In this document: piece after piece, positions 1 through 64,000 of the stretch | Position numbering within the stretch: the first letter of the stretch is position 1 | Layout of the letters: the number at the start of each line of letters is the position of its first letter | Source: Oikopleura dioica | Lineage: Eukaryota; Animalia; Chordata | Reading direction: 5' to 3' | Assembly (NCBI GenBank): GCA_907165135.1 | Contig: OU015567.1 | Span: 11,160,001 to 11,224,000, forward strand | Length of the DNA stretch: 64,000 nucleotides | The notes under the pieces: generated by a model | The model's input: the letters and a program-made list of their open reading frames with translations, nothing else | Database searches by the model: none | Told to the model about the DNA's origin: nothing | Position numbers and translations under genes: made by a program

Positions 1-185
1 TTTCAATCTAAATTATACATTACATATAACTCCAATCATATAATTGCCAATCAGACTATCTTTCCAAAACACAGATGAATCAGCAAACTTACCAACTCTT
101 ACACATATCAAAACATAACAACCATCTATTGAATAAGTAGCTTATCCCTTGATATTTACGCTTCCTTTTCTTCTCCGCGGTCATC

Positions 186-2789
186 TGCGGTCATTACAGC
201 CGTCAGTTTAAAGTCAAGAATGTATCCATTCCAGAGGCACTAAGGATTGGATTAGCCTCAAAACATGTGAAGATTTGGCGGCGCTTATCAAAAGAGCAGC
301 CCCGCGAAAATAGCGCCCGCGAAAGTTGTTTGATTATAAGAAAGGGCCGTGGTATATTCATTTACAAACAAAAAATAGCCAAAAACGTCTGCACGCGACA
401 TAAATTGCCAACAATAATTAATCCGAGTTGTTTGATTATATCCGGTGCAATCAGCGGGCCATTTTTATTCATTGGAGTTTTAGGGTCTCATCATCGTGAA
501 AATGATAATTGGAGATTGCCAATCAAAGTTATTAAATTCCTCAAGATCTGACCACATTTTGGAACCTTGTGGCTCGCCCATTATTCACGTGACCTTTCGT
601 CGTTACATCATCAAGTGGTTGGTGATGTATAAGAAGCGCGGTCGGGAGAGAGACCGCGCAAAATCCGGCCCGTTCCATTTAGTGTCCCGCGCGGTCAGAC
701 AGAGACCACGTTACCGCGTTACGTCTTATCACGAAGCCAATCTCATCCCTTGTTGTAACCTGTTTTGCGGCTAAGGCTCTCCAGCAATCCACAGAAAAGA
801 GACTTTAAACCAACCAAAACGCTATAACATGATTTTATAATCAACCGCGAAATCTTTGACATCTTAAAATTTCATTTTCGAATTTCTTAAAAACATAATG
901 ATTCTCCCTACTAAATTGCTGCTTAGCTTATGCAAGTGCAAGTCCAGAAGCACGCATTTAGGGAGGCCCAGCGCACGTTTCACCTGATGGACGCGCTTTT
1001 CCACATTGTCAGCCCGCAATTAGCCATGTCCCTTAGAGACGTTTCTCGCTTTCGTAATCAAATCATCTGTGTTGCCCAAGGAGCCAATTACAGGTCTGTT
1101 CGAAAAAATATTCTAGTGCTTAAAGATTTTTCAAGCTGTATAAAATTAGCCGCCGGTTGGCGCAGTAAAATAAAATCGGCTGGCCATAATTGGTACCGCA
1201 GAATATTTTGCAAATTCGGTGATCGGTTTCGTATCAAAACCGAGAAGCACGCCACCGCAAAAGGGTACTCTTTAGCATGGTCCCCGCGGTAGCAGGAATT
1301 TCATTTGCACTATTTCGAAACGAAATTCCGTTCTCTTCTGCTAGGCGCGAAAAAGGCCCAGAGAACAAGAATCATGTGTTTGGGGCTAAGCGTTCCCAGG
1401 TATCCGAGCTGATTCTGTTTCCATCGGCCACGGCCCTTTATGTGGTACTTAGATAAGAGCCAGCGCTGATTTATCGCGCTTATTTAAATTTCAAGAGCAG
1501 GGATTTTGTTTTTGCATTTTATTATGGACGCGAGATGAAAGCGGGGTGCCGCCCGGATCACCACTCAGCCGTCCAACCCACAGACTTGCAGATAAGGGGA
1601 GCATCTTACTTAACCGTAGGAAATGGGTCTCGTCCGCCAATTCCACGTTAGGGAATAAATTCTACCGCACTGATTTGAACTAAAATACGTTTATCGAATA
1701 TTACGCAGCTTGACGAACTCGCCCTGTTTTCCGAATATATCAATTCTTGGCAAGGAATTGAATGAACATCATTTAATCGAATTATACGCTTTCGTTTGAG
1801 TTCCATCGCCTGTTTTTTGTAATTACTTTGAGCAAATAAAAATGTATCGGATGGTTGTTACTGCGGTCAGCAGCTGATAATGGCGGTGGGATGAAAGGCG
1901 CCGGGCGGGATCGATCAGATCATCCCGTAATAACTCTTTCTTTTCGAGCTTGGAGGTGACCACAGAAGTTTAAAAAATTCAGACACCTTCGATTATTATT
2001 AAAAAGACAGGTGCATCTTATTTCTGATAGAATAAAGAAGCGAAATAGCTCGCTGACAAGAAATAATGCGGCACCGTGATAATGCGGTCAATTAGCTTCG
2101 ACCACAAGGTGGAACCGCATGCAACTACGGCGGCTTCGAAATGCACGGCGTTATGCCAGAGACCGTCTTAGGAGCGCAGCTAGAATAATTGAACGCAACA
2201 CTACGTCCCTGTTGCGGCAGCGCTCACGTGCTTTGAGGTCAGTTCTATAACACTGGTGGCTATCTTCTTTTTTAGTTAATTTGAGCGAGATGTTTTATGA
2301 TTTCGAGTACTGCAAGTTTGAATTCATCCATCTTATTCCCAAGAGGAGGTGTAAAGAGTAGCTGCCAATTGAAGGACTCGCTCGTGTTGAAATTTCACGC
2401 CGCCGAGTGCCGTCGTCGCACTGATCGACGAGCCCTGACTTGGCGCTGCTGGTGTAATTGGCGCCGGATGCATTTCACCCACAGCAATCACAATTAACCT
2501 CTTGTCAGAACCATTACCAATTGGGCCCTTGCGAGTTATTCCCTGCTTACATTTCAAAATTGCTAGAATTGATAGTTAGATACCGGCGCGATTTCCAAGA
2601 CTGCAGACTGGAGTCCACTAGCTACTGTAGATTAAACGGGCACTAGAATTTCCACTTTCTTTTGCGCGTGCGTCCCCGGTACACGGACAAGGTGTGATTA
2701 CACATCAAAGAAAACACCGCCTCAGAGGACTGAATGGTCCGCGATTTTACCCACCGCAGCGTATTGTAAATTAACTGCTCGACACCACA
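186..2789. promoter_or_regulatory. Cluster of Runx consensus sites (TGYGGT/ACCRCA) in the large Runx intron; candidate autoregulatory enhancer
   Basis: 11 matches counted by eye, at 186, 551, 1195, 1254, 1664, 1862, 2083, 2101, 2114, 2753 and 2784. No convincing coding exon in this interval. Confidence 0.5.
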
Positions 2790-3028
2790 ACTGAGTAGTA
2801 AGGTGTCGGTGGCGCAGGAAGGGTGACAATATCACTACGCGCGCGGCCGAGCGGCCCTGCTTTGATCTTCCTCCCTCAGCTGGAGGGGTGCACTTTTCAC
2901 GCCGCATTCCAGCATTTTCATCGAACAATAACACATCTACTGATTTATGCATTAAACTCCACGCGCAAACACTCAACTCCGGCGCATTCCTCAAACTTGA
3001 AATCTTTGTTCAAAGAAACAAGGAATAA

Positions 3029-4475
<1,447 letters not shown>

Positions 4476-6525
4476 CCGAAATGTACCATGAAATGACGAA
4501 TAACAGGAAGATTTCGCAAATTTCCAGCATCTCAAAAGCGACACACTCATTTCCTTGTAAAAATATTATAATTTATATATTTTATGACTCCCAGACACGA
4601 TTTTCCATTTAGTTATTCTTTATCATTGCTGATAAAAGAATACTTTTGACTTTATTCTTTGATAATTATTGTAAATAATGTTTCTTTCCTCTTCTTTCTG
4701 CGCACACTGAATCTGAACTGTCCTTTCTTGTTCATTTAAATGCCGATATACGCTCCTGATTGGTCAAAAGCACTCTTGGCTTAGCGCCATCTGCCAGCAG
4801 GAAATCACAAAGTACCCACTTTCCTTCTTCAATCGCGAAGTTCAGAAATTCTACTTTTAAAGACTTTATTAGAATGTTTTTGATAATTTTTCAAAATAGC
4901 ATCTGTGGAGGAGATTGTAAACTGCTAAATAAAAAATATTTACAAATCGAAAATGATCTGTCTTTTTTGATTTTTAATGCATTTGGAATTCATAAATATT
5001 CCAATAGATAAGACAAACGCAAAGGATAGGGATAGAAGAGATTGTCAGTTGATGATAGAAGGTTGTGATGTGGTGGTGCTGTTGCGCCGCCACGAGTGCC
5101 CCTGGCCAGCTCATTGGCCACCGCAAAAACCGCAAACGCACTATACTCGGCCACTATACGCCGCCATTGCAGCCCATCTTCTATTCCACGAAACTAACGA
5201 ATATCTTTGAATATCCAACACCACCAGCTCCAATAAGATCAATAATCATTTCGAAATTTCAAAAAAAAAATATAAAACTAATTATCTCATAATTATATAA
5301 AATTGCCCCTCTAGTTTGAACTTCTGACTGACATCGATCTCACGACGATGTTTGAGTATCCTTCTCTAGGATGATTCCATCGGGGTGTTTCCAGCACTGA
5401 TCTTTTCGGAAACTTCTGCGTAGCAGATGCGGACAAACTGGATTAAATTTTATTTTTTAATATCTGATCATACCGTATCAACAAAGGCTAAATCGAAGGA
5501 GGAAAACAGCTTTGGAAACATATCTGCGCTCGTTTTTTTCCTATTTGCGCTGGGCCTTTTAAAATGGCAAGTATGGCGGTTATCTCCTTGGCTCAGGTAT
5601 TGAGGGGCATTCTTGCGGCTTTTTCGAAGACAAACGTGAGTCACGTGACCTCAGACACCAAATGCGGCTGTCGGGCCGTTCCACTCGGCGACCAAATTTC
5701 GTAAAAACGATTATGTCAATGCGGTAGCGTAACATTTCCGATGCTGCCCGATCCTGCTCGCCTGTAAAGGCTTATTTTAGAAAGAAAATATTTTTCGCCA
5801 GAGCAGATCGCTCTTTTGGTCGAAAAGAGAAAGGTAGAAAAAGAGAGCAATCTGTATGGATGTCTTCGGAAATGTTGTGAATTCGGCCGGAAGTGATTCT
5901 TCATCTTGCTCCTGTAACCTAAGCCACTGGACGCGGGAGCGCTGTCTCCTAAAAGTGCACTATTTTCTCCCTCATCGATCTCATCGCTCACCGCATTTCC
6001 AAAATATTTATGAAGTTCTTCTTCAGCGGTTATTTACCGCAAACCACGTCAAATACGAAGGAAAGAAACGGATAAAATCGTTCTCGATTGTCCCTCAATC
6101 TGTACAGAATTATATAAAGCTCGATAAGGACTTGTAACTAACTGATCTAGGAATCGGCGTTTTCTAATGATTTACGATTGGAAGGCGGCGATACTGTCTC
6201 GTAATCGCACCGTAAATTCAAGGGTCTCTTCCGTCTGTGGCAAGCCTGGCATTTTCGAATTCCTCAATTCTCTTTATCGCCCGTGCTAGTTACTGGTTAA
6301 ATGTTTAGGAAATATGCGAAAGGGGGGAATTATTTTAGGTAACAGAGAGCTGCGCGCCTATCTGACGATGAAAGCAAGATCTTGAGCGGATAAGAAAGCC
6401 TTGAACCTCTATTAAACTTTCTTATCTTCTAAAGAAGTGCTCTATAATTTTGAAATCTTGATAATGATTGTATTTAAGGTTTTTGAACATTCTGGACTTT
6501 CAAGGCAGTGAAGGCGAAAATTGAT

Positions 6526-9500
6526 TCAGGATGATTTTTCAGAATGCGTCGCGAGGACGTCAGCTTCGATCTTCTGATTGATAGGCTTTATGGTGTATCT
6601 GAAATGCATGTGATAATGTCTACGATTGAGCAAGTTACATGATATCTCCAACGATCAAAGGCAAGTTTGGTTCAGGGTTGATAATAACGAAGCCGCGTCC
6701 AGAGTTGGCGGAATTTTGCTTCCCTTGTCTGTATGTCGCCTAAAACGATGAGTATTTGAAAATGATGCGGATTACTTACTTCTTCCATTTTCTCAGAAGG
6801 CACTTTCAGATATTTGGTTCGCTGTTCTATGAGATTATTCAGCTGATCTCGCTCTGTTCTGAGCCTCAAAGGTTCATTGTGAGAATTGAGCATATCTCCA
6901 GCTCCTTCCAAAGTATCAAGAGATCTAAAATTTGATTTATGTGAAGCTAACTACAATCAACTGTTCAATGCTATTAACGGTAAAAATTATTTATAAAAAT
7001 TATCTTGCGTGTTTCGTTCAATAACGAAAGACTACGGTGAAAAATGGAAATCGAAAAATTGAAGAGTTCATGACGATGCCACGGGGCGTTATCTTTATCT
7101 AACTCAATTTGTCTATGATCGAAAAATCTCAATGGTTTGGCCTGGGCATTTGAGAAAAAAAACGGACGCGGTCGAAATCGGCCGAGGCGAAATTCAATTT
7201 GACAAACTCGATCCGCCGCGTTGCTCTTGGTGACATAACGGAGCCCCATTAGCATCCGATACATGCTAGCCTTGGTAATAGCCGTAATCGAACAGAAACC
7301 AAAAATCGACCTCATCGTGGTTGAAAGACGTTCAAAATCTCTCGAGTCAATATGGCAATGCCTTTCTTTGAATTGAAAAAATATCACCAGTGGACTTTTG
7401 GATTTCTTCATGGTAGAAAACATATTCTAAAGAAGCTGTGAAAATATGTGTTTAGCACGTTCCTTCCGCGATCTAGGAATATCTCGCAGCTAAAAATGCT
7501 CTAATTAGCTTCAAGCAGGAGGTCTATTTTTTCGAATTGCGGCTGTGGGTGCGAATTTCGCGGTCCCCGCTCAAATTGTGGAATTTTGCGCTGTGGCTTC
7601 AGCAACTACCGGAGCCCTGGTGCCTCCTACTGTAGCTCTGAAATACTTCTCGATTAATTCACGATCAAGATATCTGAATTTTCGACCGGGGAAGTTTTCC
7701 TGATCGAATTTTAGAGCTGAAGAAAGAAAGCTACTATGATGATCTTATCCAAAAGCCCAATGAACTCTTTTAAAATTTCATTTCCGAGACTGGTTCTTAA
7801 AGCTGCATTTAGTAATATATTAAAAAATGCAAATTGTGGAGACAAGGCGACAGGCCTGCGAGGCCGCCCTGCGTCTCGGCGTGAAAAATTGCCGAATAAT
7901 TCGAAAAAGTAAAAAAGCCCGGTTCGAGTTGCCTCTGTCGCCAATTTGTAGACACTAATTAGCTTCCTATGCTAATTGATTAATTAGCTTTCTTTTAATT
8001 AATTAGAGCAAGAAAGGGTGAGAGATTGATGCTTACCGCCTAAATTTATTCCGAATTGACAAGCCAGCGTCAATTATCCGCGCAGAAAATCGTCTACAAT
8101 TTTTTAAATGTCAAAGAAATCATCATTTAAAACTTGATTCGCATGATTAGGATGATACTTATCAAAATGCTTGATATTTTTTTTGTTAAATTAAAGAACA
8201 TATCGAAATTGCGCATATGTATTTGTGTGACCTTGAAAAATTGCATAGGGATTGCTCGATTCCATATGCTCACGTGCTGATGCAAACGTTAACAAGTTAA
8301 AAAACCGCAGGCCTAGCAATCATAAAAATATCCATGGATATTCAGCAAAGTTAACATTGTTTTCATGCGTTACGAAGATCTTAGAATAGAACATTAAATA
8401 CCTGTCCGAATTCGTTTTATGAACTCCAGAGCTTCTTGAGAAATCGGTCCGCTTCTCGTTGCGATAGATTCCAAGTGGAATCTCTCCTGGGGATTTTTTC
8501 ATGAATGTTGGGGAAACGGAATGATCGTACCTGTGAACTGTGTGAGAATCTTGAACAATTGACTGTAATTAAGGCTCGCTTCTCGCTCCGTTACGGTTAC
8601 CTAAGATTTGAAAATGTTAGTGTCGTTTGTTGCTAAAACATGCATTGAACATTTCGCTTCACTTTTATATATTGTATGTGTATTGTTTTCGATGACAAAA
8701 TATGCCGACTTTGATCGATTTTTCTCATTTGCGGGATGAAAAGAAATGGAATTTAGGGACTCTTTCTTTGTGGAATTTTATATATTTGTGCGACTACTTC
8801 TGAAATAAAAAGGCCTCGTCTTTACGTGAGTCTGCGATGGTTCCTGAGATACCACTGGCTTCCCAGTCGGTTAACCAGTTGGTTAACCAGCAGTGGCCGT
8901 CGCGAAACCAAAAGCAAAGCCGCGTAACAACAGGCGCCCCATAGGCCAACATAATTGTGGCCGCAATTTTCACCCAAAGTTTCATGCTAAGCGGCCACAG
9001 TTGTTCACGTTTGTGGCTGAAAAACCTGAGACGTCTTTCCGATTCAACAGATTTTATCGTGAAAGATGATAAGAGGCTAAACAAAGGAAACTTACAGTGC
9101 CCATGAAGCCACTGCCAGGCTCAAATTGAAGACCGAGAAGGAGACGTAGAAGTTTTGGAAGGTAAGGCTATAGAAAAATTTAGTCAGCGACCATTTAGGA
9201 TTAGTTTTACCTTTGTGAACGATTGGTAAAGAAGAGCGTCAAGCATTGAGCTACAGAAAGCCCGTCCGGATGCGAATGGCCCACGGAAAAGATAGGACAG
9301 CTCGTTCGTCCCCTGGACTGCATCCTCCTTAAAAGACATTTCGTTGGAAACTGTTTCAGAAACCGTGACAGTTCCACCCTGTTTCTCGATTCGTTGTAAC
9401 TTATTCACCCTTAGAAAGAAAACTCACTTTCCATTTGAGCCGGCTATTCTCAATAAACTAGTCATCGAATACTATAAATGCCAAATTTATCAGTAATCAG

Positions 9501-12500
9501 AGTCGTTTCTCAAAAATATCGTCTGAATGCGTTGTTTGGCTATTTTGCCTTTGTCTAGCGGATGAAAATGCTGCTCAACCACGAGCAGCGACCGCGAACT
9601 CAACCGCGGTCTTTACCCGGATAATCCCGACGGACAGTCACTTTTAGCCGAAGAAAACAAAAAGCCAGCCGCCCGGCTACTGCCAGAAAACCGACGACGA
9701 AACCGCGCAAATGGATTGCGGCCTCCTTTTAGCCAGTACCCAGGCCCAGCCAGTGGTCAGCGAGCAACGCGCTGCAGACGGAAAATTCACTGAAGGGCGA
9801 GAACGAATAAGCTCATTTATTTGAGCGAGAAAATTGGGTTTATAATTTTCTAAACGGTTTCCAACTTCGAAAGCAGTTTACCTTTTCGGTTTGTAGGGAA
9901 AAGTTCATGAATCGCATGTTGGACGCGTAGCTCAGCTCCAGAGAAACATTCACAGCGGGAAACAATCTAAAAAAGCAAGTCAATGAGGTCTACTGTCGAA
10001 ACAGTTTCTTGCTAGAAACATTTTAATCAAACCAGCTGTAGAGCAAAGCACGATAAAAGTGTTGGGAAAAGCGGTGCCGAGTGAATCTCCAGTGCTACCG
10101 CGATACACCTCCAGAGACAGGTGGTGCCGTGTATCCGCGGTGCCAATTACTCTGTTAATTCGGACCTATCTGAGCAGATAGGGAGCCGCAATTTTCAAAA
10201 AAAAACTTTCTACGACGCGCTCACGAGAAACCTGCCTATTGGCTTTAATGATAAGCTACGGTAAAAACTACTGAAGAAGTAAATTCCATTCGAGTTACTA
10301 TCTTTATCATCTTACAATAACAGTTTTTATCTCCATTTTTTGCGCGACCGGCTGGTCGGCGCCTCCGACAAAATTCAAGATAATCTCGTTGTGGTCAAAG
10401 ATTTAATTCCAGACATCGCATACTACATGCATATTGTACATATTTGCCGCATAGTTTCCTTATATATAAATTTCATCGCGGCCTGGTGTTCTAGCGGAAA
10501 ACATAAATTTTGCGGTGGCTACCTTATTGCGAATTTACGATTATGTCTTTCTGTCAAACGCAATTATCCTTTTGTTTACAAATCTGGATAAAAAAAAAGA
10601 CCAGCAAAAATAATTTCCGCAAGTAGCTATTAAACTAATGAATTTAAAAGGTACATAAAACAAGCTTTATGGAGCATTTATATTTTTAGTGGCTTTGTTC
10701 CGGCAATTGAGCGGCTAAAATAATCTGGCTAATATTTTCGGGCGTAAAATTTTTAGAAATTTGAAAAACCACAATTTTTGCGCGGTGTAAGCTGCTCTAA
10801 TCCGGCCACTGATCCAATTTGGGCACACACGGGCAACTTCCGCAGACAATGCCACTTCAAAGTGCGAGACCTTAATTTGGCACTGGCAGAAACACAAAAA
10901 GGGCGCAAGAGGAAATTGAATCTTGCGAATTCAATTTAGATCATTTCTTCGTCATTTCTTACCGGCAAATGGTTTCAGTGGCGATGAGTTGCTTTGAATC
11001 GGCCATGTGTTCCTCGGCCATGTAGTTGAGATCGGTAGACGGGTCCCTGTTCAGAATGATAACAGAATGTGCCCACAAGATACCACTTTTCAACAAGTCG
11101 TCGACGCTAGAATTTTTTTTAATCAAAACGATCAAAAGATAGGCACAAGAAAATCTGTTTTCCCACAAAAGGCCATTCCCACGTTCCTTTCTCATCATCA
11201 GGTGTCCTTTTTTGGACATGTTGGGATGTTGTTGGTGGTGGTGTTGGTTGGCCTGGGAAGAGGACGGCTGATCAAAGATTTTTCTTTGGCGTTGTACAAC
11301 AACGCGCCCGCAAGATGACATTTGGCGCCTGAACGATCATTCTGACTGAACGCGATCCAGCCACGAGCTCGTGCCTCACCACCGACCACCACCACAACCA
11401 AGGCTCGCCTTCAAAGTCAACTACCGCAGTGGGAGCAATGCCAGAGCAATTTGCCCATTTACGCGAATAATGGATAGTAAAGTTTAGATCCTTACATCAA
11501 CAAGCTTTCAAAATTGCGACGCAGAGTAATTCTACACAGGCTAGGCATTTATACCTGGTACATGAGCCTTCTTGATAGTACACAAGGGGGAACCAACTGA
11601 TGCAGTCCAAGAAACTCTGAGAAGGCGGCTCCTCCAAAAGCAAAACAATTGGCCTTAGCTCATCAACACTTCTGTAGTAAGCTCTCAGCGGGATAATGAA
11701 ATTATAGAGCGCCATTTGAGCCTCTTCAGCTGAAACGATTATGTGACTTGCAGGCCATGTCTTTTCCCAAACATTTCCAAGTAGCATTTCTTCAACAGAA
11801 GCGGGTTCTTTTCTGATGTAACACAATGTAGGAGTGATGTAGCCAAGGTATGGCGTGCACGGGGGAAAATCGTGTTTGCATTCTCCGAGAAGATCAGACT
11901 TTGAATTGTCGATTTTTTCTGTCCATTCCGACATGTTTTGCTGGAAAGCTTTTGGACCATCCGCATCTGGTGAAATCTTCGTGTTTCGAGGACTTTGAAA
12001 ACCCATTTTAGTTGTATTGATCTCTCCTAGATCATCCAAATTGTCGTCAATGAAAGCACTGTCGCCCTCGTCTGTAAGACATACGTAATAAAGTCGATCT
12101 TCCGGTCCTAGATAGAAGCCCTGGCCCGGATTAAGCTTCAGTTTTCCATCTCGTTCTACGGCAATAAGGATTGCGCCAGTTTTACGATGGACGACGCATG
12201 AGGCTTGTGGAAAGCTGTAGCCAATGTAGCTATTGAAAAACTTCGATTCAGAAGCAATTACGTCGTAGATTTCCATTCCCGCAGATCGATTTAGATGCAC
12301 TTTCCAATCTCCGTGGATGTCGTCGTCGAGGCCTTTCGTCGTGTGGATTAGGAGAGTGATAAACGTGCTCATTCCAGGGATGTCGCAATTCAAAGCGAGC
12401 AGAGCGTACTTCATTTCATCGTCGCACAAGCAATTGTCTGCAAAACCAAGATAGAAAGTGCTCTCAGAACGCAAGCATTGAACAAAAAGCTTTGTTGAAG

Positions 12501-14709
12501 GAGCAAAATCCTTGATTGCCATAGATCGTAGAACTGTGTGCTCGTCAGTCTCAGCTCGAGACAAAATTCCACCTCTTCGAGTTCTATCAGTGCAGATAAA
12601 AACAGCAAGTGCATCGTTTAGTTTTGCTCTGAGGAGATCATCGGAACGATACGTTGAACCAATAATCAGCGTTACTCTTGGTAAGGGGATCAAAAAATTC
12701 GTACTCTTCCTTGATTTCAATTATTTAAACTTTGAATCCCTTGACTAGAATTCCAAAGAGGTGCCTGTAAGAATCTCTTAACAGACGCATCTGGCTCTTT
12801 TGCACAAAACAACACAACAGAGTAGTTTTCAGCGTGCTCGTCAACTTCGTAGAACTCGTGGAGGAAAACAACAACATCGTCGTATTGAAGATCTGTGGTA
12901 CAAAGAACAACATGTTTTCGTGACTCTCTGTATTCCACCAGCCTTTGTTGTTCGAGATAAATAACCGCAATCTGCTCCACGTGGATAGGGATAATTACGA
13001 GAGCAAGAAAGATCATCAGAATAACGATCAATTTCGATGGCCAGATCTTCGGAGACACATCCCCGTATCCAACTGTTGAAAAAGTCACGACGACGAACCA
13101 AAAAGTATCCAACAAGTTCAGATCATTCGCTCCAGCTCGTTCGAAGTGGTTTACAAATCCAAGGCACGTGACGAAGATGCATAGAACAGACATAACGAGC
13201 TGAACGATCTTGTAAAATATAGTAGAATGACTTCTTCTTGAATCTCGCTGCATGAAATTGACTGTTTCGTTGACAAGTGTTCGACCAAGCCAAATGTGGA
13301 GGAATGTGGGAACAAAGGCAACTCTTTTTATAAGGATATAAATTACTTCAAAAATAACACGTTATAGCACATCGGTCTGATCTCCATTTAACAATTCAAG
13401 CTAAAAAAGTCTTACGACCAAGAAACACCTGAAAGATTGACTTTTATCCTCCGATGAAACTGGGCCATAAATTTCGTTTTCAGTAAACTTTTGACAATAG
13501 TCTATCGCACCGTGAAACTTAAACGTAAGTTTCTTTTTGAGTAATTTACGTCCACATTCCTAAGATAATAAAGCATCGACGATAGAACCAGCGGCAAAGA
13601 AATAATACACTCCAAAAGCAAAGTCAGGCTCAAGAATGCGGACGTATTAAATCCGTTGTTGAGGATGGAAATCATTATCGAGTAGACTAAGGTCATGTAG
13701 GTGAATATCACCTCCAAGATCCAAATTGAATATGGTCGGCAGACGAGGAAAATTGGAGCCCATTGGATGTCGAATGTTTCATGACCTGATCGAGACCTTA
13801 AAATTGGCGGTTGAATTGGAGGCAAACAAATAACCCTAGAAAGGCAGTACTTACTGATCAGGTTTCTTCAATTCCACTTTACATGTTGAGTTTTCATTAT
13901 AATTCGGCTCCCATACGCTTTTGCAACAATACGCATCGTCTATCGTGTCAAGGCCAGCTCGAATGAAATAGACCAGAACCAGTATTACCCTGACACAGAG
14001 CATAAACAGCCGGATCGTTGCACTAATAAATTTTGAATTAAGTCGAAGGAGATAATGTATGCGTCAATGATTAAACGACTAGGTTCATTTTAGAGGTTGT
14101 ACTACAACCGTTGTTAGCTTATTTTTGCTTTTATAATTTAAAAAAGCCCTTACGCATTATCAAAGCTGAAAAGTTGATTCAAAGGTGGTAGTAAAAATTT
14201 AAAAGTACTCGATTTATTATAGAGTGCAATATAATCTGGCGTTGCACGCGTCGTCTCTCGCATCTTCAAATTTTGAAATAGAAGCGGAAGTAAACTATCA
14301 ATAGATTCAGCTTGTTCACTAGTCATAAAATTTCATAAGATATGAAAACATCTGAATTTTCTGTGTACCTGGTCGCGGTATTTTTGAAGAAAAATCGATG
14401 GATCCGTTCGCCGAAACTTTCATCGCTGACGTAGTACTGTAGTTTCACCCTGAAAGAATTTTTTATTCAATCTTCAGCTGAGACTCAGCTCAATAAGCCA
14501 GTTATCAAGAGTTATTATCCGTATTTATTTGCAATGTTATTATCTGTAATTTATAGCGAGCTCTGTAAAATTATAATTACAACTCTTATTGATTTGCCAA
14601 TCGATTTTCAAATGAAACAAAGCGAACTTTACTACTGTAATTACGACTCGTTGAAGGCCGAAACGAAGTCCGTATAGCTCACGAATGAAATTGAGTCTCT
14701 AATCGGCAT
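6526..14709 (-). CDS. KCNT: Slo2/KCNT-type (Na+-activated) potassium channel, multi-exon, apparently complete
   Basis: Exon translations match KCNT1/2 in the correct order: VKLQYYVSDESFGERIHRFFFKN (14369-14449), ATIRLFMLCVRVILVLVYFIR, pore WFVVVTFSTVGYGD, RCK segments (EMKYALLALNCDIPGMSTFITLLIHT), SVDDLLKSGILWA..MADSKQL, LFPAVNVSLELSYASNMRFM (~9870-9968), YLFRGPFASGRAFCSSMLDALLYQSF, LRLLLGL..PGSGF (9096-9167), EIPLGIYR, RTERDQLNNLIEQR and FVIINPEPNLPLIVGDIIYTIK. Putative ATG at 14709, TGA at 6526-6528. Confidence 0.92.
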
Positions 14710-15056
14710 TTTCACCGGAGGAAAATAAATATCGCTTTCACTTGCTTGTTTCTCGTAACCAGCATTGCTGCATTTTTTATGAACAAGTCACGAGGGACAT
14801 TATGTTTGCTTCTAATTTTTCAAATTATTTCTCGAGCCTTCTCTGTGATAATACTGAACTTAAAAGATACTCGTACTATTTCAAGTGATACTTTTAATAA
14901 ATAATTCGATCAGCTATGGAAATCTCTCGACTCAATCTCATACATGTTAAATTTCTAATGAAAGCGAAAAGCTACACTCATTCAACTCTTTTTTATTCTT
15001 TCTGTAATCTTATTACGATTGTCTGTTAATTAGATCTGTTATCATTGATCCATGTC

Positions 15057-17546
15057 TTACGATGTTATGTCCGTATCAGTCTCTTCATAGTCGGAAAATT
15101 TGGGACTTCCTTGGGCCCAGTAAACTCCCTCGTGCGAGTGCTTATCAAACAGTAATTTTTGACTAATACCAGTCTTTTTTCGACAAATAGACTTGAATCT
15201 TTTTAGCTTATGAGTTTCGTTGAAAACTTGTATAGTTTCTACACCATCAGGGCTTTTGAGGGTAAACTGACATTGCCTGTTTCTCCCCATATTCATTGTT
15301 TATCTACCCTCCTTGATCTATGGCTAGGTTTTCTGGAATTTCTCTTAGAAAGATTCTTCATATTTGATCAAATAAAATAAGGACATTTAGAAAAAGTGCA
15401 AGAATTAAATGCGGTTTAACAAAAAAGGCTCACTCCTTCGCTGTCTCAAACGAGTATTTTCAATATTCACGAGGACTTGATATTAGACGAGGGCCTTTGA
15501 CGTGAGGACAACGAAGCTTTTTTCCAAACACTACTTCTTCTCCTTTGAGGAACGACGCGTTTAGGTGAGTTCTGGAAGTTGGATGGCGTGACGCCAAAGA
15601 AGGACTTCTGGCTCGGGCTTTCCGATCTGGAGCGGACGTTTGCTGCCTGTAGCCGGTTTCAAGTTTGGTGTATATTCATGTCGTTATTAAAAATTCAAAG
15701 CAACCTTGCTTTATTGTTAGGCAAAGTAATCGAGGCACAAGAATAATGAATCTTTTTCTAAAGAATTTCATTTTTTAAAGACCTTCGAATCCAAGGATTC
15801 GATCTCTTGATGTCATTAACAATCAATAAATCGTAGTCAAATTTTGCAAAAAAATCCTAATAAACAAATAGATATTAACTAAAATAACCAAAAAGATTAG
15901 AATGAACCTTCAAAGAAGTGTTATTGCTGGAAGTTCCAGCCTGGAACCATGTCTGAGTTTGCTTTTTGCGAATAAGATTTGCATGTTCATTCTGCAGAGA
16001 GCATGAATCTTTGATAAGATCAACACTCGCTAACGTCATTTAAAAGGAGAGCTTTACTGTGTCAACCTTTACTGAGTGATTCTCTGGACTCTTGCTTCTT
16101 TCTCGTTGTTGATTTTTCCGTGCTTTTCTGGAGAAATCAGTTTTTAGGACTGGAATCATTTTCTCTGTTTTGAATTTTTATCGCTTCATTTTCTGTTTTT
16201 TTATTTTACATTTTGTAATCTTTCTTCTTTTCTTTGTTTAAGATTGACTCAAAATGGGAGTACCTTGGCCTATCGGTGGTCTATCTGAAGTGGCCTGGTC
16301 TAGAAAGCAATATAGTTGTTGTTCTTTCGCAACAAACCCAGGTAATAAAGAAAGTGATCTTACGGAGCTATCAAGTTCTTCATGGCAAGCTAAATCAACA
16401 ACGGGCCCTCGGTCATAAATCCTAAAGATCACATAAAACTTGAAAATGATCCGTTATATGTCTCTCTTTCAATTTCTACTTCCAAGCCCGAAAAATGCTA
16501 TTCGAAAAAGCCTCTTCTTTCAGTGCTAATTCAAGACAATAGTGACTCTACTAGTCAAAGCCTTTCAGATCCTCCGTCAATCCTTGTCATAAAAATCCAT
16601 CTCTTGAAAATAATAGAACATTTGGGAAAAATAAAGCTGAACCACTGAAGGCTTAAAACTTTATGTCCTTTGGTCAGAAAGTAATTTATTCAGGTATTCA
16701 GCCGCTGACTGACTTGGATTCTCGATTTTTTTCCATAAATAACTAATGACATGTTACCATGGTAGTAACTACTTTCTCTTCTCATACGTTGCGTGGCTCG
16801 GGGAGATTATGTTTTGAATTTAAAATGACCAACCAGTAGTCATGAGATTGGATGAACTCTGTGAAGCAAAATAACCCTTTTCTCTCGAGAAAGTTCAGAT
16901 TCTCTTTTGAACTGGTAATTTATATTCATGAATGTCTGTTGATTTAGTCTGTAGACTTACTCTCTACTGTCGTTCCACTCAATCGTATCCCAAAAGGGCT
17001 TTGAAGTTGATGTTGCGAGAGACGGCCGCTCTGCCTTAGATACAGTTATATTCTGCGTTATTTCATTGGAAAGATCAATTAAATTAAATTTAGTAAAAAA
17101 TACTTTACTACTAATCGGAGTTATCATTCGTCATGAGTGTCACCATGGGGTTTCGGACCCAATGCTTTCCTACATCATAAATCAGTTAAAATGATCACCT
17201 TTTTGAAAAACAAGTTATCCTAATGTATTCGCGCAAAGGTACTCTTTGACGTTAATTTTCTTACTTTAGCTGTCTTATTTTTCTGCATTATTTCTCTTTC
17301 AAATAAATCTAAGAGCATAAAGAAGGATGAGGTGCTAAAACTTGACATTTTCACGTCACCGTCAAATACCACGTCAAATGCATTTTTAATTCGAATATAA
17401 ATAATTCCAGTTTCATAAACATTATCGTCATACAGACTTGGTAAATCCCCATTCCATTTTACCTGTTTATATAAAACCTCCAGGTCGATTTTCGACATTC
17501 GTATTTTTCTCTGCTTTTGGCTCAGCAAAAAGGGGATCAAATCCAA
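15057..17546 (-). CDS. Probable multi-exon gene or genes of unknown function, possibly partly degenerate
   Basis: Several open segments with AG/GT boundaries (17220-17546, ~16950-17045, ~16835-16905, ~16265-16420, ~15430-15650, 15057-15296). I could not join them into one stop-free frame, and no domain is recognisable. Confidence 0.35.
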
Positions 17547-18399
17547 TGGGGCGATAAACCCACTTATCCCTCTCCTCGATTTTGGGACTAGACTTTCACT
17601 TCACTGAGATTCTCTTATCGCTGGACAAACTTGTATTGATTGGAGAACTCGTCGACTTGCACGGCGAGAATCGCATTAAATTAGCGGAAAATAAAACACA
17701 ATTACCACCGTTGGGAAAAATTAGATATCTTCAAACTCAAGTGTTTTTTGAGTCCTAAATGCCCTTTGGAAACAATTCAGCGGATCGACGAGCGGGTCAA
17801 TAAATAGTTTTTCATTTTTAAACGTTTCGAACTCATACTGCACCAAACAACTCATCTCAAAGGATAATTCAATTGGCTGCATCATTAAAATTGCATCAAC
17901 TTTATATTCTATTTTTCGACGTTTTAAACTTTAAACTTACTTAAATCTGCCTGAATCGCTTTTTATTGCCACTTTCGGGGTCAATTTTTTCGTGTGAAGT
18001 CTCATTCTACCTCGATTATCTATTACTTCGCATTATTTTTCAAAAATATGACCAACTGGGGTCTCATTAAACATTCTTTTATCGCGCTTTCTTTTTTCGC
18101 TAATTTGCAGTTTTTCGCCATAGAAACATGAAAACAATTACGGGAAACAGAACTAAGAAACAATACTTGAAAATTGTCAACAGCCGACTCGGTTTTCTTC
18201 TTTTCATTTTATGCAATAATCATCTGCAAGTTACTACTAGATTAACGTTAGTGCAAGTCCTTATCATTAAATCCCTAAAGAGCGATAAGCTTTTGATGAA
18301 CGAATAAAACGCAAGAATTTAGCGAAGGTCAGCAGCGAAATCCCCCGCGGCGAGGTGCTTGCGTACACCCGGCGCCCACTCCATTATTTCTCCATATTT

Positions 18400-20073
18400 A
18401 TGGTGTCAAGAGCAAAAAGCGAAAGAGATAGAAAAGAAATGCTGCGGAATTTGCGATCGTACCTCTTGGTCGCTCTTCTGATAGCGCTGTACGCGCTCAG
18501 CAAATTTACGAAGATCACAGATGGACTGGAAAAATACTACGAAATGGCCGAGGAGGCGGAAAAAGTAATGAAGCCTTGAGTTAGAGAAATTCTTATTCGC
18601 GCTTTTTGGACACAGTTAACTTGAAAATTTAGAACGCAAATAAAGCAGAATATATCCCTGAACCCAATCATCCCAAATCAAGTCATCACGGAGGATCCCA
18701 CAAGCACGGATCTTCCAGTAGCCCTGGAGTGGCAGATCCGTACGACTTTTCAAAAAGCAAATGGCTCCCGTCAAAGACAAACTGTGCTGCTCCTCCAACG
18801 GGGATGATCTTTTTGAAAAAGCACAAAACGGCTTCTACAACTTTTAGACACATGTTGACAAAATATGCGCGATTCAAGTAATTTTCTTCCTCCACGCTTT
18901 TTATTAATTTGGTTTATAGAGGTCTTCCATCAGTGGGAGAGCCGCAGTTAATCGGCCCGCAAGGAGGGTGCTACCCAGCCCGTTTTGACGAACGATGCTG
19001 GCCAGCAACCGGGCACATGTCTCCAATCGTTGCCTTGACCTACCATTTTCGCTGGAACATGGACCTCTTTGAGGAAAAATTTCTAACATCCGGAGTTGCC
19101 TCAGTAACAACCATTCGCGATCCAGAAACCACCTTCAGAAGTGTTTATAACTACTACTACTTGAATCACGCTGGAAAAGGTTAATTTATCGTCCTTCTAA
19201 AAAAAATAAACATTTAGTTTAGTTTCAAAATGCGACATGCCCTGTTGGGGCGAGCCCTTCCGATCGTTCAATAATGGCCGCGAGGACCTTCCAGTCGGCG
19301 AATTTCTCGACAATCTCCCAAAGCTTTTCAATGCCTCCGAAACACGGAATTTCAGAAGCAAGAACTATCAGGCTTTTGAAATGGGAATGGATCACTTGAA
19401 CGATAACACAGCCTATATTTTGAGAAATCTGAAGCGCCTTGATCAGCATAACTTTGATTTCGGTAAGCCAATCTTTTAACAAAGCATATATCAAGCTGTT
19501 TTTAGTCGTACTCACGGAATACTACTACGAAAGCTTAGTATTGCTTGCCAAGCTCTTTTGCCTCCCTTACGAGGTTCTGTACGAGCCGCAGTTGAACAAG
19601 CGCGAGTACGAAATTGAGCCCTTGACTCCTACTCAGAAGAAGAACTTCGAAACTTACTTCAAAGCTGATATCATGCTCTACGACTATTTCAACAAATCGC
19701 TTCATCATAAAATTGAAGATTATGGCCGAGAAAAATTTCATCAAGAAGTTGAGAAGCTCAAGGTAAGCAAATCGTAAAAGAACACGAAAATTAATCATTT
19801 CAGGCTGTTTATGAAAAATGTGAGGAAGATGTCAAACACTGCTTATGGAAGAAAGCACCAAGGATGAACCCTGAAGATCTCAAGATCACTGCAGTACCAG
19901 GCGAAAAAATGAAGGTGCAGGACTTCATCGACCTCATGGACGAAAACTTCGGATGGTGCTCGAACCCATTTAATCCATACACTCAGCTAAAACTTTGGCA
20001 AAAAACGGGAAAGATGACGTACGGGGACGAGTGCAATTACAAACAAGACATTTTGAATAACTTCGAATTGTGA
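18400..20073 (+). CDS. Galactose-3-O-sulfotransferase family (GAL3ST-like) type II membrane enzyme
   Basis: N-terminal TM segment (YLLVALLIALYALS), 5'-PSB motif IFLKKHKTASTTF, 3'-PB motif TTIRDPETTFRSVYNY, FRSKNYQAFEMG and LVVLTEYYYESLVLL..LYDYFNKSL. The exons are separated by ~40 nt introns. Confidence 0.9.
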
Positions 20074-20308
20074 AACTTGTACATTTTTAGGCCATACACT
20101 TTTGTACTATGCTAATTATTGAAACTGCCGAACTTCATTTTATATATCGTTATCTTAATAAATATTTACAAATTATTATGTTTTTTTGATATCTTTGTCA
20201 TAAACAGAATTAAGCATTACTTAGATTTGTTTCTGTTAGAGAAATAAATTATATATTTTTTATGGAATGTTTTACCTGATACTTTTGATTGTTTGAATTG
20301 ACTACAAA

Positions 20309-21088
20309 ATGTTGAGAACTTGTTCCGAGTGAAAATTTTCCCAGGAATCATCTTATTTTCCCGCTATCATAGCAACAAACGATACCGGAAGTTGACCTTT
20401 CTGTCGTTATTGTTGGCACTCGTCTCAGTAATCGCGCACATTTTTCAAATATTTGTGCGTTTTTATAAGCACTTCAGCAGATTTTCACAAAAAAGCTTCT
20501 TTTCAAACTTCGATTTCTGGATTCTATTCAATCAAATCCGCACTTTGAGCGTTTTCAAGAGGAGAAATAGAGCACTGAAGTTTGTTCAAAAAGGGAAGGG
20601 ATTCTACCAGCGAAGTTTCTAGAACAAATCTTTGACGGGTAAAATGTTGACTTTGAAAAATCAGTTTTACGATACACCAGCTGCAGGATGGCTAAGGGTC
20701 CTTAATTTTTATCATAAAATAAATTCTATAATAAATAAAATTTGCCGTCCTAATTTCTATGCGTTAATTAAGGAAAAATCAGAAGATGATGTGAGGCATT
20801 CTTCTTCACTAGAACTAGTGAATGAAGGTCGGGATTGATGCTTGAGCAAATAGACAAGTAGCAAATCTCACACAAATATTCGTAATTTTACATCCGTTTA
20901 CGATCGCATGATAAATTCTCCTCTTCGAAAGACCATCTTGTGCAAATAGTTTTTAATTCATTATTTTCGAATCCCTGACATCAGAGACCGAAGAAGAGTC
21001 GAATATCGAGAATCCGTCCACTGCGCTGGAATCGTCGCAAATCGAGTTGGACTTGGAAAATCTTGAGAGTCAAGAAAGGAATGGTTAG
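20309..21088 (+). CDS. Possible small multi-exon orphan gene with an acidic C-terminus
   Basis: Short open segments bounded by AG/GT, ending SLTSETEEESNIENPSTALESSQIELDLENLESQERNG*. Phases are not fully resolved. Confidence 0.25.
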
Positions 21089-21140
21089 AAAGATAGATTA
21101 TATTTATTGATGATTTTTTGTGAACAGAGGGGAGAATTAT

Positions 21141-22053
21141 TTATGCACAGTTCATCTTTTTAAGCTTGTTAACGAAGAAACTGTGCTTCATTCTTGCAAC
21201 TAGTTTTTCCATTTTAGCTGGAGCAAGTTTCGGCTGTCTTTTCGGATCCCAACTGTCCATGCAGACAAAAGAGTTTTGGTAGGAAGAAAGGGAGTTGAAA
21301 AAGGTTTCCAATCTGTGACATTCGTCTGAGGACGCAGTGTCAGGAGGGGTGAAGTCTTCTTCGTTGCCAGTGCCGGCCCAGTTGGTACAGCTGGATGCAG
21401 CACGAGATCGGAGAGTGAAGAATCGCATGAACGCTTCCTGCAGCTTGTTTGCCTATAAAACAGGTCACTCAGGAGTTTAGATACTTTTTTAATTGTCAAA
21501 CCTTGTTGCCTCGTTTAATCAGAGAGAGCTGATGATGACCATCAAAGACATCGCTTTTAATCAGTTTGAAGGCATCCTCGATTTCGGTCCATGCAGATTC
21601 GTATCGGGGCGTAGCCAAAGCTTCAAAAGAAGCTCCAAAGCCTCCGCCAACGACTTGATTTTCATCGGACTTGAAGACGACGGTGAGCTTGTTGTAAGTG
21701 GACACAACTGGAGCTTTGTTGCCAGTCCCACAATACGTAGCAGCAAGCTTTCCTCCATCGAGTCCATCGTAGACTAAGGCGACATCGTGAGAGCATTTGC
21801 CATCGATGGATTCGTCTTCAAGAAAAAAATTGGAAAAGGAAACCTGGATTTTGTATCCTGTTGGAGCCGAAACGGAAACTCGTAGATACTGATCTTTCTC
21901 GTATTTTCCGTCGACTTTTGGGACCTCCCAGTTCCAGGTCAAGGTGTTCTCTGAAAGCTCTTTGCTAAAGGTGTTCGATGGATCCTCTAGCCAAACTTTC
22001 TCGTCGACCTCATTCGCATAAGCTAAAGCGGCAAAAGCGTAAGGAAGCTTCAT
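21141..22053 (-). CDS. Secreted CUB-domain protein with a C-terminal helical Cys-containing domain (oikosin-like candidate)
   Basis: Signal peptide MKLPYAFAALAYA. CUB motifs APTGYKIQVSFSNFFLE..C.HDVALVYDG..YCG..KLTVVFKSD..GGGFGASF. One 49 nt GT-AG intron (21453-21501), then an in-frame exon to the stop at 21141. Confidence 0.85.
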
Positions 22054-22955
22054 TCTCTTTGTCTTCTCTTTTTATAGAAATATGAGATTATGGCTTATCA
22101 TACAAAGTGCTCCTTTTTATAGCGGATTCTAGTGGTGGTGCGGTAGTTAATTTTCTGCATCGGCCATAAACACCACCGCTTACTTCTAGCGGATCCGGAG
22201 ATTTATTTGATGCTAGGAATAACACACGGCTTTGAACATGGTTAGAGAAAACTGTTCATTCAAAAACCCTTAGCTATGGCTTGGTTTGTTGACTTATGTT
22301 TTGTGATGTTCAGATCTTAGCGGATTTGACCCTCAAACTTTGATGGAGCTTTAATGGTTCCGGATAAGTAAAAGTTTTAAGCACAGCATATATTTTTTTT
22401 ATGAAAATATAATAAAAGAGCTAAAAATCTTGCAAAGAAAACTCAAGGCCACATTTTTGAAAATCAACCTCATTCATTTCTCTCCCGTTATTACCGATTT
22501 ATGGCTGAAATTATGCTATGTTTAAATTTTTACCCCAGAATCTTAGCTTTTAGTTTTCGGAATTTATACGCAGAGCATACTAGGTATGTTTGGTCTTAAC
22601 TTCGGAATGTTGACTAACACCAATGGTGTCCTTAAATATCCTTATTCCTTATCATCATTATCGTCCTTTTCGATTTACTTGAACGTATTTACAAAATATG
22701 ACCAACACGAGAATTTTTCGTCCGAACAAGACCTTTTGTTATTTTAAACAATTAAATTAATTGCTGGAACAAGCCGTTTATCTCTCAATATTATGGTAAG
22801 TTTTGAATGAATACAATTTTCTGCTCTCAGAGCACTTGATCTAGTTTTCAAACTCTCTTTCGAAGATGCTTGTTTTCATAAAAATAGCCCCGTTAAATTA
22901 AATTCGAAATAATTGCCTTCGCATTTGAATGATGTTTTCTAACCACGTTTAAAGC

Positions 22956-25900
22956 TTGGTAGTGGCACGAAGTCCGGAGAATACTTCGCCTACTGCTGCG
23001 CCTAGTACTGCAGGTAGCGACTGTGGATCAAACAGCGATAGCAAAAGCGAAAACGACGACTTTTCGGAAGAAGACGGCGACGATTTCACGTTCAAGCCGA
23101 GACAAGTCAAAAAGGTGAACTTCGCTGAGCGAAGAGTTTCTATCGATTCCGGAGCTGGTTCTCGAGTTTCTGTTCTTTCATACGACGAGGATGAACTCAA
23201 GGATGACATTGCTCCATTAGGCCAAAGGTAATCGGCAAAAAACTCGTTAAAATACGAAATAACTTTAAGACATGTGAGGAATCGCCGAAACACGCTATTT
23301 CCCATCAACAATTTCAAACCGTTGGTCCAGCCTGCTGAATCTCCGTCAGATCGGGAAGACGAAAGAAGTCCATCTCCACAAACTCTTGATAACATCCCCC
23401 TCAGATCAAGAAGACCATCCGTATCAGAAACAGGGGCGTTTTCTCCCCGAAGAACATCTCTTCTTCCCGGTCAAGAAGGAGGATTACTCGGCGGCCCGAA
23501 TCTTCAACGAAGAGGAACAATTGTCCAAGAAGGCGGTCTTCTAGGAGTCAATCAAAGAAGAAGGCCAACCCTTGTTCAAGATGATCTGATGCAAGGAAAT
23601 CTTAATCAAAGAAGAGGAACAATTCTTCACGAGGGCGGCATGGATATGCCAAGTATTTTCATGGAGCGTCGCGGAACCATTTTAGAAACGGGCAATAATC
23701 TTCCTATGCGAACCTCTTTACGACGCGAAACAACTTGCGACGGGAAAATCGATCGAAGTGTATCCACAGTTGGGGATATGGGAAGTTTGATGACGCTTTT
23801 CGGAAAACGTTCGAATGGATCTATTCGAAACAGCAGAAAGTCGTCGAAAAAATCTATCATTCCCAGATTCGTGGACAATGACCCAACGAAGCTCTCTGAC
23901 AACTGCATTTTCGAAATCAATCCGCCAGATGTTGCTTTTCTGATCGAGAAAATAAGCGAAAATAAAGAAACTCTCGCGGAAGACGAAGATGAAAAGGCGG
24001 ATTTCGACACTTTGACTCGCTTGGTGAAGGAGATTCTGGACGAGACGATGCAAGAGCGCGAGGTTTTCGAAGAAGAATTCATCAAATATCATGTCGCAAA
24101 GAAACGTCTCGTCGAGTTCCCCAAAAATTTCAGGACTGAGGTCAATCGACAGGCGGAGACAGCGCGAGAACAGAACTTCAATATTATCAGAAATCTGAGA
24201 AAGCAGCGAAAGAATATTGAGCATGATCTCGAACAATTCGAAAATGAGGGAAGAAGTCTTACCGCCGAGAATAAGGACGAGATCGATCATAAAGAACTCT
24301 CGGACAAGCTCATGGGCGAGTTGGTGAATGGACTCAACGAGCGAATGAGTCAAAAAGCACAGAACCAGATTCAATTAAACAAGACTCTCGAAGAAATCCA
24401 GAAGATCAACGTCGAAATAGATCTTCAACCTGGAAAGCTGGAAGATTTAGAAACCAATATCGGCGGGGAAATCACGGAGCTCAAGATGAAGACTGAAATT
24501 GCGCTCCATCACAGTCAAATAACTGCTGAAAGCAATGAAAAGATCAAAGACGAGCTTGTTGATATGAAAGCAGAGTCCGAAGACCTGAGACGTTGCACCA
24601 AAGAAAAAGAAACAGTTATCAGCAAGTTGAAAACCGTAGAATCGCGAGTCAAAAAAGTCTGCGCTGAAGCTGCTGCTCACGGACGGATTGTTGATGAAAA
24701 GGAAAGCATTCTCAACACGGCTCTAGCTCGTCATGAAAAAGCCCGACAATTGGACATTGACACAAAAGACCAGCAAGAGCAACTGAAAGTCGAGTGGAAA
24801 AATAAGGGCGAAGAGAAACGTGTTGAGTTAGCAGCAGTTAATGAAGAAGTCGAAGTCGCTAGAGCAAAATCAGAAGAGTTAGGAGAAGAAACTTCCGTTC
24901 TACAAGACGCTATAAGTGAAATTGAATCATGCAAAAAACTTGAAGGAAGCGAGCTCGAGCATATGTCAACTACAATTAACGAAGTGAACAAGAAAGTCCA
25001 CACGCTTTTGGAACAGAACGCTTCGTCCAATGATAAAATTGAAAAAATCAAAGATGACACCGAAGGTGAGCAAAAACGGCTAAATGAGGAACTCGAGAAG
25101 GCGGTGAACCTTGCTGTTGAAGCTAAAGCTGCCGCTGTAAAAACTGCTGCCACGTACAATGCGCTCAATGAAGAACTCAATGATTTGCGACGAAAACTTA
25201 CAAAATACAATCAAGAATCAAGTGACATCACCAAAGATCTGGAAGAAAAGCAAGCAAAAATAAGCAACTCTCTTTCAAGCTCGAAATGGCAGCTTGAGCA
25301 AGCGAAAACGAACTTGTCCGAAAGCCGCCAAACGCTCGCGATGAATATCAAGAACTTCAATGATTCAGAAAAGCAGCTAAAGGAGGACATCGAAAGATGG
25401 TGCAAGAACTTGGCAGATATGATCGAGAAAATAAAGGGCTTGCGTGAAACTTTGGCAGAGCGCACGCCACCTTATGAGCAGTGGAAAATTGATCATAATG
25501 ATAATGAGGTAATTTGAAAAAGAAATCATGGAAGACACAGCATTCTTATTAACACACATTCTAGGAAGCTGCTCAGCACTGTACAGATCAACTCAAGCAA
25601 GCTCAAAACAAAGAAAAACAAGAAATTGCTCGAATCAAGAATAGAGAGAAAAATGTTCAAGATGTCATTGCTGCTTTCAAATCTAAAAAAGCAGAAAAAG
25701 CGCAAGTCAGACGAGAAACAATTGCGAAAATGGCTGATTTATCTGCGAAGATCACTTTTCTTGACAAGGTAATTTTTTATTATTTTAGAACCCATTTAGC
25801 TAATTAAATTTAGACAAACTATGAGCTGTTGGTAGAAAAGGAGCAATATGAAGAAGAAAACAACCGAATAAAAGTCATTCGTGATCGCATGCGAAATCAT

Positions 25901-26380
25901 ATTGAAGAAATGAGAAAAGCAGACAGACAAACTGGCGTCAGAATCATTCAAATCCATTATGAAATTGAAAACATGAGGAAAAACCTTCAAGATTATCGGT
26001 AAATAAGAACAACTTAGCTTACGCTTACTTTCTTTAGTGTGTCCTGGGAAATCTTTTCAAAGAAATCCGCTGCTGAAGGTGCTCGAATTCTAGCATCATT
26101 AGAAACATTCGAAAAAGAAACAAACGATCGTACTGCTGTCCTGAATCTTGTCCATAAGCACATGACGACGATCGAAGAGAGTCTTGATATCGAAAATCCG
26201 ATTGTGGATCTATCCGACTGTCAGCCTAAAATCAAGAAGAAAACACTCACAGAAGCGGAAAAACGAAAGTTACGAAAAGTAGCGATGGCAAAAATCGAAG
26301 ATGCCGCCATGCAAAACATTCATAAACTTCGAAAAACTAATACTGCTCCGAAACGAGGAGTTAAACTTGTGCCACTGTAG
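22956..26380 (+). CDS. Large coiled-coil protein, CCDC175-like; start codon uncertain
   Basis: A 747-aa ORF plus further exons (~25565-25768, ~25821-25999, 26038-26380). The segment FPKNFRTEVNRQAETAREQN..LNERMSQKAQNQIQLNKT resembles the CCDC175 N-terminal region as I recall it. The rest is heptad-rich. Confidence 0.75.
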
Positions 26381-26448
26381 CTGTTTTCCTTGTCCTGCCG
26401 AACTTGATATTTTTGATAAATATAATCGCATTTAATTTTTCTAAAGCT

Positions 26449-27528
26449 TTATTCGTCTTCATTTTCTAAGCAGGCGTAGTACTTATCCTCTGCAGGTGCA
26501 ATAAACATCTTCGTTTTATCTAGACGATTGAAAGATCTTTTTGGGTGCAACCAGAATGCCCCCTTTCCGCTTTTAGGCTTCCACAGTCCATTGAGGTTTA
26601 CGCTGGTACAGTCGTTAAACCACCAGCCTGATTTCTGGGAGAGCGCGCAGTTGGTTGAGGATTTATCATTGTCGCGGTCGGGAGCGGAAAATTTGGCGCC
26701 AAGAAGATCGTTTTTACGTTTGTTCTTGCCCTAGCAAATAGAAATTTCTTAAACGAATGACATGATTAGGGAACATACGTTTCCTCCTCGAAAGGCGTTA
26801 GGTAGTTTTGTCATATAATTATTCCAGCCTTCTAAAAGTAAAGATTAACGCCACTTCTTCCTTAATTTTAGTTCGTTTTAGACATACCAATTCTAAGTAT
26901 CTTGTAATCGCTTTTTGAGTTGTCAAACTGGAATTTGTCGTAGCAAACGTATTCGTGTGGATTTGGCCCTTTCTGAATGAAGGCGCAGATTTTCGATCCT
27001 TTTGTGTTGTGGCTTCTTTGAATCCAGTACATGTATTCCAACCCGAGCCAATATTCATCTTTGCTAACAAATTTTCATAAAATATCAATTTTGATAAAAT
27101 CTTGATACCAGTTCTTTTCTTCTGATCCGGGCTGGGCCTTCAAGCATCCGAACCCCCTTCTGTATTCTTCGTACTTTCTGTTAAAATTTTCCTCTCCGTT
27201 GTAGCGATTTTGAATTACTGTCCATCCTTGCTGTGTGTCAAAGATGCACTATCTTCGGGATAATCAAATTTAGCGAAAATGAAACAGATTTCCGGACTCC
27301 TAGATATCATTTGATATTCCGTCTCTCGACTTTTCTCTTGGGAAGCCAATGTCTGGGTTTTATATTATAAAATCCATTGTCTGCTGTCTCACACTTCGCC
27401 GCATGCTTTAGGAATATATCATGGCATGTTCGAGGAATCTCTAAAAAATCAAGTGATGCAAATTCTATCAGGGAATATCGTCAAGTACCGTCGGCAAAAG
27501 AAGTAGTCAGGAAAATGGCGAGTTTCAT
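26449..27528 (-). CDS. Secreted fibrinogen-related domain (FReD) protein; not visible in the ORF track because of its many small introns
   Basis: Signal peptide MKLAIFLTTSFA, then IPRTCHDIF, DNGFYNIKP, GWTVIQNRYNGEENFNRKYEEYRRGFG, EYWLGLEYM, FSAPDRDND..NCA..SGWWFNDCTSVNLNG and FWL, ending in TAA at 26449-26451. Confidence 0.9.
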
Positions 27529-27950
27529 CCTTTCTCTCCTTCCTAAAGCTAGCCCATCAACATGAGCGGTCTGAGACATTCCAGACATATTTTTGATTTC
27601 CAAGATCAATGTTAAACAAATACAAAATTGTAGACGCCAATAAAAAGTAGAATTGATTTCACTGGAAATCCTAACAACCCACTTCCTTCTGGTAACTCTG
27701 GTTCAATAACAACTGAGAATATCTCAAATCTGAATTGACGATTTCTGTGTCCGATATTCTAAGCAGTACCGAAATAACAAAAAACCTGGTTCAAAGATAG
27801 AGCGAAACAGCCGCAATCAGATTATTTTTCCGCTCTAAAAGCAGCCCTTGATACCCAATCTTATCAAAATAATGAACCTGCATCGGTCGCTTACGAACCG
27901 TAAACAACTTCGTATTTAACCCGCCTCGCGAAAAACAGGATCAGTCAGAA

Positions 27951-29804
27951 ATGATTTTCTTAAATTTCATTTTGCCAATTTTACATGCACATGTCCTAGA
28001 GACGCCTGAAATAACAGCGGCTTTTTCGAAAAGCATCGATGGAATCTTAGTCGAAACAAACGAGGCCTCACTTTGGAGAATCGAAACTGGAGAGACAAAT
28101 TTTTTGCTTTTTGATATCTTCCCTCCATGCGAATCACCCGTCATTATCTACAAAATTGGAACCTTGCCGTTAGAAAGAATCTGCAACGATGGAACCGATC
28201 AGCTGCCAATTCATCTTCCTACAGAACAAGAAGATCTCTTCGTCAAATACACCGGCTCTGAAGATATCGCGTTCAGAATCTGCCACTCACAAAATTGCGG
28301 CTCCGACGAGCAGGACAACCAAATCGATGATGTCCAATCTGTGTCGCTTTGCTCCTCTCCTACTTGCACCACCCAATACTTTCAGTACTTCAGTTACTGC
28401 TCGAGATATTGCGCTGCTCCTAAAAGGATTTGGTGCAATAATGCCTGGAGATATAGCTACGCTTGCAAAAGATGGCTTTTCTGCGCTGGAAGGTGGATTC
28501 ATGACACTTCCTGTCCGCAAATCACTCCAACGACTACAAAAGCTACAACAACCACTACAACTGTTAAACCCACTGCACCGAACGTATCCAGATGGCATCT
28601 TTGTAGCACAGGATATTACTATGGCCCCAGCTGCCCAGAGGACGCAGCAGAAACAGCAACTCCAACGACTGTAACGAAAACAACTAAACGAACAACAACC
28701 ACAAGAAGACCAACAACAACAACGACAACTTTAAAACCAACAACCAGGCCTTCGATCATATATTGCAATGGTATCCCGTTCCGAGGAACTCAGTGTCCAG
28801 GAGCTCGACCAACGATGTCCATCCCAACAACTACCGAGAGTCAGGAAAAAGTCAAAAATCTTTGACCCACTAAATTTTCATTTATTCGATCTTTATGACA
28901 TTTTTTTGATTTAAAAAAGGCTGACTCGCAAACACTTGAATGTGGCTTCTCCGCTTTTTCCACCCGGCTGATCACTGACCGAGAACATTCGAGCGACACA
29001 AATGAAGACGTCGAAATTGTCGTTACCGGTCAAACATTCGCCAACGACACTCGAGAATTGACCGGTTCACTCGTCGACCTGTCAACTCCGTCGGCCAATG
29101 TCAGTGCCACAAACGTCATTAACGGCGGCTTTACTGTCACGCAAGAGGGCAAATATCCTTGGCTGGTTTCCATTCGAACTAAACGCGGATTTCATTTTTG
29201 CGGAGGAGCGATTCTCAACAAGCACTGGATTCTAACTGCTGCTCACTGCAAAATCAAGAAATCTGATAAACTGGTATTCGCAACATTGAAACGGAAAGGA
29301 ACGTCAGGAGCAACAATTCGAGGCGTTGGACAGGTAAAAACTCATCCAAAAGCTAAGCAAACGAGATACAACACTTGGAAATACGACTTCGAACTTGTTC
29401 GACTTGATCAAGCCATTGAATTCACCGACTACATCCGTCCAATTTGCCTGCCAACGCAATATACTCCTGGCCAAAACTGCGTCGTCTCCGGATGGGGCAG
29501 AATAAGTTCTACTCCAGTCAAATATCACGATTACCTCCAAGAAGCAGAAATTTCGACGAACAGAAAAAGAGAATGCGGAGCTTACTCCCCACTTATCGAC
29601 GAATCGAGTTTTTGCGCAGAAGGTCGCGCTTCTGCATGCAACGGTGATTCAGGCGGCCCTTTGGTCTGCGAGGACAGTTCTGGACGTGCATTTGTCACTG
29701 GTGTGGCTTCCTGGGCAAGTACCTCTTGTGATGTTGCAAAGCCAAGCGGTTTTGGAGACGTGGCTGCAGTGCGAAGCTGGATCGATGGAATCATATCTAT
29801 GTAA
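27951..29804 (+). CDS. Secreted multidomain S1 serine protease: degenerate CUB-like region, Cys-rich and Thr-rich mucin linkers, chymotrypsin-like domain
   Basis: Signal peptide. Catalytic triad motifs LTAAHC, YDFEL and GDSGGP, plus GVASW. Phase-0 intron at 28851-28919. Confidence 0.93.
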
Positions 29805-30086
29805 TTTATTTATCTGTCAAAGAAACATTGAAAAAAATATAAAATCAATTAAAATAAAATTTTGAATCACAAGACGGAGTATGATATTTAATATCACGTT
29901 GATGATGTCGAAATATAAAAAACATGCATCCCTGGTCATCAAAGTGAATTTAGAAGCAACTCGTTTAGATTAAATTCGTTTACAAATTTGGCGCCACCGT
30001 GTAAAAATTACTTGCGGTAAGCGTGGCGCTCATAAATTTAAACGCTGTGCTGGTAGAATATTTCTAGAGGGGATTTCCAATAAAAA

Positions 30087-32336
30087 ATGCGAATTTTTAT
30101 AACCGCTCTGTGTTTCTATAGCAATGTCTGGGGAGAGATTTTAGAGTTGGAAGAAGGCAGAAGAACAGGAATTGTAGATGGGCGCTATAATGGGACTGGT
30201 TTCTCACAAGCAGACGCTGGTCTTGGTCATTTCCTTTCCTCAAAAGCAGCTACTCTCAGTATCGAATCGATCAATAATGAACATAGATTCACGCTTGAGG
30301 TACAGTCAATTTAAAGTCAGCCGATTTAGGTTGATCATTTTAGATTGATTTCACCGTCCATAATGCTCCTCCAAATCCGAACTGGCATGAAGGCAAATCA
30401 TATGATCAATTCGAACTGCGCTCTACTGCCGAATACGAAGCAATTCTGCAATTCATTCTTTTGGAGCTCTCTTCATATCTTGGTGTCACTAGCTCAGAGC
30501 TTAACTCAGCTGTAATTAAAACCGAGCTCGACATTAATTTGCCAGGAACGATGTACAAAGCCGTTGATGAGTTGCGTCTAAACTTGGAGAACTTGAATCT
30601 CCCGCTTTCAGGAAATGATTTTCAACTCAAATTTGTCTCAATCTCAAGTCTATAATGACCAACGTCAAAATCAAATATAAGATCCTTACTCTTCGTACCA
30701 ACCCTTCGATATTTCCTTTCACGAAAATGCAGTTTCTTTAACAATCGAAACGAACGTCCAAATGACCCTAGATCAATATGCTCTGACTGGATCAACCACA
30801 GAGGACGAAATATTATTACGACACGTCGCATTAGAGAAGCTTTACCAAATATTCTCAGGCATGTTATGCTGTTTTTATCCAAGTTGCCGGCTCGCTAATA
30901 CCAAAATATTTACCTGCTCATTTTATCCTTGTTAGTTACTTCTTTTTAGAATCCCCAATTCGTGCGCTTGGAAATATTATTTTACATATAATTACAATCC
31001 GACCACTACAACGACGCAAGAGGGAGACAAGTACCATACCTGGTATATATGAAGTGGAACTTACGGTGGTATACGAGTCAATCCAGTACGCCGAGGATAA
31101 TATCACAGATATTGTGCTAGAGGTCTTAGAGAATTCCGGCTACACATTTGATATCCAGGAACTGTTCGAAATTATCGGGTTTTCTTTTTTAGAAAGTATT
31201 CTTTTTAACAATGCGAAAGACCACCGAAACCGCAAAAATGGACCCTTGCCTTCTCGTCACTTGCCCCAACGCAGACTGGACCTGCTCTGAAGGAGCATGC
31301 ATTCGCCAAAATTTCACCGTCGAATGCTCTGGGCAGGGCGCAAAGCTTCAAATGCGCTACGGCCATATGTTCGATCGAACTGATTATTTGCCAACGCCTT
31401 TTGATTTTTCAAATTCAATTCTTTTCAATGATCAAGTGATTGAAGCTCAGGCTTCTGAGTCTGAAGATTTTGATATCGAGCTAAATATTCCAATGACGGC
31501 TTTTGACATCCATCAGTCAAACGGTACCATTACTTACGGAGGCAAAGTTGAGGGTGCTCCAGGGTTAGTAAGAGACCCGACTGGAATTTTGAACTTGGGA
31601 ACGGCTCTTTCGTCGCGATTCAGATGTGAGTTCCCTGACCATCTCGCCTTGTCCACATCAGGAATGGGTTGCTATTAAAGACTTAGAATGACAAAAACAG
31701 AAAAACGACCAATTCCAAAGCATCAATGATTTCGCTCGCCGACGCGGAGACGGAATGGGTACTCGCGCCGGTTTCTAATTTAGACGGCGACGACGAAGAA
31801 GATGAAATTGTTTCCGCGCCAGCCGCTGCTGACTTTGTTCTCGAGTCCTCTGTGGATCCAGACAATCCACCGAAGATCGGCGAACGGATCACCCTCTTTG
31901 TGATGCCGGAAACTGGCTTTAGCGAGCACGATCCCATTGTTTATTACATTGATCAGATCACAGCATCAGGAAAGTCTTTTCTTTTCAAAAAAATGCCAAG
32001 AAATCGATAAAATGAAAAAACTAAAAAAGATCCTAATAACAAGTCGACCTCAACCGTCATCTATAAAAACCCTTGTGCCTTCAAATTCCTCTTCATGGAC
32101 TTCTCGAATGCAGCTGAAGCAACCAGTTTGGGAGCATCACAATCTTTTTCGCTAAATACCTTCGTTTTTCCTGGATCAAGTTCGCTCGAATTTGAAATTG
32201 AGATGAAATGTAAAACCTTTTCTTTGAAAAGATTTCTTGACTATTTTCAGTATGTGTGATTGATGAAAATGGAGATCCTGTGGCCGAAGGGTGCTTATTT
32301 GATGATGAATGCTCTGATCCGTATACGAGACTATGA
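30087..32336 (+). CDS. Secreted SEA-like/EGF/ZP-like domain protein; some junctions unresolved
   Basis: Signal peptide MRIFITALCFYSNVWG, a furin-like RRKRET site, an EGF-like DPCLLVTCPNADWTCSEGAC, FTVECSGQG..FRCEF (ZP-N-like) and NTFVFPGSSSLEFEIEM..VCVID (ZP-C-like). The junctions around 30620-30950 could not be resolved. Confidence 0.6.
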
Positions 32337-32462
32337 AAATCCTGAAAATGGTTCAAAATTCATCCCTGACTGAATATTCTGTCTTTTGTTTATAATAAAA
32401 TTTAAATAAACTCAATAAAAATATTAATAAAGATCTCGAACTCCACTCTTAGTGAGTAAATC

Positions 32463-32494
32463 GTCCCCGTGACAACGAGCGGCTCGTTGCTAAG
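32463..32494. promoter_or_regulatory. RFX X-box-like element upstream of the radial spoke gene
   Basis: GTCCCCGTGACAAC (32463-32476), followed by the half-site GTTGCTAAG (32486-32494), about 190 bp upstream of the RSPH ATG. RFX control of ciliary genes is established. Confidence 0.5.
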
Positions 32495-32661
32495 GGCCCC
32501 TTCGAAAAAATCCCAAAAAAAAAGAGCAAAAATTATCAACAATAAAGACGCCGAAAGAGATTCTGGTGAAAGAATCGGTATTTTCATTTTTGGTGGAGTG
32601 TTTCTAGAACACGAAAGATAAGGTGGTGTTTTTTCAAAAGTGATCAGTTCTAATTTGCAAA

Positions 32662-34677
32662 ATGACCACCGAAGAGGCTGTCCAGGTTTGTAAAATATAG
32701 CGATATTTTGATTTAGATTAAATAGATTAATATAATTAACATTGACTTATTTAACTTAATATTTTTACAGGCGGCGAAGGCCTACCTTTCAAAGTCTGAA
32801 AATGGCGAGCCCTCAGCGTACGACCACATGGTCTCGCTCATCAGAAACCTCATCACCGAGCGACCTCCCAATCCTTACCAGGATATGGAGTCAATCTCTC
32901 GGGACCTCAAGAAGAACTCCTCCAAGGTAAATCGTTTTGTTCGTTCAATAATTGAATTTATAATTTCCAGCCTGATGGAGATATTCTTCGGGACGTTTCT
33001 GATGCTTCGGTGGCACTGAAAAACGCGGAGTTGCAGAAGACGCTCTTCTCGCGGCCCGACGAAGATGGCGAAGAAGCCGAGGCGGATGACGGCGAATGCA
33101 TTATTCCAGATATTCGTCAGCTCGCCAATGACTTTGAAGAGACTGGCATCTGTCTTGGACGCGATGAGCTCTTCCGAATCTACCTCGCATTAAAGGTTTG
33201 TCTTTCCAAATGATCTAATAGTCAAATTTCCTTTAGAAATTGACAGAGACCCTTCCTCTCGCCAAGTGCCGCTTCTGGGGTAAAATCCATGGACGAAACC
33301 AGAATTACATTGTTGCCGAAACTCAGGTACCTCCAAATATTGAAATAAATATATCATCAATGTCTTTAGTTCCGAGAAGGCGAAGATGAAGAAGAAAAGG
33401 AAGAGGAAGAGGAGGAAGAAAATGAAGACGAAAACGAAGAAGATAATGATGAAGGTAAAGAGTTCCTTGATTGAGGGAAAACAAATTTTGTTCTAGAAAA
33501 TAACGAGGATGCTCTACCCAAGTCCGCATGGAAACCACCTCCACCAATCCCATCTGAAGATCGATCTACTGGTGCTAACAAGTTTGTCTACTTCGTTTGC
33601 AATAACGTAAGTGATCAATGTCATTGATGATCACTGATCATCATTTCGATTTTCGCTTATCGACTATTTTAGCCTGGTGCTGAATGGACCCGACTTCCAG
33701 ATGTGACACCAGCTCAGATCGCTGGTGCTCGACAAATCAAGAAATTCTTCACTGGTGACTTGAAGACTGAAATCTGCGCCTATCCCCCATTCCCAGGAAA
33801 CGAAGAGAACTATCTTCGGTAAGATTTTTTTTTCTGAAATATTTTTTAGCATAATTTTAGAGCGCAGATTGCTCGAATTTCCGCTGGTACTCAAGTTTCC
33901 CCACTTGGATTCTACCAATTTGATGAAGATGATGAAGGAGGTGAGCTTTAATAGTCTTTTCTGTTTTCATTCAAATTTTGAAGGAGAGGACGAAGAGGAG
34001 TTCAAATCAAATTACATCGAGAACCCTGAATTCGACGGCATCCCAGTCCGCGACTTGGCCGATCCTTCCCTCGCCAATTGGGTGCATCACACATCTCACA
34101 TTCTCCCACAGGGTAGAACTGTTTGGCACAACACCAACCAGAAACCCGAGGAGGGCGATGACGAAGAGGAGGACCAGGAAGACCTCATGGACGAGATCGA
34201 GCCTGAACAGGGTAAGCAAACCTTTCTGAAAACAAGAAATTTAAATAATTCAGGTCCCTCTCTTTTGACTTCCATCTCTGAGGATGCCGAGGTCGACAAC
34301 ATGCCCGCCTGGACTGCTCGATTGTCTTCGAATCTTGTCCACGCTGATCACGCTCTTGCCGTGCTCAAGTCCAACCTCTGGCTCGGCGCCACCGCCTTCT
34401 CCAATGGAAAGCGATTCGAAAACGTTTACATCGGATTTGGTCTGAAGGTAAATAATCATCTGCTGAGTATGATTTTTTAACTGCATAAATTTAGTACAAC
34501 GCTGATAACTACTCGCCACCAATCCCACCACCCTTCCAGACAGAATACCAGGTCGGCCCCGAAATCACCGAGGTAGAGGACCCCACCGTCGAGGAAGAGC
34601 AAGCCTTCAAGAAAGCACAAGAAGAAGAGCTCATGAACGCCGAAGACATGGATGAGGAAGAGTTCGAAGACGATTAA
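32662..34677 (+). CDS. RSPH4A: Radial spoke head protein RSPH4A/RSPH6A family
   Basis: [132 protein letters not shown], acidic tail. About 10 short GT-AG introns. Confidence 0.95.
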
Positions 34678-34854
34678 ATGCTGCGTCACTAATTTACTAA
34701 TTATATATTTTTATAACCGTTCGCCACAACTGTAAATAAAATGTTACAAAATCTCTGACAACGAAACGCACGTTTAATAATTTTTATTTATTTGGATGGC
34801 ATTATTTCTAATCAGATTAATGCATAAAGCGAGGGGTTGACGAATAATTGTTAC

Positions 34855-35337
34855 TTATTTTCGGCGAGGAGATCCGAGATGATCAGCCTTCCACTGAGCA
34901 ACGGTTGTGTATCTAGCAGTCAACAGTTGATCAGTATCGATGTGGGTGCATGATCGGCAGACGGAGGTGATATCAACACCGTTCGCATCTTTCGTCTCTT
35001 CAGGTCTGCACTGGGTAGCCATTTCGAAGTTGTAGCTGCGGTTAACGACTCGTTAATAACGAGACAGGCATCCTGAGCTTTGCAGGAACCGATGACTGAC
35101 TCGATCACTCCTCCTCGTTGTCTAGTATTGAGAATTGTTTACTATGCAATATTTTTTTCAGTACGACGGTCAGCTGACAAGTCTCCTCGTTGGCGTAACA
35201 GGTAGTGACAACGGCGTTGGCTTCGAATTCTGCGATGCTTGTTCCATATCCAGAGAAATGGAAACGTAATTACAAAATGTTTTCAATCACAATTCGATTA
35301 CACTGCTGCCGATTAGTTTTCCCTTGATTTAAGACCT
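34855..35337 (-). pseudogene. Frameshifted small Cys-rich (three-finger/Ly6-like, larvacean-type) gene
   Basis: CYANEETCQLTV..QRGGVIESVIGSCKAQDACLV in one frame, and NRSYNFEMATQCRPEE..SVCRSC in another. A 14 nt insertion at 35047-35060 accounts for the shift. Two flanking junctions also lack clean phase-compatible GT-AG sites. Confidence 0.5.
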
Positions 35338-36622
35338 TAACACGCCACATCATAAACGGAAATCCGGGCTGATTTTATGGTAGTACGATTCAGCAAGATT
35401 TGAATAAATATGTCACTTCAATTATTGATGTCAACTTTATCCCTCTGACGTTGCGTCTTACGTTTAATAGTGAGATCACAACTACGTCGCCAACAGGTAA
35501 ATACAAGAGGAAGTCCTATCAACTGAAAAAGTCTACGTTTGTTTTCGCACACAATCTCTTTTCCCTTTAATATCCTTTAACCAAACATTTCATGTTTAAG
35601 TTATTAATAAAGCTTCCTCTGATAAGGATTAATGACTGGTTAACTCTTCTGGAATTTCTCAACGGAAGTCTGCAAAACTTTGCAAGAAGACAAACACAAC
35701 CAGAAATTTTTCATAATTTCAAGGCCAAGTTATGATAACAAAAGTGTAATTTATTGAACAGAATTAGAGGTTAAAAGAGCATTTTAAAAAAACTAAATAG
35801 AATAAAGCTTTGATGAAACATAAAAATAGGTAAAGGCAAGATCGGTTCGGCTCACAATCGGTAGTTTTTGAGATTCGGTCAGTTTTTTCGTTAAAGTTTA
35901 CAAAATTGAACGGTTTTTGGAAAAAAAATTTAATGATTTTATTTATAAATGAGTTTTAAATATATGTGACCAATAAATACAAATGATATTAAGCATGAAT
36001 ATGCGAATTAAATACAGTGGATTGAAAAAGAAGTACGTAAACCTTGTGAAACTTAAATAGAATATACAGTGCATCAGATAGGAAAACTAAAAAATGGCTA
36101 TTCATAAGAACAAACGTTATTTAATAACTGAAATTTAAATTTTAAGACCTCAAAAGATTATGAACGTCAAAATTCTCATCGTAATCATCGGTTCTCTTCG
36201 ACCTTTTTTATGTAGGAGGGAATTTCCTAAGTCGCAAATTATTGTTGCTATGGAACTATCAAAATATGACTGAGGTTACATATAAACTTAGATGAATTGT
36301 GTTTACTAGTAAAAATAAATATTGCGAACGCTATAAAACAGTTGTAAATAAAGCTTATTTGGCATCAGATAGAACTAAGAAAAAGTAAAGCCCACAATGT
36401 ATAAGAAATCAATGCGTAATAAAGACAACTTGTTTGATATTTTTTATCTCGGAAGTAAGCAGTTTGGTAAAAAAGGGTTGAAATGTACAGTAGTTGAAAC
36501 AATAATTCAGAATCCATTCTAGTGTAGGCACGACTAGGCAATGAAGAAACGAATGGAAAGAACTGGAACTTTGGATCAGTAGATTTTTTGTAATAAATAA
36601 GATTGTCTGGAAGCTCAAGAAA

Positions 36623-39600
36623 TCAGGCTTGATTCATGAGAATGGCCATTTCCTCGGGCGAGAGGCCTTTGTTGAGCGTGCGGTTGCGCTCGCGCTGGCT
36701 CTTGCGGCCGCCGGGACCCGCTCGCGATCGACGACTTCGTCTCCTAAAAATTCATTGAACAAAAAGTCCAGATAATAACATCAATGAACATGCGAATGGA
36801 CCGGAAAGTTTTCTATAAACTTCCGCTAGAAAAGGAAAAACACTCTTTTCTATGCTAAGAAAAAGAAACATGCATTAGAAGAAGAAAAAAGGTTATTTTC
36901 GAAATTTCGACTTCGAAACTTTCGAAAAAGCTATTCCTAGAATAAAATTTCTATCGCTAGGTTTTTAAACAATGTTTTTTTGGTTCGGTATTAACTTGAC
37001 TTTGGACGTTTACGCCTAAATGAATTTTTGCGCACTTTGGAGATGGTCTTTGGCTTTCTAAACGGCGGGTTACAGTCGAGGGTTACAGATAGAAAGAGAC
37101 AACCATGCGGTTAAAAAGAAGCTCGTTAGACTGCAGATTTACAGTAGGGATACTTACTGGGCACTATTTGATACGCTTGCTTGTGCAAGAGATTCGATCA
37201 TTTCCTCGTTGCTTCCTGCAGCAGACAGACTCGCCTGGCGAGCCATTGGCTCCCGACTTGAGCTTCCGCGGCTTGTGATGCTCCCCGCTAGAATTTCAAA
37301 ATAAAAAACTCTAACTTCCACGGTTCTTACTTTGTCTCCGAGTCCGTCTTTCTCCATCCTCCAACAAGTTAGAAGCCATCTTCTCATGTTCGCTTTGATC
37401 AATGTATTTCCCGTTGCCCTAAGTAATAAGTAAGTATGAGTTCGTTATAAAAATTGACGAAGATTCACTTTGGAAAAATGAATCTTATATATTTGCGTAA
37501 AGAGAGGGTTAGTAATGGAAAAACGGTAATGGAATGAGTTAGCGCACTGGAATGGGACTGCAAATATGCATTTTTGTTTGCATAAATGATACACAGCAAA
37601 TTTATGTTCTTTTATTCATATCACGCAAATTCAATCATCAACCCTCGAACCTCTGCAAACACTTCTTTGAAGCGTCTGATGTATTTTTCCTTAGTCATGG
37701 CGTCCGAGTAGAGATCTACCTCGCCATCCTTATTATCTCCCTCGTCCGAGTTTAGGGATTCTGTCTCTACGTCAAGCTAGAAAAGAAACTGTAACTACAG
37801 TAATTAGCAGGTGCAAATATTGCTGCGAGAAATTCCATCCTTGCAGCATTTGTGATCTCTTAAAATTTATACATCCGATATTTCACCTTCACAATCCGTG
37901 CGAAAACGGCGTGGAAAGGCCCCGGAAAAGTTAATGCAATCATTTGAACATTTGCTTAGATCGATGGGGGACGTAACGAACGTGGCTCGTTAAATCAGTA
38001 GAATCCAAGTCTCAACGTGGCCTAATTTTACGATAACGTTTTCGTTAAAAAAGTCATAGATGTCATTAAGGGTGTCCCCAACGATTTTTTTGAAACAGGA
38101 TCAACTTTGAGTTAATAATTCTACTAATCGGATAGTTTTTACATAAAAAATCAATTTGAATATTATTATTTGGACCCTTCTTTCTGCATTAATCGAGACC
38201 GATTTTGTATATTTTGATCCGTTAATCCCCTACCGCCGCTTTAAAGAAGGTCGACTTCTGTAATCTCGGGTAACTTTGAGATCGTTTTTCTCGAAATCTA
38301 CTCGTTCAAATTTCAAATTTCGAAAAGAATTATGTTGCTTGAACACTTCTCTCTGCATTAATCGAGACAGATTTTTTATAATTATATCAAATGCATATAT
38401 ATATATACAATATATAAAATGATGATTTTAACAAAATTTGAACCAAATTTTAAGGCTCTTCTCGCTTGATTTTTTTTCCAAATTTCAATCTGAACATAGT
38501 TCGATCCTTCAACAACGCTCCCATGAGCTCAGATTGTGCACCGATAAGTAGGTTAATCCCCTTTTCCGGCGCCAAAGAGCAGGTGTTTTCGAGTTTTGAC
38601 GCGCTCTTACAATAAGTAAAATTCATCGGATCTTTTTGAAAATGGTATCAGCAGAAAGGAAATTTTTCAAGCTTTCAGAAGATATATGATTTGCTATACT
38701 TAATTGAGAATTTCAAAATAGCCATTTTCACAGTGCATTTCTATTGAAGGCTAATGCATTAGCGCGCTCATAGAAAAAGCCATATCTCGAGAAGTAGATA
38801 AGATATTGAAGATCTGAAAAAAGGTTCGGAATCAGAATTTCCTAAATAAGAAGAAAAATTTGAGTCACCGAATTAGACAGTCTCGGCCTCGATCGTTGGG
38901 GACACCCTTAAGACCCTGACATGGTTGTGATGTTGACAACCGCGATATCAGTGGGCTACAAATCACTAATTAGTAATGCTAATTTTCTAGTAACTAGGAT
39001 TCTACCTTGATCTTGAACAGATCTGGAAAGGCAAGTACCTGAATTTTGGTGGTGATTTTCTGGCCCTTGTGGGTCTCCGTCTTTTTCTTCTTTTTCTGGG
39101 CAATTTCAATGGCTCGTTGACGGGCAGTCTTGAATTCCAGGGCAAAATCGGATATTGTCGAACAAACAGCTGATAAAAATATTATTGATTGGAATCTGCG
39201 ACAAACTTACATTTGACAGGCCATGCAGAAAAGTCCGAGATTCCGAACCACCTGAGAATCTTCCGATGGCGGACCTGAAGCCTTTTCCATACTGTTTGTA
39301 TAATCATAGTGTGCTGGGCGGCTTCCTGGACAAATGACGTGAGTTTATTTTTCAAATCATCGTGAAAGTTGTCTTGCTGTTTGAGCACTCGGAGATATTC
39401 CCAGCTAACGCGGCATTTGTCCTCCAAATCGGAAATGGTGTTGGCAGAACTCTCCCAATCAACTCGAGCCGAACGGGTGACGGCGCCGAGTTCTCTGAAT
39501 AAAAAGTAAGCTAAAGGAAGTGATACGCTTATAAGTTCAAAAGTGGCGCAAAAAAGATTATCGTACTAATCGAGTAAAACTATGCGACTGAAATCGTAAA

Positions 39601-42600
39601 TACTACGTTTTTGATCCATAGGAAGTCAACTGACGATTCTCATGTCTTTGAATAGAGAATCTTATGTATGGAGAAAAAAGTGCGTCATCATGTCAAGATT
39701 AGAAGTTTGCTGTAAGAGAGGTCCTACAGAATTACAGTGATAAAAACAAATTTGTTTTCCGATATTTGTAAATTTACATTTTCCCTTTTAAGTGTTAGTT
39801 TTACGGCTTAAGTTTTCCCTTTTCTATTCATCGGGTGAATCAGAATATATTCTACAGTTTGATAAACCGCGTGTACTTACTCGTAAAGGTCCTTGGTATC
39901 CGCGCCGCCAAGGTAGTTGACAACATGATGGACAAGTGAGTGTTTGTGGACGGTATCTTTCACCTCGGGTGCACGTTGTAGGTAGTCAAGACTAAATCCT
40001 TTTGCATTCGCGTTGTTAAGGTGATTGCCTATCTTCAGCAAGCAAGCCAACACCTTCACAAGTGTTTTACATTTCTTGATTTGCTGAAGCGCCTCTCGAA
40101 GGTCAGATAGCTTTTTAATCGGATACAAATTGTATGTTTGCCAACGATAGTAAATCATCATGCTTCCTGCAAGTTTTGCATCCATTCCTGATTTGCGAGT
40201 TCTCGCTCTTTTTCTGGAAAGTCCAGCCGGAAGCTCCAGATTTTCAATCTCGCTTCGAGCTCCGGAATTGAATGAATGGTAGAAAGAAATTGTTCGGCTG
40301 AGGCGAGGGGCAATCCAGGACGCTTTTGCTGCTCATCTTGGATCATGGCGATCTCTTCTTCCGTGGGCAAGAGTTTTAAAATCTTCTCGATACTTTCTTT
40401 TGGAAGGGCGTCGGAGTTCATGTGCAGGATCGCACTTTTGATCGTGCGAATGTTTGGTAGCGTTTTCATTGAAATATTAATAGCATTTGAGCGCTTTTGG
40501 TCAAGGACAGTGATTTCGTTTTGCTTTAGGCCTAGAAAATTTTAAGAAATGAATTAAATGAAGATGAATTACTTTGACCAGGAGTTCTTTCTTTGCCCTT
40601 GGAAGCATCCTTGAGGGCAAATATGCTGTCGAGCTCGGAAGAAAAGTTCGCAGGAGCTTCAAATTCGTCATTAATCGCACCCCAAATGGTTTCTGCACCA
40701 GGTTTACGAATTTCTGTCCAGAAGAGTTTCACAGTTCGATTTGATTTTTTCTGAGGTTTTGCTGGGTGAGAGGAAAAACCGCCAGATGGAGGTGGAGGGG
40801 GACCCATCCCACCTGGTGGAGGTGGACCAGGTGGAGCTCCTGGAGGACCACCGAATGGAGGTGGTGGCGGCGCCATACCAGGCGCTGGGGGTGGACCACC
40901 AGGGATACCTCCTGGAGGAGGTGGCGGAGGAGGAGGGCCACCAGGACCGCCCATACCTGGCATTGCAACGGGCTGGCGAGGAGGGAAACTTGGAGCACCA
41001 AAAGGCGGAACTTTAGGCCCATCTTCTTCGGGTTCTGACTCTACATCGTCAAAATCAACATCGCCAACGTAAAGTTTCAAATTTTTTCGGATGAGGCTGT
41101 CTTTGATTTCGTCCCAAAAGCAAGTGAATCCATCTTTCTTCTTTGGCGGCGCAACAGGCTCAGGTTCGGGCTCATCTTCTTCATCTGATTCTTCAGCTTC
41201 TTGAGATGGTCTCTGGCCAAGTCCCTGGAGATTTTCGAGGCGATCTCTGATGGAGAGCTTGCTCAATTCTTGTGCCTCTTCAGAGTCTTGAAAGTTTTTA
41301 CTCTCGGGCTCAGGTTCCTCTTCAGGCATCTCATGTTTTCCATTTACCGTTCCATTTTCTACGGATTCGCCAAGGAACTGCTTTTGTTCTTCCGGGGTTG
41401 GTGGTTCTGGAAATTCCGTGGACTCAGAATTGTCATTTTCGTAGTCTTCAATGTCGTCCACAGAAGGCATTGGGGCGTCTGCATCGGTTGGTTGCTTCTG
41501 AGCGACCAGTCCAAATGTGCGTAGCTGCTTTGGTGCGTTGTCTTCTCTTGACCAAGTGGGCTCTGGTACTTGTTGATTGTTCTCGCTATTGTTGTTTTGG
41601 TCTTCACAGCTTTTAGGTGGGGTTTCATCCTTGGGGATTGATTTTGGTGTAATGTCGGGGATGCCCGATACATTGAGCAAGTCGTCGATCATGGTGACAT
41701 CGAAGTCGGGCTGGAGGTGTGCTGGGACTGGAGCAGGATTAGCAGGACTCTGACGGAAGCGGCGTTGTCGGACATTCGTCGGCGTCCCAGGCTGGGCGGG
41801 GGAAACTTCTTTACGCGCAGCAGGAGAGTGCTGGAGATCGCGCGGAGATGAGGGGTAATCGTCGGGGGCAGAGTCCGACGGGCACGAGCTCGGTAAAGAG
41901 CTTGAACTAGCCGCGGTGAATCGGGCTGATGCTTGAGCTTGACGTAGGGCGAGACGTTGCTGGAGTGGCGTTAGTTCAGGCACATCTTCTTGGACAGATT
42001 TTGGTATCCTGAATGACAACATTAGCAACTTTGTTAAAAATATTCTTCGAGATTCTAGGAGATCTTTAGTGAGATTTTACGTCAGTGATTAACAAAACGG
42101 AAACATATAGATAATTAAGAATTTTGACGTCATTACTCATTCCACGTATGAAACGTAAGTTAGGTTGTGTTCGCCGCCGTAATCGTAATCATTTTTTTCA
42201 GATCGTGACATCATCAGTGACTTCACACGGGAGCGGCATTCTTTTCGATTCCTAACCCTTCCTAAGACTGCGCCACCGCTGAGCGCCACTCGGTCATAAT
42301 TTAATTGGCTCTTTCGTCGGACGAGTATAAAAAGAGAGAACTTGACGATTTCCTTATCACTTATCAAACCGAGTAAAAAAAAAAACTCAAAACTTTTTCA
42401 ACTCAAAAATGACCGACTACGAAAGATACACTGTCTACGGAATCATCGACGACGAGCAAGAGTTGAACTCGCAAATCGATGAATACGGACATCCAGATGA
42501 TATGTAGCTCAACAATGTTACTACAACATGCTCGGACTATCAGCGGAAGAGCTACAAACTAGTTTAAATATGCTTTTGGTGCCCTTGTCGAAGCTGCAAG

Positions 42601-45600
42601 AAAATTGCAACACGAATTTTTTATTTATGACAACCAGTTTTGATCGTTGCTGCCCAACAAATCAGTCCAGCTTTCATGTTTGATATCCTATGGTGGCGCA
42701 GAGCGAACGGCGCGAGTCAACAGTTGGAATTCCATGAGGGAAAAGACACCAATATAAGTGCCCGCCGAACACCAACTCAACCAGTCAAACGAAAAAGAGG
42801 ACAAAAAAAAATAAAAAAATACGAAATCCAAATTTGGATACCTGACAACTCAACCGACTCTAGATCAAACGAAAAAAGAATAAAAAAAATGATGCCCTAC
42901 AAAGAACTAAACGAGAAACAGATCGACAAAGAGATCAAAAAATACGGCGTCAACCGAGACCTGTGAAACCAAGAGCATATTCAACTACTTTGTTTATACC
43001 AATTTGTAATTTTTATTTTACTGCGTAAAGCGTACTACTAAACCCATTAATTGAAGCCATATGACGAGTGCTTTGATGAACATACTTTTGTCAAAACAAC
43101 TTCGAGGCGATGTTTATCTGTGATTCATTCCTCTGATTTTTAAACTGCATGTTTAAACATTCCTCCCACACCATTTTCTATTTAGCTGCCTACATCCTTT
43201 TTTAAATAAAATTCAATCTTATCATAAAACACCATTGTTGCTTCTTGTGTTACCATGCAATAATTCAATCATTACAAGTGGGCTTCCACAGCCAGGAAGC
43301 ATTAAGTTTACAACAAGAGCAAATAATTACTAACGCCCTTCATTGCTAATAATTCCCAGTTTACTGCGACGTAGAAAACGTAAGGTGATCAATCTCTCCA
43401 ATCATAGCACCCGCGGTTTAGTCGCAGCTAATTCATTTTCACACTAATTTTAATTCTTTTTTGATTCTGAGAGAAAATTTCTATGAATACGGATGATGGA
43501 GGAGCTTTTGAGAATATGTAAAACTGCCATACCTTGACCCATCGCAAAATTCAAGGGAAGTTGTTGACAGGTTATCAATGTTCTCTCCATTGTCGTTCAT
43601 AATAGAAGCGAATAAAGGAACTTCTTGGATAACGAAGTTTCTTATCTTTTGAGTGATTGAATATATAGTTCCTAATGAACAAAGATACCAAAAAAGGGAA
43701 AAGAATTAAATCTAGAGGAGATGAAGATATGGAAAGATTTGAACTCGGAGATCCTTAGAAAAATTGAGTCCAGATTCTTGGCTGTTAGGCAAATTTGAAG
43801 TTGCTAACTTAGAGCTACAGTAGCCATTGTATTGAAGGGAAAATTACTAAGTTGATCTTTATTTATTGTTAATATAAAAACTCTTCTATGATTTCTAACA
43901 CGAATCAGCTTGATCCAAGCCCGTAAGACCTCTGAGTTGATTTTCCCTTTATGAAAGATGCGTCGAGAATCTTAGTATTGCTGAACTACGATAAGTTTTC
44001 AGTAAGTTTACGGCGGAAATTTCCCGCTACTGAAACCATGGAAGAACCCCGCGCGCCGCGATCCTCGAGCGCCCTCGTAAATTTTTATCAAAAATAATTT
44101 ACGCGTTTTTACAAATTCGCACATCACAGAGAAATCAAAGTCTCCGTAAACGATTTCGGGTAACTTTGTCATTTAGAATTATACGGCACCAATAAATATA
44201 AAAAATAACTTATAGATAATAATTTAAACTCAAATTAAAATGAGAAATTTTGAACTTATTTGCCGACTGAAAAAACGGAAACTTTCATCATTTTCCTTAC
44301 TATTCAGTGGGCTAATATTTGGCGCAGTAAAAAATGCCTCACAAATTCCACCTTCAAAGAATTCAACCCGCGCCAAAACGAATCACACATGCAAACAATG
44401 ATAGTGCTCTGAATTTTCTCAGACGGGGCTGCATGACTGTAACACTGTAATAAAACACGGTGAATAAAACATGCAGGACCACAAATGAGTAAAAGAGAAA
44501 CCGAACGTGGTTGATTTGACACCACCTCAAATTTACTCGTCAATTATTTGCCCAGCCTGCTTATGTACTTTCAAACATCAGTCTGAATTTTCGAAAAATT
44601 CTTATTTTCCGATTTAGATTCACATGACGCACAATGATCAGAATTTCAAATAGGCGTTGGAATTCTACTCCGTAACAACTTAATAAAAACAATCAAGGAA
44701 GACCTTCTTGTTAGATAAATAAGAAAGAAAAAGAAGATATATGGCCATTTTTCAGAGGCATTATTGATGTTGCTCGTAAACTTGAGCAACTTTGAAAGGA
44801 GCTCTAATTGTGTTATTTATGATCCGAGGGCGAGACATTATTATTCTGTGATAGATCTCTCAAAGCTTTCGCGAAAAATGCATTCCAATATTTTGTATCT
44901 ATCGAAAAATGCATGATTATTTCTCTACCTGACGAAAGACGCAACATTCTGAGGTTTTAAATTCGATTTTCTCGTCCGCGTCCTCACACGCCTTCTGATC
45001 TGGTCTGATTTACTGGGTCTCTCTGACTGCAAGAGCATCTGTATCTCTCCCATCTTGCAAAGAAAATAACGATATTTACAAAAATTTAGAAGGGAAAAAC
45101 ATATGTTGATCTTTTTTATTTTGTATATGAGTGCGTGACGAGTCCGTGGGGGATCCGCGATGCGGGCGCTCGCGGGCCGTAACAATCGCGGATCCATCGG
45201 CGGAAGACAAGCCAGGAAAGATTATGATACACATTGAGGGATCACCGCTTTAATCCTTGGACAAATCTATCGGAAGTGGAACTAACATAAATTGACGCCA
45301 CTTGTGAATTTGTCTAATTGACGTTACTCTTTTTACCGCACTCATGGACGTCTATTTTCAAATTTCTTTCGAGAAATCATATTTTTTTGGTTCTGAAAAG
45401 ACAGATTTTTTAGTAAAAGGACTCTTCAAAACCTTCAGTAAAGTTGAACTTTAACGTTTCGTTTCTTCGACTGAGCAAACCTTTGATAGTAATATTTGAA
45501 ATTTAAAACTATTCAAATTCAAAAGACCAAAAAATATTTTCGAACGATTCCCATGCCCATATGTTTAGCGCTATTTGCATTTGGGTATTGTCTACCTTTA

Positions 45601-46540
45601 TAAAGCTTCTTGGATAAAGAGAATTGTAGGTTGTCTGGGAAAATATCTCGCTGGTGCTTGCCGGATTCGAGCAAATAGGTTACCGTCGGTGAAAAGAGCG
45701 AAAATAGGCGGATAGAGCTCAAACACCGCTGTCACGCTATTGGTAAAGTTTGTAGTTTTAATTTGACGCGGGAAGCGAGGGGAAGCTCACTCTCTGATGA
45801 GAACTACACGAGGAAGCTTTTCAATCAACTCGCAACGTTTGCGGAGCTGGTACAATACTCCTTTGATTTTTCGCCTTTCAAAACCCAGACCCACCGACTC
45901 TACCCTTTCATACTGAACTTGAACAACCACTCGAGTATTTATAACGGCTTATGATCGCTAGAAAATCAAATCAAATAAGAGAAAGTGGAAAGCACTAGCC
46001 TAGGACCACTATTTTTTCATTTAAATTTTTCACTTCTGTTTCGTGCATAAAAAAATGATGATTTAAACTTACTTTACAGATGATGAAGCCTTCTCAGCGA
46101 TGGAAGAGGGAATCTGAAGATTACCGATGGATGCTCGTTTTCTAAAAGAAATTCGACCAGCGTCAGACTTGCGTCGCTCCCTTAGCATCACGGAGACGTC
46201 CTTTTTAGTTTCCTCTTCATCTTTGAGTCGGGTTGAAATGAAAATAATTATTAACTTTTTGACTTTCAGATGACCACGCGGCGATCATATGAGAAATTAA
46301 TATCCGCCGACGGACAAACTCATTTCTGTATGAAAATTCAGCTTCTTTTTTAATACCCGAGTAGAAGTTGCCTTTCACGATGCAAGATACGACTATAATA
46401 ATGATACAATATCCTGGCAGATGTGCTCTTGTTAGACAAGCTAGATAAGCTTTAGCCTTTCATAATCTAAAAGATGTTCAACCCGGCTCCTTCGTTTTGC
46501 AGTGCAATGTCGTATTGGTTGAACTGTTCCAGCAACTCAG
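36623..46540 (-). CDS. FHOD: FHOD-family formin (end of FH3, linker, FH1, FH2, DAD); 5' GBD/FH3 exons not found in the window
   Basis: ELLEQFNQYDIALQNEG (end of FH3, ~46480-46535), poly-Pro FH1 followed by VKLFWTEIR, ITVLDQKRSNAINI, LASAEQFL, IGNHLN..APEVKDTVHKHSLVHHV, SDFALEFKT, and a DAD-like EEMIESLAQ..RERNRTLNKGLSPEE before TGA at 36623-36625. Confidence 0.92.
38070..38907. mobile_element. Non-autonomous TIR element (MITE-like, Kolobok-type termini) in an FHOD intron
   Basis: Perfect 16 bp TIRs GGGTGTCCCCAACGAT / ATCGTTGGGGACACCC, flanked by TTAA on both sides (38066-38069, 38908-38911). No ORF. Internal ~33 bp direct repeat (CTGCATTAATCGAGAC) near 38180 and 38350. Confidence 0.85.
42409..42966 (+). 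pseudogene. Decayed, intronless coding-like sequence nested antisense in an FHOD intron
   Basis: TATAAAAG near 42325 and an ATG in good context at 42409. Coding-like stretches continue across frames with stops and shifts, ending in a Lys-rich 108-aa ORF. Confidence 0.3.
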
Positions 46541-46920
46541 CTGGTGGGGGTCATCTGGATCATCTACTCGCAGAAAATTCAGATAAAATTCAAGCCAATT
46601 TTTGTGCGAAAGGGGTGATTTTTTCATTTAAAAAATATGCCGAGAGAGTGGCAGGATAAAGAATAGTGACCAGGTGCGCTACTTTATTAGCTACAAAACC
46701 GGGAATGTGTTACTATAAGAATAGAGCAAATATAGAATAGAGTGACAAAGCGGTCATACATTTGTCGACAGTGAAACTCTCAATTTTCATCGTTTGAAAA
46801 TATATTTTAAAAAAGATTGGTTTACTGAAGACTAGCTCCGGTAAACAGCTATATTCTACCTACAACCGTGTTAGTGCAATTTTAAAATCATCATCATATT
46901 TTGTGTTGTATGATTTTAGT

Positions 46921-47545
46921 GACTCCGTGCCTTTCGGGCGTATGTAATAGGTTCGATATTCACCTGGTTCGAAGTGTACCTGGTTCGAAGTGTACTCGGT
47001 TCGAAGTGTACTCGGTTCGAAGTGTACCTGGTTCGATATGTACCTGGTTCGAAGTGTACCTGGTTCGAAGTGCAAATTTTCGAAGTACTTCGAACAAATC
47101 CCCTTCGAACCAAGTACACTTCGAACCAAATACACTTTTTTCTAAAAGTGGCTCCGACACAATTAAAACAATTTTCCCAACTTTTTGAGCACATTTCCAA
47201 CAAATTTTCCAACTTTTTCGAACAGATTTCCAACAAATTTTCCAACTTTTTTCGAACAGATTTCCAACAAATTTTTCAACTTCCTCGAACTCATTTCCAA
47301 CAAGAATTCCAACGACAGGGTTCACGCGAAGCGTGCCAATTCCAGCGACAGGGTTCACGCGAAGCGTGCCAATTCCAGCGACAGGGTTCACGCGAAGCGT
47401 GCCAATTTCTCCACTTACAACAGGGTTCACGCGAAGCGTGCCACTTTCTCCAGCCGGCCTGCTCAACTTCCTGCTCCGCCTTCCCTAATTCTAATACCCT
47501 CTATTTGTGCGTCTTAATATATACGCGCGCGGAGCGCGCCCCTCC
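46921..47545. repeat. Composite minisatellite element: 16 bp array with inverted copies, ~31 bp array, 33 bp x4 hairpin array
   Basis: (CC/CT)GGTTCGAAGTGTA-type 16-mers at ~46963-47070, with inverted copies at ~47085-47135. TTCCAACAAATTTTCCAACTTTTTCGAACAGA-type units at ~47170-47305. ATTCCAGCGACAGGGTTCACGCGAAGCGTGCCA x4 at ~47306-47445. GCGCGC-GGA-GCGCGC hairpin near 47524-47538. Confidence 0.9.
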
Positions 47546-47559
47546 CGAACTTTTTCAAC

Positions 47560-47752
47560 AGGTGTATTTTTGGGGAGGGGGTGGGAGGTTGTGGGCGTTT
47601 CCTCAAGGGCTACATTCTCGTGAGACCTGCGGCTTTTTTTGCCCCAATTTTTTATATGTTTGTTATTCGAAGTATAAAAAAAGAGGTGTATTTTTGGGGA
47701 GGGGGTGGGAGGTTGTGGGCGTTTCCTCAAGGGCTACATTCTGGTGAGACCT
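47560..47752. repeat. Direct repeat (~70 bp, period 124) containing a G-quadruplex motif
   Basis: AGGTGTATTTTTGGGAGGGGGTGGGAGGTTGTGGGCGTTTCCTCAAGGGCTACATTCT occurs at 47560 and, nearly identically, at 47684. Confidence 0.85.
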
Positions 47753-48335
47753 ATAGCTTTTTTTTGTAATCGTTTTATATTGTACTCAGCTCGAATATTC
47801 TATCTCAAATTACTTTGGCAGAAGTTAGTTGTGATAAAATAATCGAGCAAAATTTTTTGTGGAAGATGCGATTATTAGTGATAGAGTACTCTTATTCTTG
47901 TATTTTTATGTCGACCTTGCTTTGGCAGAAGCGTTGTCGAAAAATTTTTACTCCTTCGCTAATAAATGCGTTCTTTCGTTTTATACTAAGGTCAAAAATG
48001 GGTGCTCGATTCGATTTAGTTCATAAGTGACGGATATTCTCTAATTTTTGCCTAATTTCGCTTTGGCAGAAGCGTTGAAAGGCATTCTCTAATTTTCCTT
48101 CACTTATGCTCTAGATCTATTGGGCGAAGCTAGTAAAATTGGATTTTTCTCGCTCCTGGTGCACCGGCGCTTGTGCGCTCTCATTGGTCCACGTCGGGTG
48201 AGTCATTCTTTCTATAGAAGTTTTCGTTAAATTTAATGAGAATGCCCTTTTTTCTGCTCTCTTGTGTTAGAAATCTCTTTAACTACCTTCTTATCTTGTT
48301 TTTAACTAAATTTATCTTTTTAAGAGTTTTTGGCG

Positions 48336-49277
48336 ATGGATTTAGAGTCAATTTTAGTCAAATCAAACCGTCTCCTCCAGGAAAAAAAAATTCTTGTATG
48401 CAATCCTTTCTATTTATGATATTGATTTTGTTATAGAGTTTCTGTCAAGCTGCGTCAATCTTGTCCTTGCCAGTCAACGTGGTCAAGCGACTCTTTCAGG
48501 ATAATGTTTCAGCCTTTGGTGGTGAGCCTCTTTATTATCTTTCTGGCGAACGCAATAATGCTATTATTTCTTCTGTCGTCAGTGCTCAAGCGAAAGAATC
48601 TGTCTTGCGTGAACTTTCGTCCGTATATTCGTGTCATGTATGGGGTTTCAAGACCGAGAATTATTGTTCGCATGAGCACGAATTTTTCATGTCTGATATT
48701 CCTTCGTCCATTGGCATAAGGTATAAATTCAACTTTACCATTTCTTTTTTTTTTTTATTCAAGATCGAATGATGTACGAGCGTCAATTGTTCCTCCTATT
48801 TCTTCTTCTACTCGGAAGAATACTAATTCTTGGGACAATCTATTTGATGTTATCGGGCCGAATACGATCTCTGACAAGCCTGTGTGGATTCGTAACAAGA
48901 AGACCAACTGTACATATAGGCGGAGAAAGGTCGCTCGGTCTTTAAATAATCCTCGCGCTGTCACCCCTTCTTCAAACGGTTAGTTTTTTTTTTATCTTTC
49001 TACGAGCGCCTGTCATGCTACATTTACGTTTATTTTAGATGAGGTTGCTGAAAATGCCCTGCATGCTGTTTCTACGAACATTCCGAGTTTCATGAACAAG
49101 CCCGATGATGAAAATCATTTTCAAATGCTGTCTACTTCATCCGATTCAAAGCTCGATCGGCCTGGTCGTTTTTCTCGCTTGTTCTCATCGCTTGACTTGC
49201 AGGTGATTCTCCTTTTTTTTTTGTATATTTTTGTTATTTCTTTATAGGAACCTGATCGCGCCCACAATGCTTCATGA
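48336..49277 (+). CDS. Orphan gene, 5 exons, ~250 aa, unknown function
   Basis: Exons 48336-48380, 48437-~48720, ~48764-48978, ~49040-49202 and 49248-49277 join in frame. The first intron needs a GA donor (CAG|GAAAAA..TAG). The other introns are GT-AG. Confidence 0.65.
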
Positions 49278-49336
49278 TATGAGAGGTAATATTAAGGGAT
49301 TTTTTGTTTATTTCCAGCTTCAATCATTTTTTTACC

Positions 49337-52300
49337 TTACATTTCTTTCTCGTCAAAATATTCTTTGGTAACATGCGTTTTAGGAAGCTCGACTGTCTTA
49401 TTTTCGTACTTGCTTGGATCGTAGTTCCAGTAGGGCGCGAATCTTTTCTTTTCTGCCTTTCCCACTGCTTTTTCTCTATTTGCCTTTCCGCCGCTTCTTC
49501 TATCTTTGATACTGTTGAGCCATCGCTTGTAGTAGCTTTCGTGGAATGTGCACGGTGGCGTTCCTGCAAACAAGTTACGTTTTTATTAATTGTTAGTAAC
49601 TACCTTCATACGGTCCTTCGTTTTCGTCCATTATTATAATTCTTTCGTATTTTAGACAGCACGGGTCTCGTCTCTCTTCAATTTCTGCTTCGGTCGAATC
49701 CTGCGTGTCGACTCGTCTTAAAAATGTTAGGTTGAATATATCGTTATTTTTACCTTAATACCGACGTCTCTGCTGTCTCCTGACGCGCCTGCGTGCAATC
49801 AATTACCGTTTCTAATTTTATTAATAATAAGTATTTTGATTTGTATCTACCTTGCTGGGACGCGATGAAACTTGTTCTTTCTTGTACTTCTGCGTGTTTC
49901 TTTCGTTCGCTTTCAGTTGTTTGCTCTTTCTGGTCTGCTCTTCTGTCTTTTTCAGATTTATCTTCTTTTTCTCTGGTCTCCTTTTCTTTTGCGGCGAATT
50001 CAGCTGCATTTCTTTCTGCGAGGTTGTCTTGGTTTTAATAATTATCATGTTATATAATCTTATTACCAAAGTTCTCATTGCTGAAGCTTCCCGTCGCAAA
50101 ACTCTGCTGGCTTCCTGGGGTCGAATCTTGTGATGCGATGTTATTGTTCCTTCGGTAGATTAAATCTTAATTTTATTGTATGTAAAGCTTGTTTTGTCTG
50201 TATTACCAAATTCCTCATCATCGAATTCATCATCAAATTCGGCCGTGTCATGTTTTACCTCTGCCGGGGCATAGTTGTTTTGGTGATCAGCAATTTTGTG
50301 GTTAACCTTGTAAGGCTGCAAGTTCTCTGGCGAGGACCTTCTTCCACCTGCGATATCTCTGCGGTAAATGCTATAGAAGCGAGGCTCGAATCTAGGTGTA
50401 GCTCGAGTATTTATTACAAGACGACTGATGCGCTAGGCGCCGGACAGTAAGAGCGCGGCCTCAGATAAAGATCTAACGCCTCAGGATTTGCATCCTCACA
50501 TCCCCCTCAGACTTTAGATGAGGTTCTATGTACAGTAACACGTAAAGAAATGTCTTCGTGTGTAGATTCGTTGCTTGAAGAATATCTCTTCGAAATCGAT
50601 TCACTAGTATTTTTGGCCTTTGTTGGAGGCGATATTGAGCTTTGCAGGCTCGAATCGATTTCTCTTTGGACGAGTAGCGGATTCGACGTGTAGTTGAACT
50701 GCGGAAGAGTCGGCTGGGCGCTTACGCGGCGCGCTTGGCACAGTCAGCGGGGCCGTGGGAAAATTCGTCGGAGTTGAATCGGCGGCGGGCGCTGATTGGT
50801 CGACAGCTCCAGCAATGATTGAGAGCTCATTTTCGGCTTCGCTGAAATCCTCAGAGTTCCGAGAATCTTCAAGGGAAGAATTTGCAGAGACAAAAGTCGG
50901 ATCGACTGATCTCATAGTGGCATCTGCTGGGTAGAGAATCTGATGATCAGAAGAGCTCGATGAAGATGAATTTTGCGGTTCGGGTGAGACTTCTGAGTTT
51001 TGTAGCGGTTGTTTCACCGGAGTAATTGATTGATTCTGCAGAGTTTCTGACGCACTTTTCTCACCTTCTGTACTCTTTTCTGTGTTATTTCTAAGCTGTT
51101 CACCTAGAATTTTCGGAGTACCTATTTCAGCTGATTTCGGAGGCGCGTCGGCAGAATTTCGCGTTTTATGACTCTCATCCCCCTCAGACGGGAAATTCGA
51201 AGGTTTTGCTCGATCTTCGACAATACTCGTCAGATGCTGCCAAATGTATAGTTCCTCGTCGCGGTGAATTCGGTCAACTTGGTGTAAATGTTCGGCACGC
51301 TCATCGGCTGGTACCACATGACCACGATAGACCCAGTCACGCCGTTTTCGGCCATCTTCGACCATGCAAACGGACTCGTTTGACTTGATCAGGCGTAGTG
51401 GACCGACGTACTTCAACCCGGTAGTTTTACCTTGTGAATTCAGGTCTCTTTTTAAATACACAAGTTGACCTTCGGTTAAGGTTGATGGAGGTAGCTTTTT
51501 CTCATTGCGGCGATCCGAATCGAGCTCAGCGGCCATGTTTGCGACTTCAACGAGCTTGGAGACGCGCTCGATCCTCTTACGAACGCTGTTCCCATATTCG
51601 CCTGGATTATCGGCGGCTTTATCAATTCTCGCAGTACCGAGCCAACAGTCTCGTGGAATTTGGCCCGTCGCTTTGGATTTGCTGGCGTTCATCGCCCTGA
51701 GAACATAAGGTAAGCACTGTTTCCAATCCATATTTTCCGAATGGCTCATTGAGTACAGCCCATTTTTCAAGCTTCTATGGCTGCGTTCGACAATGCCATT
51801 GGCTTCTGGTCGCCAAGCACAGGTCAAAGTATGGTCGATCTTGTTCGACTTGAAAAATTCATCGAGTAGAGCATTAGTAAAGTGCAATCCACGATCGCTA
51901 TGAACTCGGTTTGGCCAAAAGTCGTACTGAAGGCATACTTGGGTCAGTGCTTGTGCGGCGGAGAAAGCGTTGTCTTTTCGACAAGGCACTGCCCAAAGGA
52001 ATCTGCTGAAAGCACAGATGATAGTGAGTAGATATTTACAACCACTCGCGGGAGTTTTCATCGTGACGTAGTCAATGCAGAGTATATCACCCGGATGTCT
52101 GCCTTTTCGGACCGTACCGGTCGGTGGAGCTTGAGGTCGGCCATGAGCGCCTTTGACTTTTAAGCATGATTTGCACGATCGTACGTAGTTTAAGCAGTCT
52201 GCATCCATGTTTATCCACCAAAGAAGCTTCAAGTGCTCCTTCATTCGCGGCAGTCCACAGTGGCCTTTTAGATCGTGCGCTCTTTTCACGAAAGTAGATC

Positions 52301-55300
52301 TAAGTGACTCTGGAACAACTGCACGTGGGCCGCGTCGATCATTTATCACGAGAGCGTTCGATGTGCGGCAAATAGCGAGCTTCTTTTCGATTTTCAGAAA
52401 ATGGCTCCGGCGGTGGTCTTTTCCGTCGATAACAGTGGCTAGACTCACTTCTGAATTTGAATCCTGAGCCCTTTTTACCGCACCAATAATCGTTTTTAGA
52501 AATGGATCATCTTCCTGGTACGCAGCTAGACAACCAAGTGGGCCGTCAAGTTTCTCCTCCTCAAGTGGGCGCAGAATCCTCGCTGTGTGTACGGCTACTA
52601 GTTGCCGCGCGTTTTTCGGGATCTTCGCTGGATCGGAGCACCAAGAAGGTATGTAGACGACTAGTTTCGAGTCGCCAATGGTCAAGAATCTGCCCGCGTT
52701 TCTGGCTTGATCGAGCTTCGGTTTCTCACTGTCTTCTGCTCCGAAGGGGCGTGAAAGCCAGTCCGCAAAGGTGTTTTTCTGGCCGCGGATAAATTCAAGG
52801 ACGAAGTCGTACTCGGATAGTCGGAGTTGCCAACGGGCAATTTTACTGTTTTTGAAAACAGTTTTGTCGAGATAAGTTAAACTCGCGTGGTCTGTATGGA
52901 CCACAAATTTGGTCCCTTTGAGTATTTTCGAGAGTTTTTCGATTGACCAAAGCACTCCGAAAGCCTCTTTTTCGCTCACATTCCAGTTTCTCTCCGTTTT
53001 ACTGAATGTTTTAGATACAGCGCCGACAAGTCTTGTCGTGCCGTCGATGATCTGTGTCAATACGCCGCCACATGCAGTCAGCGAAGCGTCCGTGTGAAGT
53101 GCGAACGGGTGGCGGAAGTCTGGAAAATTGATGACCGGCATGGACGACAGTCTGGACTTGAGCTTCGAATATGCTTCATCCGCTTCATCGGACCAGACAA
53201 AGGGAGGCGGAACGTATCCGCGTTTACATGGGACGAGCAGGTTAGTAATCGGCTTCATTACTGCTGCGAAAAGATTTTCACCGATTTTCTCGCCCATTCT
53301 CGCTTCCGAAAATTGTTTCAACCATGTTAGACTGCCCACCAAGCTTCGGAGCTCTTTGTGGTTGGTAGGGACAGGCATTTTCAAGAGCGCCTCGGTGTAG
53401 TCTGGATCTGGTTTGACCCCATTTTTAGTAATGACCCGGCCGAGGAACTTGGCTTCCGTCTGGAGAAATTGGCATTTTGATGGCTTCAATCGGACACCAA
53501 AAGCAACCACCGCAGCCAAGAGTTGGCGGAGTGACTTGCGATACGTCGCGAACGAGTCGCCGAACTGGATGACGTCGTCGACGTAGTTGGCCACGTTTTG
53601 GCGCATTTTCACCGTGTCGAGCATTCTGGCGACGCTGCGGGAGAATATCGCTCCGGAAAATGTATAGCCAAATGGCACCCTTGTGAATGCGTATGTCTTC
53701 CCTTTCCACTGGAATGCAGTTTTCACCTGGTCTTCCTCTTTCAAACGGATTTGCCAGTAACCACTCTCAAGGTCCACGCAAGTGAAGTACTTTTGGCCTT
53801 CTCCGAGACTGGCTATGATCTCGTCCATTGCTGGCATCAAAAATGGATCGGACTGTGGGGACAAGCACTGGTTTACTGTCGGAGCGAAGTTAACGACAAA
53901 TCTTGTCGATTTGTCCTTTTTGTCGACCAGCATAATCGCGCTGTTCCATCCTTTTGGATCGTCGATTTCGCGAATTGCTCCTCTGGTCAGCATTTTATCG
54001 ACATGGTCGTCGACGAGTGGGTGTTGTGCCAGCGGGATTGGATGCTGCTTGCGATTTCGTACCTCGCCTGGTACAGTACGTAGCTCAGCTTCTTCCGGAA
54101 AGACGCCAAGTTCAGTTGAGCTAGTGGCAAACGCCTTGCTGAACTCTTTAAGGTCACCAGCGACGATAAGACGTTCTTCAAGTGGCGCGCTGCTCGGCAG
54201 ATCTATACCCAAGTTCCGTTTTACCCACAAGATTGGGTTATCCCTGTTAGCTTGGTGATTTTCGTCCCCGCCGTCTGGTTTGGCGCACCCAACTCGGTAA
54301 TCCTTTACGAGCGGGACCTTCAGTGGGGGATGTGACTTGTACCGACCGTCGAAAATCAGGCGAAAGCTGTTCCGACCGAGTTCAACTGCGCGAACGTCTC
54401 GGCCGCGGATGACGTCTCGTCCCAGCAGGCATGGGCACGTCTCCAAAATGTACACATTGGCATCGAGTTCCGGTCCAGAGCCGAATCGAAGTTTCAGCTG
54501 TAGTAACCCAAGTGGGCTTTGAGCTCGACCGTAGAGCCCCGAAATCGTCAACGGAGCGGGCTTGAGTGACTTCAACATTGCTGCTGGAATTACTCGCCGC
54601 GGCAGTATCGTGGAGAAGCTGCCAGAGTCGATTTCGCATTTGATCTCGAATGACCCGTGTTGGTTCGCAAAGGATGCACTAGCAATAAATGGGTCTTCCA
54701 CTAGTGCAGGTAAGGATTGGTACACCGGAGCGGCTCGAAGAACTGCGAGCGATAGCGCGTCTTCGCTGAAGTCTTCGTCGTGGTCAGCCTCGGTTATGTG
54801 CACTTTTTGGTCGTTTTGACCGTCATCTCCGTCATCCTTAGCCTTTTTACCACTTTTCTGGCCGTTTTGACCCTTTCGACCTTGTTGGCCTTTTTGATTT
54901 TGGCCTTTTTGGTTTTGGCCTTTTTGATTCTGGCCTTTGAAGTTCTTCCCATGCCCATTTTTCTTTCCGTTATACTTCGGTTTACCAACATAGTGCGTAT
55001 TTCCTTCTGTCGGACTCATATTACGTCTTAGGCTTTCGGCGGCGGCGGCGAGTTCATCTGCTTTGAAAATATCCTTCATCCGGTCGATGAGCATGTTGTA
55101 CAACTCGGGCATGTTGACGCGCAGTTTCTCGGTCAGCAGATGCGTCGCGAAGATATTGAAGCAGTCCTGGGCGGACATCTCTTTGTCCTTGTGTGCCCTT
55201 CGGAACTCCTTTGCGCTAGCTTCGTAAGCTTCGTTCAGTTTCGTCTGAACTTTCCCGGCGTAGTCATGGACTGGAAGAGCAATGTCGAACTCGATGTTGG

Positions 55301-56959
55301 CCGCTTCCGATATAACCAACAGGTGGTTTAGCTTTCCTCCGAATTGGTCGTTGATCAGCTTTTTAGCTTTTTGGTACGTGTCGCATGCGTCGAGTTGCTG
55401 GCCAATGGATCTGGACGGAGCAACGTCAAGGTGAGCTCTTAGACACGAAAGAAAAAAATTTTCTTTATCAGGATCAGCCCTCTTCAAAGTTCGATCGTAG
55501 ATGTATGACTTGAAGAAGCTGTCGGCGAGTCCAATGAAATTATCAGTTTCGGTTGGACTAGTGCCTTGGAATTTTGACGATCCGAAGTGTCTGGAGAAGG
55601 CATTATTGATCACTGACGCCGAAATCGCCGACTGACTATTCGACGAAGAAGATACGGAGCCGAGCGGAAGTTTTCCCGACATGACGAGTTTCGTTACTGC
55701 CGCGATGTTATTTTCAACTTCCTGTAATTTACTTTCTAGTGCTGTGCGGCTAGCTGCATCTTCTATATCTTCGAGGCCTTCAGCGTAAGCTTCCTTCTTA
55801 GCTTCGAGCTTTTTGTTTATTTCGAGCGCTTTCTGGACCGTTGTGATGCTATCCAAGTCGAATTTAACAGCTGGCATAGTTCGAGCGGGGACCTTGATTC
55901 GACTGGTTAACTGTAAGCTGAGGTCAGTACCTGGACCGATCCCTCTGACTCAAGTTTTGGATACTTGGTCAGATTCTAGGGATATTCGGTCTGCGAAGGG
56001 ATTCGGCAAAACCACTGGAATACTGTGACGAGATGAGATGGTTGAGGAGCAGCGAGCAAGCGTGTCGAAATTGGGCGTAAGTTATCTGTGAGACTAGCAA
56101 ACTACCTCGGCAGTTCCCTCTGACGCAAGTTTTGGACTACTTGGTCAGATTATAGGGACTTTCGGTGCGCAAAGAGCAGCAGAAATCCCCAAAAGTGCCA
56201 GATCGCAGATTTGCACCAGTTGACGTGCTTGTTAGAGAAGGTAACGTTGATAACGGAATCGACGATCAGATTGATTAGCAGCCCAGGTAAAACTAACGAG
56301 AAGAAGTATCGGAAGAACTGGATTTGTACCTGGCCTGACCCCTGTGACCTTGAGAGAAAGTCACTTGGAGGGGCGTACGATGCGAAAAATTTTGGCGGGC
56401 GAAGTTGTTGTCGACGTTGATAAATTCAGTTGGAGAGCGCGCGGAATGTTTTTGTCGTTGAGTCCCTCGAGCCGTTTTTGACGACTTGGAACGGATTCGA
56501 CAGCTTCCAGAAGACGAAGAAAGGATGTACGTACGTGGGGTTGTTGATTGGAGGGTTTAACTAGGTTCGTTGGATCCAAAAATAAGTACCGGTTTGTGTT
56601 TTTGTGTTACTCGAGGAGCCGTCTTGAACTTCGCAAAAGATCACGAGACACCACTTGTAAGGCTGCAAGTTCTCTGGCGAGGACCTTCTTCCACCTGCGA
56701 TATCTCTGCGGTAAATGCTATAGAAGCGAGGCTCGAATCTAGGTGTAGCTCGAGTATTTATTACAAGACGACTGATGCGCTAGGCGCCGGACAGTAAGAG
56801 CGCGGCCTCAGATAAAGATCTAACGCCTCAGGATTTGCATCCTCACAACCTTTAATTTAAGTCAACAATTTTCCTTTTTTTGCTCTTTACCTTTTTTGGT
56901 TTACGATCATTGTCAACTGGGTTGCATTCCATCGGTTCTGGACTTGTGAAGTTAACCAT
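49337..56959 (-). CDS. Orphan charged/hydrophilic protein gene, 7 exons, host of the LTR retrotransposon
   Basis: Exon 1 (56891-56959) reads MVNFTSPEPMECNPVDNDRKPKK. Exon 2 starts at 50306 (VNHKIADHQNNY..), and five more exons join through phase-compatible ~40 nt GT-AG introns to TAA at 49337. The empty-site reconstruction gives a 41 nt first intron. Confidence 0.8.
50309..56847 (-). mobile_element. Full-length Ty3/gypsy LTR retrotransposon (Tor-like), very recent insertion
   Basis: Identical 192 bp LTRs (50309-50500, 56656-56847) with TG..CA ends. 4 bp TSD ACCT (50305-50308, 56848-56851). PPT GAGGGGGA (50501-50508). TGG-starting PBS-like site 2 nt inside the 5' LTR (~56636-56653). AATAAA within the LTR. 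Confidence 0.97.
50604..55877 (-). CDS. Single gag-pol ORF (1757 aa): Gag, protease, RT, RNase H, integrase; no env
   Basis: PR IDSGS, RT DLESGYWQI..PFG..YVDD, RNase H LHTDAS..KEAFGVLWSI..HTDH, IN zinc-binding H..GH..C..C and core DYV..SDRGLHF..NGIVER, in gypsy domain order. Confidence 0.97.
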   Translation of the reverse strand: MPAVKFDLDSITTVQKALEINKKLEAKKEAYAEGLEDIEDAASRTALESKLQEVENNIAAVTKLVMSGKLPLGSVSSSSNSQSAISASVINNAFSRHFGSSKFQGTSPTETDNFIGLADSFFKSYIYDRTLKRADPDKENFFLSCLRAHLDVAPSRSIGQQLDACDTYQKAKKLINDQFGGKLNHLLVISEAANIEFDIALPVHDYAGKVQTKLNEAYEASAKEFRRAHKDKEMSAQDCFNIFATHLLTEKLRVNMPELYNMLIDRMKDIFKADELAAAAESLRRNMSPTEGNTHYVGKPKYNGKKNGHGKNFKGQNQKGQNQKGQNQKGQQGRKGQNGQKSGKKAKDDGDDGQNDQKVHITEADHDEDFSEDALSLAVLRAAPVYQSLPALVEDPFIASASFANQHGSFEIKCEIDSGSFSTILPRRVIPAAMLKSLKPAPLTISGLYGRAQSPLGLLQLKLRFGSGPELDANVYILETCPCLLGRDVIRGRDVRAVELGRNSFRLIFDGRYKSHPPLKVPLVKDYRVGCAKPDGGDENHQANRDNPILWVKRNLGIDLPSSAPLEERLIVAGDLKEFSKAFATSSTELGVFPEEAELRTVPGEVRNRKQHPIPLAQHPLVDDHVDKMLTRGAIREIDDPKGWNSAIMLVDKKDKSTRFVVNFAPTVNQCLSPQSDPFLMPAMDEIIASLGEGQKYFTCVDLESGYWQIRLKEEDQVKTAFQWKGKTYAFTRVPFGYTFSGAIFSRSVARMLDTVKMRQNVANYVDDVIQFGDSFATYRKSLRQLLAAVVAFGVRLKPSKCQFLQTEAKFLGRVITKNGVKPDPDYTEALLKMPVPTNHKELRSLVGSLTWLKQFSEARMGEKIGENLFAAVMKPITNLLVPCKRGYVPPPFVWSDEADEAYSKLKSRLSSMPVINFPDFRHPFALHTDASLTACGGVLTQIIDGTTRLVGAVSKTFSKTERNWNVSEKEAFGVLWSIEKLSKILKGTKFVVHTDHASLTYLDKTVFKNSKIARWQLRLSEYDFVLEFIRGQKNTFADWLSRPFGAEDSEKPKLDQARNAGRFLTIGDSKLVVYIPSWCSDPAKIPKNARQLVAVHTARILRPLEEEKLDGPLGCLAAYQEDDPFLKTIIGAVKRAQDSNSEVSLATVIDGKDHRRSHFLKIEKKLAICRTSNALVINDRRGPRAVVPESLRSTFVKRAHDLKGHCGLPRMKEHLKLLWWINMDADCLNYVRSCKSCLKVKGAHGRPQAPPTGTVRKGRHPGDILCIDYVTMKTPASGCKYLLTIICAFSRFLWAVPCRKDNAFSAAQALTQVCLQYDFWPNRVHSDRGLHFTNALLDEFFKSNKIDHTLTCAWRPEANGIVERSHRSLKNGLYSMSHSENMDWKQCLPYVLRAMNASKSKATGQIPRDCWLGTARIDKAADNPGEYGNSVRKRIERVSKLVEVANMAAELDSDRRNEKKLPPSTLTEGQLVYLKRDLNSQGKTTGLKYVGPLRLIKSNESVCMVEDGRKRRDWVYRGHVVPADERAEHLHQVDRIHRDEELYIWQHLTSIVEDRAKPSNFPSEGDESHKTRNSADAPPKSAEIGTPKILGEQLRNNTEKSTEGEKSASETLQNQSITPVKQPLQNSEVSPEPQNSSSSSSSDHQILYPADATMRSVDPTFVSANSSLEDSRNSEDFSEAENELSIIAGAVDQSAPAADSTPTNFPTAPLTVPSAPRKRPADSSAVQLHVESATRPKRNRFEPAKLNIASNKGQKY

Positions 56960-57812
56960 TCTAAAATGTTTATTTTAAATTCTTATTCCATGGGCCGTTC
57001 GACATAATTATTTGAATTATCGCCCTTTGTCCTCTCTATAAATTTCTCTTTATTCATTTGCATCTAAAGGTTTATCATTATCTCTCTTAGATTTATTCAT
57101 TTTGAATAAATATTTTTACATGTTTCATTTGCCATTTTAGGCCAATAAACTTTGCTCACATGAGGTTATGCTTTACAAAAGTTTTGTGTCGAACGATTTT
57201 GTCGCCTCAAAATTATTTTTGTTTTAAGTTAACAAACCTTGTTTTAGTCTGTCAGCCGCGTGCGATTGCCTGAAGTTTTCGATCAGCGCCCATTGGATTA
57301 CTTCTTTGTTGTCTTCGCTATTGCCTCTGTTTCGCTAATAGTTCTTGTGTCCCCTTATTTCATTACCTGTTTATACTTGTGTTATTCTAGCGTGAATGCA
57401 GGGTTGTAACTGTTGTTCTCGCGAACGGTTGGAAATTCTAACTTAGGTTCGTTTCGTTCTATTTATTCTTAGGACGTTTCCGTTTTATATGTTTATTATT
57501 CAACTATTAAGCTCAAATTCGAGAACGTTTTTGTTTTTTAAAGTCTTACTGTTTCATTTTATTCGGAGTGAACGGTTTTCGTGTATTTTTTTGGCGGATC
57601 AATTGCTGCTGTCTTCATTTCTCAGCGTTTATTTAAATCATTAAGTGTTCGTATTTGTCCATTGCGAGTCTTTATGGTATTTTTTTGCACCTACCGGCAA
57701 ATTTCACGAATTTCGTGAAAACTGCTGCATTTTTTCGCCAAAAATCTCACTGAAACGCTAATGCTCCGTGTTCAATTGTTCTGATTCGGCTGTAAAAAAA
57801 GGTTTTTTTTGT

Positions 57813-57828
57813 GGCCCTTAAAAGGGCC
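57813..57828 (-). terminator. Replication-dependent histone mRNA 3' stem-loop
   Basis: The minus strand reads AAACA-GGCCCT-TTTA-AGGGCC-ACAAA, 24 nt after the stop of the H3-like ORF. This fits the 6 bp stem / 4 nt loop consensus. Confidence 0.85.
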
Positions 57829-57852
57829 TGTTTTGAAGAGCCAGGTCGGTTC

Positions 57853-58242
57853 TTATCGTCGTCCTCGCAATCGCAGGGCGAGTTCCATGTCGCGCTTTTG
57901 AAGCGTCTTTCTTTTGGCGTGGGTGGTGAACTCTCCCGCATCGTTGAAGATGTCCACAATTCTGCTCTCTACAGCAGTTTGGAGTGCTTCGAGAGCTTTA
58001 GACGCGATGCGGAGGGGGTATTGGATGGTCTTGACCACTTCCTTGGTGAGGCGGGCGAAGGGGAGTTTTCGAATCAGCAGCTGCGTGGACAGTTGCATGT
58101 CGATGGCCTCTCTTTTTGCGACTGTGCCGGGCTTGAACTTGTAGCGCCTTTTCGGGGCGCCATGGCGACATTGACGGTTGTTGCAAGGGGCAGCGACGCT
58201 ACATGTGCCTGTCTTGACGGGGGAGCTTTTGGTTCTTGCCAT
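57853..58242 (-). CDS. Highly divergent, intronless histone H3 variant (129 aa)
   Basis: MARTK start, KPGTVA.RE, STQLLIRKLPFARL, ALEALQ.A.E, HAKRKTL..RDMELA.R.RG. TATAAAA box at 58301-58307 and a histone stem-loop downstream. Confidence 0.92.
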   Translation of the reverse strand: MARTKSSPVKTGTCSVAAPCNNRQCRHGAPKRRYKFKPGTVAKREAIDMQLSTQLLIRKLPFARLTKEVVKTIQYPLRIASKALEALQTAVESRIVDIFNDAGEFTTHAKRKTLQKRDMELALRLRGRR

Positions 58243-58542
58243 TCGCTTAGTCTTCGCTGTGTTCAGGTTGGACTGTGGTTGGCTGTGCTCCTGTCATCCC
58301 TTTTATAATTTGGGTTGCGATGTGAGGGAGACAACCCTTTCCCCCAAAAAGGGTTTAACTACAAACAATTCTAGAGAAAACTTTCCGGTGGCCAATAAAT
58401 TGTCAGAATTTTGGTTTCCTCCCTTTTTTGGTCTAGAATTTTTAACGTTTTTTTGTGGATTTCCGACTTAAATATCTTATGTTCTTGATTTTTTGCCATT
58501 ATTTGCTTGTTAAATTTGTATTTATTTTAATTTTTAGAAATT

Positions 58543-60178
58543 ATGGCCGTCGAAAATCGGATGATTTTGTGGTTCGAAGAGTGCTGTCATAATATCTTGG
58601 CGGAGAACGTTGATGATGCTTTAAAAATGGCTGAGAGTGAAAGCGAAGCATGCAAAAAATTTCTTAGAGTAAATGCCATTAATTGGTCTCCGAAATTTAT
58701 CCTTCTGCGCATTACGATCAAAGAAAGATTGAAGATTGCAATTTCGGACCAAATCCCATTGGAAAGGATTGAAAAAATCGTTCTCTATGACGCGGATGAT
58801 AACAAAATTCAACTTATCTCCGAAGAATCGATTGAAGCAGGTTTCTGGGAGTCAGTTAACGATTTACTTGTTTGCCCAAATGGAATATTGAAGAAAGACG
58901 TTAACTTAAGAAAACAATATGATCAATCTGCGATTCAAATGGCAGATGAAATAATAAGGAACTGTGATTCTTGCTCTGTTAAAACTTGGGCTGAACGCAA
59001 TGACAGATTTGATTCTGAAGATTGGACGAATAATCTGCTGATATGTATCAAAGGAAGATCCTGTAACGAGACACGAATAGAAAGCTGGGTGACTGCGCTC
59101 AAGGCGAGAGAGTCTTGTTTGGGAGACTTAAAATGGAGAATCAAATTCGGACCTTATTCATTTACTCCGGTAAGGACTTGAAATATTTTGCATTTTATCG
59201 TTTTTCTTTTAGAAGTGCTTCCCTTCTGGTAAAACAACTGCAAAGGATTGCATAACAATCAAACCGCCGCATCTTAAATGGAAACCTGATGTTAGAATGA
59301 TTGAAGAAATCAAGAAGATGTCTGACTATGGCGTAACAATATTTGAAAACTATGTTAATTTTCACCCTGCGGATTTATCTCGTCTCTCCGAAGATAGATA
59401 TATCATCAGAAAGTGCATGGCAATCTTCAACGCGAACAGGAACAATATCGAGATGGCTTTACTGAATAAGCCTAGGGCACTTAACATCCTGCTTTCTTTG
59501 TTGGATGATGAATCAAACTCCGATGGGACAATGATGACTATTCTCGACGAAATTTCTAATGCCAGGATGGCTCAATCTGAAAAACATTTGCTTAAAGAGC
59601 TTGAAAAACTGCTCTCAAAGCTTTATCCCTCCAAAAAATCAGTTGCCGCGCGCAAGATAACACTTGAGAAAATAAGAAAAAGCGAGAGAAGATGGAACTG
59701 GGTGGACATAATTCAGGAAAAATTTGACCTGGACGTTGTTGTCATGCATGAAATAAAACAGTTCGGCCGTAAGCTTTCTAATGGAATCGATACTAATGAC
59801 GTGATTGTACGGCTTCTCGACAAAATAACCTGGCGAAATGGTCATTTTGGTATGGAACAGCGTGTCAAATCCCGTGGATATAATCATGACGATCATCATT
59901 TCTGTTGGTTTGGTAATAATGAAGAGGAAATTATAAGAACATTCATCGAATACATCACCGGAAACGCTGTTTCACAGCAAGAATTATTTCAATTATTTGG
60001 TCATTTTAATAAGGACGAATTGCTTAATCAAAGCCCCAGTGAAGAGCTCGATGGACAGAATAGACAATGTAGAAAAAGGTCGGGTGCTAAGGTGGACCGA
60101 ATGAATACAGTCGAAAACAGATGTCCTTGCATCAAGTTTGTTGAAAAACATGAGGAATCGTCAAAGAAAAATGTCTAG
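58543..60178 (+). CDS. Orphan gene, two exons (58543-59169, 59213-60178), ~530 aa
   Basis: The 212-aa and 293-aa ORFs join in phase 0 across a 43 nt GT-AG intron. No domain recognised. Confidence 0.75.
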
Positions 60179-60867
60179 CTAAAAAAAAATTTCTGCATAT
60201 CCTTCATAATTGCCTTACTTCCAAATTATTTCATTCCGTCGTATATCATTAATCTGCCAATAACGCTGCTTTGTCAATAAGACGAATAACAAAAATATAC
60301 GCGATTTAAAAAAAATGCAATTTTGAAATGAAAATTCGCATTTTTATTTTTAAAGAAGATTAATGCATAAGTTAGAATCAATCAACTATCTCAGAGAATA
60401 TTTGATATATTGATCTTCTAGAAGTCAATGTGTAGCTTTAGTAGCAGGTTAATCATATCGTTCTGCAATTTTTGGAATCTGGATTCTGATTTATAATTTA
60501 ATATGAATTAAACGGGTGTTTTAGAAGTCTTCCTGGTGCCCAAACAAAGCTTTTGTATAGTAATCGCATAAAATTTTTACTCATCTCAGCGCATGAAAAT
60601 CATCTTGTATCCTTTAAAAAATGCTGGTTCTTCTTCGATCGACTTGACGCATTGTTGTTCGTTTTTATTTTGGTCACTTTCGGCTGGCAGTACCTCGTAA
60701 ATAATTACCGGCTCTTCGAGTCAAAGTTCTCTTGAAATTCAGAAAATATAAGAGCCACTAGAATCTGGTGTTCATGGGCTTTCGATTGATTCGCCGAACT
60801 TTGAAATTTACTTAAATCTTGTTTTTGGGTTTTCTCTTGGTCTGAATTCTCGCGAGAGTCCCCTTTC

Positions 60868-61066
60868 CGCTTCGAACTGAATACACTTCGAGTGGAATAC
60901 ACTTCGAGTGAAATACATCTGAGTTAAAAATTGGCTTTTTCAGAATAACTGTAAAATAATAATCTGAATATTTAAACTTACTCTGGACTCCAAGAGTCTG
61001 AAGTTTCATAATAACTGCTACCTATCTATTTTCTGTCTTTTCTATTGATGCACGCGGAGCGTGCCA
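60868..61066. repeat. Diverged second copy of the 46.9-47.5 kb repeat family
   Basis: 16 bp AATACACTTCGAGTG(G/A) repeats at ~60880-60918 and a GCACGC-GGA-GCGTGC hairpin at ~61050-61064, in the same order as the first copy. Confidence 0.6.
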
Positions 61067-61421
61067 TTTTAAAAAACGTTATTGTGAGGATTGATTATGC
61101 TTCCCTTTTTCCTTCTTAAATACTCTGCAGTTTTTCCTCATTTTGGTTGAATTTGTTGTTTTTGCGCATTGCAATCGCTTAATTGTGGCTTTTCGATAAA
61201 TTGGCAAAATAATGCAATCAGGCGTAGTCTATTTCTGTTGCTTCACATTGGTTGAGGACTCGCTTGGTTAAGCAGTTTACTTTGAATCAAATACCACTTG
61301 GGTGGGATACATTTATTCTTAACAGGTCTCGCTTATTGATTTTGAGACTGTTTCCTTTATGTCTTCTTTAAAAATCATCTTTGTTAAGATTTTTTGCTTA
61401 TTTTTTTGAGAGTTTTATTTT

Positions 61422-61969
61422 AATTCTCTAGAAAAAGTGGTGTTTCTCACCTACCTGAGAAGCTCAAAACACTTCTCAGTATGCTTCTCAGGCTCTAGAA
61501 AAAATTTGTTTACAAAAACAAGTTCCCAAAACAAATTCTTTCTAGAGCCTGAGAAGCACACTGAGAAGTGTTTTGAGCTTCTCAGGTAGGTGAGAAACAC
61601 CACTTTTTCTAGAGAATTGTCGTTGTCAAGATTTGTCGTTAATTCTGAATGAGTATTCTTGTTTTTTTTTGTGATGTTGCACTCCATTCTATTTTCGCTA
61701 GGAAATGAAAGTTTAAAGACTGGGAGTTTTGGTATTCCGATAGTTTTATTTAAATTCTCTAGAAAACCTGGTGTTTCCCGCCGAACTGAGAAGCGCAAAA
61801 AACTTCTGCGTGTTCTTCTCAGGCTCTAGAAAAAATTTGTTTACAAAAACTCCACTCTTTTTGGACATATAATTCTCAAAACAAATTTTTTCTAGAGCCT
61901 GAGAAGAACACGCAGAAGTGCTTTGCGCCTCTCAGTTCGGCGAGAAACACCAGGTTTTCTAGCGAATTT
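61422..61969. repeat. Two tandem ~200 bp palindromes (61422-61618, 61752-61969) within a ~330 bp duplicated unit; foldback/MITE-like
   Basis: Each copy has arms of ~80-90 bp (AATTCTCTAGAAAA..TTTTCTAGAGAATT) around a short spacer. The flanking sequence is also duplicated. Confidence 0.9.
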
Positions 61970-62764
61970 TTGCTGTCAAATTTTGAATGAGTATTCTCGT
62001 TTGTTTGGGCGATGTCGAGTCCTATTGTATTGTTTTAGGGAAATAATTGAAATAAAAGTTAAAAATTTGTAGTTTTGGTATTCTGATGTCTGCTATGATC
62101 TCTTATCGCGCGCCTCGATTTTTATTTCGGCGCCCACTGGGAGGTTTTCTTCGTTGATTTCATGTTTTTGTTTTACAATTTGGCGCTATCTCTGCCTGAG
62201 CTCTGTCACAAAAAGATATATGATAACATAAAATGCAAGAGTTTTCTACCTTTGACTCGAACAGACATTAACAGAAAATTGGAAGCAGTCCAATTATATA
62301 ATTGATAAACCTGCAAGAAGAATTCCCTTTTTGTCAAAATTGTTAGGCCTTTTATGAGATAACAAGTAATTCAACGTTTTTTTTTTTAACATCTTGAATA
62401 TATTAGCAGTCACGAAATTTGAAACAGTTGTATTTTTTCTATGAAGGCAGGTATAATGTGAAGTTGACTGCTTGTAATCGTTGGGAAAGAAGTTGATCAT
62501 TTTCAATTGAAGATATGTCTATTATAAAGGGTTATTGTAGTCTTTTTTGAGGTTTTTTTTAATAAAAATTTTTCTTACGTTAAATTATGCAGCATTGTCT
62601 TTTCAATAACACTTGAAGAATAATTTGTAGAAACTGTGGTGAGTCGGGCAGTGCTAGAAAATGGTTATTATTTTTTTTTTTGTGTTAAGTTAAGTTTAGG
62701 ATTGCCAAAGTTGACCTTTCATGATTTCATAAGTTTAGTTTACCTTATAATGAATTGCTGGAAA

Positions 62765-63655
62765 TTAGAAACTCTCGTCGGATGGTGATTCGTCGTCTAA
62801 GTCTAGGTCTTGAGCAGTAGTCAGTTCTTTGGCAATTGACTCCAGGGCAGTGTACATTTGCTGGGCAGATGGCTTTTGTTTCTTCTTGTCAAATTTGGGT
62901 AAAAACATGTAGAGAAGGATGATACTGATTAAAATAAACAAGAGAACTCCTGTTATTCCGTAGTTCACGAGAGGGCTGATCAGTCGAATCAGGAAGCAGA
63001 ATATTCCAATGCGCATCGCCGTATTTTGAAACAGGGAGACGACACAGTTAAACAGGCTCGCCATAATGTTGCGCAGGCATCTAGCGGCTCGTTCTGAATC
63101 GCGAGAGTAGAGTGAGCAGGCGAGTTCGACGACTGTGGCCAACTTGTCTTGAAAGAATTCCTTCACTGATGCAGCGCTGTCCGGGGGTGACCTGTACAGT
63201 TCTCTTGCTGTATTGAATGGCAGAGTGATCCAAAATAGGAAGAACAATTTGATTTTCTTGATCACCGATTTGCTGCCATTGTTTTTTTCTGTTGAGTCGT
63301 TGCTTACTATTTCTTCTATTTTACCAGCGTCTTTGTCTAGGCGCTTCTTTTGACGGTTGATTTCAGCTGCGAAGGCCTTGCTGTATCCTGATAAGAAAAT
63401 TAAACGGGGAGTCTCTCAACAATCCAAGAAAAAATTTATCTTCGGAAGTTATTTTATCTGTAATCAAAAATTACCTTTATCAGCCGGGGATAAATGGGAT
63501 CCATCTGATTTGACCAAACCGCACGGAGTCTGATGGACACAGAAGGCGCAAGGAGTAAAAGGGGCTAAATTATTTTGTCCCCGTATTCAAGAAGAAACAG
63601 AATGAATACCTGGACATGTTTGCTGAGTGGCTGTCTTTGTCGTTGATTTTTTCAT
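62765..63655 (-). CDS. Orphan membrane protein, 3 exons, ~250 aa
   Basis: MKKSTTKTATQQTCP|APFTPCAFCVHQTPCG..DK|GYSKAFAAEINRQKKR.. joins in phase 1 across GT-AG introns. It has C-terminal hydrophobic segments (IGIFCFLIRLISPLV, GITGVLLFILISIILLYMFL) and an acidic tail. Confidence 0.7.
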
Positions 63656-64000
63656 TTTGACTTGTTCTGCTTTTGATTTCTCTGCAAAATTTGTAAATAT
63701 GCTAAAAAAATTGTTTTCCGGCTGGTGTGGGAAGCTGAAATGAGTGTAGAGTGAGCGTGATAATAGTGGGAACAACAGCTGCAGGAATGATTTTTCAGGA
63801 GCGGAATGAAATAATCTGAGCCCGTCGCAGACGATCCTAACTTAAATTGATCATTCGTGACTTTATGAATGGCAAATGAACTTTAATCGAGTGAAAATTT
63901 CATCCTCGCGCTCGGAAATAAACAATCCTGGAAATATACAGTGCTGTTATAAAAATTTAAACTTTCGCTGCTGTTAGCAAAATATCTTTGGTGGATAAAA

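Follow-up and report, generated by a model that had tools for sequence, protein, structure and literature searches.

Our analysis of the window (the whole 64,000-nt stretch of Oikopleura dioica DNA studied here) identifies a young, env-less Ty3/gypsy retrotransposon, Tor-type by structure, domains and host, that lies exactly on the AG/GT acceptor of the first intron of a host gene. The element and the site are real, and the splice-like ends of the element are not far beyond chance. We consider it likely that this is an ordinary young insertion: most host transcripts would splice out the native 41-nt intron, read into the LTR and stop, possibly with some leakage. The features behind this reading are seen directly, namely the anatomy of the element, the complete native intron, the stop after 9 codons, an AATAAA about 90 nt into the LTR and the mirrored ends. 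On present evidence we see a single insertion by a member of a known family, at a fortunate site, and published precedents exist for both routes proposed for splicing it out.

The element and its target site

The element measures 6,539 nt, lies on the minus strand and is bounded by a pair of LTRs with TG...CA ends, which are 192 nt each and identical in sequence (5' LTR, 56656..56847; 3' LTR, 50309..50500). A primer-binding-site-like stretch (56636..56653, minus strand) begins 2 nt past the 5' LTR with TGG, a start common to the closest relative (locus L002), and a polypurine tract (50501..50510, minus strand) stands directly before the 3' LTR. A single gag-pol ORF of 1,757 aa (50604..55877, minus strand) encodes reverse transcriptase (residues 675-813), RNase H (895-1023) and integrase (1188-1357), in this order. 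Direct LTRs, primer site, purine tract, a 4-nt duplication, the Pol order and the Oikopleura dioica host are all those of a Ty3/gypsy (Tor) element. About 100 nt separate the end of the gag-pol ORF (50604) from the 3' LTR, and no env ORF follows pol, which rules out an env-bearing Tor of the 3a/3b/4b type. The 91 matches to the element Pol include no named Tor Pol, and IMG/VR holds 0 matches to the LTR start and no confirmed Pol relative; in the window the LTR start is found twice, against 0 expected (100 shuffles).

The leader of the element holds two copies of a stem-loop (55925..56190, minus strand). The copies lie at 56100-56190 and 55925-56000 (minus strand) and the structure is kept in L002 (600-690); across the three sequences 4 of the 20 predicted pairs are altered on both sides. 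It has no Rfam match (50200-58400 scanned), and we guess that it possibly serves in packaging or dimerisation. An ORF in the leader (56150-56425) was rejected, as its conservation in L002 is unconvincing, with short matches in several frames and stops.

The initial annotation had placed the AGGT target-site duplication exactly on the AG/GT acceptor of host intron 1, and both copies are indeed found in the sequence (minus strand): the 5' copy at 56848..56851 and the 3' copy at 50305..50308, the latter providing a distal AG at 50308-50307. AGGT accounts for 0.27% of the 4-mers in the window and an AG/GT acceptor was read in 2 of 21 host acceptors. By a rough estimate, which assumes about 5 introns per gene and concerns a case chosen after the fact, the chance of striking an AG/GT acceptor is of the order of 1e-4 per insertion. 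The AGGT site is the 3' end of an already existing intron and not a position within an exon. Intron gain at an AGGT proto-splice site is thus ruled out, since the site is an old intron end and no new exonic intron position is formed.

The host gene and the predicted fate of its transcript

The host gene is read from the minus strand. Its exon 1 (56891..56959; ATG, 23 codons) matches the start of the annotated protein P0092 and of its paralog P0093, and is followed by native intron 1 (56850..56890), which is complete with 41 nt, its own donor and a proximal acceptor in a region of 85% A+T. On the other side of the element lie exons 2-7 (49337..50306), namely exon 2 (50306-50207), exon 3 (50165-50067), exon 4 (50027-49851), exon 5 (49811-49754), exon 6 (49716-49604) and exon 7 (49563-49337), with five GT-AG introns of 37-41 nt between them. 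The seven-exon model reproduces P0092 (280 aa), a protein annotated in O. dioica, without a difference, and a query with exon 7 returned two proteins labelled Oikopleura dioica by their source, P0092 among them. A second gene of the window is present in the same annotation (P0094, 17 exact blocks); the window exons agree at 100% with P0092 and with P0094, both attributed to O. dioica by their source. The paralog P0093 (53% identity) spans exon 1 and exon 2, and its length differs from that of the host protein by one residue at their junction. The host gene is therefore credible, and small insertions at this junction are probably tolerated. The search of 1.84 billion representatives returned no informative homolog of the host protein, its three matches being the paralog P0093, the repeat protein P0095 and a fragment of 63 aa (P0096).

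Immediately before the host gene, on its upstream side, we observed a divergent histone H3-like gene (57853-58293, minus strand; Pfam Histone, E 3e-29), accompanied by a histone 3' stem-loop (57794-57833, minus strand), which is the only Rfam match in 50200-58400.

The splice-like ends described earlier are present: T/GTGAGG, with the donor-like GTGAGG at 56841..56846 (minus strand; donor at 56846), and TTGCAG/CCTTACA, with the acceptor-like CAG at 50316..50318 (minus strand; acceptor at 50316). Translation confirmed that four routes stay in frame, one giving the wild-type protein and the others adding PYK, V or VPYK. It also confirmed that read-in to the 5' LTR meets a stop after 9 codons, and the LTR carries AATAAA at 56757..56762 (minus strand), in the block best conserved with the related loci L001 and L002. 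The claim of a possible intron gain is not supported at this locus, as the wild-type route, from exon 1 to the distal AG, merely lengthens intron 1 from 41 to 6,584 nt. The routes through the LTR donor need a 3-nt exon here.

The course of events that we favour begins with the recent insertion of an env-less Ty3/gypsy element, which would have duplicated the AG/GT acceptor of host intron 1. The short native intron should be removed first, because it stands upstream as a complete 41-nt intron in a genome where the median intron is reported as 49 nt (PMC8008620) and 2.4% of introns as longer than 1 kb (PMC4122922). The transcript would then read into the LTR, where an early stop and LTR polyadenylation are predicted. 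A rescue would need re-splicing from a donor 0 or 3 nt behind the junction just formed before the AATAAA is used, and the re-use of a donor at such a distance may be suppressed, given that in Drosophila the EJC is reported to block regenerated splice sites (PMC8184009). The far acceptors are presumably weak, being now preceded by G+C-rich LTR sequence. Full-length mRNA would then be a minor leak at most, and the allele may persist because it is young, because the line is cultured or because the paralog buffers its loss.

One would argue that masking takes place at this single locus, and we regard this as possible, though with clearly less confidence. The exon 1 donor would often skip the proximal AG and join the duplicated AG, which would yield enough wild-type protein; in a variant, the AG/GT would act as a recursive site. 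Either way this would be a lucky site, with neither a family property nor a new intron position. A bypass from exon 1 to the duplicated AG is possible, as the initial annotation held, and the public gene model P0092 is exactly its product, the wild-type protein. However, the annotation behind P0092 was made by AUGUSTUS with RNA hints (PMC8008620), and since an empty allele gives the same junction, the model is not evidence of splicing across the element. Masking at this locus would also agree with the AGGT-duplication model, established in principle (PMC3443670), and with an Oikopleura spliceosome described as permissive (PMC4122922). Long introns do occur nearby, in P0094 (1,112 and 2,511 nt), a point against our preferred reading. 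Against it, the native acceptor is intact and nearer. The undamaged state of exons 2-7 was correctly noted before, but we reject it as a sign of masking, because with identical LTRs the insertion is too recent for decay to show, and intact downstream exons are expected for any such insertion.

The strength of the competing sites was estimated with a splice model built from a small set of 21 predicted host introns, 16 from P0094 and 5 from the host gene. To obtain a bigger training set, introns were also scanned for ab initio, but this was dropped because decoy ends hit as often (50 GT-AG donors against 37-157 for six decoys). Position +3 is A in 19 of the 20 host GT donors and G in none, and one plausible host intron with a GTGAG donor was seen (33941). 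On this scale the native donor reaches 2.3 bits, the duplicated AG/GT donor -5.5 and the LTR donor -8.5; for the acceptors, the native one scores -0.4, the distal AG -4.9 and the LTR CAG -7.3. The last two fall below all 21 leave-one-out acceptor scores (lowest -4.2), which the native acceptor does not, and among the 421 AGs of the element 149 outscore the LTR CAG and 76 outscore the distal AG. The sequence before the far acceptors is 40% and 55% A+T, compared with 65-95% in host introns. The low scores of the distal AG and of the duplicated donor thus speak against masking at this locus.

The origin of the splice-like ends

The initial annotation regarded the LTR ends as splice sites that allow any sense exonic copy of the family to be spliced out with 12 nt left behind. 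That the LTR donor and acceptor are under selection for this purpose, so that the element would be an LTR introner, seems improbable to us. Both GTGAGG and TTGCAG lie inside an imperfect terminal inverted repeat, which matches at 6/7, 11/13 and 18/24 positions depending on the length considered; over nt 3-24 it matches at 16/22, a level equalled only once elsewhere among about 13,000 places in the element. The ends of L002 are mirrored likewise (10/12), its CAG pairing with CTG. Terminal inverted repeats of LTRs are integrase attachment sites. The notion of evolved splice sites is disfavoured by this position in a mirrored terminal repeat and by the poor scores against host introns, and the splice-like ends are likely by-products of integrase-binding inverted repeats. 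If the donor before the poly(A) signal and the acceptor in U5 were strong ones, one would, moreover, expect the RNA of the element itself to suffer. By chance, 30% of random LTR ends would have a YAG with 12 nt or fewer behind it, and 8.7% would have one in frame. The LTR of the window is in frame also in the antisense orientation (21 nt left), a point in favour of a family-level property.

We looked for conservation of these features among 76 metagenome loci with Pol relatives. Screens of 18 and of 37 loci, in which purine tracts, primer sites and mirrors were inspected visually, gave readable LTR ends in 9 loci of 33-62% identity, and candidates in more distant loci were left out. Counting the window, the left ends start with TGT in 9/9 cases and carry GTRAG in 5/9, three of these five belonging to one clade. 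Eight right ends were read and seven were long enough for scoring; the last YAG is followed by 7 (window), 9, 8, 9, 26, 26 and 12 nt, so that it stands 7-12 nt from the end in 5/7. If the duplication is 4 nt, the window alone is in frame (1/7, and thus 0/6 relatives), while 3/6 relatives are in frame if 5 nt are assumed; Tor duplications are given as 4 or 5 nt (PMC4402516).

In the closest relative, L002 (62% identity), both motifs are kept, but a 2-nt insertion separates the CAG from the end, so that 9 nt follow the CAG compared with 7 in the window, and the residue would be 14 nt with a 4-nt duplication and 15 nt with a 5-nt one. The motifs are kept, GTGAGG in L001 and L002 and TTGCAG in L002, and the spacing differs. 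The 14-nt residue of L002 and the 0/6 relatives in frame with a 4-nt duplication speak against the family-wide 12-nt rule, with 3/6 in frame at 5 nt on the other side; as the duplication length is assumed, the frame test weakens the rule and does not kill it. The kept motifs and the existence of LTR introners and of introners with a 12-nt residue favour selection on the ends, whereas the need for a 3-nt exon in the LTR-donor routes and the presence of only 2-3 copies per DNA run, with different flanks, oppose it. We also give little credence to a bolder reading, by which in the Tor lineage of the window element, L001 and L002 the inverted repeat bound by integrase would also serve as donor and acceptor whichever way the element lies (12 nt left in sense, 21 nt in antisense orientation). 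Perhaps combined with a preference for AGGT-like targets, this would let insertions in genes be spliced in frame and rise to homozygosity as an autonomous LTR introner.

Splice-like features far stronger than those of the window LTR were seen in the LTRs of three marine relatives: L022 (36-122) holds an 87-nt A+T-rich GT-AG intron-like segment, and L005 (157-182) and L008 (5459-5486) hold a branch-like motif, a pyrimidine run and CAG. A second LTR family, seen in loose ends of runs X1, X2 and X4, shares with the element only the central block around AATAAA (56741-56775, 50394), which is the same block that is conserved in L001 and L002.

Occurrence of the insertion and known precedents

The run search, which listed 24 runs, showed no RNA run carrying the sequence, and this counts neither for nor against splicing. 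Contigs of four DNA runs were compared with the window. Runs X1, X2 and X4 come from one study, and one of them is possibly the window's own sample; X5 comes from another study and carries another organism label. Records passing from host flank to LTR are present in X1, X2 and X4: one X4 record bridges the 3' junction (31-letter rule), and records of X1 and X2 reach 28-30 letters into the LTR. The X2 contigs give no cover at 50245-50308, a hole that proves nothing. None of the 5 listed joints is an empty-site joint, and in X1 the depth of the element (60-85) and of the flanks (69-79) is alike. The three runs thus look homozygous or hemizygous for the insertion. Henriet 2015 (PMC4402516) describes Tor insertions as hemizygous, present in under 5% of animals and never homozygous. 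The absence of the empty site from the listed joints, in three runs of one study, fits with masking at this locus, and the state of the insertion is the best hint of its tolerance; inbreeding, a paralog or a non-essential gene explain it equally.

Among the loose ends listed, other copies of the family have 3' flanks starting with CTAT (X2) and ATTT (X5). In a third copy (X5 loose end, window 50300) the 3' flank aligns 9 nt into the target sequence seen in the window. That sequence includes an 8-bp palindrome, and the match could hint at a target preference. In X5 the element is present with few differences, and the host flanks have no depth at 85% likeness (48000-58600). This may reflect a different lineage with a near-identical element or a missing locus, contig absence being no proof. 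Homopolymer differences of 1-2 letters in two or three runs (49579, 56448, 56577, 56634 and 57586, none at the junctions) are probably assembly slips in the window.

The element resembles the Tor elements described in PMC4402516 in host genus, Ty3/gypsy domain order, near-identical LTRs, 4-nt duplication, intact ORF and low copy number; it differs in having no env and in that no empty allele was met in three runs of one study here, while the insertions reported there are hemizygous and rare. PMC3443670 lists a route by AGGT duplication as well as intron gains derived from transposons in Oikopleura. The locus shares with that route the AGGT on both sides, which gives AG/GT and AG/G sites, and a frame-neutral path. 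However, the classical AGGT is exonic and gives a new intron, whereas here it is part of an acceptor that was already there and has a competitor upstream, the complete short intron.

In the literature searched, splicing at the ends of Tor elements is nowhere described. Drosophila 412 in vermilion and maize Ds1 in Adh1-Fm335 are reportedly spliced from the host transcript via cryptic sites near the element ends. In those cases splicing was demonstrated, while for the window element it is predicted from sequence. The 412 copy is antisense to vermilion according to PMC4691828.

LTR elements make up about 12% of the classified introners in the account of PMC12130899, which includes full-length and solo-LTR Copia introns of Panicum virgatum. 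As for the window element, removal of an LTR element as an intron has been proposed in these cases, but they are multi-copy, annotated as introns and checked with RNA, and we have one locus known from sequence. The introners of Aureococcus (bioRxiv 10.1101/2022.06.06.494994) likewise carry both splice sites and add 12 nt, i.e. four residues; there, 4 nt come from the element and 8 nt from the duplication in a repeated family, whereas here the split is 8 + 4 and is not conserved in L002. Transposon-derived introns of Fritillaria borealis, as described in PMC11282704, are also found in a larvacean and have terminal repeats and duplications, but they are MITE-like and genome-wide, have non-canonical ends and are not LTR elements. 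PMC13326754 added nothing to the comparison. No defining feature of an introner is established for the window element, which is known from one locus and sits on an old intron.

If carriers make full-length mRNA, the locus would test in nature whether the spliceosome of a compact genome, accustomed to 40-nt introns, can skip an intact acceptor and cross 6.5 kb, and it would also bear on how Tor insertions escape purifying selection. If the LTR-borne sites were used family-wide, they would represent an RNA-based source of new introns in Oikopleura, and an autonomous LTR introner, should that reading be true, would have been seen in action in a chordate whose intron turnover is heavy.

Visual inspection of the window also showed arrays of short tandem repeats, together with two hairpin-like (MITE-like) repeats related to each other, at 46900-47750 and 61420-61970.

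What the first reader, a model, noticed from the sequence alone, without database searches (positions are those of the whole stretch)
57813..58307. Extremely divergent H3 with a Cys-rich tail and some cenH3-like residues, yet a replication-dependent stem-loop
The tail keeps K4, K9 and a K36-equivalent but is 6 aa shorter, lacks K27 and has three cysteines. The fold has Q68A and T107A (cenH3-like), but no loop-1 insertion and F84I rather than W. K56, K79 and C110 are lost. The gene is intronless with a TATA box and a canonical histone stem-loop, and no other histone genes are nearby. It could be an atypical centromeric H3 or a germline/sperm variant able to disulfide-crosslink chromatin and evade Polycomb marking (inference). 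I cannot tell whether it matches an already catalogued O. dioica variant.
Basis: partly seen in the sequence, partly recalled or inferred. Interest (0 to 1): 0.75.

Follow-up and report, generated by a model that had tools for sequence, protein, structure and literature searches.

The report
Uncatalogued divergent histone H3 gene
The tunicate Oikopleura dioica keeps two selected copies of a very unusual histone H3 with a three-cysteine tail, absent from its published histone catalogue and sitting in a large duplicated block of extra DNA-replication genes; where it is expressed could not be tested.

Summary
Window 57853-58242 (minus strand) is an intact, intronless 129-codon gene of the H3 family. 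It has a TATA box and the species' own histone stem-loop.

- **Sequence:** the fold is about 50% identical to H3. The tail is 6 residues shorter and lacks K14, K18, K23 and K27. K56, K79, C110 and K122 are replaced.
- **Catalogue:** it matches none of the six H3 proteins published for O. dioica. In particular it is not the published CenH3, which has 2 introns, no stem-loop, a longer loop 1 and F84W.
the window is Okinawan O. dioica, and a second copy (67% identical, also 129 codons) lies on the PAR chromosome of the same assembly.
- **Selection:** dN/dS between the copies is 0.27 at dS about 1. A Tara Oceans allele differs only in the tail.
- **Conserved features:** three Cys and one His in the tail, the promoter block and a 39-nt stem-loop block.
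- **Context:** both copies occupy the same place in a duplicated block with RING and PCNA-fold genes. This scan had already noted that block on neighbouring DNA. The paralogy ends in layered tandem repeats, beside formin exons.
- **Relatives:** nothing closer than ordinary H3 appeared among 1.84 billion representatives.
- **Expression:** not testable here.

The germline role is plausible but unproven; a centromeric role is unlikely.

The parts
57853..58242 (-). H3v coding sequence: 129 codons plus stop, no intron
   Evidence: The exact product is on record in GCA_907165135.1, record OU015567.1, and is in NCBI nr/UniRef as a predicted protein.
58162..58203 (-). Tail motif C14-x5-C20-x4-C25-x-H27 (Met = 1), within CSVxxPCxxRxCRHGAP
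   Evidence: Invariant in the window copy, the Tara allele and the PAR paralog, while 4 other tail residues differ between the two alleles. No Pfam match. The AF2 model leaves the tail disordered.
57813..57828 (-). Histone 3' stem-loop: 6-bp stem, TTTA loop
   Evidence: Identical to stem-loops in Table S1 of PMC3156773.
57804..57842 (-). 39-nt block around the stem-loop, 100% identical between the two paralogs
   Evidence: Coding dS between the same paralogs is about 1.
57628..57633 (-). AATAAA about 180 nt downstream of the stem-loop; candidate poly(A) signal, not conserved in the PAR copy
   Evidence: Read. PMC3156773 reports a stem-loop plus a downstream poly(A) signal for O. dioica histone genes.
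58300..58307 (-). TATA box (TATAAAAG), 58 nt upstream of the ATG
   Evidence: Conserved as ATAATAAAA in the PAR copy.
58311..58357 (-). Conserved promoter block holding an 8-bp inverted repeat (AACCCTTT / AAAGGGTT)
   Evidence: Nearly identical between the paralogs. The block is unique in the window and the fetched loci.
58363..58378 (-). Second conserved upstream block (TTCTCTAGAATTGTTT)
58543..59181 (+). 212-aa orphan ORF head-to-head with H3v; not in the called-gene lists for either copy
   Evidence: 75% identical between the copies, dN/dS 0.20. No Pfam hit. Its only hit is a 99% identical Tara metagenome protein. No gene is called there.
59297..60178 (+). 293-aa orphan ORF (306 aa in the PAR copy); no gene is called there in either copy
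   Evidence: 70% identical, dN/dS 0.21. No Pfam hit.
62765..64000 (-). 3' part of a membrane-anchored RING gene, where the earlier-noted replication-gene cassette begins
   Evidence: tblastx collinearity. The PAR ortholog g11992 has RING Pfam hits. The called gene is in L005.
46924..47795 (.). End of the duplicated block: layered tandem repeats (16-nt x6.9, inverted 16-nt x3.2, 33-nt x4.2, 33-nt x4, 124-nt x1.9)
   Evidence: Nucleotide paralogy with PAR stops at 46924. The same layers stand at the end of the PAR copy.
50305..56890 (-). LTR retrotransposon inserted in an intron of the gene downstream of H3v; absent from the PAR copy
   Evidence: RT, RNase H and integrase Pfam hits. It appears as a gap in the collinearity. 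Coordinates come from note s1-330347.

Best explanation
H3v is a functional, lineage-restricted histone H3 paralog, neither a pseudogene nor the centromeric H3.

**Shown.**
- The Okinawan O. dioica genome holds two copies, one on OU015567.1 (this window) and one on the PAR chromosome. Both are 129 codons long.
- The copies have diverged under purifying selection.
- Each lies at the same position in a large duplicated block. That block also carries two orphan ORFs, RING genes and PCNA-fold genes.
- The block ends in layered tandem repeats and has different flanking genes at the two sites.
- The gene is intronless and TATA-driven, and it ends in the species' own histone stem-loop.

**From earlier notes of this scan, not read by me.** The block also carries primase, an RFC1 paralog and an H4 variant.

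**Inferred mechanism.**
- The mRNA is processed through the stem-loop pathway, so supply is tied to DNA synthesis.
- The protein pairs with H4, or with the block's H4 variant, and is laid down behind replication forks.
- Its nucleosomes cannot carry marks at K14, K18, K23, K27, K56, K79 or K122.
- They hold the DNA ends more loosely (R52I, R53D, K56L).
- They grip the dyad region more tightly (V117K, P121K).
- They have a rebuilt H3:H3' four-helix-bundle face (L109E, C110F, 111, 112, 125, I130L). This would favour H3v-only tetramers.
- The invariant Cys3-His tail motif would bind zinc or form disulfide links between tails.

**Most likely setting (inference, about 35-40%).** The fast-cycling male germ line, with the protein retained in the protamine-free sperm.
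For: **H3 family.**

**Two copies in one assembly.**

**Selection between the copies.**
- The reading frame and its length are kept at dS about 1.0.
- dN/dS is 0.27, with a bootstrap 95% interval of 0.16-0.44.

**Tara Oceans allele.** It has 4 amino-acid changes, all in the tail. In the fold it has none, against 4 synonymous changes.

**Conserved features.**
- The Cys3-His motif is invariant.
- The promoter blocks and a 39-nt stem-loop block are conserved between the paralogs.
- The stem-loop matches the species consensus.

**Shared substitutions.** Listed against 58 H3 sequences.

**Duplicated block.**
- Collinearity with the PAR locus.
- PCNA_N and PCNA_C Pfam hits lie 7-12 kb from the PAR copy.
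- The block boundary sits in layered repeats in both copies.
- Formin FH2 exons flank the window copy; a beta-galactosidase gene flanks the PAR copy.

**Leads towards the male germ line.**
- In Table S1 of PMC3156773 the TTTA-loop stem-loop occurs in 6 male genes and 1 early-tadpole/day-5-male gene out of 7. Among other loop types, 7 of 25 genes are male (Fisher p=0.01).
- The K79 patch is altered in all male H3t variants.
- Sperm keep nucleosomes and have no protamines.
Against: **No expression evidence.**
- No listed RNA run holds the stretch.
- Four RNA runs gave zero depth over 57000-60400, apart from stem-loop reads that belong to other histone genes.
- The neighbouring ORFs were also uncovered, so a mismatch of cryptic species cannot be told apart from a silent locus.
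- Apart from the genome assembly, only two metagenome contigs carry the protein, as its 81-residue C-terminal part.

**Limits of the other evidence.**
- The Rfam score is 3.6 bits below the family's gathering score.
- All structural consequences are read from substitutions against general knowledge of the nucleosome; none was modelled. The AF2 monomer was mediocre (pLDDT 70) with a disordered tail.
- Physical linkage to replication genes does not show functional coupling.
- The stem-loop association rests on clustered, non-independent genes of another O. dioica lineage.
- T3 of ARTK is Ile in the Tara allele, so the extreme N-terminus is not tightly held.
Confidence: 0.6

Rival explanations
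1. Cargo of a giant mobile or virus-like element. On this reading H3v serves the element: it packages or marks the element's own DNA, or works with its private clamp, primase and clamp-loader genes. It would not be a host chromatin variant.
For: - Both copies lie inside a block of about 50 kb whose paralogy stops in layered tandem repeats at both sites.
- The flanking genes differ between the sites.
- The window copy has formin exons and a 4.9-kb ORF-free gap on its left. Note s1-371666 places the same formin gene at the far end, which suggests insertion into an intron.
- PCNA-fold genes and a Mutator-like gene are adjacent (notes s1-371329, s1-319389).
- The nearest cluster by protein features in the Atlas is half viral, which is a lead only.
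Against: - The gene carries the host's own histone stem-loop and a host-type TATA promoter.
- I saw no terminal inverted repeat or target-site duplication, and I could not read the far end.
- Earlier follow-up agents judged the block an old, selected host module.
- The copies are old (dS 0.7-1.0), and all genes compared are under purifying selection.
Confidence: 0.2
2. An ordinary segmental duplication of host genes. H3v would be a somatic or embryonic replacement-like variant, for example for endocycling tissues, with no link to sperm or to the neighbouring replication genes.
For: - The duplication is collinear, with every gene compared under purifying selection.
- O. dioica is known for many stage-specific histone variants (PMC3156773).
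- No male-specific evidence was obtained here.
Against: - The stem-loop loop type, the K79 patch and the SPxK motif point towards the male set.
- The boundary repeats and the different flanks fit an inserted unit better.
Confidence: 0.15
3. An atypical second centromeric H3.
For: - The fold is only about 50% identical to H3, and the protein evolves fast (dN 0.28 between copies).
- T107A is shared by both copies, and Q68A is present in one.
- The charges that hold the DNA ends are weakened, as is known for CENP-A nucleosomes.
Against: - No loop-1 insertion.
- F84I, not W.
- The tail is short and starts ARTK.
- It has a stem-loop and no introns.
- The published CenH3 has 2 introns, no stem-loop, an extended loop 1 and F84W, and is reported at centromeres as an eGFP fusion.
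Confidence: 0.04
4. A decaying or silent gene copy with no function.
For: No reads and no transcript contigs were found.
Against: - The ORFs are intact and of equal length at dS about 1, with dN/dS 0.27 (95% interval 0.16-0.44).
- There are no fold changes between the two alleles.
- The promoter and stem-loop are conserved.
Confidence: 0.05

Closest known systems
O. dioica male-specific H3t.1, H3t.2 and H3t.3 (Moosmann et al. 2011, PMC3156773)
   Same: - Intronless.
- Same stem-loop type; H3t.2 also has the TTTA loop.
- The surface around K79 is altered, and K79 itself is replaced in H3t.3.
- Same species.
   Different: - H3t proteins differ from H3 by about 13 residues at most, whereas H3v differs at about half of the fold positions.
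- H3v has a shortened tail with three Cys.
- The H3t peptides listed in Table S2 do not occur in H3v.
- H3v has no core-histone neighbour.
CenH3 / CENP-A, including the published OdCenH3
   Same: - About 50% fold identity to H3.
- Rapid evolution.
- Loss of basic residues in the alpha-N region.
   Different: - No loop-1 insertion.
- I rather than W at position 84.
- A short tail that starts ARTK.
- A stem-loop and no introns.
- The species has a separate, localised CenH3.
Mammalian testis or primate H3 variants (H3t/H3.4, H3.5, H3.Y); solved nucleosomes 3a6n, 5ay8, PMC4714512
   Same: Lineage-specific H3 paralogs whose substitutions alter nucleosome stability or the DNA ends.
   Different: - They differ from H3 at a few up to about 26 residues.
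- None has a Cys-rich tail.
- There is no orthology.
Sperm nuclear basic proteins with SPKK motifs or Cys crosslinks (sea urchin sperm H1/H2B; mammalian protamines); from my own knowledge
   Same: - SPxK (this copy) and SPKK (PAR copy) near the N-terminus.
- Clustered Cys and His that could bind zinc or form disulfides, as in protamines.
   Different: - H3v is a full histone-fold protein.
- The motif spacing C-x5-C-x4-C-x-H fits no Pfam family.
- No sperm evidence was obtained here.
Histones encoded by large DNA viruses (Nucleocytoviricota)
   Same: A very divergent H3-like fold encoded next to replication genes. The nearest Atlas cluster by protein features is half viral.
   Different: - H3v is a single histone, not a fused doublet.
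- It uses the host's stem-loop and promoter type.
- No viral hallmark genes were seen in the DNA I read.

Membership tests
Histone H3 family | Histone fold with an alpha-N helix, alignable to H3 over the whole fold | tested here: met
   Pfam PF00125 E=1.8e-29. The top PDB hits are all H3, at about E=1e-25, gapless over residues 25-129.
Histone H3 family | Core four-helix-bundle residues H113, D123 and L126, and the N-terminal ARTK | tested here: met
   H113, D123 and L126 are kept in all three sequences. ARTK is kept in both genomic copies and reads ARIK in the Tara allele.
Replication-dependent histone genes | No intron, and a conserved 3' stem-loop shortly after the stop codon | tested here: met
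   The ORF is continuous. The stem-loop lies 25 nt after the stop codon, with Rfam E=3e-6 but 30.4 bits against a gathering score of 34. It matches the species' own stem-loops exactly and is conserved in the paralog.
Replication-dependent histone genes | Placed in a core-histone cluster with a shared divergent promoter | tested here: not met
   There is no other stem-loop or histone ORF in the window. The head-to-head partner is a non-histone orphan ORF.
Replication-dependent histone genes | S-phase-coupled expression | not testable with these tools
   The RNA runs gave no reads on the gene or on its neighbours.
CenH3 / CENP-A | Extended loop 1 | tested here: not met
   The alignment to H3 is gapless.
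CenH3 / CENP-A | Trp at the position of H3 F84 (the feature used for OdCenH3) | tested here: not met
   Ile in both copies. The criterion comes from PMC3156773.
CenH3 / CENP-A | Centromere localisation | not testable with these tools
   This needs tagging or ChIP.
O. dioica H3t male variants | Near-canonical sequence with the listed diagnostic peptides | tested here: not met
   The Table S2 peptides (such as ELAQQWK, DMWLAR and YRPGTVALR) are absent from H3v. The fold is 50% identical to the H3 consensus.
O. dioica H3t male variants | Testis-specific expression | tested here: inconclusive
   Searches were uninformative. The only lead is the stem-loop loop type.
Virus- or transposon-encoded histones | Located inside a bounded mobile element or viral genome | tested here: inconclusive
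   One structured boundary was seen in both copies, and the flanks differ. The far end was not readable, and no terminal inverted repeat or target-site duplication was shown.

The most novel reading that the evidence does not exclude
H3v and the divergent H4 gene reported about 38 kb away in the same block form a private H3-H4 pair. On this reading the block's own sliding clamps, clamp loader and primase deposit that pair. The roughly 50-kb Mutator-associated unit would then be a self-contained kit for replication and chromatin assembly, carried as a unit and copied to at least two chromosomes.
Probability: 0.12. Interest if true: 0.9.

Novelty: new variant of a known kind. Interest (0 to 1): 0.62.

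Why it matters
H3 is among the most conserved proteins. Here a copy has changed half of its fold and lost nearly all classical modification sites. It has gained a conserved Cys3-His tail motif, yet it keeps the replication-type mRNA end and is held by selection in two copies.

It would be a natural experiment on three questions:
- What an H3 nucleosome can tolerate.
- How variant-only tetramers might be kept apart from canonical ones.
- How a protamine-free sperm, or a specialised replication programme, might compact or mark chromatin.

It also adds a histone H3 to the duplicated clamp, primase and H4 block that this scan found in O. dioica. It gives that block a second structured boundary that can be tested.

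Tried and rejected
**Expression.**
- No RNA holder was listed.
- Reads from 3 bulk runs and 1 single-cell run gave only stem-loop reads belonging to other histone genes. The neighbouring ORFs had no reads either.

**'Ortholog' reading dropped.** I first took the 67% match (P0001) for an ortholog from another cryptic species. One search showed that both lie in the same assembly, so they are paralogs.

**Search for more relatives.**
- The word search found only P0001 and a Tara fragment.
- In the full profile search the best single-domain non-family hit scores 111 bits, against 245 bits for the paralog. The higher-scoring rows I fetched are concatenated canonical H3 models.
- Orthologs more than 50% identical would be hidden inside the same clusters, so absence from other O. 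dioica lineages is not shown.

**Neighbouring orphan ORFs.** They have no Pfam hit, no homologs and no usable Atlas hit.

**Structure.** The AF2 monomer had pLDDT 70, merged helices and a disordered tail, so I ran no fold search on it.

**Tail motif.** It has no Pfam family.

**Promoter block.** It is not repeated elsewhere in the readable DNA.

**Walking along the chromosome to the H4 variant.**
- This stopped after the PCNA genes, because the next gene models are spliced.
- Nothing in the fetched DNA is H4-like.

**Mutator-like ORF fragments on PAR.** They gave no Pfam hit at E<=0.01.

Full report
**1. The observation**

Window 57853-58242 on the minus strand is an uninterrupted ORF of 129 codons. 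Pfam places it in the core-histone family at E=1.8e-29. The best solved structures are all H3, at about E=1e-25, and align without a gap from residue 25 to the end. There is therefore no loop-1 insertion.

The stem-loop GGCCCT-TTTA-AGGGCC lies 25 nt after the stop codon, at 57813-57828.
- It is the only such site in the window; 0.03 are expected by chance.
- Rfam's Histone3 model scores it 30.4 bits, E=3e-6. This is below the gathering score of 34, so the whole-window gathering scan lists nothing.
- With its flanks AAACA and ACAAA it is letter for letter one of the stem-loops tabulated for O. dioica histone genes (Table S1 of PMC3156773).

A TATAAAAG box lies at 58300-58307.

- K4, K9 and the K36 equivalent are kept.
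- K14, K18, K23 and K27 are gone.
- The tail has three cysteines.
- K56L, K79Q, F84I, T107A and C110F are present.

There are two corrections. Q68A is private to this copy. The protein also lacks the last residue of H3.

**2. Which genome, and a second copy**

The exact 129-residue product is on record in assembly GCA_907165135.1, record OU015567.1, at about 11.218 Mb. It stands in NCBI nr and UniRef as a predicted protein. This assembly is the Okinawan O. dioica OKI2018_I69, as the source names attached to P0001 and P0122 show.

The closest protein anywhere is P0001, which is PAR.g11993 of the same assembly.
- Its gene model starts at an internal Met.
- The DNA shows a full 129-codon ORF that starts MARTK.
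- The two are therefore paralogs, not orthologs. They are 67% identical in protein and 69% in DNA.

**3. Selection**

*Between the paralogs.* Nei-Gojobori estimates are dN 0.28, dS 1.0 and dN/dS 0.27, with a bootstrap 95% interval of 0.16-0.44. The values are similar in the tail and in the fold. Frames of equal length, still intact at that divergence, argue against a pseudogene.

*Within the species.* Two metagenome contigs, at least one from Tara Oceans, carry an allele that is 97% identical.
- It has four amino-acid changes: T3I, T12L, N21S and Q23I. All are in the tail.
- The fold has four synonymous changes and no replacement.

*Conserved tail elements.* Cys13, Cys19, Cys24 and His26 (Met not counted) are invariant in all three sequences, as are the surrounding CSV, PC and CRHGAP.

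*Conserved non-coding DNA between the paralogs.*
- A 39-nt block around the stem-loop is 100% identical.
- The TATA region and part of the 5' UTR are conserved.
- So is a promoter block of about 47 nt with an 8-bp inverted repeat.
- So is a 16-nt block further upstream.
- The promoter block occurs nowhere else in the DNA I could read.

*Rate.* H3v has changed about twice as fast in protein as its two orphan neighbours. Those have dN 0.14-0.16, dS 0.67-0.77 and dN/dS 0.2.

**4. What the substitutions imply**

This section is inference from the known nucleosome structure. Nothing here was modelled. Against 58 H3 sequences, both copies share H39Y, R40K, I51A, R52I, K56L, V71T, D81P, F84I, Q85A, T107A, L109E, C110F, V117K, I119L, M120Q, K122R and I130L. 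K79 is Q in one copy and H in the other.

| Region | Changes | Expected effect |
|---|---|---|
| alpha-N, holding the DNA ends | R52I, R53D, K56L | Basic contacts lost, so looser ends |
| Loop 2 and start of alpha-3, near the dyad | KRVTIMPKD becomes KRKTLQKRD | More basic, so a tighter grip |
| H3:H3' four-helix-bundle face | Positions 109-112, 125 and 130 changed; H113, D123 and L126 kept | May favour H3v-only tetramers |
| Dot1 target patch | K79, T80 and D81 changed | As in the male H3t variants |
| N-terminus | SPVK in this copy, SPKK in the PAR copy | A CDK-type site, and the motif known from sea urchin sperm histones (my own knowledge) |

The C-x5-C-x4-C-x-H motif matches no Pfam family. 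AF2 leaves the tail disordered. Zinc binding or disulfide bridging is therefore a hypothesis.

**5. Comparison with the published catalogue**

Moosmann et al. 2011 list 10 H3 genes encoding 6 proteins, plus a truncated H3sh.
- H3.2 and H3.3 are identical to the vertebrate proteins.
- The H3t proteins differ at about 13 positions at most.
- OdCenH3 has two introns, no stem-loop, a longer loop 1 and F84W. As an eGFP fusion it localises to centromeres.

H3v fits none of these. The H3t peptides of Table S2 are absent from it. No later paper in the library describes such a variant.

In the profile search of 1.84 billion representatives, the paralog scores 245 bits and the best single-domain outsider 111 bits. 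The higher-scoring rows I fetched are concatenated canonical H3 models. Orthologs more than 50% identical would be hidden inside the same clusters, so I cannot say whether other O. dioica lineages have the gene.

**6. Context: a duplicated block**

The window from 63904 down to 46924 is collinear with the PAR locus, in inverted orientation. The shared order is as follows.
- A RING gene.
- A 293/306-aa ORF.
- A 212-aa ORF, head-to-head with H3v.
- H3v.
- Two downstream genes.
- A repeat-rich end.

The LTR retrotransposon at 50305-56890 is present only in the window copy.

Beyond the window end the collinearity continues. On PAR the next genes are as follows.
- A 199-aa gene.
- A 197-aa RING-like gene.
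- A merged gene model with PCNA_N and PCNA_C hits.
- A further 258-aa PCNA-fold gene.

This is the cassette that earlier agents of this scan described from window position 62001 onward (s1-371329) and on other pieces (s1-319389, s1-371325). They report a Mutator-like gene, several clamps, primase, an RFC1 paralog and an H4 variant. The scan therefore found the block before, on neighbouring and other DNA. H3v had not been tied to it.

New here is the block's H3v-side boundary.
- Nucleotide paralogy stops at window 46924 and L001 14444.
- In both copies it stops just past the same stack of tandem repeats: 16-nt units, inverted 16-nt units, two 33-nt arrays and a 124-nt pair.
- Outside the boundary the window has 4.9 kb without ORFs and then formin FH2 exons on the minus strand.
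- Outside the boundary PAR has a beta-galactosidase gene.

An unverified note (s1-371666) says a formin gene also runs into the far end. If so, the block spans about 51 kb and lies in a formin intron. I could read neither the far end nor the H4 variant. No H4-like gene lies in the DNA I fetched.

**7. Expression**

This is the decisive missing piece.
- No RNA run was listed as a holder.
- In four RNA runs the only reads on 57000-60400 were stem-loop reads that continue into other histone genes.
- The neighbouring ORFs were equally bare. The runs may come from another cryptic species under the same label, or the locus may be silent in those samples.
- Apart from the genome assembly, only two metagenome contigs carry the protein, as its 81-residue C-terminal part; no transcript-derived contig does.

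**8. Verdict**

H3v is a real, intact and selected H3 paralog with a replication-type 3' end. It is extremely divergent, it is absent from the published catalogue, and it is present twice in a duplicated replication-gene block.

The centromeric reading is unlikely. The sperm or germline reading remains plausible on circumstantial grounds only.
- In Table S1 the TTTA loop type marks 6 male genes and 1 early-tadpole/day-5-male gene out of 7. Among other loop types, 7 of 25 genes are male. Fisher's test gives p=0.01, but the genes are not independent and come from another lineage.
- The K79 patch is altered and there is an SPxK motif.
- Sperm keep nucleosomes.

A reading as cargo of a giant mobile unit cannot be excluded.

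Noticed in passing
window 58543-59181 (+) and 59297-60178 (+); L001 9039-9677 (-) and 8046-8966 (-): Two long ORFs (212 aa and 293/306 aa) lie head-to-head with H3v. No gene is called there in either copy. They are 75% and 70% identical between the copies, with dN/dS about 0.2. They have no Pfam family and no homolog other than Tara metagenome contigs of the same lineage.
   Followed up: partly
window 46924-47795; L001 13400-14444: The duplicated block ends in a stack of tandem repeats: 16-nt GGTACACTTCGAACC units, inverted 16-nt units, two 33-nt arrays and a 124-nt pair. The stack is conserved in kind at both copies. It may be a transposon-like subterminal structure.
   Followed up: partly
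window 39877-42028 (-), and 42029-46923: Formin FH1/FH2 exons are followed upstream by 4.9 kb with no ORF of 110 aa or more. That is unusually empty for this compact genome. It fits a huge intron holding the block.
   Followed up: partly
L001 10001-10360 (PAR.g11993): The annotated model of the PAR paralog starts at an internal Met and gives 119 aa. The ORF continues upstream to an MARTK start, giving 129 aa.
   Followed up: yes
window 57805-57839 in RNA runs X1, X4-X6: Oligo-dT and single-cell libraries hold reads that cross histone stem-loops of other genes and continue downstream. This fits the published statement that O. dioica histone transcripts carry both a stem-loop and a poly(A) signal. 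One read set continues into a sequence that contains the first 14 bases of the published H3t.1 reverse primer.
   Followed up: no
L010 1-4412 / L011 11005-17601: A 1711-residue gene model on PAR appears to merge several genes: an acidic-tailed protein, Mutator-like ORF fragments and PCNA-fold parts.
   Followed up: no
window 50305-56890: An intact-looking LTR retrotransposon with a 1757-aa ORF (RT, RNase H, integrase) sits in the intron of the gene downstream of H3v. It is absent from the PAR copy, so it was inserted after the duplication.
   Followed up: partly
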